The translations under genes were made by a program, and so were the position numbers. From Geosiphon pyriformis uo1 (Eukaryota; Fungi; Glomeromycota), in the NCBI GenBank assembly GCA_016748015.1, contig JAAOMT010000664.1, positions 628,715-692,714 of the forward strand: 64,000 nucleotides of DNA. The letters are read 5' to 3'. The notes beneath the pieces are model-generated. The model was given only the letters and a program-made list of their open reading frames with translations. It was not told the origin of the DNA and did not search any database. This document shows positions 1 to 64,000 of the stretch, piece after piece. Each line of letters starts with the position of its first letter. Positions within the stretch are counted from its first letter, which is position 1.

Positions 1-1217
1 AGGATTTTGTTATCAAGTTTTAGCTTGTATGATCTGTTGCCTAGAACTTTATGGATAAAGAATGACCTATCTCATTTATTTTCAAATTTTCCACTCCATT
101 GTTTTTCAGCTTTAGTTTTGTATAAGAAAACTTTGTTTCCAACTTTAAATTTATTAGTGACTGGAGGCAATTTGTTGTTATGCCATTCTTTTTGTTGAGC
201 TTGGGAGTGTTCAATATGAGTGGCTGCTATTCATTATTTTCCTTCTAATGTGCTAAGCAGAGTATAGGCTCTTCGCTAAAGCATTTTTTAGAAATTGTCT
301 TCATCGATTGGTTGTACTGGGTATGTTTCCACTGTGAAACTTATTGGTAACATTGCTGTCCTTCCATAAGTTAAATCAAATGGTATGTGTTTTGTGGTAT
401 CTTGTTTTAGTGTTCTATATGCTAGTAACACTGATGGAATAAAAATATCCCATTCTTGCTCAAAATTGGTTGAGACTTTGGCTAATAATTTACACAGTGT
501 CCTATTGAAACATTCTACAAGCCCATTTGTTTGTGAATGGTAGGGCAAAGATAATGGTCTTTTGACATTAAATTGTTCACAAATTTCCTGGATTAAATTG
601 TTCACAAAATGTGTTCCTTGATCAGATAAAAGTTCTATTGGGCATTCATGTCTACAAATGATGTCTTCGTAAATGAAGTTTGCTACTGATTTTGCATTTG
701 TTCATTGAATGGCTCTGGCTTCGGGCCATTTGGTGAGATAGTCTACAGCTACTGCAATATAATGGTTTCCTTGGTTTGTGATAGGTAGTGGTCTGACTAA
801 ATCAATACCAACTCAGTCAAAAGGCTGTTCAACTTTGATTGAATTTAAAGGTTCTGTAAGGTGAATTCCTCTTCTTTTTTGACAACTATCACATGACTTA
901 ACATATTCATGGATGTCTTTTCTCATTCAAGGCCAAAAGTAATATTCTAGTGTTCTCTGGATGGTGCTGTCTTTTCCTAGGTGTACTGATGAAGGGTCTG
1001 AATGCATGTTATATAAAATGGTTTCTTTTTCATGTTCTTGTATTAATCTGAGCGGATTGTTTAGGTTTCTGAAGTTTCAATAATAAATCATGTTGTTGTG
1101 TAAGAAATATTGTTTGGCTTGTTGTTGTAACTAATGTTTTTTATCTGGGAACCAATCTGTTGGGATTGTTAATGTCTTCAAATATTGTTTAAGATTGTTG
1201 TAGTTTTCGGGGTTCAT
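1..1217 (-). pseudogene. Integrase of A1, a separate ORF starting MNPENYNNLKQYL (truncated by the window edge)
   Basis: HHCC (H..SVHLG..CDSCQ), GIDLV, SDQGTHF, GLVECFN; contains ORF 288..605. Internal stops. Confidence 0.9.
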
Positions 1218-3105
1218 TGTTTGTTGTTTTGTTGCTGTTAATTTAAATGGGTGTTGGTTCTGTTTTCTAATCTTGCCTCATTCTTGAGAGACAATCAACA
1301 TTGATGTGGAGTTTTCTTGGTTTGTGGTGTACAATGTATTGGTAGTTGGCTAAAAATCCTGTCCATCGGGTTTGTTTTGCATTCAGTTGGGTGTTTTTGT
1401 TTTAAAGCCATTTGAGTCCAATATTATCAGTGATAATATTGAATTCTTTAGGCCTAAGATAAAAATTGAAGTAGTGTAGGGCCCAAATTATGGCTGCTGT
1501 TTCTAGTTCTGTGGCAGGGTAGTTTTTCTCGGCTGGTTTTAATGTTCTGCTAGCATAAGCAATTACTCACTCATTTCTATTGTCATCTAATTGTGATAAG
1601 ATGACACCAAAGACAGTATATGAAGCATCTGTAGCTAGTCGAAATCAGTTGCTAAAGTCTAGGTAAGCAAGAATTAGAGCTGTTGTTAGCTTTTCTTTGA
1701 GAATTTCAAAAGCTTTTTGGTGTTCAGTAGTCCATTTATATTCGATGTTTTTGGTGATAAGTTGGTTGAGAGGTTTTGCAATTTCCAAAAATCTTTTGAT
1801 AAACTTCTGATAGTAGAATGCTAATCCGATGAATCCTCTTAATTCTGTGGTATTTTGAGAAGTTTTGAAATTTTTGACAGTGCTTATTTTTCCTGGATCA
1901 GGTTTAATTCCATCTTTGCTTACAATGTGGCCAAAAAAGGCCAAACTCGTTTTTCCGAAGTAGCATTTTTCGATGTTTAGTTTCAATCCTGCTTTTTGTA
2001 ATCATTGAAAAACTTCTTACAGGTGTTTTAAGTGTAATTCAAAAGATGGTGAATAAACATTAGTATTATCGAAATAGACAACTACTGATTTTCAAAGGAG
2101 GCCTTTGTAAACAACATCTATGAGTCTTTGGAATGTTGCTAATGCATTACATAATCCGAAAGGCATTACGTTGAATTCATAATTTCCTTCTTGAGTGGTG
2201 AATGTTGTTTTGGGGCAATCTTTGGGATCCATGGCAACTTGCCAATATCTGCTTTCTAGATCTAGTGTTGAAAAGTATTTGGATTTTCCAAGGGCATCTA
2301 ACATGTCATTGATTTGGAGAAAAGGGTAAGCATTTCCAATGGTGACACTGTTGAGTTGTCAATAATCAACACAAAATTGTATCTTTCCATTTTTCTTTTT
2401 AACTAGGACCACAGATAAGGCCCATGAACTCATTAATGGTTGAATAAGGCCATTGTTAAGCATCCATTGCACTTCTTTTCGGATAAATTGGTGACTTTCT
2501 GGGACAACTCGGTAGGCTTGTTGTTATCTTGGTTTGGCATCTCCTGTATAGATTTGGTGTTGAACCAAATCGGTTCTTCCTAAGTCATTGTTGTTTTCGG
2601 CAAAAATATCGACAAATTCTGTAATTAGCTCTTTGAGCTGGTTCTGTTGTTGTGGTTCAAGTTGTCCCATGTTGATTTGAGATAGTTTTTCCATAACAAC
2701 ATAGTAGTTTTTAGAACTGAGATTTGGGTTGATTTTTAGTAGTGAATGTTTAATGATTTCTGAAAAATTGGGAACTGTCTGGGGTAATTTTTGTTGAAAG
2801 ATGTTACTATGAATGACTCCGATTTCTAAGTTATTTAATAAAACTATGGGATAATTATTGGGATTGTAAAAAGTAACTCGGACTTTCTTTGTTCTTTCTA
2901 GAATATAAATGTTTAGGATCAAGATATTATGTTTCAAGCAGACTTGTTCATTGGATTCAAAAATTTGTTGTGTGGTTGTTAACTTTGGGCAGGTGTAAAT
3001 TTCTGGATGTTCTTCAAAGGGTGAAATAGTAATTGGTTATGGGAGTCATAAAATCTGATGAGATTCATTTTGTTCATTAAGAGCTATGTTTACTGGAACT
3101 GTGAA

Positions 3106-3530
3106 TCATCCAGTTGAACCAAAACCTTTGGTTCCTCTTTCACTTTTTCCCAATTGTTCTCTTTGACTGACTAATCGTAAACCCGAAATGTTGATTAAAG
3201 GTAAATAAATAGCTTGAGCAATTTTTTTGACATGTTCAATCTGAAAAGATTTATTGGTTTCATTTTGTAATATGATTGTAATGTCTTTTGTATATCCTGC
3301 ATCTATGATTCCTTCTCTAACATTAATTCTTTTGCTCGCCAATGATGATCATAAAGCGATTTGGACCATTGCTCCTGGTGAGATTTCAAGGGCAATTTTG
3401 AGGTTGATTTTTGTGAGCAATTTAGGTTTGAGAATAAGGGTATCTTTTCCTGGATATCTTAGATCATATCCAGCATCAATTTCATGAGCTTTTTCAGGCT
3501 TTATTCCTTGTCTATTGTTGTTGAAGTATT
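3106..3530 (-). pseudogene. dut: dUTPase domain within A1 pol
   Basis: All five dUTPase motifs: AGYDL, (R)SSLA, GIIDAGY, KIAQAI, RGTKGFGSTG. Confidence 0.92.
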
Positions 3531-6500
3531 TGAGTTGTGAAGCAGGCTGATTTTTGATGAGATAGACAGGTGTGGCTTTTATTTTTTCTGTTGCTTCAGG
3601 TTCTCTGAATTCAATTTCATATTCATCACTTTCACTGGATAAGGGAATGCTAAAAGTGTAGCATTCAGGACACTATTGTTTATTGCAAGGCATTATGCAT
3701 TTCTCACATAATTTAATGTTCATTTGTTTTAGCTGTTGAGCTTGAACTTCTTTGGTTGGATAAGTGTGACTGGCAATTTGGTGATATACTTCTACTTTAT
3801 CTTCATAGTTGTATCCAGCGATTTCAAAGGTGTATGCAATGTATTCTGATTCTTTCATTTAATGAACATTTTTTTGAGTGGCTCCATTGATTAAAGCCAT
3901 TGCTAAATCAAAAATCATTTTGGCATCGTGAGAGTAATAGTACAGTTTGTTGAGGGTGCTATTGTAAACAGTATCAAAAGATGTTTCTCTTTTGACTTTT
4001 TCTGAAATTGATAAAGCATATTGACAGATTTGATTGCAGACTCCTCCTTTCATTGCTACATCAATCCAATTGCATTCTTCTGGTAGCATATCTCCACAAG
4101 TCAAACAAGGAGTGTTGTCCCATTTTCCACTTCTTTTTATTAGGTGGTCTTATCATTCTCTGTGGCAAGCCTTGCAGTAATAACAAGTATGATTTTCATA
4201 TTTTTCTTCAGGTGAAATGCAGGCTCTCATTGATGAAAGTTTCTTGTGGCAATCTTTGCATTTGAGTGGAATGTAAGGGCATTGTTTTTGTGGTTCTGGT
4301 TTTGAATAGGGGACATTCCATCCAGATGTTACTGGTTCTTTTGTTTCAAGAGAATCGTATGTTGAAAAATACTGTTGTTCAGTTTCATCAGCCCAATTGG
4401 AGGTTGATCCAAGTGCCATAAATGTTTCAATGATGGGTTTTTCTTCTTCCAGTTTGAATTCAAAAGTCAGAGCTTTTTTGGAGTGTTTGTTGAATATACT
4501 ACAAGTGGCAGGTACTCAGGCATGTTGTCCTTGGTAGGAGATTGTTAACTCTTGTGTCTTCCAATTTAGATTAGCATTGGCTTTTTGGAGCCAATTGTTT
4601 CTGACGAAAGCTTGGTATTGGGGAGCATCCATGACCAAAACTTTGACTGGAATGGTAATTCTGTCAATTATGAATGGGAAGTTATCAATTTCTCCTACTG
4701 GAGTTTTTTTCATGCCATTAGCAGTGACAATAATTGTCTGAGCTGGTCAGTCAATGTTTCTCTTTAGCTGGTGTATCAATTGATATGTAATGATGCTTCT
4801 GGTAGATCCACTGTCTAGGATCAAGCGAATTGGCTTTTCTTCTACTTCAGCTTCTATGTACATTGTAGTGATGGCTTTTTGCTCATTAGCCGTTGCATTG
4901 CTAAGCAAGAATGGTGATTCATTTGCTTCAAATTCAAAAGGGAATATATCTGAAAGGTTGGCGTTTTCAGCAATTCTGACTGGTGGGATTATGGTAGGAG
5001 TATAGGAAGAGTTTTGTTGTTGTGCTGCAGCTCTACCTTTTAAGAGTGCAGTATGGTAAAAATTCTGTTCTTCTGGTATCATAAGATAACTAGGTTGAGT
5101 ATGATAGTGGTTGGGTCTTGGTTAAGCTCAATTTCAGGGAACCAATTGGTTGTTTGAATTGATTCTATTGTTGTTTACTTGGTATCGGTTTTGTGGTGTG
5201 AATTGATTTTGCAGAATTAATCTTTGAGCAGGCACTTAATAATGTTGTGTGGGTGGTTGTTGATATTGCTATTGAATTGGCTGTGGGGCAGGCTGATAAT
5301 AGTTACTTTGGTATTGGGGTCTTGGTGGATAGTAAGCTGGTAGTAGTGGTTAATAATAAGATTGCTGTGATGGAGAGTAACGTTGATTACTCCTATTTTG
5401 TTGGTCTCGTTTTAGCTTTCTGCAATCTCTTTTCCAGTGGCCAGAGATTCCACAGTAATGGCAATTCTGAGACTGGTTATTAGAAAGTGGTGCAAAGTTA
5501 TTTTAATTTCATTTTTGGGGTGGTTGATATCTTTGGGGTTGCTGTTGTTGTTGGTTGGTAAAATAGTTTTCAACTTTCTTTGTAAGTTGGTCAATTTTCT
5601 CCTCAGCTGTTAAGCTGGTTTCTCCAATTGCCAAATTTACAAGTTTTGTACAATTGGCCTCTTTCATGGCCATTTCATATCTTTTTGCATGCTATATGGC
5701 AGAGTTTAAATCTTCTGGGGCATGTGGGTGAATCTTTTTAATCAGTTTATCTTTTAGACCAGCAATAAATTGATCCAAGATTTAAGCATTTAAGTAATAA
5801 TCATTGGTTTCTAGTTAACAAATCTTTCTGAAAAGTTTGTTAAACTTCTCAAGATAAGTCATAACAGATTTGGAGGATTCTTGTTTGATATTGTGAAACC
5901 AATTTCGAAGGGTAATGGAGGTATTATTGTCAGTGAACTGTTCAAGAAAGGCTGCTTTGAAAGCATCCCAATCATTGAATGAAGCAGCCAAGTTTTCAAA
6001 CCATTTTTCTACTGTTCCTTTGAGAAAGTAGGGGATAGTTTTTAACATTCTGACAGCATTCCAACCATTCACGTCTCTTGCTTTAGTGACTTGGTCAAGC
6101 CATTTTTGAGGACTGGTTTCAATGTCCTCTCCTAAAAAGTCAGGAATTTTTGCAATATAAGTAGAGACCATTTCTTTTTTGTTTTCTGAGTCTTCTGATT
6201 TTTGTTCTAATTCGGTCTTTTCACTTTGATTTTCTGCTAAGTAGTCAATAAGGTTTGTGCTGGTTGATATTGGTTCTTGTTGTTGAATAGAGCTTTTGGG
6301 TGACTGAAAATTTTCTATTCTTGAAAATCAAATAAGAAGAGAATTTAGTGTTTGTGGTTGAGTAAATGAAATTGGAAATAGTGTAATAAAAAGTAGTAAT
6401 TTGACACTGGTTCCTTGTTCAGGTGTTTGCAAGTGTTTGGCAGTTGTCTTTGTCAGTATTGGAGTGTTTGGAGTGGTTTTTGAGTGTTGTTTTGTTTTTT

Positions 6501-6893
6501 GTTTGCCTTTGTTGCTTGTTTCTGTTTCTGATTCAGAGTCAAAAGAGTATTTGGACTGCACTGGATATTTTTCTTCGCAATACTTGATAATGTTATAATT
6601 GAGTTCTTGAAAGTAGGTGGCAAGTGTTTCACTGTTAAGATCTTCAGTTTTTAATCGTGAATAGTGCACTAAATTATTGTAGAGGTTGCTTTTAACTTCT
6701 GAAATGTTGTAATTTCCAAGAAAATAATTGTTGATATGGTTTTTAATATATAGGTAAAGTGTTCTCTTGACAATTTCAGTTCCATCTGAAATGTTAAATC
6801 TTTGCTTGCAATGGGTGTAAATTGACTGGTAGTACTCTAGAGTTGCTGTGTCTGATGTGGTCACCACTTTGAATTTTGTTGTTGCTGTGTTAT

Positions 6894-6911
6894 TTCTGTG
6901 AGAGAGCACCA
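6894..6911 (-). promoter_or_regulatory. Primer-binding site of A1 (TGGTGCTCTCTCACAGAA), 2 nt from the LTR; tRNA identity uncertain
   Basis: TGG-start 18-mer just after the LTR end. Decayed copy TGGTGTTCTTTTATGGAA at 8059 in A2. Confidence 0.8.
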
Positions 6912-6913
6912 AA

Positions 6914-7902
6914 TGTTACTGAAGGTTTTTGGTCTCTTTTCTGTAATGTTGTTAATGCCTGTTTGCTGTGAATTCACGTTTTCTGGATGTGGTTGAACCT
7001 CCAGTAACTGAATTTATCTTCAAATTATCTTCTATAATTTGAACTGCTGGGCTTATAAGTAGAATGGCCAATTTCTTGCCAGTTACTTTATGTAGTTATG
7101 TTGTAGTAAACATCAACTCTTTCCCAGGAATTGCTTATCTGGAAGCTCACTAAAAATGTGTAGTTACTTTGCTGTGAAAGTCAACACTTCTACAGGAATC
7201 TTGTCTGTAGGCTACCCTGATGATTGTAATAAGAAAAAAAAAGAAAAATAAAAGAAGTGTAAAAAGAAAAGAAAAAAATGTTTTATGGAAGTCATTTCGG
7301 ATTCAGGCCTGGAAGCATTTTAACAGTTTACTGAAATTGGTAGCTAGTCAATTTCAAACTGTTTAGTAGGAATTGGTTAATTTTAAGGGAAATAATTAAG
7401 AATTTGATTTTTCAAATTATTTGATATTTATTTTGTTTCTGTGTGTAAAAGATGATTCTAATTGATAAATCTGAGGTAAGATAAGATATATTTTCTCAAA
7501 AAGAGAAGCTCTTCTTTTATACAATTTGTTATAACACTATTCTATAAACTTGAACTTTGCTATTTTCTACAATTTCACTGAACTAAAGATACATTTCGGC
7601 AAACTACAAGTTATTTCTGCAAATTATTAAATATTTTGGTGAATTATTAATTATTTCAGCAAATTTCTACAAATTTTGGCAAACTTTTTGAATGTTACAT
7701 AGTTCAGGGTATTGCATGATTGATCATCGTAATTAGGTTACATTTGTGTTATGTACAAATTGGGTTATTAATTAAATGAAAATTTTGGATATTTTGCTAA
7801 TGTAATAAGTGATAATTTGAAACGATAATATATGCTAATTAATAATAGAAATTATAAAGATAATTTCATGCTAAATAATATCTTTAATTTTGTTTGATAA
7901 CA
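6914..7902 (-). repeat. A1 5' LTR (~990 bp)
   Basis: TGTTAC...ATAACA termini; aligns end to end with 56187-57166. Confidence 0.93.
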
Positions 7903-10900
7903 CTATTTCACTTATAAGCTTAGCAGTTCAAATTCTAGGAAATAATTTAAAGATAAATTCAGTTATCAGAGGTTTAATAACTTTCAATAAACATAAATTT
8001 ACAGCAAACAGACATTAACAACATTCTAAAAAAGAAACCAAAAATCTCCAGTAACATTTGGTGTTCTTTTATGGAAATAATACAACAATAACAACTTCAA
8101 AGTGACAATCACATCAAACATAACAACTCTAAAGTATTATCAGTCAATTTACACTTATTGTAAACAATAATTTAAAATATGAAATGAAATTATAGTCTTT
8201 AAGAAAACATTTTTTCAATATATTAAAAATCAAATCAATAAATATCTTTTTAAAAACTACAATATTACAAAAGTCAAGTAAAATTTTCTCAAAAATATTA
8301 TTTACTACTTAAACAGAAATTTAAAAAACATTAGTGCTAAAAGTTGTGTTATTTATTTTGAAAAGCTTGATTATAATATTATTATGTTCTGTAAAGAAAA
8401 GTATTTTGCCAACTCACAATTTATTTTTGAACTCGAATTTAAACTTAAAACAAGTAGCAAACATAAACAAAAAAATATACAACCAATTTACACAACACTT
8501 AATACACTAAAGACAATTTTTTAATATTTGTAAACACCAGAATAAGAAACTAATTCTATATTACCACTTTCAATCACACTTTTTTCAGCTTCACTTGCTC
8601 AAGTTCAAACACCAAATTCACTACTTAATTATTTTTCAAGACCAGAAAATTTCACATCACCAAAAAGCCTAACACAACAGCTTAAATAAATCTTTACTAG
8701 TACTAATTTTCTCAATTTCCTAACAGAAAACCAAAGTAATTACTTTAATAACAATAAAAACTTTTCTGAATTCACAGAAAAAAAAACTACTGAAAATGAA
8801 GATATAAAAGACATAACAATCATCTATATCACAAAAATTACTGAATTTACAGAAAAAAATATTGACATTAGTCCACAAGAGTGATTCAACAAAATCCAAA
8901 AAGCAGGAGATACAAATGAATAAAATACAGCAAAAATATTAAAAACAATCTCATACTTTTTTTAAAAAACAGCAGAAAAATGGTTTAAAAACTTGACCAA
9001 ATTTTTTGAAAACTGGCAAGCGTTTAAAGATGCTTTTTTAAAACAATTTATTATCAACAACATCTCTATAACTTTTCAAAATTGCTTTTACAATATTAAA
9101 CAAGAATTATTTAAAACTGTTATAACCTATTTTGGAAGATTTAACAAACTTCTTAGATGAATTCAATAATTGAAAACTAATAATTACTACTTTAATACTC
9201 AGATTTTGGATCAATTTATTGCAAAATTAAAAGACAAACTTATTAAGAAAGTTTGATCACATGTTTCAGAAAATCTAGTCACTGTTATTTAATATGCTAA
9301 AGTCTATGAAATAACAATAGAAAAAGCTAATTGTACCAAATTCATGAATCTTGCAATTGGAAAAACCAGTTCAACAGCTAAAAAAAATTGATCAATTGAC
9401 CAAAAAAGTTGAGAATTATTTTACTAATCAACAATAGCAGCAACAACAAAGATATCAATCACTTCAATAATAGAATCAAAATAACTATATACTATTACCA
9501 AACAATCAATCTCAAAGCTATTACTATTGTAGAATTTCTGAACACTAAAAATAAGATTGCCAAAAAATACAATAAGACCAATAATAATAGAATAATTAAT
9601 GTTATTCTTAACTTTAACAGTCTTATTACTAATTTTTACTACCAGTTTATTATTTATTAAGACCCCAATACCAAAACAATTACTATTAACCTGTTCTATA
9701 ACTCTTTCAACAACAGTCTCAACAATCATTTGCTTAGCAATATTAAATACTTGTTCAAAAATTGATCCAATAAAACCAATTTGCATTACAAAATTGGTTT
9801 TTTAACAACAATTAATTTAATCCCAACAACCAATTAGTTTTCTAAAATCCAGCTCAGCAAAGATTTGTATATTATTATATTTAATCCAGTTATTTCACAA
9901 TGTCAAAAAAATCTGATTTTCAATAAACTGCACTTTTTGAAAGTAAAAATACAGTTTCAGAACAAAATTTTTTTAATAATACAATTTTATTAACCAGAAT
10001 TCCTCAAAATACCAACCTTTTAAATATATTCCCATTTAAATTTAAAGTCAATAAATCATCATTTCTACTTAATAATGTAGCAGCTAACAAATAAAAAATA
10101 ATTATAGTAATATATACAGAAGCTAAAATTAAAGGAAAACCAATTCAATTAATCTTAAATAATAAATCTACTAAAAGCATTATTACTTATTAGTTAATGC
10201 AACAGTTGAAATAAAATGTTAATAGATCAGCCCAAACAGTTATTATTACAGCCAATGATATAAAAAAAACTCCAGTAAGAAAAATTAACAATTTCTTCTT
10301 TACAATTAATAGAATCACTATTCTAATAAAAGTTTTTGTCATAAATATACTCTAATACTAAGCTTTTGTTAAAAACAATTGGCTTATTAAAACTAATATA
10401 AACTTAGACTAGAAAACACAAAAATTAAAAATATTATATTAAGGACAATATACTCAAGTATCTGTTACATGTGATATATTTAACAAACAATTCAAGAAAG
10501 CCTTAGTATTTGAATTTAAAGAAAAAAAAGAAATACAAATTACTAAGACATATATGACTCTTAAATTAACATTTAATTGGACCAAAAAAACAGAACAAAA
10601 AATCTTTAAAGAAACCAGAAGATAAAATGTTGTTTGATATTCTACACCAGAACTACAGAAACAACTATTTTATATTCTACTTAAATGTAAAAACTACAAC
10701 AAAAAACTTTCATTAATAAAAGCATGTATATTTTCAGAAAAAAATATGAAACACACACCTGTTATTTTTGTAAAACATACTATAGAAAACAATTTGAATA
10801 TTCCAAACAAAGTAGAAAATAGAACAATACTCTTTGTTTAATATATATAAAAATACTACCAGAAAAATATAACTGGATTAATATTGCAATAAAAAAAATA

Positions 10901-13215
10901 ATCTGTAATCAAATCTGTTAATATGTACTTTTAATTGCAAAAAAAGTAAAAAGAAAAATCTCTTTTAATGTAATATATAATAGTATTTTTAATAAACTTT
11001 ACTATTATCTACACAATATTAAAATAATCTATAAACTAGTCATAGTTTTAATTAATAGAAGAACCCAAAAAAATATATGTCAGATAAAAAAAATAAGTAT
11101 ATTGAATATACAATAAAATTAGCTAGATTTGATTATGAAGATAAAATAAAAACATACTATTAGATTACAAGTTATGCTTACTTGACTAAAAAAGCTCAAA
11201 TTCAATAATTAGAGTAAATAAACATTCAGCTATATAAAGAATGTACTATGTTTTGTAATAACAAATGGCATTTAAAATGTTATGCAATTAGTATTTTTTT
11301 GTTCAACAAAAATAATAAATATGAAATTGAATTTGGAAAACCTAAATCAAAAGAAAAAATTGCAACAACTTTGATTTATCTTACTGAAAATCAGCTTGCC
11401 ATACAACTTTAATACTTTAACAACAATAGACAAGGAATAAAATCTAAAAAAGTCTATAAAATAGACGTTGAATATGATTTACAATACTTAAGAAAAGACA
11501 CAACCAAAAATTCTAACAAAGATTAACTTAAAAATTGCTTTTAAAATTTCATTAGAAGCAATAATTCAAATTGTTTTCTGATTATTATTGGCAAGCAAAA
11601 AATCAATGTTAAAGAAGAAATTATAGATACAGAATACACTAAAAACATTATAATTCTGTTATAAAATGAAACTGACAAACCATTCAAAATTGAACATGCT
11701 GAAAAAATTGTTTAAGCAATCTATCTACTCTTAATTAACATTTCGAGTTTACAATTAGTTAACAACAGAGAACAATTAAGAAAAAGTGAAAGAAGAATCC
11801 AAAATTTTGGTTCAACTAAATAATTCACAGTTCCAATAAATATAGCTTTTAATGCACAGAATAAATCTTATCAGATTCTTTGATTTTTTTAATCATTACT
11901 ATTTCATCTTTTGGAGAACATCATAAAATTTACACTTGTCTAAAATTAACATTTACTTAACAAATCTTCAAATCAAATGAACAAATCTGTTTAAAACATG
12001 AAATTTCAATCCCAAATGTTTATATTCTAAAAGAAATAAAGAAATTCCAAGTTATATTTTATAACTTCAACGATTATTCCATTATTTTATTAAATAAAAT
12101 AGAAATTAGAATTATATATAACAATATCTTTCAAGATAAAACCTCTCAAATTGTTTGTAATTTCATCGAAATTGTAAGACATATCCTATTTTCAAATCCA
12201 AACATCATTCTTATTACTAAAAACTATCATATTTTAGAAGAAAAACTCTTTTAAATCAACATGAGTTTTTTGAAACTCCAACAACAAAGACAATTAAAAC
12301 AGTTAATTGCTAAATATGCTGATATATTTGCCAAAAACAATAATAATTTGAGAAAAACTAATATTGTGTAACACTAGATCCATACAAAAGATATCTTATT
12401 GAAATATTAATAGATTTACTAAGTTCTACTAGCTAGTTACCAATTTATTAAGAAAAAAGTTTAATAAATACTTAATAATAGTTTTATTTAATCATCAAAA
12501 AGCCCTAAGGTCTCATCTGTAATCCTTGTGAAAAAAAAAATAGCAAAATCAGATTTTGTGTAAACTATTAACAACTGAATAGTATCACAATTAGAGATGT
12601 CTATTTACTATTGAAAATTGACAACATGCTAGATATTCTGAAAAAAGCCAAATTTTTTTCAATTTTAAACTTAAAAAGCAGGTACTGGCAAGTTAAAATG
12701 AATTCCAAAAACTGTCCCAAAACAGCATTTACTATTTAAGAAAAAATTACAAGTTTAATGTAATGCCTTTTGGATTTTATAATATACCAGCAACATTTCA
12801 AAGACTTATAAATATTGTTGATGAAGGGCTTTTATGGCAATTAATAATTGTTTACTTAAATAACACTAATGTATACTCTTCAAGTTTTAAAGCTTATTTA
12901 ATCTACTTGTAAAAAGTTTTTCAATAATTATAAAAAGCAGAATTAAAATTGAACATCAAAAAGTATTACTTTAAAAAAACAAATTTGATCTTCCTTGAAC
13001 ACATTGTTAACAAAAATAGAGTTCAATCCAATTCAGAAACAATTAGTGCTGTTAAGAATTTTAAAGTTCTTTAAAATACTATAAAACTAAGAAGATTTAT
13101 AAAATTAGCTTTTTATTACCAAAAATTCATTAAAAAATTTTTTGAAATTGCTAAACTACTTAATTATCTAACTAATAAGAACATAAAATACCAATAAATA
13201 CAAGTTCAACAACAA

Positions 13216-14594
13216 TATTACTAGTGGTTTTTGTCAATATTTGAAAATATTTCTTAGTTCAACTGGTAATACATATTACCATAATTATATTATTAACTAT
13301 AGTATATTATAAGTGTATAGACTATTTCAGTAGGTAGAAGAATGAAAGAGAATATATGATAAAGTCATTAAAAGTAAAAAAAAGTATTGTTATTATTATT
13401 TGTTTTTGGACAAAAACCAGTTTTAGGTATTTTAAAGAAAAAAAAAAGTCATATCTCTTTATATATATTAGAAATACAACCAACAACATAAGTAAAACCA
13501 ACTATTCTAAGAAATACATAATCAGAATTCTTTTAATTAGTTATTAAAAGAGTGTAATGTTCAAATGCTCAGCTTTGAAAGTAAAGTTAAAGAAATTATA
13601 AAAGAGTCATAAAAGTAAAAACATGACTGAAATAAATTTTGATTAAACTTTTTATTGTTGAAATCACTTTCTAACAATATGATATTTTATTACTTATTTT
13701 AATATTTTAACAACTTGTTTAGTAAAACAAGACTTAATAGTAATAACACATAATTTAAAAGATTAAAAGTAATAAAAAAACTTGAAATAGTAATAACAAG
13801 TAGATAAGAAGTTATAATAATGTAATTTCAAATAGTAATAAGAAATATGTAAAAAGCATACTTGAAATTGTAATAACAAGTATTTAGAGCATAAGAAAAA
13901 AAAAAAGAATAAAGTATAAAGAAAAGAACTAATTGCTTACTATAAAACTATAGCAAAAAGTTGGCTCAGTATTTAACTGATACTTTTTTGAGCTGACAAA
14001 AAAGCTATATATATAGCTAAATTATATCAGATCTACATACTATATTAAGACTATTTAAAATACATCAATTATTTATATACATTAAATTAATTAATTTGTG
14101 ATAAGCTTACTCGATTTGTTATTTATCTAAAAGCTAGTAATTTAGATGATTAGATTTAGATGGCTGGATCTAAAACATTAATCATAAATCAATAATACTA
14201 ATTGTGATTATAATCAATTAATTACATTTTTTGGTAATCACTTTTAACTATTAATCACAGATTTGAAATGTTAGATTGTTTTAATAAGAGCATATAAAAA
14301 TCTTGGAGCATAATAAAGCCTGTTGTTATTAAATTACATATGTCAATCATTTATTTTCATTGGTGTTTCTTAGTTTGTCAAGGTTTTTTTGTATCCAATT
14401 TAGTTAAACTGTTGAATTGTGTCATATTTTTTTGTTATAATTAAACTGATTGCTGATTATTTATTTTCAAATTGCCAGCTGATTTTGTTAATTAAGTGTA
14501 ATAATATAGGTCTTTTTCACATGGTTTTGATATTAATTTTTATTGTATCTATTGTAATTTTTGTATTAAAAAGTGTAAAATTTTTTTGGTAACA
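13216..14594. mobile_element. Solo LTR (unrelated family C, 1379 bp) in the A2 RT/RNase H connection
   Basis: T(G>A)TTACT...GGTAACA termini and 4-bp TSD ACAA. Removal restores QVQQQAFDTLKEK. Confidence 0.8.
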
Positions 14595-17355
14595 ACAAGC
14601 ATTTGATACTCTTAAAGAAAAATTTACCACAGCCTCAATTCTTACATATTTAGATTTTAGTAAAAGATTTTAGTTGGCCATTAATGTTTTATACATAGCT
14701 TTTGATATCATTCTATTATAATTAAATAACAATAACAATAAATGAATAATTTTTTATGTTAGTAGAACTTTCAAACCAATTGAACTTAAATATAGATCTA
14801 CCAAATTAGAAACAACAGTTATTATTTGGGTTTTAAAACACTTTTAACAATATCTTTAAAATAAATCTCAATTTAATATAATTACAGATAACATTAGTCT
14901 TAAATAGCTCAACAAAAAAAACTTTGAACTTAGTACTAAACAATTCTAATGGTCTAATTTTTTAACAAACTACAAATACATTATTTATTACAAACCAAAT
15001 AAATTATATACAAATGTAGATAGTCTTTTTAGAATGAGACAAGATTAGAATTAACACCAATAACCTACCAACTTAACAATAATCAACAAATAAAACAATA
15101 GATACCAAAAACTACAACAATATTAAAAACTATCTGAAAACTCTCACCATATCAGAAAATTGGGTTTTAACTAAAAAACACTGATTACAACACCAATTCA
15201 AACAATATTTCTTGTATTACAACAAAATCTATTATTAAAACTGCCAAAATCTAACAAATTTACTTAGATTAGTCCAACAAAATAAAAAAAAACAATCTTA
15301 TACAACATGTATACAAACTCTTTATCAAAACATCTAAGAAAAAACAACACAATACAAAAAACATTAGAACATTATTTTTGGTCTTACATGTATCAAGACA
15401 TTTAATAGTATATAGAGTTATGTAATAGTTGTCAAAGAAAAGAAGGAACTTACCTTACTAAACCTTTAAATCCAATCAAAGTTGAACAATTTTTTGACAA
15501 AGTAGAAATTAATTTGGTCAAATTATTATCTATTACCACTTAAAAAAACTGTTATATTGCAATTGTAGTAGATTATCTCACCAAATGGCCCAAAACCAGA
15601 GTCATTCAATAAGCAAATGTAAAATCAGTAACAAATTTCATTTATGAATACATTATTTGTAGACACAGATGTTCAATTAAACTTTTATTTGATTAAGAAA
15701 CACATTTTGTAAACAACATAATACAAGAAATTTGTGAACAATTTAACATTAAAAAATCTTTATTATCACTCTACCACCCACAAACAAATGAACTGATAGA
15801 ACAATTTAACCAAATATTATGTAAATTATTAGCCAAAGTCTTAATTAATTTTAAGCAAAAATAGAATATCTTTATTTTATTAGTGTTATTAACATATAAA
15901 ACACTAAAACAAGATATTATAAAACACATATTTTTTGATTTAACTTATAAAATAACAGCAATATTATCAATTAATTTCACTATATAAACATATTCTGTAC
16001 AATTAATCAATGAAAAAAACTTTTAAGAAACACTTCAATAAAAAACTTATACTTTTTTTAATAATTTAAAAAAAAAATAACAAATAACAGTTATTTATAT
16101 TAAATATTCTCAAGCTTAACAAAAAAAATGACATGACAACAAATTTCTATTAGTCACCAACAAATTTAAAGTTGGAAACAAAGTTTTTTTATACAGAACT
16201 AAGACTAAAAAACAATAGAATAGAAAATTTGAACATAAATAGAACAGACCATTTTATATTTATAAAATTCTAGACAATAAATCATATAAATTAAGACTTG
16301 ATAACAAAGTCTTAGCAAAAATTGCACATGAAAATTAATTGAAATATTATTATTTTTTAAATCATTAATTTTACAAATTAGTATATATTTCTTTTTAATT
16401 AATCTTAAAGATATTCTCCAAAACTTAGAACCAATAGTTATAATAAAACAACAACCAAAATTAAACATTTAATCTAATATTAACATAATGTTCATTTAAA
16501 ATAAATAATATAAAACAAAAATAGTAAATAATCACCAAAAAAATCCAAAAACCAAAAATATATAAAAATCCAATACCAAAAATATTTTCATATTTTTTTT
16601 CAAATTTTTTTTTCAAATTTTTTTTTTTTTCAAATCTTTTAAATTTTATTTGCAATTATACTAATTTTATCATAATTATTCCATAAAATATTCAAAAAAT
16701 ATTTCAGAAATTAATATTAACTTTGAAAACATTTCTCGACTTATCTATAACAATTAATAAAAGTCAAATTAATTACACCCAAAAAAAAACTACAATACCA
16801 ATAGTAAATAATTTGCAGAATTATTATTTTTATAGAAAAAACACAAGAAATTATTTTGAAAGTCAATTATCAAAACTTTTGAAGCAAGCTTTAAAAGAAA
16901 AATTTTTATTCACTTTTATTAACATTTTACCAAATGCCATAACTTAAAAAAAATCTCTGCAGTATCTTAATGAACAAAATAATGAATATACTCTTATATA
17001 TAAATATTTTTATATTAGAAAAACATTTTATGAACAAACTAGAACTTGCAGCAACAAATCTCACTTTTAAAACTATACAAAAACAAATTCACAATAAATT
17101 TAAAACAGCAGCTAGACCAACAAACACTTGTTATAAATTCAGAACAGCACTTAGACTCTATGATTTTTTTAATACTTGCAAAAATATTTTACAAAATCCA
17201 ATACTCTAACCAATGAAGATTCAATACATTGGTAAACTCACAAAACTAAAATTTTAACAATTTTCAGACCAAATTACCAAGATTATTTTAAACTATTATC
17301 TTAATATTACAATAATGCTTGGACTTTGACAGAGTTCAGTTTTAAAAAAAAATTA

Positions 17356-18299
17356 TGTTACCAGTAAAATTTAGCTATTAATTAACATAAAATTATTTTT
17401 ATAATTTTTATTATTAATTAGCATATATTAATATTAAATTATTACTTATTATTTAATCAAATTATTAAATATTACTATTTAATAATAACTTGATTTATAT
17501 AATAGAAATTAGAATAATCAAACTACCCAATACCCCAAACTATGTAACATTTAAGAATTTGCCAAAATTTGTAAAAATTTGCTAAAATAATGAATAATTT
17601 ACCAAAATAATGAATAGTTTATTGAAATAACTTGTAATTCATTAAAATTACAGCAAAGAAAAAAGTTTAAGTTCTTAGACTAGTATTACAACAAATTATA
17701 TAAAAAAAGAGCTTCTTTCTTCAAAGAAATATATTTTATCTTACTCAAAATCATCTTAATTTGAATTAATTGGCTTTACAAAAAAGTAATAAAAACACCA
17801 AATACTTAAAAACCAAATTTCTTAACTATTTATGAAATTTTCCTGAAATTCAACTAATATTTTGAAATTAATTAACTACCAATTTCAGTAATCTGTTAGT
17901 AATTTCAGGTCTGAATAAAAAACAATTTCTTTAACAAAATTCTATTTTTTTTATATTTTTTATATTTTTTTATATTTTTCTTATTATAATCATTAGAGTA
18001 GCCTACAGATGAGATTCCTGTAGAAAAGTTAACTTTTATAGCAAAGTAATTACATATTTTTACTAAGCTTTCAAATAAACAATTTCTGAAAAAAAATTGA
18101 CTTTTACTATAAAGTAACTATATACAATAATTGGTATGGAATTGGCTATTCTACTTATAAATTCAACAGTTTAAATTATAAGAAATAATTTAAAAATAAA
18201 TTCAGTTATCAGAGATTCAATAACTTTTAATAAATATGAATTCATAACAAACAAGTATTAACAACATTCTAAAAAAAAAACCAAAAATTTTTGGTAACA
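17356..18299 (+). repeat. A2 3' LTR
   Basis: TGTTACC...GGTAACA, preceded by a PPT eroded to an A-run. Confidence 0.9.
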
Positions 18300-21200
18300 A
18301 TGATTATAACATGAATAAATTAGCCATTAACTTCTTTAAATTCACAAAAAAAAAGAAAAAAACCAAGAGTAATTTCATTATAGAATCCAATAAAGTTTCT
18401 ACATTAATTTTTAATAACAATAAGCCACTAAAGACTAAAGTTTTTAAGAATTCTCTAAAGTTAGAATCTTTAGAAATTGTACAAAAATCTGAACCCTATT
18501 TTGTTGTCAAAAATCTTATGAAAACTCTAGTTCACATTACTTTTGGCCAGTTAATAACTTATTTAAAAAAATTTTTACAAATTATTAATCTCAAAAAAAA
18601 AACACCAAAAACTAATAAGTACTTTTATCAAGCTGAATTCACTAATAATAGTAATGTCACTCCTCTAATTTGCAAAGTTCAAGTAATTGATTATTTTATT
18701 GATTTGATCTTAAACAGTAAATTATTTATTAGTGTCATTGTTAAACACTTTTTTGAAGTTATTAGCAAAAAAATTGATAAACTTTTGACTCAGTCTATAA
18801 CCAATATATATAATAACAAAAAGAAAAGTCTTGATATAACCAAAGCTGTTTTTGTCTACATTAATAACATTAGCATTGAAACTGACATGAAAGTTTTAAA
18901 AGCAAAAAAATATACTATTATTGTTGGTAATAAATAATTTAAGAAAACCAAAGTCTTATTTGACTATGAACTATATAAATTAATTATTAGATATAGTAAG
19001 AAGCTTATTGTAGTTAAATATTATTATTGAACAACACTTCTAATACTCAAGCAGAACCAAGAAGAAGAACAATTAAATAAATCAGATAATAAAAAAAACA
19101 ATGAAGAAAAAAAACAAAAAAAAACTGCTGAATTTGCCTATACTATCTTTACTAGTAATAACAAATCACTAAATAATATTAAAACTGATAAAAAAAGAAT
19201 TATTGTAAATAGCAAATTAATCTGTTAGCTTTACTATGATATCTTTAAAAAAATTTTTAATAGAAAACCTGGCAAAAAAACCAAATACAATTATTAATAG
19301 CATAGTTTTTATGCCTAGTACTAGTGCAATAAATCTTTGTATTTTCTTAGTAATGAATACAAATTTTGTCTAATCTATTACAAAGATTGAGAACCCATTA
19401 GTTTAATATTCAGAGAAAAAATAAAAGAAGTATAAAAGTTTTTTAAGAATAAATTACCTAAAATTTAATCACTAATTATAAAACAAAAAAAATCTTTTTC
19501 AAAAAAAAAAAAATAAACCAAATAAAAAACCTTGAATTTATACAAGAAACCAAGAGCAAATAGGTTTTTTAATTGTAGTAATATCTAAAAAAATAGAACT
19601 CTATGCTTTTATGTTAACTATTACTAATTAAATACTATTACTGAAAAAGATATATATCTACTTTCTAAAATTGATACAATATTAAACCAATTCAATAGTG
19701 CTGCTTTTTTTTCAACTAATGATTTAACTGTTGGATTTTAACAAGTAAAAATAAATCCAAAAAAACTGCTTTTATTACCAAGTATAGCACTTATAAATTT
19801 ACTATTATGCTTTTTGGTCTTATTAATGCTTTTCTTACTTTTCAATATCTAATAGACAAAGTATTTGAATCAGTAAAAAATAACTTTGTTTTAATTTATT
19901 TGAACAACATAATAATATATTCAAAAATCTAAAATAAATACTTTAAATATTTACAAAAAGTTTTTGATCTTCTTAAAAATACTGGTCTTAAAATCAATTC
20001 AATCAAATTTTTTTGAACAACAATTTACTCAGTTTTTTGGTTATTTTATTATAAAAGATGGAATTTTTTTTAATCCAATCAAAGTCAAAAAAATTTAAAA
20101 TATTAAACAATCAATAAACATTCATAAACTATGCTCTTTTCTTGGTTTGGTATTTTATTATCAAAAGTTTGTTAAAGATTTCTCCAAAATTGCCTTTCTT
20201 TTTAATTAGCTATTTAAAAAAACTGGTAATTATTACTGGAATACACATCAGCAAAAAATCTTTGAAACTCTGAAAAAAAACTAGTTACTAAACCAATTTT
20301 TATGCAATTTAATCTGAACCAATTTTTTATTTTTTACACTAATACATCTGGTTTTAGACTTAGTATTGTTTTCTTTCAAAAAAATAAAGATAACAAAAAA
20401 CATATTATAGCTTATACCAGTTAATTACTTTTTTTAGCAGAGCAAAACTACTTAATTACTAAACAAAAATAACTGACAATAGTATAGATTACTAGTTATT
20501 GGAATAAATATTTTTTTGGTATCAAATTCTTAATAGTAACAAATCATTAAGCTTTGATTTGGCTATATAAAAAAAAGAACCTGGAACACAAAAAAATAAC
20601 TTACTAGATACTCCATTTGAATGAATTTAACTATAATATACAATATTGTAAAAAAGCTCATTATCAAAATATTAATGCTTTTTTTAGACTTATTATTCAG
20701 TAATAGTACAATTTTTCTAAATCAAATCAATCTAATTATTAATAAATCTTTCTTAAAAAAAATATAATAATAGACTTAAACAACTACTTTGTTTTAATGA
20801 AATTTTTAAATAAAGAACAATACCTATTAGACTATACTCAACAGCAAAAAAAACATTTACAAAAACAATCAAGTTTTTATTTAATTTACCAGAACTAATT
20901 ATACAAAAAAAATAAAAAAAATTCTGACTGTTCTTAAAGAGTTATTAAATTTAAAAAAAAATTGTGATCTATAATATGCATACTAATTTATTAGTTAAAC
21001 ACTTTAGAAAAACTAAAACAATTCAAAAAATTTTCACTCATTATTATTGGTCTATCTTAAGAAAAAACATTGTTAAATATATTAAAATCTGTAATATCTG
21101 TTAAAAAAAACTCCCCCCCCCCCAATTGTAAAGAAGACATTCATCCAATTTTTGTTGATTAACTATTTAACAAAATTGGTATAGATGTTGTTAGATTTTT

Positions 21201-22042
21201 AACCATAATTTTTAATAACAATAGATATATTATTACAGTTATTAACTATCTTATAAAGTAGATAGAAACAAAAGTTATTTTAAATTAAACAGCAGTCTCT
21301 ATTATCAACTTTATTTATAAAAATATTATTTGTTACTATAGCTGCACCAAAAAACTTTTATTTGATAAAAAAAAACGTTTTTTAATATACTGATTAAAAA
21401 ACTTTGTAAAAAAATATGAATACATCATAAATTTTCTTCTTTTTATTACTTTTAAATAAATAACTTAATAAAACATTTCAATAGAACTCTATGTGAAACT
21501 TTAGCCAAAACTAGTAAAAAACAAACTTATGAGACAAAATACTGTCTTTAGCTTTGTTTACTTATAGAACTGTAAATTATAATATAACAAGTTATGAATT
21601 CTTTTATCTGTTTTATAAATAAATGGCAATACTACTAATAAAAATTAATATTAAAACAATACTCTTTAAAAAAATTACTATAGAAAATTATAAAGACATT
21701 TTGCAAAAAAATTTGGTACTATTTTTGATTCATTGACAAAAACACAAATAATTGTTTTTAAAAAAATAAAGCAGTTTTAAGAAAAGTTTAAAAAAAAAAA
21801 CTTATAAAATACTTTCTTTAAGTATTGGTAATTTAGATTTAGAATACCACTTAAACAGAGACAATGTTTATGATAATAAATTTTTTAGTCAATAGAAAGA
21901 ATCCTTTATAATCAACAAAGTTTTAAATAATAATTTTTATATCTTACAAGATTAATATAAAACAATCTTTAATAATTATTCTATTTATAGCACATAACTA
22001 AAGAAATATTACAAATAATTTAATTGGTTATTTGTTATAATA

Positions 22043-24466
22043 TAATAATAAAAAAACTCTTTCTCTCCTAATTTATATGATTATAACTAGAGCTAAGAAT
22101 AAAAAAGCTGCAAATATTACTTTTTCTATAGTAACTAATAAAGTTTTAACATGAAAGAGTCTCTCTGTTATTGAAGCAGCTAAACAAAACATTTCTTTTA
22201 AAAAATATTAGTGAAAAGCTGCCTTTAGCAGCTTCTGATTTAGTTTTTTTACATTTGGTTAGTAGTTCTTTTCCAGTCAAAGTTCTTTTCAAAAAACACA
22301 TACAGATTAGTTTTAGTGTTGTCTCTACTACTTTTAAAAGCCCAAAAATTTTTAATAACAAACCAGTCAACAAGTTGGTCTTTTTCACTCTTATTATTCC
22401 CATTACTATTACTATTACTGCTGCTTTACAAATGAGTATAAAAGCCAAAAATTCCAAAAAACAGCAGCTGGTACTCACAACTGCTTTGGTGACACCAAAC
22501 TCCTTTGTAGTTCTAAATAAGATCTTGGATAAAATCTCTACAATAGCAGCCAGTCTTCTTTCTAATATAAATAACAACAGCAGTAGTACATTTCTTAAAA
22601 TGAGCCAAAATCAACTACTGGCTGTATTGCTTGATGTGGTACTCTTTAGCAGATCATTGCCAATATTAGAAACAAAACAGTCCATCATTTTAGATGATCT
22701 TAAAAATTGGATTAATCAAATGGAAATAAAATCAACTGCTTCTTTCCCAGTTTTTGGTGCTGTTAATAGTAATGCTTAGGAAAATGTAAATAGTCATTAA
22801 AAGTTCTCTGATTGGATGGCCTCTAATCTAATACCTAATATTATATTTAAGATTAAAATGACTTTGCTTGTTTTTTTGTTTCAGTTGCTGCCTAGTTGTA
22901 TTGGACTTAAATCTGTTTTATAAGATGTTATTAAGTTGTTCTGTGTGGAATTTGTATCTCAGAAGAGTCTAAACAGTGCCACCAAAGTGGCCATTAATAA
23001 TGAAATTTTTCTGACCACTTTTAAGATTGAATGGTCTTCTGGTATGGCCTCTGTTTTTTCTTTTTTTTTGTTAGTTACATTTTATAATGTACTTTTAGAT
23101 ACTTTTTCTAATAACATCAAATTCTCTCTAGATGTTTTTAATGTTATTACTTCAATCAAGTTAAAGTTTGCTGGCTTATGGCAATATGCTGTGGTTCAAT
23201 TTTAAGACTCTTTTTCTGCTGCTGCTGCTCTTACTTATTGGTTGGTACTAGTAAAAAAGAACAGTATTAGAATTCTGTCTTTAGTTAACCAAAAGGAGAT
23301 TATTACTTTAAAAGATGCTTTCAAAGCCAAGTTGGTTAATCTTTCTTTTGGCTGTACTGCCTTTGAGATTAGTGATTTGGTCTCTCAAGTTGGTAGCTGT
23401 ACTTGTTTCATTCTCTGCTCCTTTAAGTCATACCAACATCAACATTTTGCTGTGGTTATTTTTGATTCCTTGGAATCTTTGAACACTGCTGTTTCAAAAA
23501 CTAGTACTTTATGTGACTGCTGCATCTGGTAGAAAACTCTTGGATGTTGCTGCTGCTACAAATGTCAAGATTTAAATCATTTGACTGTGAACTACAAAGT
23601 GTTGTCATCTTTTTTTTTCAAATTTTCTTCCAATTCTGCTGGTGGTCCCAAAATTTTCAAGTCATCTTTTGTTGGAACTAAATCTTATGCCAAAGCTGTC
23701 ACCTCTGTGGTTTTTTCTGTTGCTGTTGTTGCTAATATAGATTTGGCTTTTGCTGTTCCTCCTAAAGATGTTATATTTCTGTTGTTTGTTGTTTTCTCTG
23801 GTTCAGATGTTGCTGTTAATATTAGGTTGGCTTTTCTGGAAACCTATTTTAATGAACTGTCTTTGTTAATAAAATTTATAGTTGAGCCTGTGAGTTCTCT
23901 GGTTGTGTTGATTACTAAATTACTGTTTACTCCACCTGTCATGGCAGAGGCATTAAAGAAAAGTATGATTAGAATGACAATCCAAATTAAAACTATAAGT
24001 ACTGTGGCTTCTTTGCTGCAAAAAAAATAGTGGACCTCAAAAAAAAAGTAAGAAAGTCTGTTTTATTGATGTATCTGAAGATAAAAACATGGGTGATAAT
24101 GATGTTAATAATGATGTTAAAAATTTCTCAGTTTATAATGACATATTTGATGCAATAATAAAATTATGAGAGAATCAATTTTTTAGTATCAAATCTAATT
24201 CTGATTAAACTGTTAAGTGAATGAATAGTTTTGTTAAGAGTTGTTATAAGCTTGTTTGCATTATAAGTAAGATGTATGAATTAGATACATTTAGTACATT
24301 AAGTAGCATAGATAGTATTAATATATAGTTAGGACTTTTTGCTTGTGGCTAGTTATATTTTGTAATATTGTATTATTGAGTAAGCTGGCTTTATAAAAGT
24401 GCCAACTATATTGTTAAACAAACTAATAAATGATCAGCATAATTACATGTTAACAAAAAAAAATTC
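22043..24466 (+). mobile_element. ORF1-only non-LTR element E1 (~2.4 kb): decayed ORF ~22077-24328 with RRM-like segments, CCHC knuckle and coiled coil; short 3' UTR and A tail
   Basis: CYKCQDLNHLTVN(Y), KSYAKA. A-run 24455-24463. Decayed ~12-bp TSD (22031-22042 vs 24467-24478) in the B0 integrase C-terminus. No EN or RT sequence seen. Confidence 0.78.
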
Positions 24467-24898
24467 TCTGTTGTGATAATACTGATCTAAATAATTAGCA
24501 AAACTCAAATATAAATAAATATACTATTTTTAAAACAGAAGTATCTTTAATCAACATAAACAATTATTTTCTGAATTAAAACATTCAAAACACTTTTTAT
24601 ATTTTTTATAAATATTGAATCAAAAATTATTTAAACACTACTTTGATCATTGAAAAACAAACTATTATAATTGACAACAGTAGAACACATACTGTTATTA
24701 AACTAAAGAAAACCACTACTAAAAAAAAATTGGTAACAAAATAGATAAATATCTGCTAGAAAGCATAATAGCAGCAATACTTATATCTTCTATTATAATT
24801 GAAAAAACAATTAAGAAAATCTTATCCATAGACAAAAACTTGTCATATAGAAAATAACTAAATCTTTATGATTATCTTTATAAAATTATAGAAGACAT

Positions 24899-25979
24899 TG
24901 TTATCCAAGTAGAAAAACCGATCTAAAGTTATGAAGAAATGTGACCAAAACATGACATAACACAGAATAGTGTACAATAATATTGAATAATGTGTTATAA
25001 CATAGGATAACATGTTATAACACAGGATAACACAAAATAGCATGCAATAACGTTGGATAAACACATTATAACATAGAATAATATGTTATAATGTAAGATA
25101 ACACATAATAACATATAATAATATCAAATAACATGTTATAACATAGGATAACTAGTGATAACATAGAAAAACAAAGCAATAACAGAAATAATAAAGCAAT
25201 AACTAGTGATAGTGAGACAATTGAAAGCAATTTTGTAAAACCAAAAGAATGTATAAAAGCAAGTAGTAGTAGAAGGTAGAAAAAAGAACAGATAGATACA
25301 AACCTCTAAACAAGAATCAAATTTCCTTATCTCTTTATTATTTATTATCTTCCCTATTTTATCTTCTAAAATAAACCAATTATTAAAAAAATCAGAATCA
25401 CAAATTCATGTTCTCGAACTTTGTGGAATTTATGTAAATTAACCTTTGTCTCGTACCTTTGTTCTAGGACAGATGCTCTTAACATAACCACCTTGAACAA
25501 TTAATGATTTGGACCAATCACTCTTGATCACATCAATTGACAATACTAATTTATCTTTCCTTTCTTTTTTTTTTCTTTTTTTTTCTTATTTTTTGTGGAG
25601 TAGCAACATAGTAAAATCAACTGTTTGGAAATAGACTTTGTGATAGCCTGGTAAAAGAGAGAAGCTCCCCCTAAGTTTTGGATATTAACATTATTTTGTT
25701 AGCTTACCAGAAAGGTGAAAAGACAATGCCAGACCTTAATGACTGTACTTGTTAGCTCAGAGAAGAAAACTCACATTTATGGAAAACATTGTAATCGATA
25801 AAAGACAAACTCTATGCCTTATAACCAAAGAACTCAATGGATAAAATCACATCCAAAAATAGATCTTCAGAAACTAATAATCAAGACTAAGCCAACAGAA
25901 TTATGCGAAAAATACATCATTAATAATTGAGAGCACTAAACATTACCATTTCCCATATCTACCAAGTTTACCTGTAACA
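24899..25979. mobile_element. Solo LTR (unrelated family F, 1081 bp) in B0 ORF3
   Basis: TGTTA...GTAACA termini and TSD ACAT. Removal restores IEDIKL. Confidence 0.85.
24950..25170. repeat. Tandem ~10/20-bp repeat (ATAACATAGG/ATAACATGTT) inside solo LTR F
   Basis: Directly visible periodic units. Confidence 0.8.
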
Positions 25980-26262
25980 ACATAAAGCTTATAAAGAAAA
26001 CAACTTCAAAAATACAAGTGAAAATTTTGGACATTATATAATTAAATATCCCAAAAGTTTTAACTATTACATAAAAAACCAAAACTCTTATATAAAAATT
26101 TGATCTTTTGAATACAAAACTTATTTTAATTTAGGTATTATATACTTTATCTACAAAAAACTTTACCAAATTAATTAGTTTTAAATTAAACAAAACTCTT
26201 TAATTAAACTATTTTTTAAATAGCTTGATTTTGTTAAAGCTTAATTTTTTTAAAGAGAATAA

Positions 26263-26934
26263 TCTTATGATTAAAAATCATAGTTTTTATTAGTTATTAC
26301 ATATATTAGCCACTAATATTACATAATTAGCCATTTTATTTTTAGATAGTAATTATTAATCTAATTATTAACCTAATTATTAAGTTGATTAATAACTTAA
26401 TTGTTAACTATTTTTAATAGCTATATAAACAATAAGTTTTTTAATTATAACAGTATCAATGATTGAATATAAAAAAAAAAATAACAATTATTATTTTAAT
26501 TTTTCTTATATTACTTATTTCTCTTTTTTTATTTTTAAGTATCTAAACATCTTAGAATAAAAAATTACTTGTTGGCATTTTTTTTATTCTTTTTTTAATT
26601 CATATAATTGTAGTATTTGAAAATTATTAAATAAAATATAATTAAAAAGCATATTTAATATCTAATATTGAATTCTAAAAATGCTAATATAAAGCATAAA
26701 ATTATACCAGTGTGTTATTATTTGTTAACAGTACAGACTATCTCTTTATCTTCAAATTTTCTGGTTATTTTTTAAAAAAAATAGCAATTAAGATATTTTA
26801 TAAGCTGATTTTATATATTGAATTCATAATTATTTAATTAACTTCTTAAAGTTGAATTTCTTTTGATCTATTCTATTATTATACAATTCTGGTTTTTTTT
26901 GCTATTTGTTAATTTGTTATTCCAACCTATAATA
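26263..26934 (+). repeat. B0 3' LTR (decayed)
   Basis: Homology to B1/B2 LTRs, including ~5 eroded 12-bp units; ends CCTATAATA (from CCTGTAACA). Confidence 0.85.
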
Positions 26935-28104
26935 ATAATATTAATTAAGTTATAACATATTATTTTATAATAAAAAATTATAATTAAAATAATATTATTA
27001 TATTTTGCTAATAAGTATAATTATTAATAATTTTTTATAATAAAAACCATATATAATTAATTAGAATATTTTATGTTTATATTAAGTATATTATTGTTTA
27101 TTTTAAGATAAAAAAGTTTTAAAAAAATATTTTTTACATAATTTTAATATTTAAAAATGTAAATTTGTATTAAATAAATCTAATATTATTGTTTTATATT
27201 TAAGTATAAACAAATTAAACATATTATAACAAAATATAATTTTAATAATAAGTTTTTTAATTATATTAAAAAAAATATAATTATGCTTATTAAATAATAA
27301 CTAATACATATATATATTAAAAAACAGATTTTTATTGCTTATTTTTTTTTAATAAAAAACTTAAATACAGATTGCTAAAAATATTTTTTCTTAATTTTTA
27401 TTTGGTATTTTTTTTAATATTAATTATTTACAAATATTAAATTTTTTTAGCAGTTTTAAAAAATATAAAACTAAAATTTACTGGTTTAAAATATAGTTTT
27501 GTTTATTTTATAAAAAGTTAAAAAAAAATTAAGTAAATAATATAGTAATAAAAAAAGTTTAAATATGTTTATTAATAGTAAAACTACTAATAATTAAAAA
27601 TTACTAAAATTTAAAAAGTTAAAATTAAATATAATAATATTATTATTAAGTTTAATAATAAAAATAAACAATTTTGTTTTGTTTTTAAACATAATAAACT
27701 ATTATTTCAATAATTAATTTAATTTAAAAATTTATAACATATAATATAAATAATTTTGCAAAACAAAAAAACATTATAAAATAATATAAAATTATATTCA
27801 ATTTGATTTTAATTATTATTATAATTAAATTAAAAAACAAATTTAAACTGTAAATAATAAACATATTTAATAGTATTTATATTTTTATGTTAAATATATA
27901 TATAAAATTTTTAAAGTAACTAAAAAACTTTTATTAATTAAAATATTTTTTAAAAATAAGTTTTTTGTAATAATTTTAAGACTTTATGTTAATGTTTTTG
28001 TAAAACCAAAGCAAATATAAGTAAATAAAATCAATTTTTTAATAATTAAGATTAAATAATTTTAAATAATAAAATAATAATTTTAATAAAAATAATATTA
28101 ATAT

Positions 28105-28847
28105 TGTTACGAGTTGGAGTAACAAGCTAATGGATAGCAAGGGAGAACAGAATTGTAGGGTAGAAATAATCAAAAGGAATCTCAACTTTAAAGAGTGAAT
28201 TAAATAAGTATGGATTTAATGTGTGAGATCAGTCTCATAAAATATCTCAATTGCTATACTTTTCAAAAATAACCGGGGAATTTAAAGGTAGAGGGATAGT
28301 CCATACTGTCAACAAATAATTATACTGATATAATTTTATGCCTTATGTCAGCGCTCTTAGAATTCAATATCAAGTATCAAATGTGCTTTTCAGTCACATT
28401 TTATTCAATAATCTTCAAATACTTCATTTAATCGTTTCAGGAAAAGGCAGATAAACACCAACAAGAGATCTTTTATCTTTAAGATGTTCAGATACTTGAA
28501 GATAGAGAAAGAGAAATTAGCGATAAGAGAATGTTTGAGATGAAAGTTGTTTTATTATATTTCTTTGATTGTTGGGAACATACTTTTCTACAGCTAAGAG
28601 ACTCATTGTTTATATAGCTATGAAAAGTGGTTAACAATCAGGTCAATGATCAGGTCAATGATCAGATCAATGATCAGGTCAACGGTCAGGTCATTGATCA
28701 AGTCAATGATCAGATCAATGATTAGGTTAACAGTTAGGTCATTGATCAGGTCAATAATTACTATCTAAAAATAGATTGGCTAATTATATGACATCAGTGG
28801 CTAATACATGTGATAACTAATAAAAACTATGAGTTTCAACTGTAACA
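28105..28847 (-). repeat. B1 3' LTR
   Basis: TGTTAC...GTAACA; direct repeat of 35147-35860. Confidence 0.95.
28629..28760. repeat. 11 tandem 12-bp units GGTCAATGATCA in U3, just upstream of a TATATAA box on the minus strand
   Basis: Counted directly. 9 units at 35667-35773, 2 at 37290-37313, 3 at 44786-44821. Confidence 0.9.
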
Positions 28848-29473
28848 TCATCCTCTTCAAAGAGATTAAGCTCTGGCAAAATCAAACTATTTATAAAATA
28901 TTCTAATTGAAGGGTTTTATCTAACTTAAAACTAACTAGTTTGTTAAAATTTTTTGTGAATAAAGTGTATAGTACTTGAGGCAAAATGAGCTTTGTATTC
29001 AAGAGACCAAACCTTTGTATAAGAATTTTGGCTCTTCTGGCAATGGTCAAAACTCTTGAGACATTCAACCATATAATGTCCAAAATTTCTACTTGTATCT
29101 CTGAAGTTGTTTTTTTCATGAGCTTTATGTCTTCTATGATTTCACCAAGACAACCATAGAGCTCTAGTTGTATTCCATATGACAAGTTTTTGTCTATGGA
29201 CAAGATTTCTTTAATCATTTTTTCAATTGTGATGAAAGGTACAAGTATTGTTGCTGTTATGCTTTTCAACAGATATTTATCTATTTTGCTACCAATTTTT
29301 TCTCTTCTGGTAGTTGTTTTCTTTGGTCTGATAACAGTATGTGTTCTACTGTTGTCAGTTATTGTAGTTTGTTTTCCAATGGTTAGAGTAGCATTTGGAT
29401 GGTTTTTAATCCAATACTCATAAAGAATATAGAAAGCATTTTGAATGTTTTGATCCAGAAAATAATTGTTTAT
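28817..29473 (-). pseudogene. B1 ORF3, unknown helical protein (218 aa; start ATG>ATA), runs 31 nt into the 3' LTR
   Basis: Stop-free frame 28817..29569. B2 has ATG at the homologous position 38026 and the same 657-nt length. Confidence 0.8.
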
Positions 29474-29514
29474 GTCAATTGAAGATACCTCTGTTTTGGG
29501 AATGGTGCATTTAT

Positions 29515-30828
29515 TTATACTTGGTTTTTGCTGATCATTTGGATCAGTATTACCACAACTGGTAACCAATTAGGTTGTTTGTGATATTTCTTGAGTTGCA
29601 TGCCATGAACAGAATGATCATTAAAGATTGTTCTGGATTGATCTTGAAGAATATAAGAACCATTGTTCAAAACTTTGTTGACTATAAAGGGATCTTTCTA
29701 CTGGCTAGAGAATTTATTACCATAGACATTGTTTCTGTCTGAGCAGTATTCCAAAACTAAGTCACCAATACTTAAAGAAAGTGTTTTATAAGTTTTCTTC
29801 TTTTTAAGCTTTTCTTGGAACTGTTTTATCTTTTCAAAGGCAATTATTCATGCTTCTACAAGTGAGTCAAGAATGGTACCAAGTCTCCTTTGCAAAATGT
29901 CTTTGTAATTCTCTATTGTGATCTTTTCAAAAGATATTGTCTCAATATCAGTTTCTATTGATAGTGTTGCCATTTGTCTATAGAGCAAATAAAAAGGTTC
30001 ATAACTTGTTATGTCATGATTCACAGTTCTATAAGCAAACAAAGCTGAAGGCAGTACTTTGTCCCATAAGTTTGTTTCTTCACTTGTTTTGGCTAAAATT
30101 TTACACAGTGTTCTATTAAAACGTTTTACTAGATCATTTGTTTGGAGGTAATAAGGAGAGGAAAGTTTGTGACATATTTCCATTTTTCTACAAAGTTTTT
30201 CAACCAGTGTACTGAGAAAAGCTCTTCTTCTATTAGATAAAAGTTCTTTGGAGCAGCCATGGCAACAAATAATATCTTCATAAATGAAATTAGCAATGGA
30301 AATTGCTGTTTGATCTGGGGTGGCTCTTGCTTCTACCCACTTTGTAAGATAGTCAGTAGCTGTAATAATATATCTATTGCCATCAGGAGTTACTGTTAAT
30401 AATCCAACAACATCTATACCAATTCTGTCAAAGGATTGGCCAACAGAGATTGGATAGATGTCTTCTTTGTGATTGGATTTTCCTCTTCTTTGGCAAGTAT
30501 CACAGGTTTTGATGTACTCAGCAATGTCTTTTTCCAAGATAGGCCAATAATAGCAAGCTAAGGTTTTCTGAATTGTTTTTGTTTTTTCAAAGTGTTCAGC
30601 TAATAGATCAGTGTGCATATTATAGATCACAATTTTTCTTTCTTCAAATTTTATGACTCTCTGGAGGTGGTCAGGATCTTTTCTGTTTCTTTTGTATAGT
30701 TGGTTCTAGCGAATCAAATAGAAATTTGATTGTTTGCACAAATGTTCTCTTTGTTGTCAATTGTATTTTGGTGGGTATTGTCTTTTATCCAAAAATTCCA
30801 TTAAGACAGAGTAGTTGTCCAAGTTCAT
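29515..30828 (-). pseudogene. B1 integrase, a separate ORF starting MNLDNYSVLMEFLD
   Basis: H..H..CDTCQ, GIDVVG, LVKRFN; C-terminus WLPVVVI; contains ORF 29848..30630. Confidence 0.9.
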
Positions 30829-30893
30829 TATTGTGTTTGGTTGTGAGAGAATTACTAATAATTAGGTTGGTTTGGTTTGAGGTAGTTGTACTG

Positions 30894-33553
30894 TCACTGG
30901 ATGATAAGTCTAGAGAAAGCATTAGCATTTTGATGATGTGCTTCTTTGTGATGTTTAATATCATAGTCGAATTCATCCAAGTGGAGTATCCAGTAAGTTA
31001 TTCTTTTATGTTCCAGCTTCTTTTTGTTGTATAACCAAACCAAAGCTTGGTGATCTGTTACTACCAGGAATTTGGCACCAAGAAGATATTTGTTCCAATA
31101 ACTAGTAGCCCATACTACTGCCAGGCATTCTTGTTCAGTCACTAAGTAGTTCTGCTCTGCTAGTGAGAGAGTTCTACTAGTATATGCTATGGCATGTTCT
31201 TTGCTATCTTCATCTTTCTGGAATAGAACAGCTCCAAGTCTATAGCCAGATGTATTAGTGTAGAGGATGAAAGGTTGATCTAGATTAGGTTGCTTCAGAA
31301 TTGGTTCAGTGACTAGTTTTTCCTTTAGAGTTTCAAAAGCTTTTTATTGGTGTGTGCCCTAATGATAGTTGATGTTTTTTCTGAGTAGCTGATTAAGTAG
31401 AGCAATAATAGAAAGCCAAACCAAGAAAAGAGTGTAGTTCATGAACATTCATTGGTTGTCTAATGTTCTGGACTTTTTCAACCTTAGCTGGATCAGGAAA
31501 AATTCCATCTTTTGTGATAAAATGACCAAGGAATTGGGTAGATTGTTTTTTAAAAAAAGATTTGATCAGATTAATCTTGAAACCTGCATTTCTGAGAAGA
31601 TTAAAAACCTTTTACAAATGTACAAAGTGTCATCCCAGGTTTTTGAGTACACCATTATATTGTCCAGATAGACCAAAACAAAGTTTTTTTTCACTGATTC
31701 AAATACTTTATTCATTAAGCATTGAAAGATGGGAGAGGCATTGGTGAGACCAAAAGGCATGACTGTAAATTCATAGGTACCATACTTGGTGATGAAGGCG
31801 GTTTTCTTCTGGCTTTTTGGATTCATCTCTATTTGCCAGAATTCAGCAGTTAGATTAATAGTTGAAAAGAAAGCAGCATCTTTAAATTGGTTCAGCATTG
31901 CATTAATCTTGGGAAGTAAGTACATGTCTTTTTTAGTGATGGCATTTAATTGGTAGTAATCAACACAGAAGTGTAAGGCTCCACCTTTTTTGAATACCAC
32001 TACAACTGGAAAAGCCCATTTACTCTTGGTTTTTTGTATGAATTCAAGTTCTTTCATCTGGTTTATCTCTTTCTTGATGAACTCATCATTGTGCCCATTG
32101 GATTGATATGACTTCAAATGGATGGGGTGAGTTTCTCTGGTGGTGATAGTGTGTTGTATCACATGGGTTTGTCCTGGGGTATCACTTTTTTTTGAGATAA
32201 CTGGGCTGTTTCTTACCAACAGATTTTCAATGTCTATTTTTCTTTCTTCTGGAGAGGGTTTTTTTGTTCTACAATTAGTGATTGGATCTTAAGTGGTTCA
32301 TTTTCAAAGAACTTTTGGATTTCTTTCAATTCTTCTCTAAGTATTAAACTGATTAGTTCCTAATCTTTGTAATAGATCAGACATAATTTGCATTCATCAT
32401 TTGGAGAATACAAAAGTTGGTTGTACTAGCACCAGGCACAAGGACCATGTCACTAATAATGGTACTTGGCTTTCTTGCTAGGCTTCCGGTCAAAAGTTCT
32501 TCTTAGGATATCATAGTAGGGCCAGCAGATCAGCTTGCCATTTACAATGATTCCTTTTTTGTCAGCTTTGATATTGTCCAATGGCTTGCCATTGCTGGTG
32601 AAGGTGGTATAAGCAAGTTCAGCAGTTTCTTCTTGTTCCTCTTGTTCTTTATTATTATCACTTTCTTTATCATCTGATTCCTCTGATTGTTCTTCTTCCT
32701 GATTCTGTTTTGGTATTGGAGGAATTGTCCAGTGGCAATACTTAACCACAATGGGCTTCTTACTATATCTAATAATTAGTTCACAAAGTTCATAGTTAAG
32801 TAATGCTTTGGCTTTCTTAAGCTATTCATTTCCAACAATAATAGTGTATTCCTTGGCTTCAAAAACTTCCATGTCAGTTTCAATGCTGATGCTATTGATA
32901 TGGACAGGAACAGCTTTGGCTATGCCCAGATCTTTTTTCTTGTCACCATGTACATTGGTCATTGGTCAGGTAAAAGATTCATCAATCTTTCTTCCAATTG
33001 CTTTCAAAAAGTGTTTGGCAATGACGCTAACAGATGATCTACTGTCCAGGATCAAGTCAATGAAATAGCCAGCCACTTGGGCTTTGCAAATTAATGGGGT
33101 GACATTGCTGTTGTCAGCAAGTTCAGCTTAGTGAAAGTGTTTATTGGTTTTTGGTGTTTTCTTCTTAGAAATTAGAGATTTGTGGAGATCTTTTCTGAAT
33201 TGTGGGTGGATTATTAGTTGGCCAAAGGTAATGTGTGCAGGAGTTTCTATGAGATCTTTGACAACAGAATAAAGTCTAGATTTTTGTACTATTTCTGGGG
33301 GTTCCAACTTTGAAGGATTTTTAAAGACTTTAGCCTTTGGTGGCTTATTATTATTAGCAGTTGATGTGGATAGTTTATTTGGATCTGAAATGAAATCAAC
33401 CTTGGCTTTCTTCTTCTTTCTTGTTAATTCTGAGGTGTTAATTGCTAGTTCATTCATGTCATGATCATTATCAGTTAAGTTAAAAGCATAAAAAGAGTTT
33501 TTTTCTGGTTGGCTTGCACTCTCATCTTTTGAAGGTGCACCTACCAGTTTAAA
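30894..33553 (-). pseudogene. pol: B1 pro-pol (protease, Cys-rich segment, RT, RNase H), ends AFSRLIIQ*
   Basis: LILDSRSS, MPFGLTNA, VYLDN, EQECLAVVWA, VTDHQAL. Confidence 0.9.
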
Positions 33554-35094
33554 GGCTGGTAAACTGTGGCTTCAACTAGGAGATCCTCTCCAAAGAAATT
33601 GATGTTGGCATGATTGGGTCTTTGATTGGGGGCATTGTTGTTATTGATTCTGTTGTTCTGGTTGTCATTGTTTCTAGGAACTGGAGGAGGCAAAAGAGGA
33701 TTGTTGCAATCTCTGGAGAAATGTTCAGTTAATTCACATCTATAACACACAGAAGGGCCATAATTTTGCTGTCTTTGATAAGAGGGTTGCCGGGACTGAT
33801 TAAAACGGTTTTCAAATCTGGGTCTTTGTGGTTGTTAGTTATCTCTGACTGCTTGGGCTAATGGTTCTAATAGCTGAACAAGATTTGCTGTAAGTCTATC
33901 TATTAATTGTTCATTTGAATCTTGTATCTGGGCAGCAAAAAAAATAGCAGCCATTTAAAGAGTAGGAGCCATAACAGAAGCAGGAGCAAAAACTGGAAGT
34001 GTGGATTCCAAATGCATTCTTTGGTTGTCTTCAATTCATTGGGCAAGTTCAATGGCCATGTCTATTGTAAGATTGTTTTTTAGGGCTAAGAAAGGCCAAA
34101 AAGCATAAGATAAATTGGTTCTCAATCCTTTTGTGAAGAAATGAATCTTTTGCTCTTCTGTCTAATTTCTTCCAGAGTCTACATGCTTGATTAACTTTCT
34201 GATTGCTTTAGCATATTCAGTTACAATTTCACCAGGGCCTTGAGTTCTTTTTTCTAATTCCATGTGCCACTTGGATATCAAGATTAGAGTTCTGAACTTG
34301 TTTTTCAACTGGGTTGTGAAAAAGGTGTTGTTTTCTCCAGCATTTGCTGGCATCCATCTAATAATTTTTTGATGGGCATTAGCATCAGTTTCCTGTGAGA
34401 ACCAGGTAGCAGGAGAGCCTTGAAGGTAGCCACCAACAATTTAAAACTTGTATTCATCATCGTATTGGTTGGCTGTAGCAGCTCTCTCAAAGTCATCCAA
34501 CCATTCAATTGGATCTTGGGCATCACCTCTGAATAATGGTAATGAGGTGTTGTTTCTTTGCCCTAAAGCAGTCTGTATATCTTGGAGGGCAATCAGAATG
34601 TTTTGTTGTAGAGGGTCTTGAGCCATTGGTTCAGATGTAACTGTTTGTATGAAGTGTTCTGATTCACTTGAAAAAAGATCAAAAACAGGAGTGGTTTGAT
34701 AGCTTTCTTCTTCTGTTTCAAGAGAAGTTTCTGTTGATTGATGGGCAACAATCTAAATGTAGATTTAATAATTCAGATATTCAAAATCAAGAGACTGTTG
34801 TTCAAAGGTTGCAGAATATAAAAGTTGATTAATACTGTTGTTTCTTTCTTCAAAGTCGTCTTCAAAATAAGCTTGGTCAAAGTAATAGATTGTATAAGCT
34901 GTGTAGGTTTCAGCTGAATGCTCATTCAAGAACCAGTTCCAAAAGTCTTGGAATTGTCTGCTGGATTGTTTTTTAATGGGAAAGCAAATCAAGCAGGAGG
35001 GCAAAGAATTGAGTTCAATAAAGTCTAGATTGTTTTTGTTGTGTGCTTTAAAGTGTTCTTTTAATTGTTATGGCAGATATGAATAATCACTCAT
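33541..35094 (-). pseudogene. gag: B1 gag with ~156-aa N-terminal extension, capsid and CCHC knuckle
   Basis: ATG 35094 is in frame with MAQDP (34626). Motifs DPIEWLDDFERAA and CYRCELTEHFSRDC. Confidence 0.85.
33547..33553 (-). promoter_or_regulatory. -1 ribosomal frameshift heptamer T TTA AAC at the gag/pol junction (also 42674-42680)
   Basis: Correct phase in gag; pol lies in the -1 frame in both copies; downstream GGTGCAC...GTGCAAGCC stem. Confidence 0.8.
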
Positions 35095-35122
35095 ATAATA
35101 GGAAACAAAGTGGATTTTGACA

Positions 35123-35140
35123 ATCTCACAGGGAGCACCA
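35123..35140 (-). promoter_or_regulatory. PBS, probably elongator tRNA-Met (TGGTGCTCCCTGTGAGAT; B2 copy 44250-44267)
   Basis: Complement resembles eukaryotic tRNA-eMet 3' ends (..ACCTCAC-7nt-ACCA), recalled rather than searched. 6-nt spacer to the LTR. Confidence 0.75.
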
Positions 35141-35146
35141 CTTTTA

Positions 35147-35860
35147 TGTTACAGGTTGGAGTAACAAGCTAATAGATAGCAAAGGAGAACAGGATTGTAG
35201 AGTGATGGAAATAATTAAAGAGAATCTCAACTTTAAAGAGTGAATTGAATAAGTATGGATTCAATATGTGAGATCAGTCTCATAAAATATCTCAGTCGCT
35301 ATACTTTTCAAAGGTAACCGGGGAATCTGAAGGTAGAGAGATAGTTCATACTGTCAACAAATAATCACACTAGTATAATTCTATGCCTCACATCAGCACT
35401 TTTAGAATTCAATATCAAGTATCAGATGTGCTTTTCAGTCATGTTTTATTTAATAATCTTCAAATACTTCATTTAATTGTTTTAGAAAAAGGCAGATAAA
35501 CACCAACAAGAGATCTTTTATCCAAAAGATGTTTAGATACTAGGGAAAAGGAAATTAGCAATAAGAGAATGTTTGAGATGAAAGTTGTTTTATTATATTT
35601 CTTTGATTATTAGGAACATACTTTTCTACAGCTAAGAGACTCATTGCTTATATAGCTATGAAAAGTGGTCAACAACCAGATCAATGATCAGGTCAAAATT
35701 AGGTCATTGATTAGGTCAATGATCAAGTCAATGATTAGGTCAATGGTTAAATCATTGATCAGGTCAATGATTACTATCTAAAAATAGATTGGCTAATTAT
35801 ATGACATCAATGGCTAATACATATAATAACTAATAAAAACTATGAGTTTCAACCATAACA
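35147..35860 (-). repeat. B1 5' LTR
   Basis: TGTTAC...ATAACA, adjacent to the PBS. Confidence 0.95.
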
Positions 35861-36019
35861 ATATTTTAAGTAAATATATTAAATTTATAATTTATAAATA
35901 AATACTATAATTTTATTATATTATTTAAAAGTACAAATATATTTAAAAGTTTTTGTAATAAAAATTTTTATATAAAAAACAAAAATTTAATATTAATAGT
36001 TTTTAATATTTTATGTTTT

Positions 36020-36759
36020 ATTTTTTTTTATTAATATTTTACAAATGAAACCCAAATGTTATCTAGTACAATACATCAAACTAAGTAATCTAAACTAAGT
36101 ATAAATTATGCACTTTTTACATATAATCAGTTACTCAGACTAATTAAAGCAACACTTCAAATTTATTTTAACAGACACTGTACTATTAACACCAGAAAAA
36201 AAACAACAAGGCCTATAAAAACCAAAGCTAATACCAAGCACTTCAGTAACACTAAGTAACTTAACAACTCCAATAAAAAACAAAGATAACAGACTATGGA
36301 TCTTAGACAACACCAAACTATTACTTATAATTAGGCTTTTTTTCTTCATGATTGTCTTATACTTGGCCTAAATCATCCATATATCAGTATAATGAACCAC
36401 TTCCAAATCTCAAACAAAATTTACAACATTCTTACTGGCAATTTTAATGTCATTAAAAATAGACAAGATCTCTAAAAACCAATCTTTGAACAAAAAACTC
36501 TTATACAAAATGATATAAACAATATTATCAAAAGCACACAAAGAAAGCATCTGCAAAACTTAAGATGAGACCATAAATCAAACCTGACAAAACATTTCAT
36601 TGAGACAAATAAGACCTAATTAGGTCTTTATAAACTCTAATGTTAAATGTATACACAAACAAATAGTTAGAACTTTTTACATTTTTACAATGAAAACACA
36701 ATACATTAATGTACTTTTTATCATACAAATATTTATGAACAGTAACCAGTAGATAATAG
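36020..36759 (-). mobile_element. LINE2 3' end (C-terminal zinc finger, 3' UTR, A tail), split by B2
   Basis: LYDKKYINVLCFHC continues the frame from 44913; ORF 36140..36349; homologous to 53367..54233. Confidence 0.8.
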
Positions 36760-37400
36760 TATTACAGGTTGGAGTAACAAGCTAACAGATAGCAAGAGAA
36801 AACAGGATTGTAGGGTGATGGAAATAATCAAAGGGGAATTCAACTTTAAAGAGTAAATTGAATAAGTATGGATTCAATGTGCGAGATCAGTCTCATAAAA
36901 TATCTTAGTTGCTATTCTTTTCAAAAGTAACTGGGGAATCTGAAGGTAAAGGAATAGTCCATACTGTCAACAATTGATTACCACTGGTATAATTCTATGC
37001 TTTATGTTGGCACTCTTAGAATTCAATATCAGGTATCAACTTGTGCTTTTCAGTCATGTTTATTCAAATAATTTTCAAAAGCTACAATTATATACGTCAG
37101 GAAAAGGCCAACAAGTAATCTTTTATCTTTAAGATGTTTAGATACTTGAAGATAAAGAAAGAAAAATTAGTGATAAGAGAAGGATTGAGATGAAAGTTGT
37201 TATTTTATTTATTCTTGATTATTCAGATGCTTGTTATTACATGTTTTTCTACAGCTAAAAGATTTATTACTTATATAGCTATCAAAAGTAGTCAATGATC
37301 AGGTCAATGATCATTTTCTAAAAATAGTGTGACTAATCATATGACATCAGTGGCTAATATATGTGATAATTAATAAAAAGTATAGATCTCAACCATAACA
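36760..37400 (-). repeat. B2 3' LTR
   Basis: T(G>A)TTAC...ATAACA; direct repeat of 44274-44908. Confidence 0.94.
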
Positions 37401-39802
37401 TCATCTTCTCCAAAGAGATTGAACTCTGGTAAAATCAAGCTATTTATAGTATAATCTATTTGAAAAGTTTTATCTAACTCAAAGCTAACTAATTTATTGA
37501 AGTCTTTTGTAGATAGGGTGTATAATACTTAAGACAAAATGAGTTTTGTATCCAAGAGACCAAATCTTTGTATTAGAGTTTTGGCTCTTTTAGCAATAGT
37601 TAAAACTCTTGGAACATCTAATTGTATAATGCCCAAAATTTCTGCTTGTATCTTTGAAGTTGTTTTCTTCATGAGCTTTATGTTATCTATGATTTCACCA
37701 AAACAATCATAGAGCTCTAGTTGTCTTCTATATGACAAGTTTTTGTCTATGGGTAAAATTTCTTTAATTGTTTTTCCAAGTGTGATAGAGAGTACAAGTA
37801 TTGCTGCTGTTATACTTTCTAGCAAATATTTATCTATTTTGCTACCAATTTTTTTTCTTTTGGTAGTTGTTTTCTTTGGTCTAATAACAGTATGTGTTCT
37901 ACTGCTAACAGTTATTGTGGTCTGTTTTCCAATAGTCAAAGTAGCATTTGGATAGTTTTTGATTCAATATTCATGAAGAGTATAGAAAGTGTTTTGAATG
38001 TTTTGATCCAGAAAATAATTGTTCATGTCAATTGAAGATACCTCTGTTTTGGGAGTGGTGCATTTATTTATATCTGATTTTTGCTAATCATTTGAGTTGG
38101 TATTACCACAACAGGTAACTAATTAGATTATTTGTAATATTTCTTAAGTTGTATGCCATGAACAGGACAATCATTAAAGATTGTTCCAAATTGATCTTGA
38201 AGAATATAAAAATCATTGTTTAGAACTTTGTTGACTATAAAGGGGTTCTTTCTATCGGTTAGAGAATTTATCACCATAGACATTGTCTTTGTTTGAACAG
38301 TATTCCAAAACCAAATCATTAATGCTTAAGGAAAGTGTTTTATAGGTTTTTTTTTTCTTAAGCTTTTTTTGGAACTGTTTTATCTTTTTAAAGGCAATTA
38401 TCAGTGCCTCTACCAATAAGTCAAGAATGGTACCAAGTCTTCTTTGCAAAATGTCTTTGTAATTCTCTATTAAGATTTCTTCAAAAGGTATTGTCTCAAT
38501 ATCAGTTTCTATTGATAGTGTTGCCATTTGTCCATAGAGCAGGTAAAAAAGTTTATAACTTGTTATGTTATAATTTACAGTTCTATAAGCAAACAAAGCT
38601 GAAGACAGTACTTTGTTTCATAAGTTTGTTTTTTCACTTGTTTTGGCTAAGGTTTCATACAGTGTTCTATTAAAATATTTTACTAGGCCATTTGTTTAGG
38701 GGTAATAAAGGGAGGAAAGTTTGTAATGTATTCCCATTTTTCTACAAAGTTCTTCAACCAGTATACTGAGAAAAGCTCTTTTTTTATCAGATAAAAGTTC
38801 TTTAGGGCAGCTATGATGACAAATAATATCTTTATAAATGAAATTAGCAATGGAAACTGCTATTTGATCTGGGGTGGCTCTTGCTTCTATCCACTTTGTA
38901 AGATAGTTAGTAGCTGTGATAATATATCTGTTGCCATTAGAAGTTACTGTTAATGGTCCAACAACATCTATACCAATTCTGTCAAAGGATTGGCCAACAG
39001 AGATTGGATGGATGTCTTCTTTGTGATTGGGTTTTCCTCTTCTTTGGCAGATATTACAGGTTTTGATGTACTCAGCAATGTCTTTTCCCAAGATAGGCCA
39101 ATAATAGCGAGCTAGAGTTTTTGGAATTGTTTTTGTTTTTCCAAAGTGTCTAGCTAATGGATCAATGTGCATGTTGTAGATCACAATTTCTCTTTTTTCA
39201 AATCTTATGACTCTCTGGAGACAGTTAGGATCTTTTCTATTTCTTTTATATAATTGGTTCTAACAGATCAAATAAAAATTTGATTGTTTATGCAAATGTT
39301 CTCTTTGCTGTCAAGTGTATTCTGGTGGGTATTGTCCTTTACCCAAAAATTCCATTAAGGCAGAGTAGTTGTCCAAGTCCATTATCGTGTTTGGTTGTAA
39401 GAGAATTACTAATAATTAGGTTGGTTTGGTTTGGGAAGTTGTATTATTACTTGGTAGTAAGTCTGGAAAGAGCGTCGGCATTTTAATGATTAGCTCCTTT
39501 ACAGTGTTGAATATCATAGTTGAATTCATCCAAGTAGAGTATCCAGTGGGCTATCCATTTATGTTCTAGTCTTTTCTTGTTGTGCAGTCAAACCAAAGCT
39601 TGGTAATCTGTTATCACCAAAAACTTTACTCCCAGAAAATACTTATTCCAGTAACTGGTAGTCCAGACTACTGCTAAGCATTCCTGCTTAGTAATTGAAT
39701 AGTTCTGTTCTGCTGATGTAAGGGTTCTACTGGCATATACTATTGTATGTTCCCTGCCATCTTCATTTTTTTGTGACAGAACAGCACCAAGTCCATAACC
39801 AG

Positions 39803-40338
39803 TGTTACGGGATGGTTTTCTTGTTATATTTAATTGCTGATATCCCGTTTTAATTGCAATCAGTCTTTCGTGAGTTCCTCAGTTCTATTTGTGTGATAAT
39901 GTCACTGTTACACTGAAGGCTTTCTTTTTACTGTTGTGATGTAAGTTATTCTTTAATTCTTGATTGTTGTATGTGTTTATGTACTCTTTCTCAGAGGCTG
40001 AACTGAAATCTACCCACTGTCTGGGGTCTTCTCTGAGGCTATCCTTGCAACAACAACANNNNNNNNNNNNNNNNNNNNCCCAATATTAAAACTACTGTAT
40101 ATATACATGTTTGTAGTTCTACAAGAAAATACTTTCTTTTTGATATTTCAACCTGGTGTTTGCTGCTATCACCAGTTGGTGTTGGCTGCTATTGTGAACT
40201 GGTACTTGTCACTATCGCGAGATGGTGTTTGCTACTATGTTAATCATTACCTTTCTAAGATTATTACTGTGCTATATTATGATTGAATAGTTTGTATTAT
40301 TTTTATGATTCTTTTTGCTAAATTCTTAAACCATAACA
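39803..40338. mobile_element. LTR-bounded insert (family D) in B2 RNase H, spanning an assembly gap
   Basis: TGTTACGG...CCATAACA termini and TSD CCAG. Confidence 0.85.
40059..40078. other. Assembly gap (20 N)
   Basis: N run. Confidence 1.
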
Positions 40339-43300
40339 CCAGATACATTAGTATGAAGAATAAAAGGTTGATCCAGATCAGGTTGCTTCAGAATTGGTTC
40401 AGTGATTAGTTTTTCTTTGAGGGTTTCAAATGCTTTCTGCTGATGTGTGCCTCAATGGTAGTTGACATTTTTCCTGAGTAGCTGATTGAGTGGAGAGGCA
40501 ATTTTGGAGAAATTCTTAACAAATTTGTGATAATAGGAGGCCAAACCAAGGAAAGAACATAACTCATAAACATTCATTGGTTGTCTTATGTTCTGAACTT
40601 TTTTTACTTTGGCTGGATCAGGAAAAATTCCATTTTTTGTAATAAGATGGCCAAGGAATTGGGTGGATTGTCTTCCAAAGAAAGATTTAATCGGGTTGAT
40701 CTTGAGACCTGCATTTCTAAGAAGATCAAAAATCTTTTGCAAATGTTTAAGGTGTTCATCTCAGGTTTTTGAATACACCATTATATTGTCCAGATAGACC
40801 AGAACAAAGTTTTCTTTTACTGATTCAAATACTTTATCCATTAAGCATTGAAAGGTGAGAGGGGCATTGGTGAAACCAAAAGACATAACTGTGAATTCAT
40901 AGGTGCCATACTTGGTGATAAAAGCAGTTTTCTTCTGGCTTTCTAGATCCATCTCTACTTGCCAGAATCCAGCAGTTAGATCAATAATTAAAAAGAAAGC
41001 AGTATTTTTGAATTGGTTCAGCATTGTATCAATCTTGGCAAGTAGGTACATGTCTCTTTCAGTGATGGCATTTAATTGGCAGTAGTCAACACAGAAGCAT
41101 AGGGTTCCACCTTTCTTGAATACTATTACAACTGGGAAAGCCCATTCACTCTTGGTTTCTTGTATGAATCCAAGTTCTTTTATCCAGTTTATTTCTTTCT
41201 TGATGAACTCATCATTTCGGTGATTGGATTGGTAAGGCTTCAAATGGATAGGATGAGTTTTTCTGGTGGTGATAGTGTGTTGTATCACATGGGTTTGTCC
41301 TGAGGTATTACCTTCTTTTAAGATAACTGGGCTGTTTCTTGCCAACAGATTTTCAATGTCTATCTTTCTTTTTTCTGGGAAGAGTTCTCTTTGTTTTACT
41401 ACTAATTATTGGATCTCAGGTGGTTCATTCTCAAAGAACTTCTGTATTTCTTTTAATTTATTTCTTGGTATTAGGCTAATTGATTTCCAATCTTTGTAAT
41501 AGATCAGGCATGATTTGCATTCATCACTTGAAGAATACAAAGGTTTATTGCACCAGTACTGAGCACAAGAGCCATGCCACTAATAACTGTATTTGGTTTT
41601 CTTGCCAGGCTTTTGGTCAAAAGTTCTTCTTAGAATATCATAGTAGGGCCAGCAAATCAGCTTGCTATTTACAATGATTCCCTTTCTATCAGCTTTAACA
41701 TTGTCTAGTGGCTTGCCATTGCTGGTAAAGGTGGTGTAAGCAAGTTCAGCAGTTTCTTTTTGTTCTTCTTATTCATTTTCTTCATCACTCTCTTCATCAT
41801 CTGATTTCTTTGATTGCTTATCTTCTTGATTTTGTTTGGTTGCTGGAGGAGTTGTCCAATGGCGACATTTAACCACAATAGATTTTTTACCACATCTTAT
41901 GGTTAGCTCACAAAGTTCATAGTTGAGTAAAACTTTTGCTTTCTTGAGCCACTCATTGCCAACAATGATGGTGTATTCTTTAGCTTCAGAAACTTCTATG
42001 TCAGTTTCAATACTGATGCCATTGATGTGAACAGGAATAGCTTTGGCAATACCCAGATCTTTTTTCTTGTTACCATATATGTTGGTCATTGGTCAGGTGG
42101 AAGACTCATCAATTTTTCTGCCAATTGCTTCAAGAAAGTGTTTGGCAATTACACTAACAGATGATTCACTGTCTAGAATCAAGTCAATGAAGTAACCAGC
42201 AACTTGTGCTTTGCAAATTAGAGGAGTGACATTGCTGTTGTCAGCAAGTTCAGCTTGGCGAGAGCGTTTATTGGTCTTTGGTGTTTTTTTCTTGAGGATT
42301 AGAGATTTGTGGAAATCTTTTCTGAACTGTGGATGGGTCATTAACTGGCCAAAGGTAATGTGTGCTGGGGTTTTCATGAAATCTTTGACAACAGAATAGG
42401 GTCCAGATTTTTGTACAATTTCTGGGGGTTCCAACTTTGGAGGGTTTTTAAAAACTTTGGCTTTTGGTGGCTTATTGTTATTAGCAGTGGAAGTTGAGAC
42501 TTTGTTGGGATCTAGAACGAAATCAACCTTGGTTTTTTTCTTTTTTCTGGTTGATTCAGAAGTGTTGATTGCTAATTCATCCATGTCATGGTTATCATTA
42601 GTTAAGTTAAAAGCAAAAAAGAGGTTTTCTTTTGGTTGGCTTGCACTCTCACTCTTTGGAGGTGTGCCTACTAGTTTAAAGACTGATAAACAGTGGCTTC
42701 AACCAGAGGATCCTCTCCAAAGAAATTGATATTAGCATGATTGGGTCTTTGATTGGGGACATTGTTGTTGCTAATTCTGTTGTTTTGATTGTCATTGTTT
42801 CTAGGAGCTAGAGAAGGCAGGGGAGAATTGTTACAATCTCTGAAGAAATGTTTAGTTAATCCACAATTGTAACACACAGATGGACTATAATTTTGTTGTC
42901 TTTGATATAGGGATTGCTGGGGTTGATTAAAACAGAGTTCAAATTTGGGTCTTTGGAATTGTTAATTCTCTCTGACAGCTTGGGCTAAGAGTTCCAGTAA
43001 TCAAGTAAGATTAGCTGTAAGTCTATTTATTAACTGTTTATTTGAGTCTTAAGTTTGGGCAGCAAAAGAGACAGCAGTCATTTGTGGAGCTGGAGCCATG
43101 ACAGAAGCAGGAGCAAAAACTGAAAGTGTGGATCCCAAATGCATCCTTTAGTTATTTTTAATTCTTTGTGTTAGTTCAATAGCTATGTCTATTGTTGAGT
43201 TGTTTTTTAAAGCCAAAAAAAGCCAAAGAACATACAATAGATCAGTTCTTAATCCTTTTATGAAAGAATGGATCTTTTGTTCTTCTGTCTAGTTTTTTCC

Positions 43301-44273
43301 AGAGTCTACACGTTTGATTAGCTTTCTAATAACTTTGGCATATTCAGTCACTACTTTTCCAGGGCCTTGGATTCTTCTTTTCAATTCCATGTGCCATTTG
43401 GATATTAATATTGGGGTTCTGAACTTGGCCTCAAATTGGATAGTGAAAGAAGTATTTTCTTCTCCAGCATTGGTTGATGTCCATCTGATTATTCTGTGTT
43501 GAGCATTGACATCTGTTTCTTGTGAGAACCAGATAGCAGAAAAGCCTTGAAGGTAGCCACCAACGATTTGGAACTTGTATTTTTCATTATATTGGTTGGC
43601 TGTGACAGCTCCCTCAAAATCATCTAATCATTCAATTGGATCTTGTGCATCACCTCTAAATAGTGGTAGTGGGGTATTGTTTCTTTTTACTAAAGCAGTT
43701 TGTATATCTTAGAGGGTGGCCAGAATGTTTACTTGCATGGGGTCATTAGCCATTGGTTCAAGAGTAACTGTTTGTGTAGATGAGTCTGATTTGCTTAATA
43801 AAAAGTCAAAAACAGGGGCAGTTTGGTAACTTTTTTCTTCTGTTTCAAAAGGAGTTTCAGTTGTTTGATGGGCAGCAATCCAAATGTAGATTTGATAATT
43901 CAGATATTCGAAATTAGGGAGCTGTTGTTCAAAGGTTGCAAAATATAAGAGCTGATTGATACTGTTGTTTTTTTCTTCAAAATTGTCTTCAAAATAGGCT
44001 TGGTCAAAGTAATAGGTTGTATAAGCTGTGTAAGTTTCAGCTGAATGCTTATTTAGAAACCAGTTTCAAAAGTCTTGGAATTGTCTGCTAGATTGTTCTT
44101 CAATGGGAAAGCAAATCAAGCAGGAGGGCAAAGAATTGAGTTCAATAAAGTCTAAATTGTTTTTGTTGTGTGCTTTAAAGTGTTCTTTTGATTGTTGTGA
44201 CAGGTATGAATAATCACCCATACAATAGGAAACAAAGTGGATTTTGACAACCTCACAGAGAGCACCACTTTTA

Positions 44274-44908
44274 TGTTACGGGTTGGAGTAACAAACTAAT
44301 GGATAGCAAAGGAGAACAAGATTGTAGGGTGATGGAAATACTCAAAGAGGAATTCAACCTTAAAGAGTGAATTGAATGAGTATAGATTCAATGTGTGAGA
44401 TCAGTCATTATTCTTTTCAAAGGTAACTGGGGAATCTGAAGGTAGAGGAATAATCTGTACTGTCAACAATTAATCACCACTGGTATAATTCTATGCTTCA
44501 TGTTGACACTCTTAGAATTCAATATCAGGTATCAACTTGTGCTTTTCAGTTACGTTTATTTAAATAATTTTCAAATGCTATAATTATATACGTCAGAAAA
44601 AGGCCAACAAATAATTTTTTATTTTTAAGATGTTCAGATACTTGAAGGTAGGGAAAAAGAAATTAGTGATAAGAGAAGAATTGAGATGAAAGTTGTTATT
44701 TTATTTATTCTTGATTATTCAAATGCTTGTTATTATATGCTTTTCTATAGCTAAGAGATTCATCACTTATATAGCTATCAAAAGTGGTCAATGATCAGAT
44801 CAATAATCAGGTCAATGATTACTTTCTAAAAATAGTGTGACTAATCATATGACATCAGTGGCTAATACATGTGATAATTAATAAGAAGTATAGGTCTCAA
44901 CTGTAACA
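44274..44908 (-). repeat. B2 5' LTR
   Basis: TGTTACG...GTAACA, adjacent to the PBS. Confidence 0.94.
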
Positions 44909-45300
44909 ATAGTACAAAGTCTTTATAAAATATAAATACAAATCAGTTGTGAACTTGCTTATAAAACCAGCTGTTATGTGTAAGTCAGAATGCCAAACTA
45001 ATACAGTACAAATCAAATCTATATCACCAATTATGTTTTTGTTAATAATATTAAAACCAGATCCAATCTTCCAATGAGCACAATAAACAGTCTTGAAAAT
45101 TCTCCAAGCAAAATAATAAATGTTTCCAAATACTGCTATTTCACTAGCCCTAATAAATCTATTCTTAATTAGAACAAGAAGCACAAAATTTGAATTAGTA
45201 ACTGAGTCAGTCAGCTCATTAGTATACTTATTATCTAAAACATTTGAATGTTTCTTAACCTTGTGCCAAGAAATATTAAGTCTCTTATTTCTAATAATTA
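44909..45300 (-). mobile_element. LINE2 upstream part (5'-truncated ORF2 segment)
   Basis: ORF 44897..45184 (GNIYYFAWRIF..VWHSD..YFIKTL) is homologous to GNACHMTRRLY..MWHMD..YFVKAL in 53367..54233. Confidence 0.8.
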
Positions 45301-45731
45301 AATAGTTTTAAGTTATAAAAAAAAATATTAAATAAATTTTTTATAATTTTATTATTATTATTTAATTAAATAATTTAATAATACAGACTAAATAATTTTA
45401 TATTTTATTATTATTGTTAATATTATTGTTTATAAAGAGCAGTTGGGCTTTACTTATTAAATTGCATTAATAATAAAAAATAAAAAAATAAAAAATCTTT
45501 ATATATTATTACTTATATAAAAAATAAAAAATTAATTAATATTTATTATATAATATAAATAAATATTAGAATTAAAAAAAATAACATAATATTAAAATTT
45601 TCAAAAATACTAAAAAAAATGCCAAAAATACCAACAATAATTCAAAAAATATATAAGAATAACTAAGAATACCAGAATATTTTATATTACAAAAATTATA
45701 TATATATAATAATATTATTAAAAAAAATATA

Positions 45732-48017
45732 TTTTTTTTTATTAAATTTAACAAATAAGACTCAACTATTATCTAGAAATTAAAAACAAACTAAATGTTC
45801 TAATGTTAAATAAAGTTCATGTACTTTTTATATATAAACAGTTATTTAAACCAGTTCAGATTATACTAAATTAATACAATAGAAAAAAACTTATTCAAAG
45901 ACAACATCTTTTAAATAACATCAAATAAAATAATACTACAAAAGACCAATCCAATCAGCTATTTAGCTGTTTTCAAAGAATCATTTTTAATACTAATAGA
46001 CTTATGTGTTTAAAGAAATATTAAGTTAGAAAACACATTATTGTTTATACTAATTAAATACTCCAAATTACCAGAAATATCACCATTGTTTATACAGCAC
46101 TCTTTTTTTAAAAAAACCATTTTTTTTCTTAACTCACTAACAATCTTGCTAAAAAAACCCAGATAAACTATAAGCTTATTAATTTTTAAACTAAGAATAC
46201 TGTTTGAGATAAGATTACCCTTAATAAAATATTTAAATACAGTAATCAATATACTAACAAGCTTAATAATTGATTCAACCAAAGCTGACAGCTTAACCAA
46301 ATCAGATTTTAGAGACACCAGCTAAAAGAAAAACAGAAAATTACCAACAACCACAAAAAAAGAAGCAAAAGCTGTTAAAGGAGAAAATTTAGAAAAATTT
46401 GAATAAGCAAAAGTTTTAGCATAAGAAACATTACTCACAAAATGTGATTTGAACATTTTGAAAACCATAAAAGAAGATAAAAAAACTGTACAGTTTGCAG
46501 CCAGATAGCCCATCTCTTAATATCTAAAGCAGTGCTAACAATTAGGGGTTTTCTACCAAATATAATATCTTTTTAGCATACTAATCTTAACAACTACAGA
46601 ATTTAAATTAACTTAAGAGCCAAATGTAATCAAAACAAACTGAAAACAATGATCAAAATTAAATAAATGAGGAATAAAACAATTTTAACTACTAATTTAA
46701 GAAATTATATTACTGATTTCAAAAATAATACAGCCAAAAAAAAAATTAACCAACTTGGTTTTAACTTATTATAAAACAAAATAGTCTTTTTTTGATTTAT
46801 AAGAAAAAAAATTTGAATACTATCTTTGTTTACCAATACTAATCAGTAATTGAAAGCAGATATAATAGCATATAATTTATTAAAATAAACAATCATGTAT
46901 TATCAAACACCAGCAAGCTTTAGCACAACACAAAAAATTTTACTAAAAACATTAAGAACTAACTTAATATTAATAGCAGATACATCCAAAAACACATTAT
47001 GTAGTGTAACAACAACAACAAAAGAAGAATCAGATTTAGAAATTACCAAAAACTTGGCAATTTTAAAAGTAACCAAACAAACAAAACTTGTAAGCTCAAC
47101 CAGAAATGCAGTATTCAAAAAACTTTGAGAACCAAACTTTATACAGAAAAGCTTTATATTGTCTTTTGACATTAACTTTGCATCTAAAAAACCATATACA
47201 GATTAAAAAACAGCCTTAACATAAACCAATTTAATCTTGAAAATATTATCAAGTATTAGAATAAAGACTATTCATTCAACAAATCTTTAATAACTAGTAA
47301 TAGTTTCTCAAATACTACCAGTAACAATACCAGAAACCAAAAAAAATAATTCAGTATTTATTTAATCAGTCTAGTTTTCAAAAATAGGTAATTTAATAAG
47401 AGATAATTGCTTTGCTTTTAGAACTGGTAAAAATCTATTAAAAGACATCATATTTAACAATACAGTCAGTAGTTAATCTTAATTTATCTTAAATAATATA
47501 TTGGATAATACAGTAGATATTTCATCTAAGATCTCAGTTGGAACCACAAAGTGGTTTGATATAACAATAACAAAGACAAGCAACTGCTTCCACTTTTTTA
47601 AATCTTTGGTTTTTTTGACTATTTTGTTTAAAGAAATAGTATTAGTAACACTAAATATAAAAACTATAATGGAAAAAACCAGCTTGTTAATTGGTCTGTT
47701 ATTAAAAATTTTTGAGCTCTTAGAAAAGATAAAAGCAACACTAAGACTAATTTAAATATGTTTTTTTAAAGGAACTTTAACTAGTAAAAACCCAGCCAAA
47801 AATAAAAAAAATGCTTTAATGACCATTAAAAGCAGTTTTTTACTATTAATATTTAAGAAAAATGTAACCAAAATATTATGTTTAGTTGTTTTAATAACAA
47901 AGAAATTTTCTTGTATTAAAACTTTATTAATTACTATATAAAAGATAATATTTACAGCTTTTTTACTCTTTGCTCTGATTATAGTCATAAAATTAAAGAG
48001 ATAAAGAGTTTTTTTTT
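45732..48017 (-). mobile_element. ORF1-only non-LTR element E2 (diverged relative of E1)
   Basis: MTIIRAKSKKA start at 47988 matches E1 22077; KLFCIKFGSQ; CFRY*EMGYLAANC; SYAKT. Own 3' UTR and A tail (T-run 45732-45740). Confidence 0.75.
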
Positions 48018-48448
48018 ATAATACTTTAAAAAAATAAATAAATATATTTAGATATTTAAATATTTTATAATTTATAAAATCTTAAAAACATATAATTAAC
48101 TTAAATTTTAATTTTAATTACTTAAAAATTGATTTTATAATTAATAAACTTATTATTTAAATCAAAAAAATATTTATAAATTATAATATTATAAATAATT
48201 TGATAAAAAATACAAAATTAATATAGAATTAACTTATTAAAAATTGTATAACTTATTAAAAGAGTAAAAACCACCAAAATAAACCAGTTAACATATTAAA
48301 AAAATAAAATACCAAAAGTTAAAAATTATTAATATCTAAAGTTTATTTTTAAACTATTTAAAATTAGTTTAAAAAAAAACCAAGAGCTAACAAAAACAAG
48401 AAACTTCTTAGTTTTAATACACAAAAAGTTTTTATTTTTTTGTAAAAA

Positions 48449-48761
48449 AATAACAATAACAACAATAATAATAATAATAACAATAATAATAACAATAACA
48501 ACAATAATAATAATAACAATAACAATAACAATAACAACAATAATAATAATAACAATAACAATAATAATAAAAATAAAAATAAAAATAACAATAACAACAA
48601 TAATAATAATAACGATAACAATAAAAATAAAAATAAAAATAACAATAATAACAATAATAACAAAAACAATAACTATAACAACAATAATAATAACAACAAC
48701 AATAACAACAATAACAACAACAATAATAATAATAATAATAATAATAACAACAACAACAACA
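48449..48761. repeat. Compound (AAT/AAC)n microsatellite, ~310 bp
   Basis: Directly visible. Confidence 0.95.
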
Positions 48762-48812
48762 GAAAAAAACATGAAAAAAAAAGATATATTAAGTAATTCA
48801 ATTGTTAACTGA

Positions 48813-49163
48813 TTGAAAAAGTGTTCGAATGATAATCCTGAGAATCGTCCTACTGGGGAAGAAGTTGATAAGATGTTGGAGGAACTTCAGATAATGTATA
48901 ATGAGAAGTTTATAAATAAGATATTTGCACATAAGGAGTCTACAGATGAGGAGTCTAAAACTGTAAATCTTCAGTTTCTAGAATCAGATAAATACGTAAA
49001 AGAAATGGTAAAAAGTGGTGACTCAACGACAAAAAATCAATCAATGATAACAATGACAACAATGACAACAACAATAACAACAACTCGTATTTATCCAGAA
49101 GTTTATACAAGTCGTGTTTTAACTTTACAAATAATTGATTTTTCTAAAGGTTGGTTTATTTAA
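48813..49163 (+). pseudogene. C-terminal fragment or exon of a TKL protein kinase
   Basis: KKC...P.NRPT..E (subdomain XI), QF..SD and a YTSR tail typical of Glomeromycotina kinases. No upstream kinase exons seen. Confidence 0.65.
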
Positions 49164-49199
49164 TTTAGACATAATTAATTTATTGATTTAATTATTATA

Positions 49200-50460
49200 C
49201 AGTATATTAAAATTTTACATTAATTTATTTTACTATTCTATTTTAAAAGAATTTGTGTTTCTCCCTAAAGATAAGAAATTAAAATATAATTATGTATTTT
49301 ACATTATAATATCTTTAATGGTTATTTTACTATTTATTATATATTAGATGACTCTTTTATAGATCTAATCACGATTGAATATCTTTATTTTTACATTAGT
49401 AAGTACGTTAACTCTCTTTTCATAAGGGATATAGTTTAAATAGCTTTTATCGTTATTATATTTTAAATTTTATTAATAATAATGTTGTTAGATTCAATTT
49501 ATTATAAATGATATTCTCTCACATCTAAGAATAATTTATTTTCAGAAGGAACTATATTAAAAAAGTTTATTTTAAAAAGCCGATTTAAATTGAAAGTTGA
49601 ATCGTGGTAAAAATTTTTACCTTATTAAAAAATTTTACTATTAAATTTGAATTAACTTTAATAAATTGATTTTTATTTTATAATAAAAATTTCAAATTAA
49701 AATATTTTTTAAAGATATTAACAAAAAACTCTCGAGAACTATACTCTCTATATTAATTAATACAGGCTTTATTTTATAATAAATTAAATATTCACATATA
49801 TATATATATATATTTAATTTCTTATAAAATAACTAATTAATATTTAAATTAAAATATCGAAATCAGATTTATAAATAATCGAAAATAACTGATCATAGGA
49901 TAAACATTTTTTTACCAATATATTCGAAAACAAATATGAAAAAAAATTAGTAAGTTTAAAATTGAAAAAATATTAATTTTTAAAAATATAAGAGGAAATT
50001 ATATAAATAATACTTATAATGTAATAATTTAATTATTTGAAATTCTGACAATTTTTTAAAAAAAGTAATCAATTAAGCTAATCTTTTAAATTTTAATTTC
50101 TAAATTTTACATTTGATTAAATATATATATATAACTCAAATTTGCATATATATAAAAATATATGTGATTTTCAATATTATGAAAGAACTTTTTATTAGAA
50201 ATTTGAATTTAGATTTTTTATATGCAATATTTTAACATAATACATTTAATTCTATTAAAAAAAAAGTAAATGTATTAGTTTTTCTAATAATCATCAGGAT
50301 TTTCATTCAAATATATCGAATTTAATTTTTCTAATTGATTTTAATTTGAAAAAAGTGGGTTAAAGTATTTTTATAAATAATTTAAAATTTTACATGTTTT
50401 AAACATGTTGACTATATAATTTAATTAATAGTAACTATTAAATGAATTAATATATATATA

Positions 50461-50491
<31 letters not shown>

Positions 50492-53215
50492 TATAATATG
50501 GTTATTTTAGTTTTTCAATTCAAAATTTTAAATACTATAAAAAATATATATAATAATTATGTTAATACTATTTTTGAAAAATTTAATTAGAAATATATTT
50601 AAAAATTCGGAATTTTAATAAGAAAAAATATTTTATATTAAGAAAATATAATCTTAAATTTCCTAAAATTAATATGAAATTTTATTTATTAAATTGTTAA
50701 AAAAATTAAAATATTTACACTATATTTATTATATAATTAAAATTATTTTTTATTTTTATAATAATAATAACAACAACAACAACAAAAACAACAACAACAA
50801 TAATAATAATAATAATATATTTTTATTTCATACAGAATTTTTAAATTTTGATTTATATTTACTAATATGACTGAAAAATATATATACTTTGAATTTTTTG
50901 ATTTATTAATTATATAAATATCTAATCAATTTTTTTTAAGTAATCTTATTTTAATAATCTTTTCATTGTTTTTATCTGTATTAATTTAAGTAATTAGATT
51001 TAAATTAATCAACTGTGCACAAAATTTCAAAAAATTATTAATAAAAACTAAATAATAAACTCAACTTTTAGCTTTATTTTTAAAAGAACATGCTAAAAAA
51101 ATATAAAAAATATGAAATTGTTTATTAAAAAGTAAAAAACTTAATAATATAAAATATTATATTATTTATCAAAAAAAATTTTTATTGCTTATTTACATAT
51201 TTTTTAATTATATTTTTATTAAAAAAATCTTAACTATTTAAATAATTACTATCTTTTTTTGTGTTAATTTGAAATCATTTAAACTGCAAATATTATATTG
51301 AAAAAAATCAGAAACTACACCAAAAAAAGTGACAAAAAAGCTAACTATGTATATAAAGTTTTTTGAATTTAGCTTTTTTTATTAATAAAAAGTTTTTCAA
51401 TCAAAAACATTCTCTTTTTTATTCAATAGTCTGTTATTAAAAGCCATTCTAAATTATCTTAACAAATAAAATACTTTATAATAGAGTATTTATTATTGTA
51501 ATTTTTTTTAAATATTTATTTATAATTAATAAAATCTAATATAATTTTTTATTTTTTACCAGATTATTATATTGTTAAATTATTTTATTATAACAAACAA
51601 ATTATTAAGTTATAATAATAAAATTATTCAAATTTTAACTATTAAAAATAAACTTAATTAAATATTAATTTAGTTTTTAATACTATATCTAATATAAAAA
51701 TTATTTATTTGGCATAATATTATCAAATAATTAAAAATTAAATTATTTATTAAAATATTTTAATTATATTTATTTTATTTTTATTAATGTTATTAAATTT
51801 TATTTTAGCCTTAAAATTATTAAAATTATTAAAAAAATCAGTCAAAACAATAACAAAATCTTTAATAATACACTTTATAATAATTAAAATTTTTGTGTAT
51901 ATTTTTATTTAGAAAAAACATAATTAAAATAATCAAAAAATTAATTGATTTAACAACAAATTTAATTAAAATAACTAATTTAAAGATTTAAGATTCCAAA
52001 AATTTTAATCTAAAATTAATCACAAAATTAGTAATAAAAATAACCAAAAATACAATAATAATAAAAATTAGAATAACAAAAATGTTAATATACAATTTTA
52101 TACTAATAAAAAACAAATTAAAATTCTTAAAATTATTAATAAATTTAAAAAAAACCTAAAAATATATATATATATATATTTTACAATCTAAAGATAAATA
52201 ATTCAAACTTTAATATTTGTAATAACATTAATATTTAAGAGTTTTTATTAAATACAATACTTATACAAAATATTAATTCTTAAAACAACTGAATTTAAAA
52301 CTTCAAAAAAATTAAAAATTACAATAATAAAGTATTAATAATAATAAAAATTAAGAAAATAAAAAATAAAACATGTATAATTATTAATTTAAAAAATCAA
52401 ATTACTAATATTAAGCTAGATTAGCAAACAAAAATAATAACAACAAAAAAAAATTTCTTAAAATAAATAATAATAATATATTATTATAAATTAATAAATT
52501 TTAAATTAACTAAAATAATAACACCTAAAAATTTTTAATATTATTAAAAAATATGTCAAAAAAAACATTATAAAATACAATAAAAATAGAAAAAAAAACA
52601 AAAGTTATTACAAAAAATTTTGAAATTTTAAATATAATTAAAAACAAAAAATTATTAATAATAATTTTAGTAATAACAATTAAAAAAAACTTTAAAAACA
52701 AAATCTATAAAAAATAACTTAATATTGTTTTTTAAAACTGATTTAAGTTTAATAAAATCAAATAACAAATAAAACAAAAAATTATTCAAAATTAGTTTAT
52801 ATTTAAAAATAATACTAAGTATTAAAGTAAAAACTATTTACTTAAAAATTTTTAATAATTAAAAATTGTTTTTTAAGTATTATTAAAAACAATATTAAAA
52901 AACAGAAAAAAGTAATTAATTTAGTTTTTATTTAAATAATTTAATAAGTTAATTAATTAAAATATACTTAAAAAAATAATTTGTTTTGTTTTTAAAAATT
53001 AATTAGAAAATATTCTATATTAATAATATAATTAATAATTAATTTTAATTTATTTTAGAAAACATATTATTATTGTTATTGTTTATATTAAAAAAAAATT
53101 AATTATTACTAAAAATTATATATTAAGATCTTATTTAAAACTCCAAAAAAATTTGATATAATAATAATATACATAAATAATTTCTATTGTTTTTTAGATT
53201 TTTGGTTTTTTTAAT

Positions 53216-53228
<13 letters not shown>
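49200..53228. other. Extremely AT-rich region with short (TA)n, (TTA)n and (AAC/AAT)n runs; possibly fully decayed TE
   Basis: Composition only; no ORFs of 60 aa or more. Confidence 0.5.
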
Positions 53229-53250
<22 letters not shown>

Positions 53251-56186
53251 GGTTTAATGAGTGCAGTCCAACCACTACCTAATTACATAAACTAACAGGT
53301 TTTATATTAAGTGTGACTCATGCATTTTTCACACGTGACCAGCCATTTAAGCCAGTTAAGACAACACTACATACCAAAAATACCAGCCACAGAGAAATCA
53401 CATAGAAAACCAAACTGCACACTATTTAAGTGAGGATAGAGACCAAAACATGTATGTATATCTAACTTAATTCCAAAGTTATAAACCATGCTACAGAACC
53501 AAACTGAAAACAAACCAGTCACTAATAGAACAATGGATCCATTGTGCAGCAAAAGGCCATGCTTTTTATAATAGGCTCTCAGTTTGGCCCTTAGCAGCCA
53601 TATACTAGACCTGTGATTCTTAGCAAAATGATGAACCAGGTCAACCACCAGAGATCCACTATTTGATTCAATCTCCAAAAACCACTTTGTTTTAGCCACC
53701 CAGTCTTTAAACATGAAACCTTTGAACAAAGACATATACAGACTATTCGAGTCCATAGCTTTATGAAGTAAGCAAACTACCACACTACAGATGACATGTG
53801 CACCCACCAAAATTGTCCAATCCTTAATGGCTTCCAATATTAAGTCATTACGAGTGTTGACATTGAAAACACAAACAAATATGTGATCTGAATCTTCTAA
53901 AAGTCCATAATGAATACATAATACATTAAGATAACTTAAATTATATAATTTTTTTCTCTTGACCACAGGCAACTGATGGTGCAAGGCCTTTACGAAGTAC
54001 AAACTGAGCATCACAGAAGCAGAAATTGTGTAACTAGACTTAATTTGACCATCCATGTGCCACATGTTGAAAGTATGATGCTTGTCTATTAAGTCACTGA
54101 AAGATTCATCAACCATGTCACTTACATACCTGGATTTCCACCCAACAAGATTAACAGCTTCATAAAGTCTCCTGGTCATGTGACAAGCATTGCCAGAAAG
54201 AGTTCTGCCTTCTACACTGAGAAAGTGGTGCAATGTTTTGACAGGAAAAATAAAACTAGAACCAGTAACAGCACCGGCAAAAAAGTTAGCACATTTGTTG
54301 CCAATGATACTAGTATGGCCTTTTACCTTATTTCATGTAACCAAAAAATTTTTTGACAGAATAGTATCATAAATAAATTCACATTCCATCCAGCATTTTC
54401 TTCTAAAGTCTGGTTTGGTGCTTACTAAGATAGTCGCACATAAGTCCAATGAAGCTTGACTATCAGTAAACAACACTACTGAGCTATGATTAGGGATACA
54501 GTCCAAGACCAGAGTGATTGTCTGCATTTCTGCAAGTGTAGAAGACAGTAAACCAGGAACTCTAACACCAACACCCATGTCAGCATTAGGGAAATAAGTG
54601 GCAGCATCACCACTAGCACCAGAGGAATCAAAATCTCTAACCAAACTGTTGGTATAAACAGGTATAACATCAGAACCCACCTGGCTTAAATGATCCTTAA
54701 CATAACTAGTGTCATATGAAAAAAATTTGGAAGAGAGAAGATATGATGAGTCGTTACCACCAACCAGATCACCAGACTCAATAAATTCCACAAGAGAAAC
54801 AAACCAACCAAGCATCAGTCCCCTAGGATCCAACTTTTTCTATCTATGAAATGTATTCTATGTAAAACACCTGCCATGACAATTCAAAAGCTGGTTCACA
54901 TAGATTATTCCAAACTTTCTGAGCAAACCTACCATCTTCATGTAAATATTCAGTCTAAGGACGTCAGTAGCAGTGACTCCACTGCTCACATAAAACATGT
55001 TAGTCGTACTACTTCCTAAGGACAGGCCATAAGATGAAAGTGTGTTCATTATGCCAGCTAAAAAACAGTCCACAGGATTGCCTGGGAGCATCATCGGAAA
55101 ATTAAGAGGGTTTTGGAGCAGCCAACTAATGATCTATAGATCCATCACATGGTGTTCGAACAAGTCACTGAGTACACTCACAGAATTGGCAAAGGACACA
55201 AAATTGGCCAGTAAATTTTCAGCTAAGAGCTGCCTAAATGGCACTATGTTATATAAATTTGGGTAATAAAAAGCCTTTGTGAGAAAATCTTTAGGCAGGT
55301 TAGCCTTGAGTTTTAGATCTTTTCTTAACAACTTGTCCTATTTTTCATACACATTAATAGGAACATGACTAAATTGGAGCCTATAATTAATAATAGGCTG
55401 TAAAACAGCAGAAACTAGATACAGAAATTGTTTATTAGAAACTGTTTTCCTTAGAACCAAGTTTGTAAAAAACTTCAAGTCCAAATGTGCCTTAACAATA
55501 CTAGGGTAAAAAAGTTCCTCAGTTGATAAAAAAATGTCCAAGTATCTATAAGTCTCACATTTTTTCACTATTGTAATGTTCAATTCACTGATTACCAGTC
55601 AAGGATTGACAGCTTTTTTGTTGATTGGTATAGCCACTGTCTTATCTATATTGATCGAAATGTCATTAACACAAAAAAATTCACTAGCAATATTTAAAAT
55701 ACTTTGAGTAGCAGTCAAGCTGTTTCCAATTCAGATTGTATCATCCACAAAGGCTTCAGCAACCATAAAAAACATCTTGCTGGACCCAAAATCTGGTTTG
55801 CCAGTGTGCATAAAGAACCTGAATTCCATCTTATAGCCATATGCATATCCAAACTTCTTGACCTCGCAAAGTAAAGAATCATAAAAGATCCTCCACAGTA
55901 ATGGAGAAAAAACTTCTCCTTGGTCAAGTCCATTATAGACTGTGTATCTTGACATTAACACAAAATCCGTCATAACACAGTTTATCCAACCATTATGAAT
56001 ATTCTCAAAAAACTTAACAAAATAAGAACACATTTTGATCCTGTTCAGACTATTTTTCAAGTAATGCCATCCAACAGAGTTATACACTTTTCACATGTCC
56101 TGCAGCACCAATCATACTTTTCTGCTCTTTTCCAGAGCATTTTTGACCACCAAACCAACAGCAAAAATTGAAAAAAGAGTAGACAT
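53229..56186 (-). mobile_element. LINE1 3' portion: RT, RNase H, zinc finger, (TAA)n tail; interrupted by A3 at 56187
   Basis: LQDM*KVYNSV, GLDQGEVFSPLLW, AFVDD; RNase H motifs VYTNS, SSTLAEMQ, FTDSQASL; C..(C)....HIF.C; tail 53229-53250. Confidence 0.9.
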
Positions 56187-57166
56187 TGTTACCAAAAGTT
56201 TTTGGTCTCTTTTCTGTAATATTGTTGATGCCTGTTTGCTGTGAATTCACGTTTTCTGGATATGATTGAACCTCCAGTAACTGAATTTATCTTCAAATTA
56301 TCTTCTATAATTTGAACTGCTGGGCTTATAAGTGGAATGGCCAATTCTGTGCCAGTTATTTTATGTAGTTACATTGTAGTAAATGTTAACTCTTTCCTAA
56401 GAATTGCTCATCTGGAAGCTCACTAAAATGTGTAGTTACTTTGCTGTGAAAATCAACTCTTCTACAAGAATCTCGTCTGTAGACTATCTTAATGATTATG
56501 ATAAGAAAATAAAAGAAAGAAAATAAAAATGTAAAAGAAATAGAATTCTGTCAAGGGAAACGTTTTTTATCCAGATCTGGAGTCACTAACAGTTTACTGA
56601 AATTGGTAGCTAATCAATTTCAAAACGTTAGTTGGGTTTTGAGGATTTTCCAAATGCAATAATTAAAAAATTTGGTTTTTCGAATTATTTAATATTTATT
56701 TCTTTTTGTGTGTGTAGGAATGGTTCTAAGTGATAAATCTAAAGTAAGATACATTTTTTCAAAGAGAGAAGCTTTTCTTTTATACAACTTGTTGTAACAC
56801 TATTTTATGAACTTGAACTTTGCTATTTTTTATAATTTTGCTGAACTAAAGATACATTTTGGCAAACTACAAGTTATTTCTGCAAACTATTAGATATTTT
56901 GGTAAACTATCAATTATTTTAGCGAATTTCTTACAAATTTTGGCAAACTTTTTGAATGTTACATAGTTCAGGGTATTGCATGATTGATCATTACAATTAG
57001 ATTACATTTGTGTTATATACAAATTGGGTTATTAATTAAATGATAATTTCAGATATTTTGCTAATGTAATAAGTGATAATTTGAAATGATAATATATGCT
57101 AATTAATGATAAGATTTATAAAAGTAATTTTATGCTAAACAATATCTCTAATTTTATCTGGTAACA
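56187..57166 (-). repeat. A3 3' LTR (980 bp)
   Basis: TGTTACC...GGTAACA; PPT at 57170-57180. Confidence 0.95.
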
Positions 57167-57854
57167 TAACCTCCTCCTCAAGACTGAGCTCCATTGAAGT
57201 CCAAGTACTGTCTGTAATTTCCAAATAATAATCCAAAATTATTGAAGAAATTTGGTCTGAAAATTGTTGAAATTTCAGTTCTGTGAGCTTTTCAATGTAT
57301 TGAATCTTCAAAGGCTGTAAAATTGGGTTTTGTAGAACGTTTTCACAGGTGTGGAATAGGTCATAAAGTCTAAGAGCAGCTCTTAGTTTATAATGACTGT
57401 TTGTAGGTTCAGCTGTTGTCTTGAATTTGTTGTGAAGTTGTTTCCAAATAGCTTTTTTTGTGAGGTTTGCTGCTATAAGCTCCTGTTTTCATTCATGAAG
57501 TGTTTTTCCAATGTAGAAATATCTATATATTGGAATATAGTTGTAGTTTTCTTCGTTAAGACACAGTTGAAGTTTTTGTTGAATAGTAGTATTTGGTGAA
57601 ATACTAATAGGAGTGAGCATTAAGTTTTCTCTTAAAGCAAGCTTTAAAAGTTCTGGCAGATGAATTCCAGAATAACTTCTTGTATTCTTCTTATATGAGT
57701 GATATTTTTGTGCATTTGGGGCTAAATTTGTAACTACTTTTGTTTGGGTATAATTAATGTGGTTTCTAGTAACAGTAATAGATAATTTGGGTATTGTTTT
57801 TAAAGTTAACATTTGTTTTTGGGATAATTGTTGAATGTTTTGAGGAATAGTCAT
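57135..57854 (-). pseudogene. A3 ORF3 (239 codons, one internal TGA), reads through the PPT into the LTR
   Basis: ORF 57489..57854 continues in frame to ..LEEEVMLPDKIRDIV*. Homolog in A2 (16723..17209). Confidence 0.8.
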
Positions 57855-57976
57855 TATAAGAGATTTGAAAATAAAAGAAAATTATTTTTGGTATATGGGT
57901 TTTTATGTTATTTTTGTTTTGTTTTTGTGAGATTGTTTCTAAATTATAAGGAGATAACTATAATAATAAATTTAAA

Positions 57977-59336
57977 TTAAGTGTTTAAGTTGGGAGGTTG
58001 TTCAATGACAACTATTGGTTTTAAATTTTGGAGAATATCTTCGGGATTGATTAAAGGAGAATGTGTACCAATTTGTGGAATTATAGTGTTTCAAACAATC
58101 TTCATGTGCAACTTTTGCTAGGATTTTGTCATCAAGTCTTAGTTTGTATGATTCATTGCCTAGGACTTCATGGATAAAGAATAGTCCATCCTATTTATTT
58201 TCAAATTTTCCACTCTATTGTTTTTTAGCTTTAGTTTTGTGTAAGAGAACTTTGTTTTTGATTTTAAATCCATTGGTAATTGGAGGCAATTTGTTATCAT
58301 GCCATTCTTTTTGTTGAGCTTGTGAGTGTTTAATATGGGTGGCTGCTATTCATCATTTTCTTTCCAACATGCTAAGCAGAGTATAGGCTCTTTGTTGTAG
58401 TGTTTCCTAGAAAGTGTTTTTATCGATTGGTTGTGCTGGGTATGTTTCTACTGTGAAACTAATTGGTAATATTGCTGTTCTTCTATAAGTTAAATCAAAT
58501 AGTGTGTGTTTTGTGGTATCTTGTTTTAGTGTTCTATATGCTAATAACACTGATGGAATAAAAAGATCCCATTCTTGCTCAAAATTGGTTGAGACTTTGG
58601 CTAATGATTCACACAATATTCTGTTGAAATGTTCTATAAGTTCATTTGTTTGTAGATGGTAAGGCGAAGATAATAGTCTTTTGACATTAAATTGTCCACA
58701 AATTTCCTGGATTAAATTGTTCATGAAATGTGTTCCTTGATCAGATAAAAGTTCTATTGGGCATTCATGTCTACAAATAATGTCTTTGTAGATGAAGTTT
58801 GCTACTGATTTTGCATTTGTTCATTGAATGGCTCTGGCTTCGGGCCATTTGGTGAGATAGTCTACAGCTACTGCAATATAATGGTTTCCTTGGTTTGTGA
58901 TAGGAAGTGGTTTGACTAAATTGATACCAACTCAGTCAAAAGGCTGTCCAACTTTGATTGGGTTTAAAGGTTTTGTAGAACAAGTTCCTCCTTTTCTTTG
59001 ACAACTATTACAAGACTTAACATATTCATAAATGTCTTTTCTCATTTGAGACCAAAAATAATATTCTAGTGTTCTCTGAGTGGTGCTGTCTTTTCCTAGG
59101 TGTGCTGATAAAAAGTCTGAGTGCATGTTATATAAAATGGTTTTTTTTTCATGTTCTTGTATTAATCTGAGTGGACTGTCTGGGTTTCTGAAGTTTTGAT
59201 AATAAATAATGTTGTTGTGTAAGAAGTATTGTTTGGCTTGTTGTTGTAACCAATGTTTTTCATCTGGGGACCAATCTGTTGAGATTGTTAATGTCTTCAA
59301 ATATTATTTAAAATTGTTGTAGTTTTCAGAGTTCAT
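57977..59336 (-). pseudogene. A3 integrase, separate ORF (MNSENY...)
   Basis: ORFs 58932..59300 and 58407..58724; C-terminus PIVVIEQPPNLNT* after a small deletion. Confidence 0.9.
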
Positions 59337-59382
59337 TGTTTGTTGTTTTGTTGTTAATTCAAATGGGTGTTGGTTTTGTATT

Positions 59383-62300
59383 CTAATCTTGCTTCATTCT
59401 TGAGAGACAATCAACATTGGTGTGGAGTTTTCCTGGTTTGTGGTGTACAATGTATCAGTAGTTGGCTAAAAATCCTGTCCATCAGGTTTGTTTTGCATTT
59501 AGCTGAGTGTTTTTGTTCTGAAGCCATTTGAGTCCAATATTATTAGTGATAATATCGAATTCTTTAGGTCTGAGATAAAGGTTGAAGTGGTGTAGGGCCC
59601 AAATTACAGCTGCTGTTTCTAGTTCTGTGGCAGAGTAGTTTTTCTTTGCTGGTTTTAATGTTCTGCTAGCATAAGCGATTACTCGCTCATTTCCGTTGTC
59701 ATCTAATTGTGATAAGATGGCACCAAAGGCAGTGTAAGAAGCATCTGTAGCTAGTCAAAATCGGTTACTGAAGTCTGGATAGGCTAGAATTGGAGCTGTT
59801 GTCAGCTTTTTCTTGAGAATTTCAAAAGCTTTTTGGTGTTCTTCCGTCTATTTGTATTCAACGTTTTTAGTGAGCTGGTTGAGAGGTTTTGCAATTTCTG
59901 AGAATCATTTAATAAATTTTCGGTAATAGAAAGCTAATCCAATAAATCCTCTCAATTCTGTGGTATTTTGTAGAGTCTTGAAGTTCTTAACAGTGCTGAT
60001 TTTTCCAGGTTCTGGTTTAATTTCATCTTTGCTTACAATGTGGCCAAGAAAGGCCAAACTCGTTTTTCCAAAGTAGCATTTTTTGATGTTTAGTTTCAAT
60101 CCTGCTTTTCATAATCATTGAAAAACTTCTTACAGGTGTTTTAAGTATAATTCAAAAGATGGTGAATAAACATTAGTATTATCGAGATAGACAACTACTG
60201 ATTTTTAAAGGAGGCCTTTGTAAACAACATCCATGAGTCTTTGGAATGTTGCTGATGCATTGCATAATCCGAAAGGCATTATGTTAAATTCATAATTTCC
60301 TCTTTGAGTGGTGAATGCTGTTTTGGAGCAATCTTTGGGATCCATGGCAACTTGCCAATATCCGCTTTCTAGATCTAGTGTTGAAAAGTATTTGGATTTT
60401 CCAAGGGCATCTAACATGTCATCAATTTGGGGAAAAGGGTAGGCATTTCCAATGGTGACACTGTTGAGTTGTCAATAATCAACACAAAATCATATCTTTC
60501 TATTTTTCTTTTTAACTAGGACCACAGATGAGGTCCATGGACTCATTAATAGTTGAATAAGACCATTGTTAAGCATCCATTGCACTTCTTTTTGGATAAA
60601 TTGGTGACTTTCTGAGACAACTCGGTAGGAAGACAACAATTAAATCTCTGTTCATTATACAAAATGTGTTTTTTAGTTATATAATTTTTAAAATAGTAAT
60701 TTGATTTTTCTATCCATCTCAAAATTTTTTCTTTTTTCTTGGTTTGGCATCTCCTGTATAGATTTGGTGTTGAACCAAATTGGTTCTTCCTAATTCATTG
60801 TTGTTTTTAGCAAAGATATCAGCAAATTCTGCAATTAACTCTTTGAGCTGGCTCTGTTGTTGTGGTTCAAGTTGTCCCATGTTGATTTAAGATAGTTTTT
60901 CCATGACAACATGGTAGTTTTCAGAACTGGGATTTGGGTTGATTTTTAGTAGTGAATGTTCAATGATTTCTGAGAAATTGGGAACTGTCTGAGGTAATTC
61001 TTGTTGAAAGATATTACTGTAAATGACTCCAATTTCTAAGTTATTTAATAAAACTATGAGATAATTGTTGGGATTGTAAAAAATAACTCAGATTTTCTTT
61101 GTTCCTTCTAGAATATAAATGTTTAGGATCGAGATATTATGTTTCAAGCAAACTTGTTCGTTGGATTCAAAAATTTGTTGTGTGGTTGTTGACTTTGGGC
61201 AGGTGTAAATTTCCGGATGTTCTTTAAAGGGTGAAATAGTAATTGGTTATAGGAGTCGTAAAATCTGATGAAATTCATTCTGTTCATTAAGAGCTATGTT
61301 TACTGGAACTGTGAATTGTCCAGTTGAACCAAAACCTTTGGTTCCTCTTTCACTCTTTTCCAATTGTTCTCTTTGACTGACTAATTGTAAACCCGAAATG
61401 TTGATTAAAGGTAAATAAATAGCTTGAGCAATTTTTTTGACATGTTCAATCTGAAAAGGTTTATTGGTTTCATTTTGTAACATGATTGTAATGTCTTCTG
61501 TATATCCTGCATCTATGATTTCTCCTCTAACATTAATTCCTTTGCTTGCCAATAATGATCGTGAAGTGATTTAGACCATTGCTCCTAGTGAGATTTTGAG
61601 AGCAATTTTGAGGTTGATTTTTGTGAGCAATTTAGGTTTGAAAGTAAGGGTATCTTTTCCTGGATATCTTAAATCATATTCAGCATCAATTTTGTGGGCT
61701 TTTTCAGACTTTATTCCTTGTCTATTGTTGTTGAAGTATTTGAGTTGTGAAGCAGGCTGATTTTCGATGAGATAGACAAGTGTGGCTTCTATTTTTTCTG
61801 TTGCTTTAGGTTCTCCAAATTCAATTTCATATTCATCACTTTTACTGGACAAGAGAATGCTAAAAGTGTAGCATTCAGGACACTATTGTTCATTGCAAGG
61901 CATTATGCATTCCTCACATAATTTAATGTTCATTTGCTTTAGCTATTGAGCTTGAGCTTCTTTGGTCGGGTAAGTGTGACTGGCAATTTGGTGATATACT
62001 TCTACTTTATCTTCATAGTTGTATCCAGCGATTTCAAAGGTATATGCAATGTATTCTGATTCTTTCATTTGACGAACATTTTCTTGAGTGGCTCTGTTGA
62101 TTAAAGCTATTGCTAAATCGAAAATCATTTCAGCATCATAAGGGTAATAGTACAGTTTGTTGAAAGTGCTATTGTAAGCAGTATTAAAAGGTGTTCCTTT
62201 TTTGACTTTTTCTGAAATTGATAAAACATATTGACAGGTTTGATCGCAGACTCCTCCTTTCATTGCAACATCAATCCAATTGTATTCTTCTGGTAGCATA

Positions 62301-64000
62301 TCTCCACAAGTCAAACAAGGAGTGTTGTCCTATTTTCTACTTCTTTTTATTAGGTGGTCCCATTATTCTCTGTGGCAAGCCTTGCAGTAATAACAAGTAT
62401 GATTTTCATATTCTTCTTCAGGTAAAATGCAGGCTCTCATTGATGAAAGTTTCTTGTGGCAATCTTTGCATTTGAGTGGAATGTAAGGGCATTGTTTTCG
62501 TGGTTCTGGTTTTGAATAGGGGACATTCCATCCAGGTGTTACTGGTTCTTTTGTTTCAAGAGAATCGTATGTTGAAAAATACTGTTGTTCAGTTTCATCA
62601 GCCCAATTGGAGGTTGATCCAAGTGCCATAAATGTTTCAATGATGGGTTTTTCTTCTTCCAGTTTGAATTCAAAAGCCGGGGCTTTTTCGGAGTGTTTGT
62701 TGAATGTACTACAAGTGGCAAGTACTCGGGCATGTTGTCCTTGGTAGGAGATTGTTAACTCTTGTGTCTTCCAATTTAGATTAGCATTGGCTTTTTGGAG
62801 CCAATTGTTTCTGATGAGAGCTTGGTATTGGGGAGCATCCATGACCAGAACTTTGACTAGAATAGTAATTTCGTCAATTGTGAATGGGAAGTTGTCAATC
62901 TTTCCTACTGGAGTTTTTTTCATGCCATTAGCAGTGACAATAATTGTCTGAGCTGGTTGGTTAATGTTTCTTTTTAGCTGTTGCATCAATTGATATGTGA
63001 TGATGCTTCCAGTGGATCTACTGTCTAGGATCAAGTGAATTGGCTTTCTTTCTACTTCAGCTTCTGTGTACATTGCAGTGATGGCTTTTTGCTTATTAGT
63101 CGTTGCATTGCTAAGCAAGAATGGTGATTCATTTGCTTCAAATTCAAAAGGAAATATATCTGAAAGGTTGGTATTTTCAACAATTCTGGCTGGTGAGATT
63201 ATGGTAGGAGTATAAAAAGAGTTTTGTTATTGTGCTGCAGCTCTACCTTCTGAAAGTGCAATATGGTGAAAATCCTGTTCTTCTGGCATCGTAAGATAAC
63301 TAGATTGAGTATGATAGTGGTTGGGTCTTGGTTGAACTGAATTTTGGGAAACCAATTGGTTGTTCGAATTGATTCTATTGTTGTTTACTTGGTATTGGTT
63401 TTGTGGTGTGAATTGATTTTGCGGAATCAATTTTCGAGCAGGTACTTAATAATGTTGTGTGAATGGTTGTTGGTATTGCTGTTGGATTGGCTGTGGAGCA
63501 GGCTGATAATAGTTACTTTGGTATTGGGGTCTTGGTGGATAGTAAGCTGGTAGTGATAGTTGATAATAAGATTGTTGTGGTAAAGGGTAACGTTGATTAC
63601 TCCTATTTTGTTGGTTTCATTGTAGCTTTCTGCAATCTCTTTTCCAGTGGCCAGGGATTCTACAGTAATAGCAATTCTGAGGCTGGTTATTAGAAAGTGG
63701 TGCAAAGTTATTTTGATTTCATCTTTGTGGGGATTGGTATCTTTGTGTTTGTTGTGATTGCTGTGGCTGCTGTTGTTGCTGTTGGTTGGTGAAGTAGTGT
63801 TTAACTTTCTTGGTTAATTGGTCAATCTTTTCTTCAGCTGCTGAGCTGGTTTCTCCAATAACCAAGTTAACAAGTTTGGTACGGTTGGCTTCTTCCATGG
63901 CCATTTCATAGTTTTTTGCCTGTTGAATAGCAGTGGCTAAATCTTCTGGTGCATGTGGGCAAACTTTCTTAATCAGTTTATCCTTTAAACCAGCAATAAA
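59383..64000 (-). pseudogene. gag-pol: A3 gag-pol (CCHC, protease, Cys-rich domain, dUTPase ~61320-61750, RT, RNase H), ends SRMKQD*
   Basis: ORFs starting 63904 to 61552 are all in one frame; motifs as in A1. Confidence 0.92.

Follow-up and report, generated by a model that had tools for sequence, protein, structure and literature searches.

The window, by which we mean the whole 64,000-nucleotide stretch of DNA analysed here, contains three copies each of two families of LTR retrotransposons, A and B (Table 1). Pfam matches in these elements cover gag, protease (PR), reverse transcriptase (RT) and pieces of integrase (IN), and the order PR–RT–RNase H (RH)–IN holds on the DNA. The integrase combines PF17921 and PF00665 (HHCC plus rve/DDE), and a GPY/F-type motif, WKGPYY, can be recognized by eye in P0030 and in the related locus L003 described below. 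Elements B1 and B2 are both complete; they have TG..CA LTRs (one end of B2 has decayed to TA) and 4-bp target duplications. A TGG located 2–6 nt past the 5′ LTR is a candidate primer-binding site (PBS).

Families A and B differ in how gag and pol are joined. In family A, gag, PR, dUTPase, RT and RH form one frame. In family B, passage from gag to pol requires a −1 shift at the heptamer TTTAAAC, which lies just ahead of the gag stop, is followed by a downstream stem and is kept in B1 and B2; TTTAAAC is therefore likely to be a −1 frameshift site. The preliminary description had assigned both families a three-unit plan (gag-pol, IN and ORF3), which holds for A but not for B, where the units are gag, frameshifted pol, IN and ORF3.

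Table 1 Features of the family A and family B elements, in positions of the window.
Feature	Position	Strand	Remarks
A1 integrase ORF from ATG 1217	1..1217	-	decayed; runs off the window
A1 intercistronic spacer	1218..1266	-	86% A+C, unstructured, without ATG
A1 Pol stop TAG	1267..1269	-	4 codons past the RNase H end motif
A1 internal region, one gag-PR-dUTPase-RT-RH frame with decay stops	1267..6913	-	gag start approximate
A1 dUTPase domain between protease and RT	3109..3510	-	PF00692, E 1.4e-12
A1 5′ LTR (TG...CA), then PBS-like TTTGG	6914..7902	-	
A2 junction: TAG, 49-nt spacer, decayed start ATA	15046..15100	+	
B0 junction: TAA, 66-nt spacer, decayed start ATA	20701..20772	+	
B1 3′ LTR	28105..28847	-	
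B1 ORF3, start ATA (ATG in B2)	28817..29473	-	without Pfam match; extends into the 3′ LTR
B1 integrase ORF, HHCC and rve	29515..30828	-	decayed
B1 junction: TGA, 65-nt spacer with CTAAT..TTAG, ATG	30826..30896	-	
B1 slippery heptamer TTTAAAC at the gag/pol −1 shift	33547..33553	-	downstream stem
B1 5′ LTR	35147..35860	-	element flanked by 4-bp duplication ATAT
B2 whole element	36760..44908	-	LTRs 44274-44908 and 36760-37400; 4-bp duplication CTAT
B2 junction: TAA, 64-nt spacer, ATG	39380..39449	-	
B2 slippery heptamer TTTAAAC	42674-42680	-	downstream stem
A3 3′ LTR	56187..57166	-	
A3 ORF3, weak match to the clade's ORF3 family	57135..57854	-	end approximate
A3 integrase ORF	57977..59336	-	decayed
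A3 junction: TAG, 46-nt spacer, ATG	59334..59385	-	

Several other features of the region were recorded. The A1 LTR abuts a fragment of the A2 5′ LTR (window 7903-8056), a sign of nesting, and B0 starts mid-element directly after the A2 3′ LTR (window 18299). Relative to B1, B2 has an insertion of ~540 bp in the RT–RH region (window 39803-40338). A dUTPase is also present in the relatives P0240 and P0259, and a NUDIX domain in P0237, P0264 and P0265. A tandem array with a 9-bp period and open frames, together with a pair of neighboring ORFs on the minus strand (321 and 168 aa) that have no Pfam match, occupies window 48329-48900 and 53367-54839.

Pol–integrase junctions in the window

In all six copies the Pol frame stops four codons past the RNase H end motif. 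The family A Pols end in SRMRQD-TAG at 1269, FRMRQD-TAG at 15046 and SRMKQD-TAG at 59385, and those of family B in SRLIIQ-TGA at 30896, SRLTTK-TAA at 39449 and FRLIIQ-TAA at 20701. After a spacer of 46–66 nt, each junction encodes an integrase N-terminus of the form M(N/D)xxNY, the start being ATG at 1217, 59336, 30828 and 39382 and ATA at 15098 and 20770, in the two most decayed copies. Stop-to-start distances are 52/52/49 in family A and 68/67/69 in family B. These coordinates and distances bear out the preliminary description of a Pol that stops right after RNase H and an integrase that starts separately. Its argument that the frame is unconstrained in B does not stand, resting as it does on 1-nt indels in dead copies, which are uninformative on constraint; the branch point and acceptor that it proposed for the B spacer (CTAAT..TTAG) are present in B1 and B2, but B0 has TTAA at that site, and the signal is not a general feature.

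The six spacers share an unusual composition: they are 44–59% A and contain 0–2 G each, which places them in the lowest 0.2–4% of same-length stretches of their own element. Their predicted folding energies range from 0 to −0.5 kcal/mol, no ATG occurs inside them, and each holds 2–5 stops in the Pol frame. In family A every copy has the integrase in the +1 frame, A1 and A3 differing by a 3-nt indel; the integrase frame is open across the Pol stop in A1 and A3, and the spacer translated in the Pol frame reaches the ATG as N-N-E.

All six copies are dead, with a transition:transversion ratio of ~10:1 and a CpG bias. This heavy decay favors reading the Pol stops as C-to-T artefacts, as do five internal integrase codons at which all three copies of a family carry a stop (4 of 399 in A and 1 of 393 in B). 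Because such internal codons exist, shared stops alone are not proof of an original stop. Moreover, the TAG of family A could be a decayed CAG or TGG, in which case Pol would run on to overlap the integrase start. However, even when the A stops are read as sense, the integrase keeps its own ATG and its +1 frame, and the split is kept in intact relatives. We consider the artefact reading almost certainly wrong. The six window copies alone are not beyond chance; the proof of the split is the intact relatives.

Homologues of the integrase and of Pol

We searched proteins of 156–499 aa with the open stretch of the B1 integrase and took the best 120 of 428 matches, which are 44–65% identical to the query; the named ones are from Rhizophagus. 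Among these best 120 of 428, the integrase starts 61–76 aa before the first zinc-finger His in 96 (at exactly 71 in 68 of them), none starts earlier and 24 start later. As gene callers force a Met, the evidence lies in the fixed start position and not in the letter. In 94 of these 96 the Met is followed by D, E or N; M-D/E/N is the pattern for NatB acetylation, and codons for D and E give a G at +4. The nearest Atlas clusters are mostly Mucoromycota, followed in score by clusters named GIN1, and the earlier suggestion that this group be surveyed proved a good pointer, the named members being arbuscular mycorrhizal fungi.

The same search among proteins of 500–2000 aa gave 40 matches. At their head are four NCBI gene models (47–49% identity), assigned to Rhizophagus clarus and Cetraspora; the other 36 are at 29–39%. 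What is lost at the joins in these four models (P0121–P0123 and P0160) is either the RNase H end motif or all of RT, and usually the N-terminal helix of the integrase as well. A metagenome scan with P0001 yielded two loci, one of them useful (L001, with 60 nt of upstream DNA), and a scan of viral contigs with the integrase gave no matches.

For Pol, the query was the RT–RH of P0121 (517–1645 aa), and 120 rows were considered among the matches listed. We kept 104 after removing the query itself, a partial match that carried no name and 14 rows whose names point to animals or plants. The RNase H end motif is present in 93 of these 104 Pols among the matches listed, and in none of the 93 is it followed by an HHCC. 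Most of them (77) stop within 30 aa of the motif, some perhaps because a contig ends there, and the remaining 16 carry non-integrase tails of 76–405 aa. Such tails characterize a subclade comprising P0225, P0228, P0233, P0238 and relatives, several with Cys/His clusters. Among the 11 Pols that lack the end motif are four further R. clarus models, these with integrase domains. A viral-contig scan with Pol returned only four loci, either unrelated or canonical fused elements.

Among the matches listed, 7 of the 93 Pols end in [HYN][EG]-stop, including five of the nine with tails of 15–30 aa, and these sequences interleave with short-tail families on the RT–RH tree. Read from the peptides, this ending is the putative footprint of an ATGnnTAA start/stop overlap with the integrase in the +1 frame, as in family A. 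It seems that either form, overlap or spacer, could arise from the other when an early stop is lost or gained, and such interconversion would suit translational coupling that is tolerant of distance. Eight integrase/Pol pairs were found on contigs of equal size when 32 × 42 rows were compared, where ~0.3 would be expected, which suggests that the two are separate ORFs on the same contigs.

Intact relatives and phylogeny

A scan of genome contigs identified 26 loci, three of which (L003, L004 and L013) belong to this lineage. In 16 of the other 23 the integrase is fused to a long upstream frame, five are short or broken and two resemble bacterial insertion sequences. In L003, Pol ends 105 nt ahead of an unbroken integrase, which is followed by an ORF3 that is likewise intact. 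Gag, Pol and the integrase are all present in L013, with masked gaps and with a 120-nt spacer between Pol and the integrase, and in L004 an upstream ORF, putatively Pol, ends 97 nt ahead of the integrase. Each of the three spacers contains five Pol-frame stops as well as an integrase-frame stop 4–7 codons ahead of the ATG, and these stops exclude simple readthrough or a single frameshift. The three spacers are T-rich rather than A-rich. That of L003 is G-poor and unstructured, and T/C-rich tracts follow both of the L003 stops (Pol and IN). All three loci are on fungal-type contigs inside bacterial (soil) MAG assemblies, most likely as contaminants; a search of these three MAGs found no further copies.

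In a quick, unrooted LG+G tree of 85 integrases, 35 clade rows, including window families A and B, form one branch (SH-aLRT 95), the remaining 50 being distant rows labelled as fused; since rows were picked by similarity the result is partly circular. The RT–RH tree gives the same picture, with a long and unreliable B1 row. Both trees were built from search matches only. The stand-alone integrases are thus one branch, and its named members are arbuscular mycorrhizal fungi. Integrase starts, Pol ends and the contigs of relatives agree with the earlier view that the stand-alone ORF with its own start is a trait of the lineage and not a product of decay. From these sequences we judge the split almost certainly real and clade-wide, with the integrase encoded outside the Pol polyprotein.

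The third ORF

The ORF3 of L003 (L003:2613-3050) belongs to a conserved family of 179 representatives of 130–150 aa, whose named members are from Rhizophagus and Gigaspora. It has no Pfam match. Its predicted model is confident and all-helical (pLDDT 96), with no Foldseek matches at E ≤ 0.001 in PDB or BFVD. The clade ORF3 profile gives a weak match to the family A ORF3, in the position expected for it (iE 0.014 and 0.24), and none to the family B ORF3. Assignment of the B1 ORF3 to THAP9_C was considered and rejected, the Atlas leads being sub-0.9 only. At the integrase-to-ORF3 junction of family B (window 29471-29519 and 38024-38072, minus strand), the integrase stop overlaps TATAAATA, and an ATG 4 nt further on opens an 11-codon ORF that ends as TGA-C-ATG at the likely start of ORF3.

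Translation of the integrase ORF

The explanation that we tentatively prefer is termination–reinitiation across a short, unstructured, G-poor spacer. Ribosomes on the full-length RNA would terminate translation at the Pol stop codon and begin again at the integrase ATG: a fraction of post-termination 40S subunits would scan 50–120 nt and reinitiate as on LINE-1 RNA, giving less integrase than RT. The integrase would be made in mature form, with no protease step. Being made on genomic RNA, it could be co-assembled in cis by binding to RNA, RT or Gag, much as foamy-virus Pol is packaged without fusion to Gag. Several features of the nine junctions (six in the window plus L003, L004 and L013) are consistent with this model. 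The stop-to-start distance is always short (49–120 nt), A occupies position −3 in all nine, and ATG is absent from eight of the nine spacers, that of L013 holding one out of frame. Folding is weaker than −1 kcal/mol in seven spacers, the other two, L004 and L013, being at about −10 to −11 kcal/mol.

Other observations weigh against reinitiation. The upstream ORF exceeds 700 codons, and after long ORFs a signal is normally needed. The motif of termination-dependent reinitiation of the TURBS type has UGGGA-type letters upstream of the stop, and TGGGA occurs in none of the nine junctions within 120 nt before the Pol stop; nor do the flanks of the junctions have a stable RNA structure in common (z ranging between −2.35 and +2.02). 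The overlap footprint comes from peptides of relatives and could have a neutral origin if Pol reads through into a stop-poor A/C leader. Finally, an ordinary fungal 5′ UTR is an A-rich, G-poor leader with A at −3, and the spacers fit that description equally.

The last point is shared by a strong rival, an internal promoter, situated within the spacer or the RNase H region, that would produce a capped subgenomic integrase mRNA, with the spacer as its 5′ UTR, and another such mRNA for ORF3. Besides the resemblance of the spacers to short fungal 5′ UTRs, which extends to their lack of structure, this reading is favored by the presence of TATAAATA at the integrase stop ahead of ORF3 in B1, B2 and L003, by the T/C-rich tracts past both L003 stops, and by the fact that a third cistron is more easily reached by its own promoter than by two restarts. 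On the other hand, TATAAA is absent from all nine junctions (120 nt before the Pol stop plus the spacer), the window A and B spacers have no T-rich tracts, and start/stop overlaps are not predicted; on balance we consider an internal promoter unlikely. Splicing, in which a donor in the 5′ leader would be joined to an acceptor just upstream of the integrase ATG, is quite unlikely. It would resemble the expression of retroviral env or foamy-virus pol, foamy-virus Pol being made from spliced RNA. Every junction does contain at least one YAG at −10 to −64, a T-rich TTAG or ATAG lies 10–29 nt before the ATG in B1, B2, L003, L004 and L013, and an acceptor at −10 would take out the upstream ATG of L013. 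However, A+T-rich DNA often contains YAG, and the acceptor position is not conserved. Splicing is further weakened because the only YAG common to all family A copies is the stop codon itself and because the L003 integrase-to-ORF3 spacer has no AG after the stop.

Production of a fused RH–IN protein by +1 frameshifting, by readthrough or by splicing out an intron that spans the spacer appears very unlikely. Family A, with its uniform +1 frame and, in A1 and A3, an integrase frame open across the stop, would permit it, and there are eight NCBI gene models, from R. clarus and Cetraspora, in which integrase sequence is joined to that of Pol or Gag. We rejected these models as proof of fusion, since four delete the RNase H end motif at the join, as described above, and the other four lack it. 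The stops in both frames of the L003, L004 and L013 spacers also oppose a fusion, and it would leave unexpected the fixed start in 96 integrase homologues (of the best 120 of 428). Cap-independent internal entry on an A-rich spacer would draw on the unstructured, A-rich window spacers, and A-rich internal entry exists in yeast; no conserved motif was seen in the junctions, however, and the T-rich L003, L004 and L013 spacers do not fit, making this reading highly improbable. Returning to reinitiation, a broader proposal would be that the whole LTR branch of arbuscular mycorrhizal fungi swapped polyprotein processing of the integrase for a polycistronic genomic RNA with restarts after very long ORFs, and that ORF3 serves as a reinitiation activator or as an adaptor of the integrase to the particle. 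We offer this as speculation and consider it quite unlikely.

Implications

The location of the integrase inside Pol has been treated as a near-invariant of LTR retrotransposons, for fusion solves both expression and packaging. That a large and diverse lineage does without fusion implies that an alternative solution works. We found no description of the integrase as a separate ORF in a Gypsy lineage in the literature searched, with Repbase Reports and subscription journals outside its scope. A stand-alone integrase would need its own route into the particle. The split makes two questions testable: by what means an enzyme can join a Gag particle to which it is not covalently linked, and what lets fungal ribosomes get to a second ORF when the first is very long. 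The tendency of gene callers to produce free-standing "DDE-type integrase" genes or deletion-bearing joins to Pol is likewise explained by the split. Where structure-based LTR classifiers look for RT, RH and IN in a single frame, they may take intact copies for broken ones.

Comparison with known systems

In LINE-1, with a 63-nt inter-ORF spacer, and SART1, with a UAAUG overlap, a second enzyme ORF likewise follows shortly after a stop on one RNA. LINE-1 is the nearest precedent, with low-frequency reinitiation proposed for it (PMC4091050); SART1 and the fungal viruses HvV190S and CHV1 rely on stop–start coupling (PMC10275272). LINE-1 and SART1 are non-LTR elements whose first ORF is short, whereas here the upstream ORF exceeds 700 codons and reinitiation is a proposal. 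L1 ORF2 translation is independent of its AUG (PMC4091050), in contrast to the fixed start position of the integrase. TURBS-type coupling also yields its downstream ORF at a sub-stoichiometric level, but it needs an 18S rRNA-complementary motif and a stop and start within ~20–30 nt (PMC10275272), neither of which is found in the nine junctions.

Foamy virus offers a precedent for an enzyme expressed without Gag fusion, its Pol being packaged via RNA and possibly Gag contacts (PMC3196705 and PMC3705302). There the whole PR–RT–IN precursor is separate, whereas here the integrase alone is split off. Ginger1/GIN1 shares a stand-alone Gypsy-like integrase of ~400 aa with an N-terminal extension ahead of the zinc finger (PMC2836005), and the stretch upstream of our integrase zinc finger resembles the Ginger1 YPYY motif by eye. 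Ginger1, however, is bounded by terminal inverted repeats, lacks RT and carries OTU or Ulp1 tails; the present elements are LTR-bounded with RT and RH, and the integrase sits between RH and ORF3 inside the LTRs.

With canonical Ty3/Gypsy elements (Metaviridae), the present elements have in common the TG..CA LTRs, the 4-bp duplications, the gag-PR-RT-RH-IN order on the DNA and an HHCC plus rve integrase with a GPY/F-type motif. Reviews ascribe to Ty3/Gypsy elements one or two proteins with the integrase inside Pol (PMC12440569, PMC3248453 and PMC2864245), whereas here the integrase lies outside Pol, and ORF3 is unlike env. The elements are a Gypsy-derived variant that departs from the canonical members in one feature, the integrase within Pol.

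Follow-up and report, generated by a model that had tools for sequence, protein, structure and literature searches.

Extra open reading frames between pol and the 3' LTR form a known class, mostly of unknown function (PMC7264820, PMC5408684). Among Ty3/Gypsy elements, sense additional ORFs (aORFs) such as the plant env-like aORFs and the bdelloid ORF3s are family-wide and lie between pol and the 3' LTR, as does the frame described here, likewise termed ORF3. Antisense aORFs are represented by gene23 of Grande, which is nuclear and driven by a promoter of its own (PMC7264820; PMC5408684), and by Boty of Botrytis, the only fungal case named in the portion of the review drawn on here (PMC7264820); ORF3, in contrast, is a sense frame. 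In foamy viruses, the accessory gene by the 3' LTR (Tas/Bet) has an internal TATA promoter, and its product binds both this internal promoter and U3 (PMC3798896). The VANC proteins of Arabidopsis VANDAL elements are transposon-encoded, fast-diverging anti-silencing proteins with family-specific tandem-repeat targets (PMC5735166).

The DNA analysed here, a 64-kb stretch that we refer to as the window, holds a cluster of decayed LTR retrotransposons set in AT-rich sequence, in which two families, A and B, carry ORF3 between a stand-alone integrase (IN) and the 3' LTR. Unlike the known aORFs, ORF3 lacks a TM segment and matches neither env nor lipase nor exonuclease; it comes after a stand-alone IN ORF, continues through the purine tract into U3, and resides in an early-diverging fungal host. 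Its resemblance to foamy virus Tas/Bet is an analogy of layout only: ORF3 has no Pfam match at E≤0.01 and no env, its host element is a fungal Gypsy element rather than a retrovirus, and its promoter and binding are putative. VANC belongs to DNA transposons; no sequence link between it and ORF3 was found, and demethylation by ORF3 is hypothetical. We found no description of ORF3 in the literature searched, which lay outside the Geosiphon genome papers, Repbase, GyDB, subscription papers and supplements, and a prior annotation is possible. What appears to be new, judging from sequence, is a sense, non-env ORF3 family with no known relative, in fungal elements with a stand-alone IN. Drawing on sequence features, structural models and analogy, we give a probability of roughly 40% to the reading that ORF3 is a self-targeting, DNA-binding activator or anti-silencer of its own family's LTR promoter.

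Element anatomy and ORF3 copies

The host elements are Ty3/Gypsy elements by domain order (gag, PR-RT-RH-IN), TG...CA LTRs, primer-binding site (PBS) and purine tract. Across the A and B copies, Pfam domains follow the order Retrotrans_gag, Asp_protease_2, RVT_1, RT_RNaseH, Integrase_H2C2 and rve. Family B includes two full-length elements, both on the minus strand: B1, with a TG...CA 3' LTR at 28105-28847 and a 5' LTR at 35147-35860 that is 90% identical to it with only 3 transversions, and B2, with LTRs at 44276-44908 and 36762-37400. The internal region of B1 (30894-35146, minus strand) holds a PBS (TGG..., about 35131-35140), decayed gag-like and protease-like frames, and the RT and RNase H recognized by Pfam. 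Family A is represented by two partial elements, A0 and A1 (A1 3' LTR at 56187-57166, minus strand), and decayed plus-strand copies of both families are also present. The two families are indeed distant, as the earlier note had held: IN is 40-42% identical between them and RT-RH 37%, and their LTRs share no similarity (best blastn match 11 nt, E 0.31).

'Hypothetical proteins' of Geosiphon pyriformis account for all 120 listed matches to B ORF3 (128 in total) and all 120 listed matches to A ORF3 (196 in total), with 20 of the former exactly 218 aa and 23 of the latter exactly 239 aa long. Since all listed ORF3 homologs are from this fungus, the host is likely G. pyriformis or a very close relative. 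At least 240 'hypothetical' gene models of the species, counted among the matches listed, can be reassigned as transposon ORF3 copies or chimeras. LTR sequences are reported to make up 41.2% of the Geosiphon genome (PMC11952901).

Several other features of the elements were observed. A PBS starting TGGTGCTC is common to A and B (35131-35140, 44260-44270 and about 6900-6911) although their LTRs are unrelated. From just behind the PBS to the capsid domain, both families have a gag frame that is free or almost free of stops over 150-250 codons (stretches at about 6330-6910 and 34700-35140, minus strand); the A0 stretch has no early ATG, so gag may carry a long N-terminal extension with an unusual start. 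Family A has a dUTPase domain between protease and RT (61250-61882, minus strand; Pfam PF00692, E 1.8e-18 in A1), with a second at about 3050-3670 (minus strand), and upstream of the family A dUTPase lies a Cys-rich segment with a weak Yippee/Mis18 match (E 0.002, below the cut-off); no dUTPase motif was found in family B. Relative to B1, B2 carries an insertion of ~540 bp at 39803-40338, which holds a 23-bp tandem array (40154-40238). Elsewhere in the window, long ORFs without Pfam matches (321 and 168 aa; 53367-56090, minus strand) adjoin an RVT_1 fragment (55731-56090, E 2.7e-5) and possibly belong to a non-LTR element, and 22017-23413 and 46672-48048 form another repeat pair (region 22017-24030 / 46672-48048).

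The copies differ almost only by transitions (88 transitions and 9 transversions between the ORF3s of B1 and B2) and are depleted in CpG, at 0.0-0.24 of the expected frequency. This CpG loss comes without CpA loss, a pattern that may be better accounted for by methyl-CpG decay than by RIP. Transposable elements of AM fungi have been described as CpG-methylated and targeted by small RNAs (PMC8647823). The plus-strand A and B copies (7903-27000) have a GC content of about 20%, compared with 33-38% for the minus-strand copies, which suggests that they inserted earlier or underwent C-to-T change in several rounds.

In B1, A0 and A1 a stop ends the RNase H frame, and integrase begins at an ATG of its own in another frame. 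The B1 integrase (29515-30828, minus strand), an ORF by itself after the RNase H stop, has 4 internal stops, and that of A1 (58083-59336, minus strand, 3' end approximate) is likewise separate, with 8. IN fused within Pol, the usual Ty3/Gypsy state, was not found in B1, A0, A1 or the metagenome contig L001, which share a variant layout. In A and B an A/C-rich spacer of some 50-70 nt separates the RH stop from the IN ATG (30828-30899 and 59336-59388), and in L001 (60-72) the RH stop overlaps the IN start, as in termination-reinitiation. L001 comes from a metagenome scan with the IN alignment (44 of 64 parts covered) that returned at least 5 loci, two of which extend past IN, while L003-L005 stop short. 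Its order is an RH-like end with a stop, a separate IN, a 160-aa ORF3, a purine tract and a TG-starting LTR, and its IN is 43-47% identical to those of A and B, for a range across lineages of 40-47%. None of the matches obtained from viral contigs with IN or ORF3 as query (8, 165 and 47 pattern matches in three scans) was confirmed as a relative.

The ORF3 frames reported in the earlier note are present in the window. The 218-codon frame of family B is open in B1 (28817-29473, minus strand), where its first codon is ATA rather than ATG, and recurs in B2 (37370-38026, minus strand) with an ATG start and 2 internal stops. The 239-codon frame of family A has 1 internal stop in A1 (57135-57854, minus strand), and its counterpart in the A' subfamily, located by tblastn on the plus strand at 16672-17375 (end approximate), is decayed and frameshifted. 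To these we add a fifth copy that the note had missed, a decayed B ORF3 detected by tblastn on the plus strand in two pieces (24556-24899 and 25976-26290) with about 1 kb of other DNA inserted between them.

Selection on ORF3 and the relationship of its families

Searched against 1.84 billion representatives, the A profile returned 35 matches, which include the Geosiphon lineages C (P0269/P0270) and D (P0271/P0272) and the metagenome proteins P0266 and P0268. These proteins are 17-37% identical to one another and to A over 170-229 aligned residues, and A-type ORF3 is found in at least six lineages. With the metagenome ORF3 proteins as queries, 33 matches were obtained, 30 from Geosiphon and 3 unnamed. 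P0266 and P0268 share their C-terminal tail with A, where it is encoded by the purine-tract junction, an indication that these genes occupy the same position in their elements.

We calculated dN/dS from transversions only, so as to sidestep the transition mutational bias. Between A1 and A', ORF3 has a ratio of 0.32, with 35 of 68 transversions at third positions (p=0.0015), compared with 0.18 for IN and 1.14 for the LTR control. The three B comparisons gave 1.33, 0.27 and 1.10 from just 9, 5 and 8 transversions and without a third-position excess, and the B LTR control itself has a nominal position bias (p=0.04) at a ratio of 1.27. The dN/dS analysis to which the earlier note had looked therefore indicates purifying selection in A (0.32 vs 1.14 for the LTR), the transversions in B being too few for a reading of selection there. 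ORF3 is a real gene under purifying selection in family A, and a conserved, selected accessory ORF that is neither env nor chromodomain is supported for family A and its relatives. That ORF3 might instead be an open frame without function, lying in an AT-rich 3' UTR, would agree with the decay of every copy in the window and with the missing third-position excess in the three B comparisons. We regard this as very improbable, and as largely refuted for family A, given the dN/dS of 0.32, the conservation of the full-length protein down to about 25% identity, the confidently predicted core and the fixed lengths in dozens of copies.

The relationship between A and B is a separate question, on which local comparison gave nothing. 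The two ORF3s had been aligned by eye, and neither blastp (E 15) nor hmmsearch (best 5.0 bits, vs 7.4 for the best of 1,050 shuffles) recovered this similarity; HMM-HMM comparison of the consensus proteins, which the note had put forward, yielded hhalign probabilities of 0.1%, 0.8% and 0.2%. B ORF3 is also absent from both A-side searches, that is, from the 35 matches among 1.84 billion representatives and from the 33 obtained with the metagenome queries. Global alignment, adopted post hoc after the local methods had failed, gave a different picture by way of intermediate lineages. The metagenome protein P0268 aligns with B copy P0012 at Z 7.3 (0 of 200 shuffles) and with P0003 at Z 4.4, and after tail trimming it has a median Z of 4.4 against 21 B copies, with reversed B reaching at most 2.5. 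Pooled over six lineages with the tail trimmed, the 21 B copies score Z 2.8-5.8 (median 4.6; window copy 4.5), compared with a highest Z of 2.6 among 104 decoys, which comprised 41 gag/pol/IN and other window tiles, 41 reversals of these, 12 YhcG domains and 10 reversed B sequences. Because the B copies are 81-92% alike, these 21 pooled scores amount to one test rather than 21. Moreover, the separately predicted A and B models run through their secondary-structure elements in one and the same sequence: a helix, a hairpin, a pair of helices, a long helix, another pair and a short helix. The ORF3 of L001 stands in a similar position, with hhalign E 0.0033 (probability 9.7%), pooled Z 3.4 and just 6.4 bits by hmmsearch against the A clan, and a median Z of 3.4 in global alignment with B.

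Taken together, homology of A and B ORF3 is probable but weak, and the alignment made by eye gains support from the pooled global comparison only. Under the converse explanation, which we consider the distinctly less likely, A and B carry unrelated ORFs gained at the same position, and their likeness reflects composition, amphipathic helices and the purine-tract tail. Every local A-B test is negative, as this would predict, the A profile retrieved no B sequence, lineage D has no signal to B in global alignment (median Z 0.0 and -0.3), and in other elements diverse ORF3 types are described at the same position (PMC5408684). It is less easily reconciled with the tail-trimmed pooled scores and the P0268 scores, both of which exceed those of their decoys, or with the shared order of elements in the two models. 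This explanation bears on homology alone and is independent of the alternatives for function considered below.

Predicted structure, the LTR overlap and the pre-LTR motif

The AlphaFold2 model of A ORF3 (13 sequences) has a mean pLDDT of 65, with a core block at 81-200 (pLDDT 75-93) and an unreliable tail at 213-239, and the B model is of low confidence (pLDDT 39.8). The predicted A fold consists of an N-terminal helix and a beta-hairpin followed by a compact all-helical core, in keeping with the earlier description of the protein as probably helical. Consecutive core helices are predicted at 108-128, 133-148 and 153-167. Among six lineage representatives, R162 is invariant (6/6), K138 is K/R in 6/6, and positions 156 and 158 are K/R in 4/6.

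Structural comparison thus had a confident all-helical A core to work with, and Foldseek found 0 matches to it at E≤0.001 in PDB and BFVD. The highest VIA-align scores were Z 5.7 with A and 6.2 with the poor B model, with the N-terminal part barely covered. The nearest HTH-like structure to the A core is a sigma-F fragment (1l0o_C; Z 4.7, rmsd 2.3, 57 aligned), which ties with unrelated bundles, and the CHD1 C-terminal domain (2n39) aligns at Z 5.1 (80 aligned, rmsd 3.0); by eye, a likeness to an HTH of the ParB/KorB type may also be seen. The scores for sigma-F, CHD1 and the best VIA matches are within the range of common helical arrangements, and the helical core is possibly a new fold.

Family searches likewise gave no assignment. 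Across 12 ORF3 proteins, no Pfam family matched at E≤0.01 (best E 0.011), and no env or chromodomain family appeared up to E 10; PHROGs, PDB-sequence and ESM Atlas searches returned nothing convincing (best an unnamed PHROG at E 0.0012, FtsQ at E 0.009 and Atlas scores ≤0.88). The maximum 19-residue Kyte-Doolittle mean is 0.66-1.35 in 13/13 ORF3 proteins, compared with a usual TM threshold of about 1.6. The earlier exclusion of env therefore holds, with neither a TM segment nor a hydrophobic signal peptide by this hydropathy measure and with no env family, and so does that of a chromodomain, with no Pfam Chromo match and a core predicted to be all-helical. Its description of the protein as basic does not: pI ranges from 5.4 to 9.3, two A-type metagenome proteins are acidic, and net charge varies. 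G-to-A decay, which changes Glu to Lys, may inflate basicity in the Geosiphon copies.

A weak likeness to DUF1016_N (PF17761, the YhcG N-terminal domain) was seen with P0131 (E 0.12), with the L001 ORF3 (E 0.11) and in ESM Atlas (rank 19, score 0.85). DUF1016_N is an uncharacterized helical region preceding a predicted nuclease (PMC1189080, PMC3424549). We rejected this assignment, with 13 bits vs a curated cut-off of 32.8 and an hhalign probability of 0.2% against YhcG N-domains from 61 of 81 loci, where the score of 14.3, between profiles that are both shallow, compares with a mean of 13.1 and a maximum of 17.9 for 60 shuffles.

The earlier note had also observed that ORF3 reads through the purine tract into the LTR, and likened this to nef. 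The read-through itself is clear, with ORF3 stopping 31 nt inside the LTR in B1 and B2 and 32 nt inside it in A1, and with the L001 frame entering its LTR by 32 nt. A GAGCT(C/T) motif (GACCTC in L001) stands 19-22 nt before the TG of the LTR in A, B, L001 and L002. On the minus strand of B1 the motif (28868-28873) precedes a purine tract (28848-28858) that abuts the 3' LTR; its equivalents are at 57186-57191 in A1 (purine tract 57170-57179), at L001:1835-1840 and at L002:1850-1855. This near-palindromic GAGCTC-type motif is kept in four lineages with unrelated LTRs and may act in cis, as a signal in plus-strand priming or in the packaging of RNA. The frame in which the L001 ORF3 crosses it is not that of A and B, and the lineage D protein ends on residues that match the motif in another frame, so that, from the protein, ORF3 of this lineage apparently stops before the purine tract. 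In an AT-rich U3, we estimate that a stop is to be expected within about ten codons. Since the frame differs in L001, lineage D ends early and the tail is disordered in the model, the overlap appears incidental, and it is probably an ORF running through a conserved cis element rather than a nef-like feature selected for its protein.

The same motif could serve as an RNA signal, and one alternative for the function of ORF3 is post-transcriptional: a factor in RNA binding or particle assembly, which would export the polycistronic RNA or recruit the separate IN to the Gag particle. An IN encoded outside Gag-Pol would need another route into the particle, and the basic helical patch suits RNA as well as DNA. 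Such a role also fits the co-occurrence of ORF3 with a stand-alone IN in all three lineages where ORF3 and its context are visible (A, B and L001). The association with a split integrase, proposed in the earlier note as a point to examine, holds for these 3 of 4 lineages and fails in L002, which has a related separate IN and keeps the motif before the LTR, but whose 3' region is different, broken and without a recognizable ORF3. No RNA-binding family or fold was matched, and we consider this alternative unlikely. In place of ORF3, L002 carries a His- and Cys-rich broken ORF at 1383-1900, suggesting that the ORF3 slot is swappable.

Regulatory features and the role of ORF3

For the reading of ORF3 as an activator or anti-silencer, the clues are a basic helix, a TATA box and arrays in U3, all circumstantial and spotted post hoc. 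A TATAAATA box lies 46 nt before the ORF3 start in B1 (29512-29519, minus strand), where it overlaps the stop codon of IN, and in B part of the motif thus comes from that codon. It occupies the same place, 46 nt before ORF3, in B2 (38065-38072, minus strand) and in the decayed B copy (24510-24517, plus strand). This is one of 2 copies in 6,299 nt of B1, and in 1,861 nt of L001 the only copy lies at -35; the chance of such placement in shuffled sequence, assessed post hoc, is 0.014 (B1) and 0.006 (L001). The box is a candidate internal promoter of ORF3. As a hint of a Tas-like internal promoter, the TATA box is present in B and L001 and absent in A1, whose 6,834-nt internal region lacks the TATA consensus. 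Putative splice signals, branch-point plus YAG motifs, are present upstream of ORF3 in B1 and L001 and absent from B2 and A1.

In the B1 3' LTR, a U3 array of about 10 copies of a 12-bp unit (28637-28755, minus strand) stands directly upstream of a TATA-like box (28608-28617, minus strand). The unit occurs in about 8 copies in the B1 5' LTR (35677-35771) and in about 2 in the B2 LTRs. The A1 3' LTR has an array of a 20-bp unit (56856-56949, minus strand) upstream of its TATA-like box (56777-56785), and short repeats were seen by eye before the U3 TATA-like box of L001. Enrichment of 7-mers is significant in 2 of the 6 LTRs completed, both from B1. Tandem repeats are common in the U3 of LTRs, and the VANC-like trait of family-specific non-coding tandem repeats, which both families possess in these 12-bp and 20-bp units, is necessary but far from sufficient.

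We hypothesize that ORF3 is made from its own short mRNA, which would start at the internal TATA just behind integrase and end in the 3' LTR, and that the three core helices, with K138, 156, 158 and R162, may form a helix-turn-helix-like DNA-binding module. The protein would bind the family-specific tandem array before the U3 TATA box, while its last 25 or so residues would arise passively, from translation running on through the purine tract and the end of the LTR. A joint divergence of protein and array is proposed as the reason why ORF3 has diverged far faster than IN. Evidence against the activator model includes the lack of a significant match to any DNA-binding fold, a net charge that is not conserved, the missing TATA consensus in A1, the B2 arrays of about 2 units, the low confidence of the B model and the separate IN of L002 with no recognizable ORF3 behind it.

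Fast divergence (17-37% identity in ORF3 vs 40-47% in IN) would also suit an arms race, as expected if ORF3 were a counter-defense adaptor binding a host RNAi or methylation protein without sequence specificity, and the host group does have transposon-directed methylation and small RNAs (PMC8647823). We hold this to be improbable: no suppressor family was matched, the core retains invariant residues across lineages, and every copy in the window is heavily transition-mutated anyway. Our ranking accordingly places a DNA-binding activator or anti-silencer ahead of an RNA- or IN-packaging factor, and the latter ahead of a host-protein-binding suppressor. Of the four roles that the earlier note had suggested, the circumstantial evidence most favors that of transactivator or anti-silencing factor.

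Extra ORFs by the 3' LTR have been described mostly in plants and animals, and ORF3 has been kept under selection in fungal Gypsy lineages that are deeply diverged. If it binds and activates its own U3 array, as the activator reading proposes, it would be a retrotransposon-encoded transcriptional regulator in fungi, and these would be fungal retrotransposons with a retrovirus-like regulator. More broadly, and with greater reservation, a Gypsy clade of Glomeromycotina might have independently evolved a programme like that of complex retroviruses, comprising gag-pol, a stand-alone IN and an internally promoted, sequence-specific activator or anti-silencer, possibly of a new helical fold, that co-evolves with U3 arrays; this wider scenario is speculative and, on balance, somewhat unlikely. 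If true, it would provide an analog of Tas and VANC in fungal retrotransposons and might go some way to account for the spread of LTR elements to 41% of the Geosiphon genome. Binding and activation of its own U3 array by ORF3, if borne out, would have implications for the escape of elements from CpG methylation in this fungus, whose genome is 41.2% LTR (PMC11952901).
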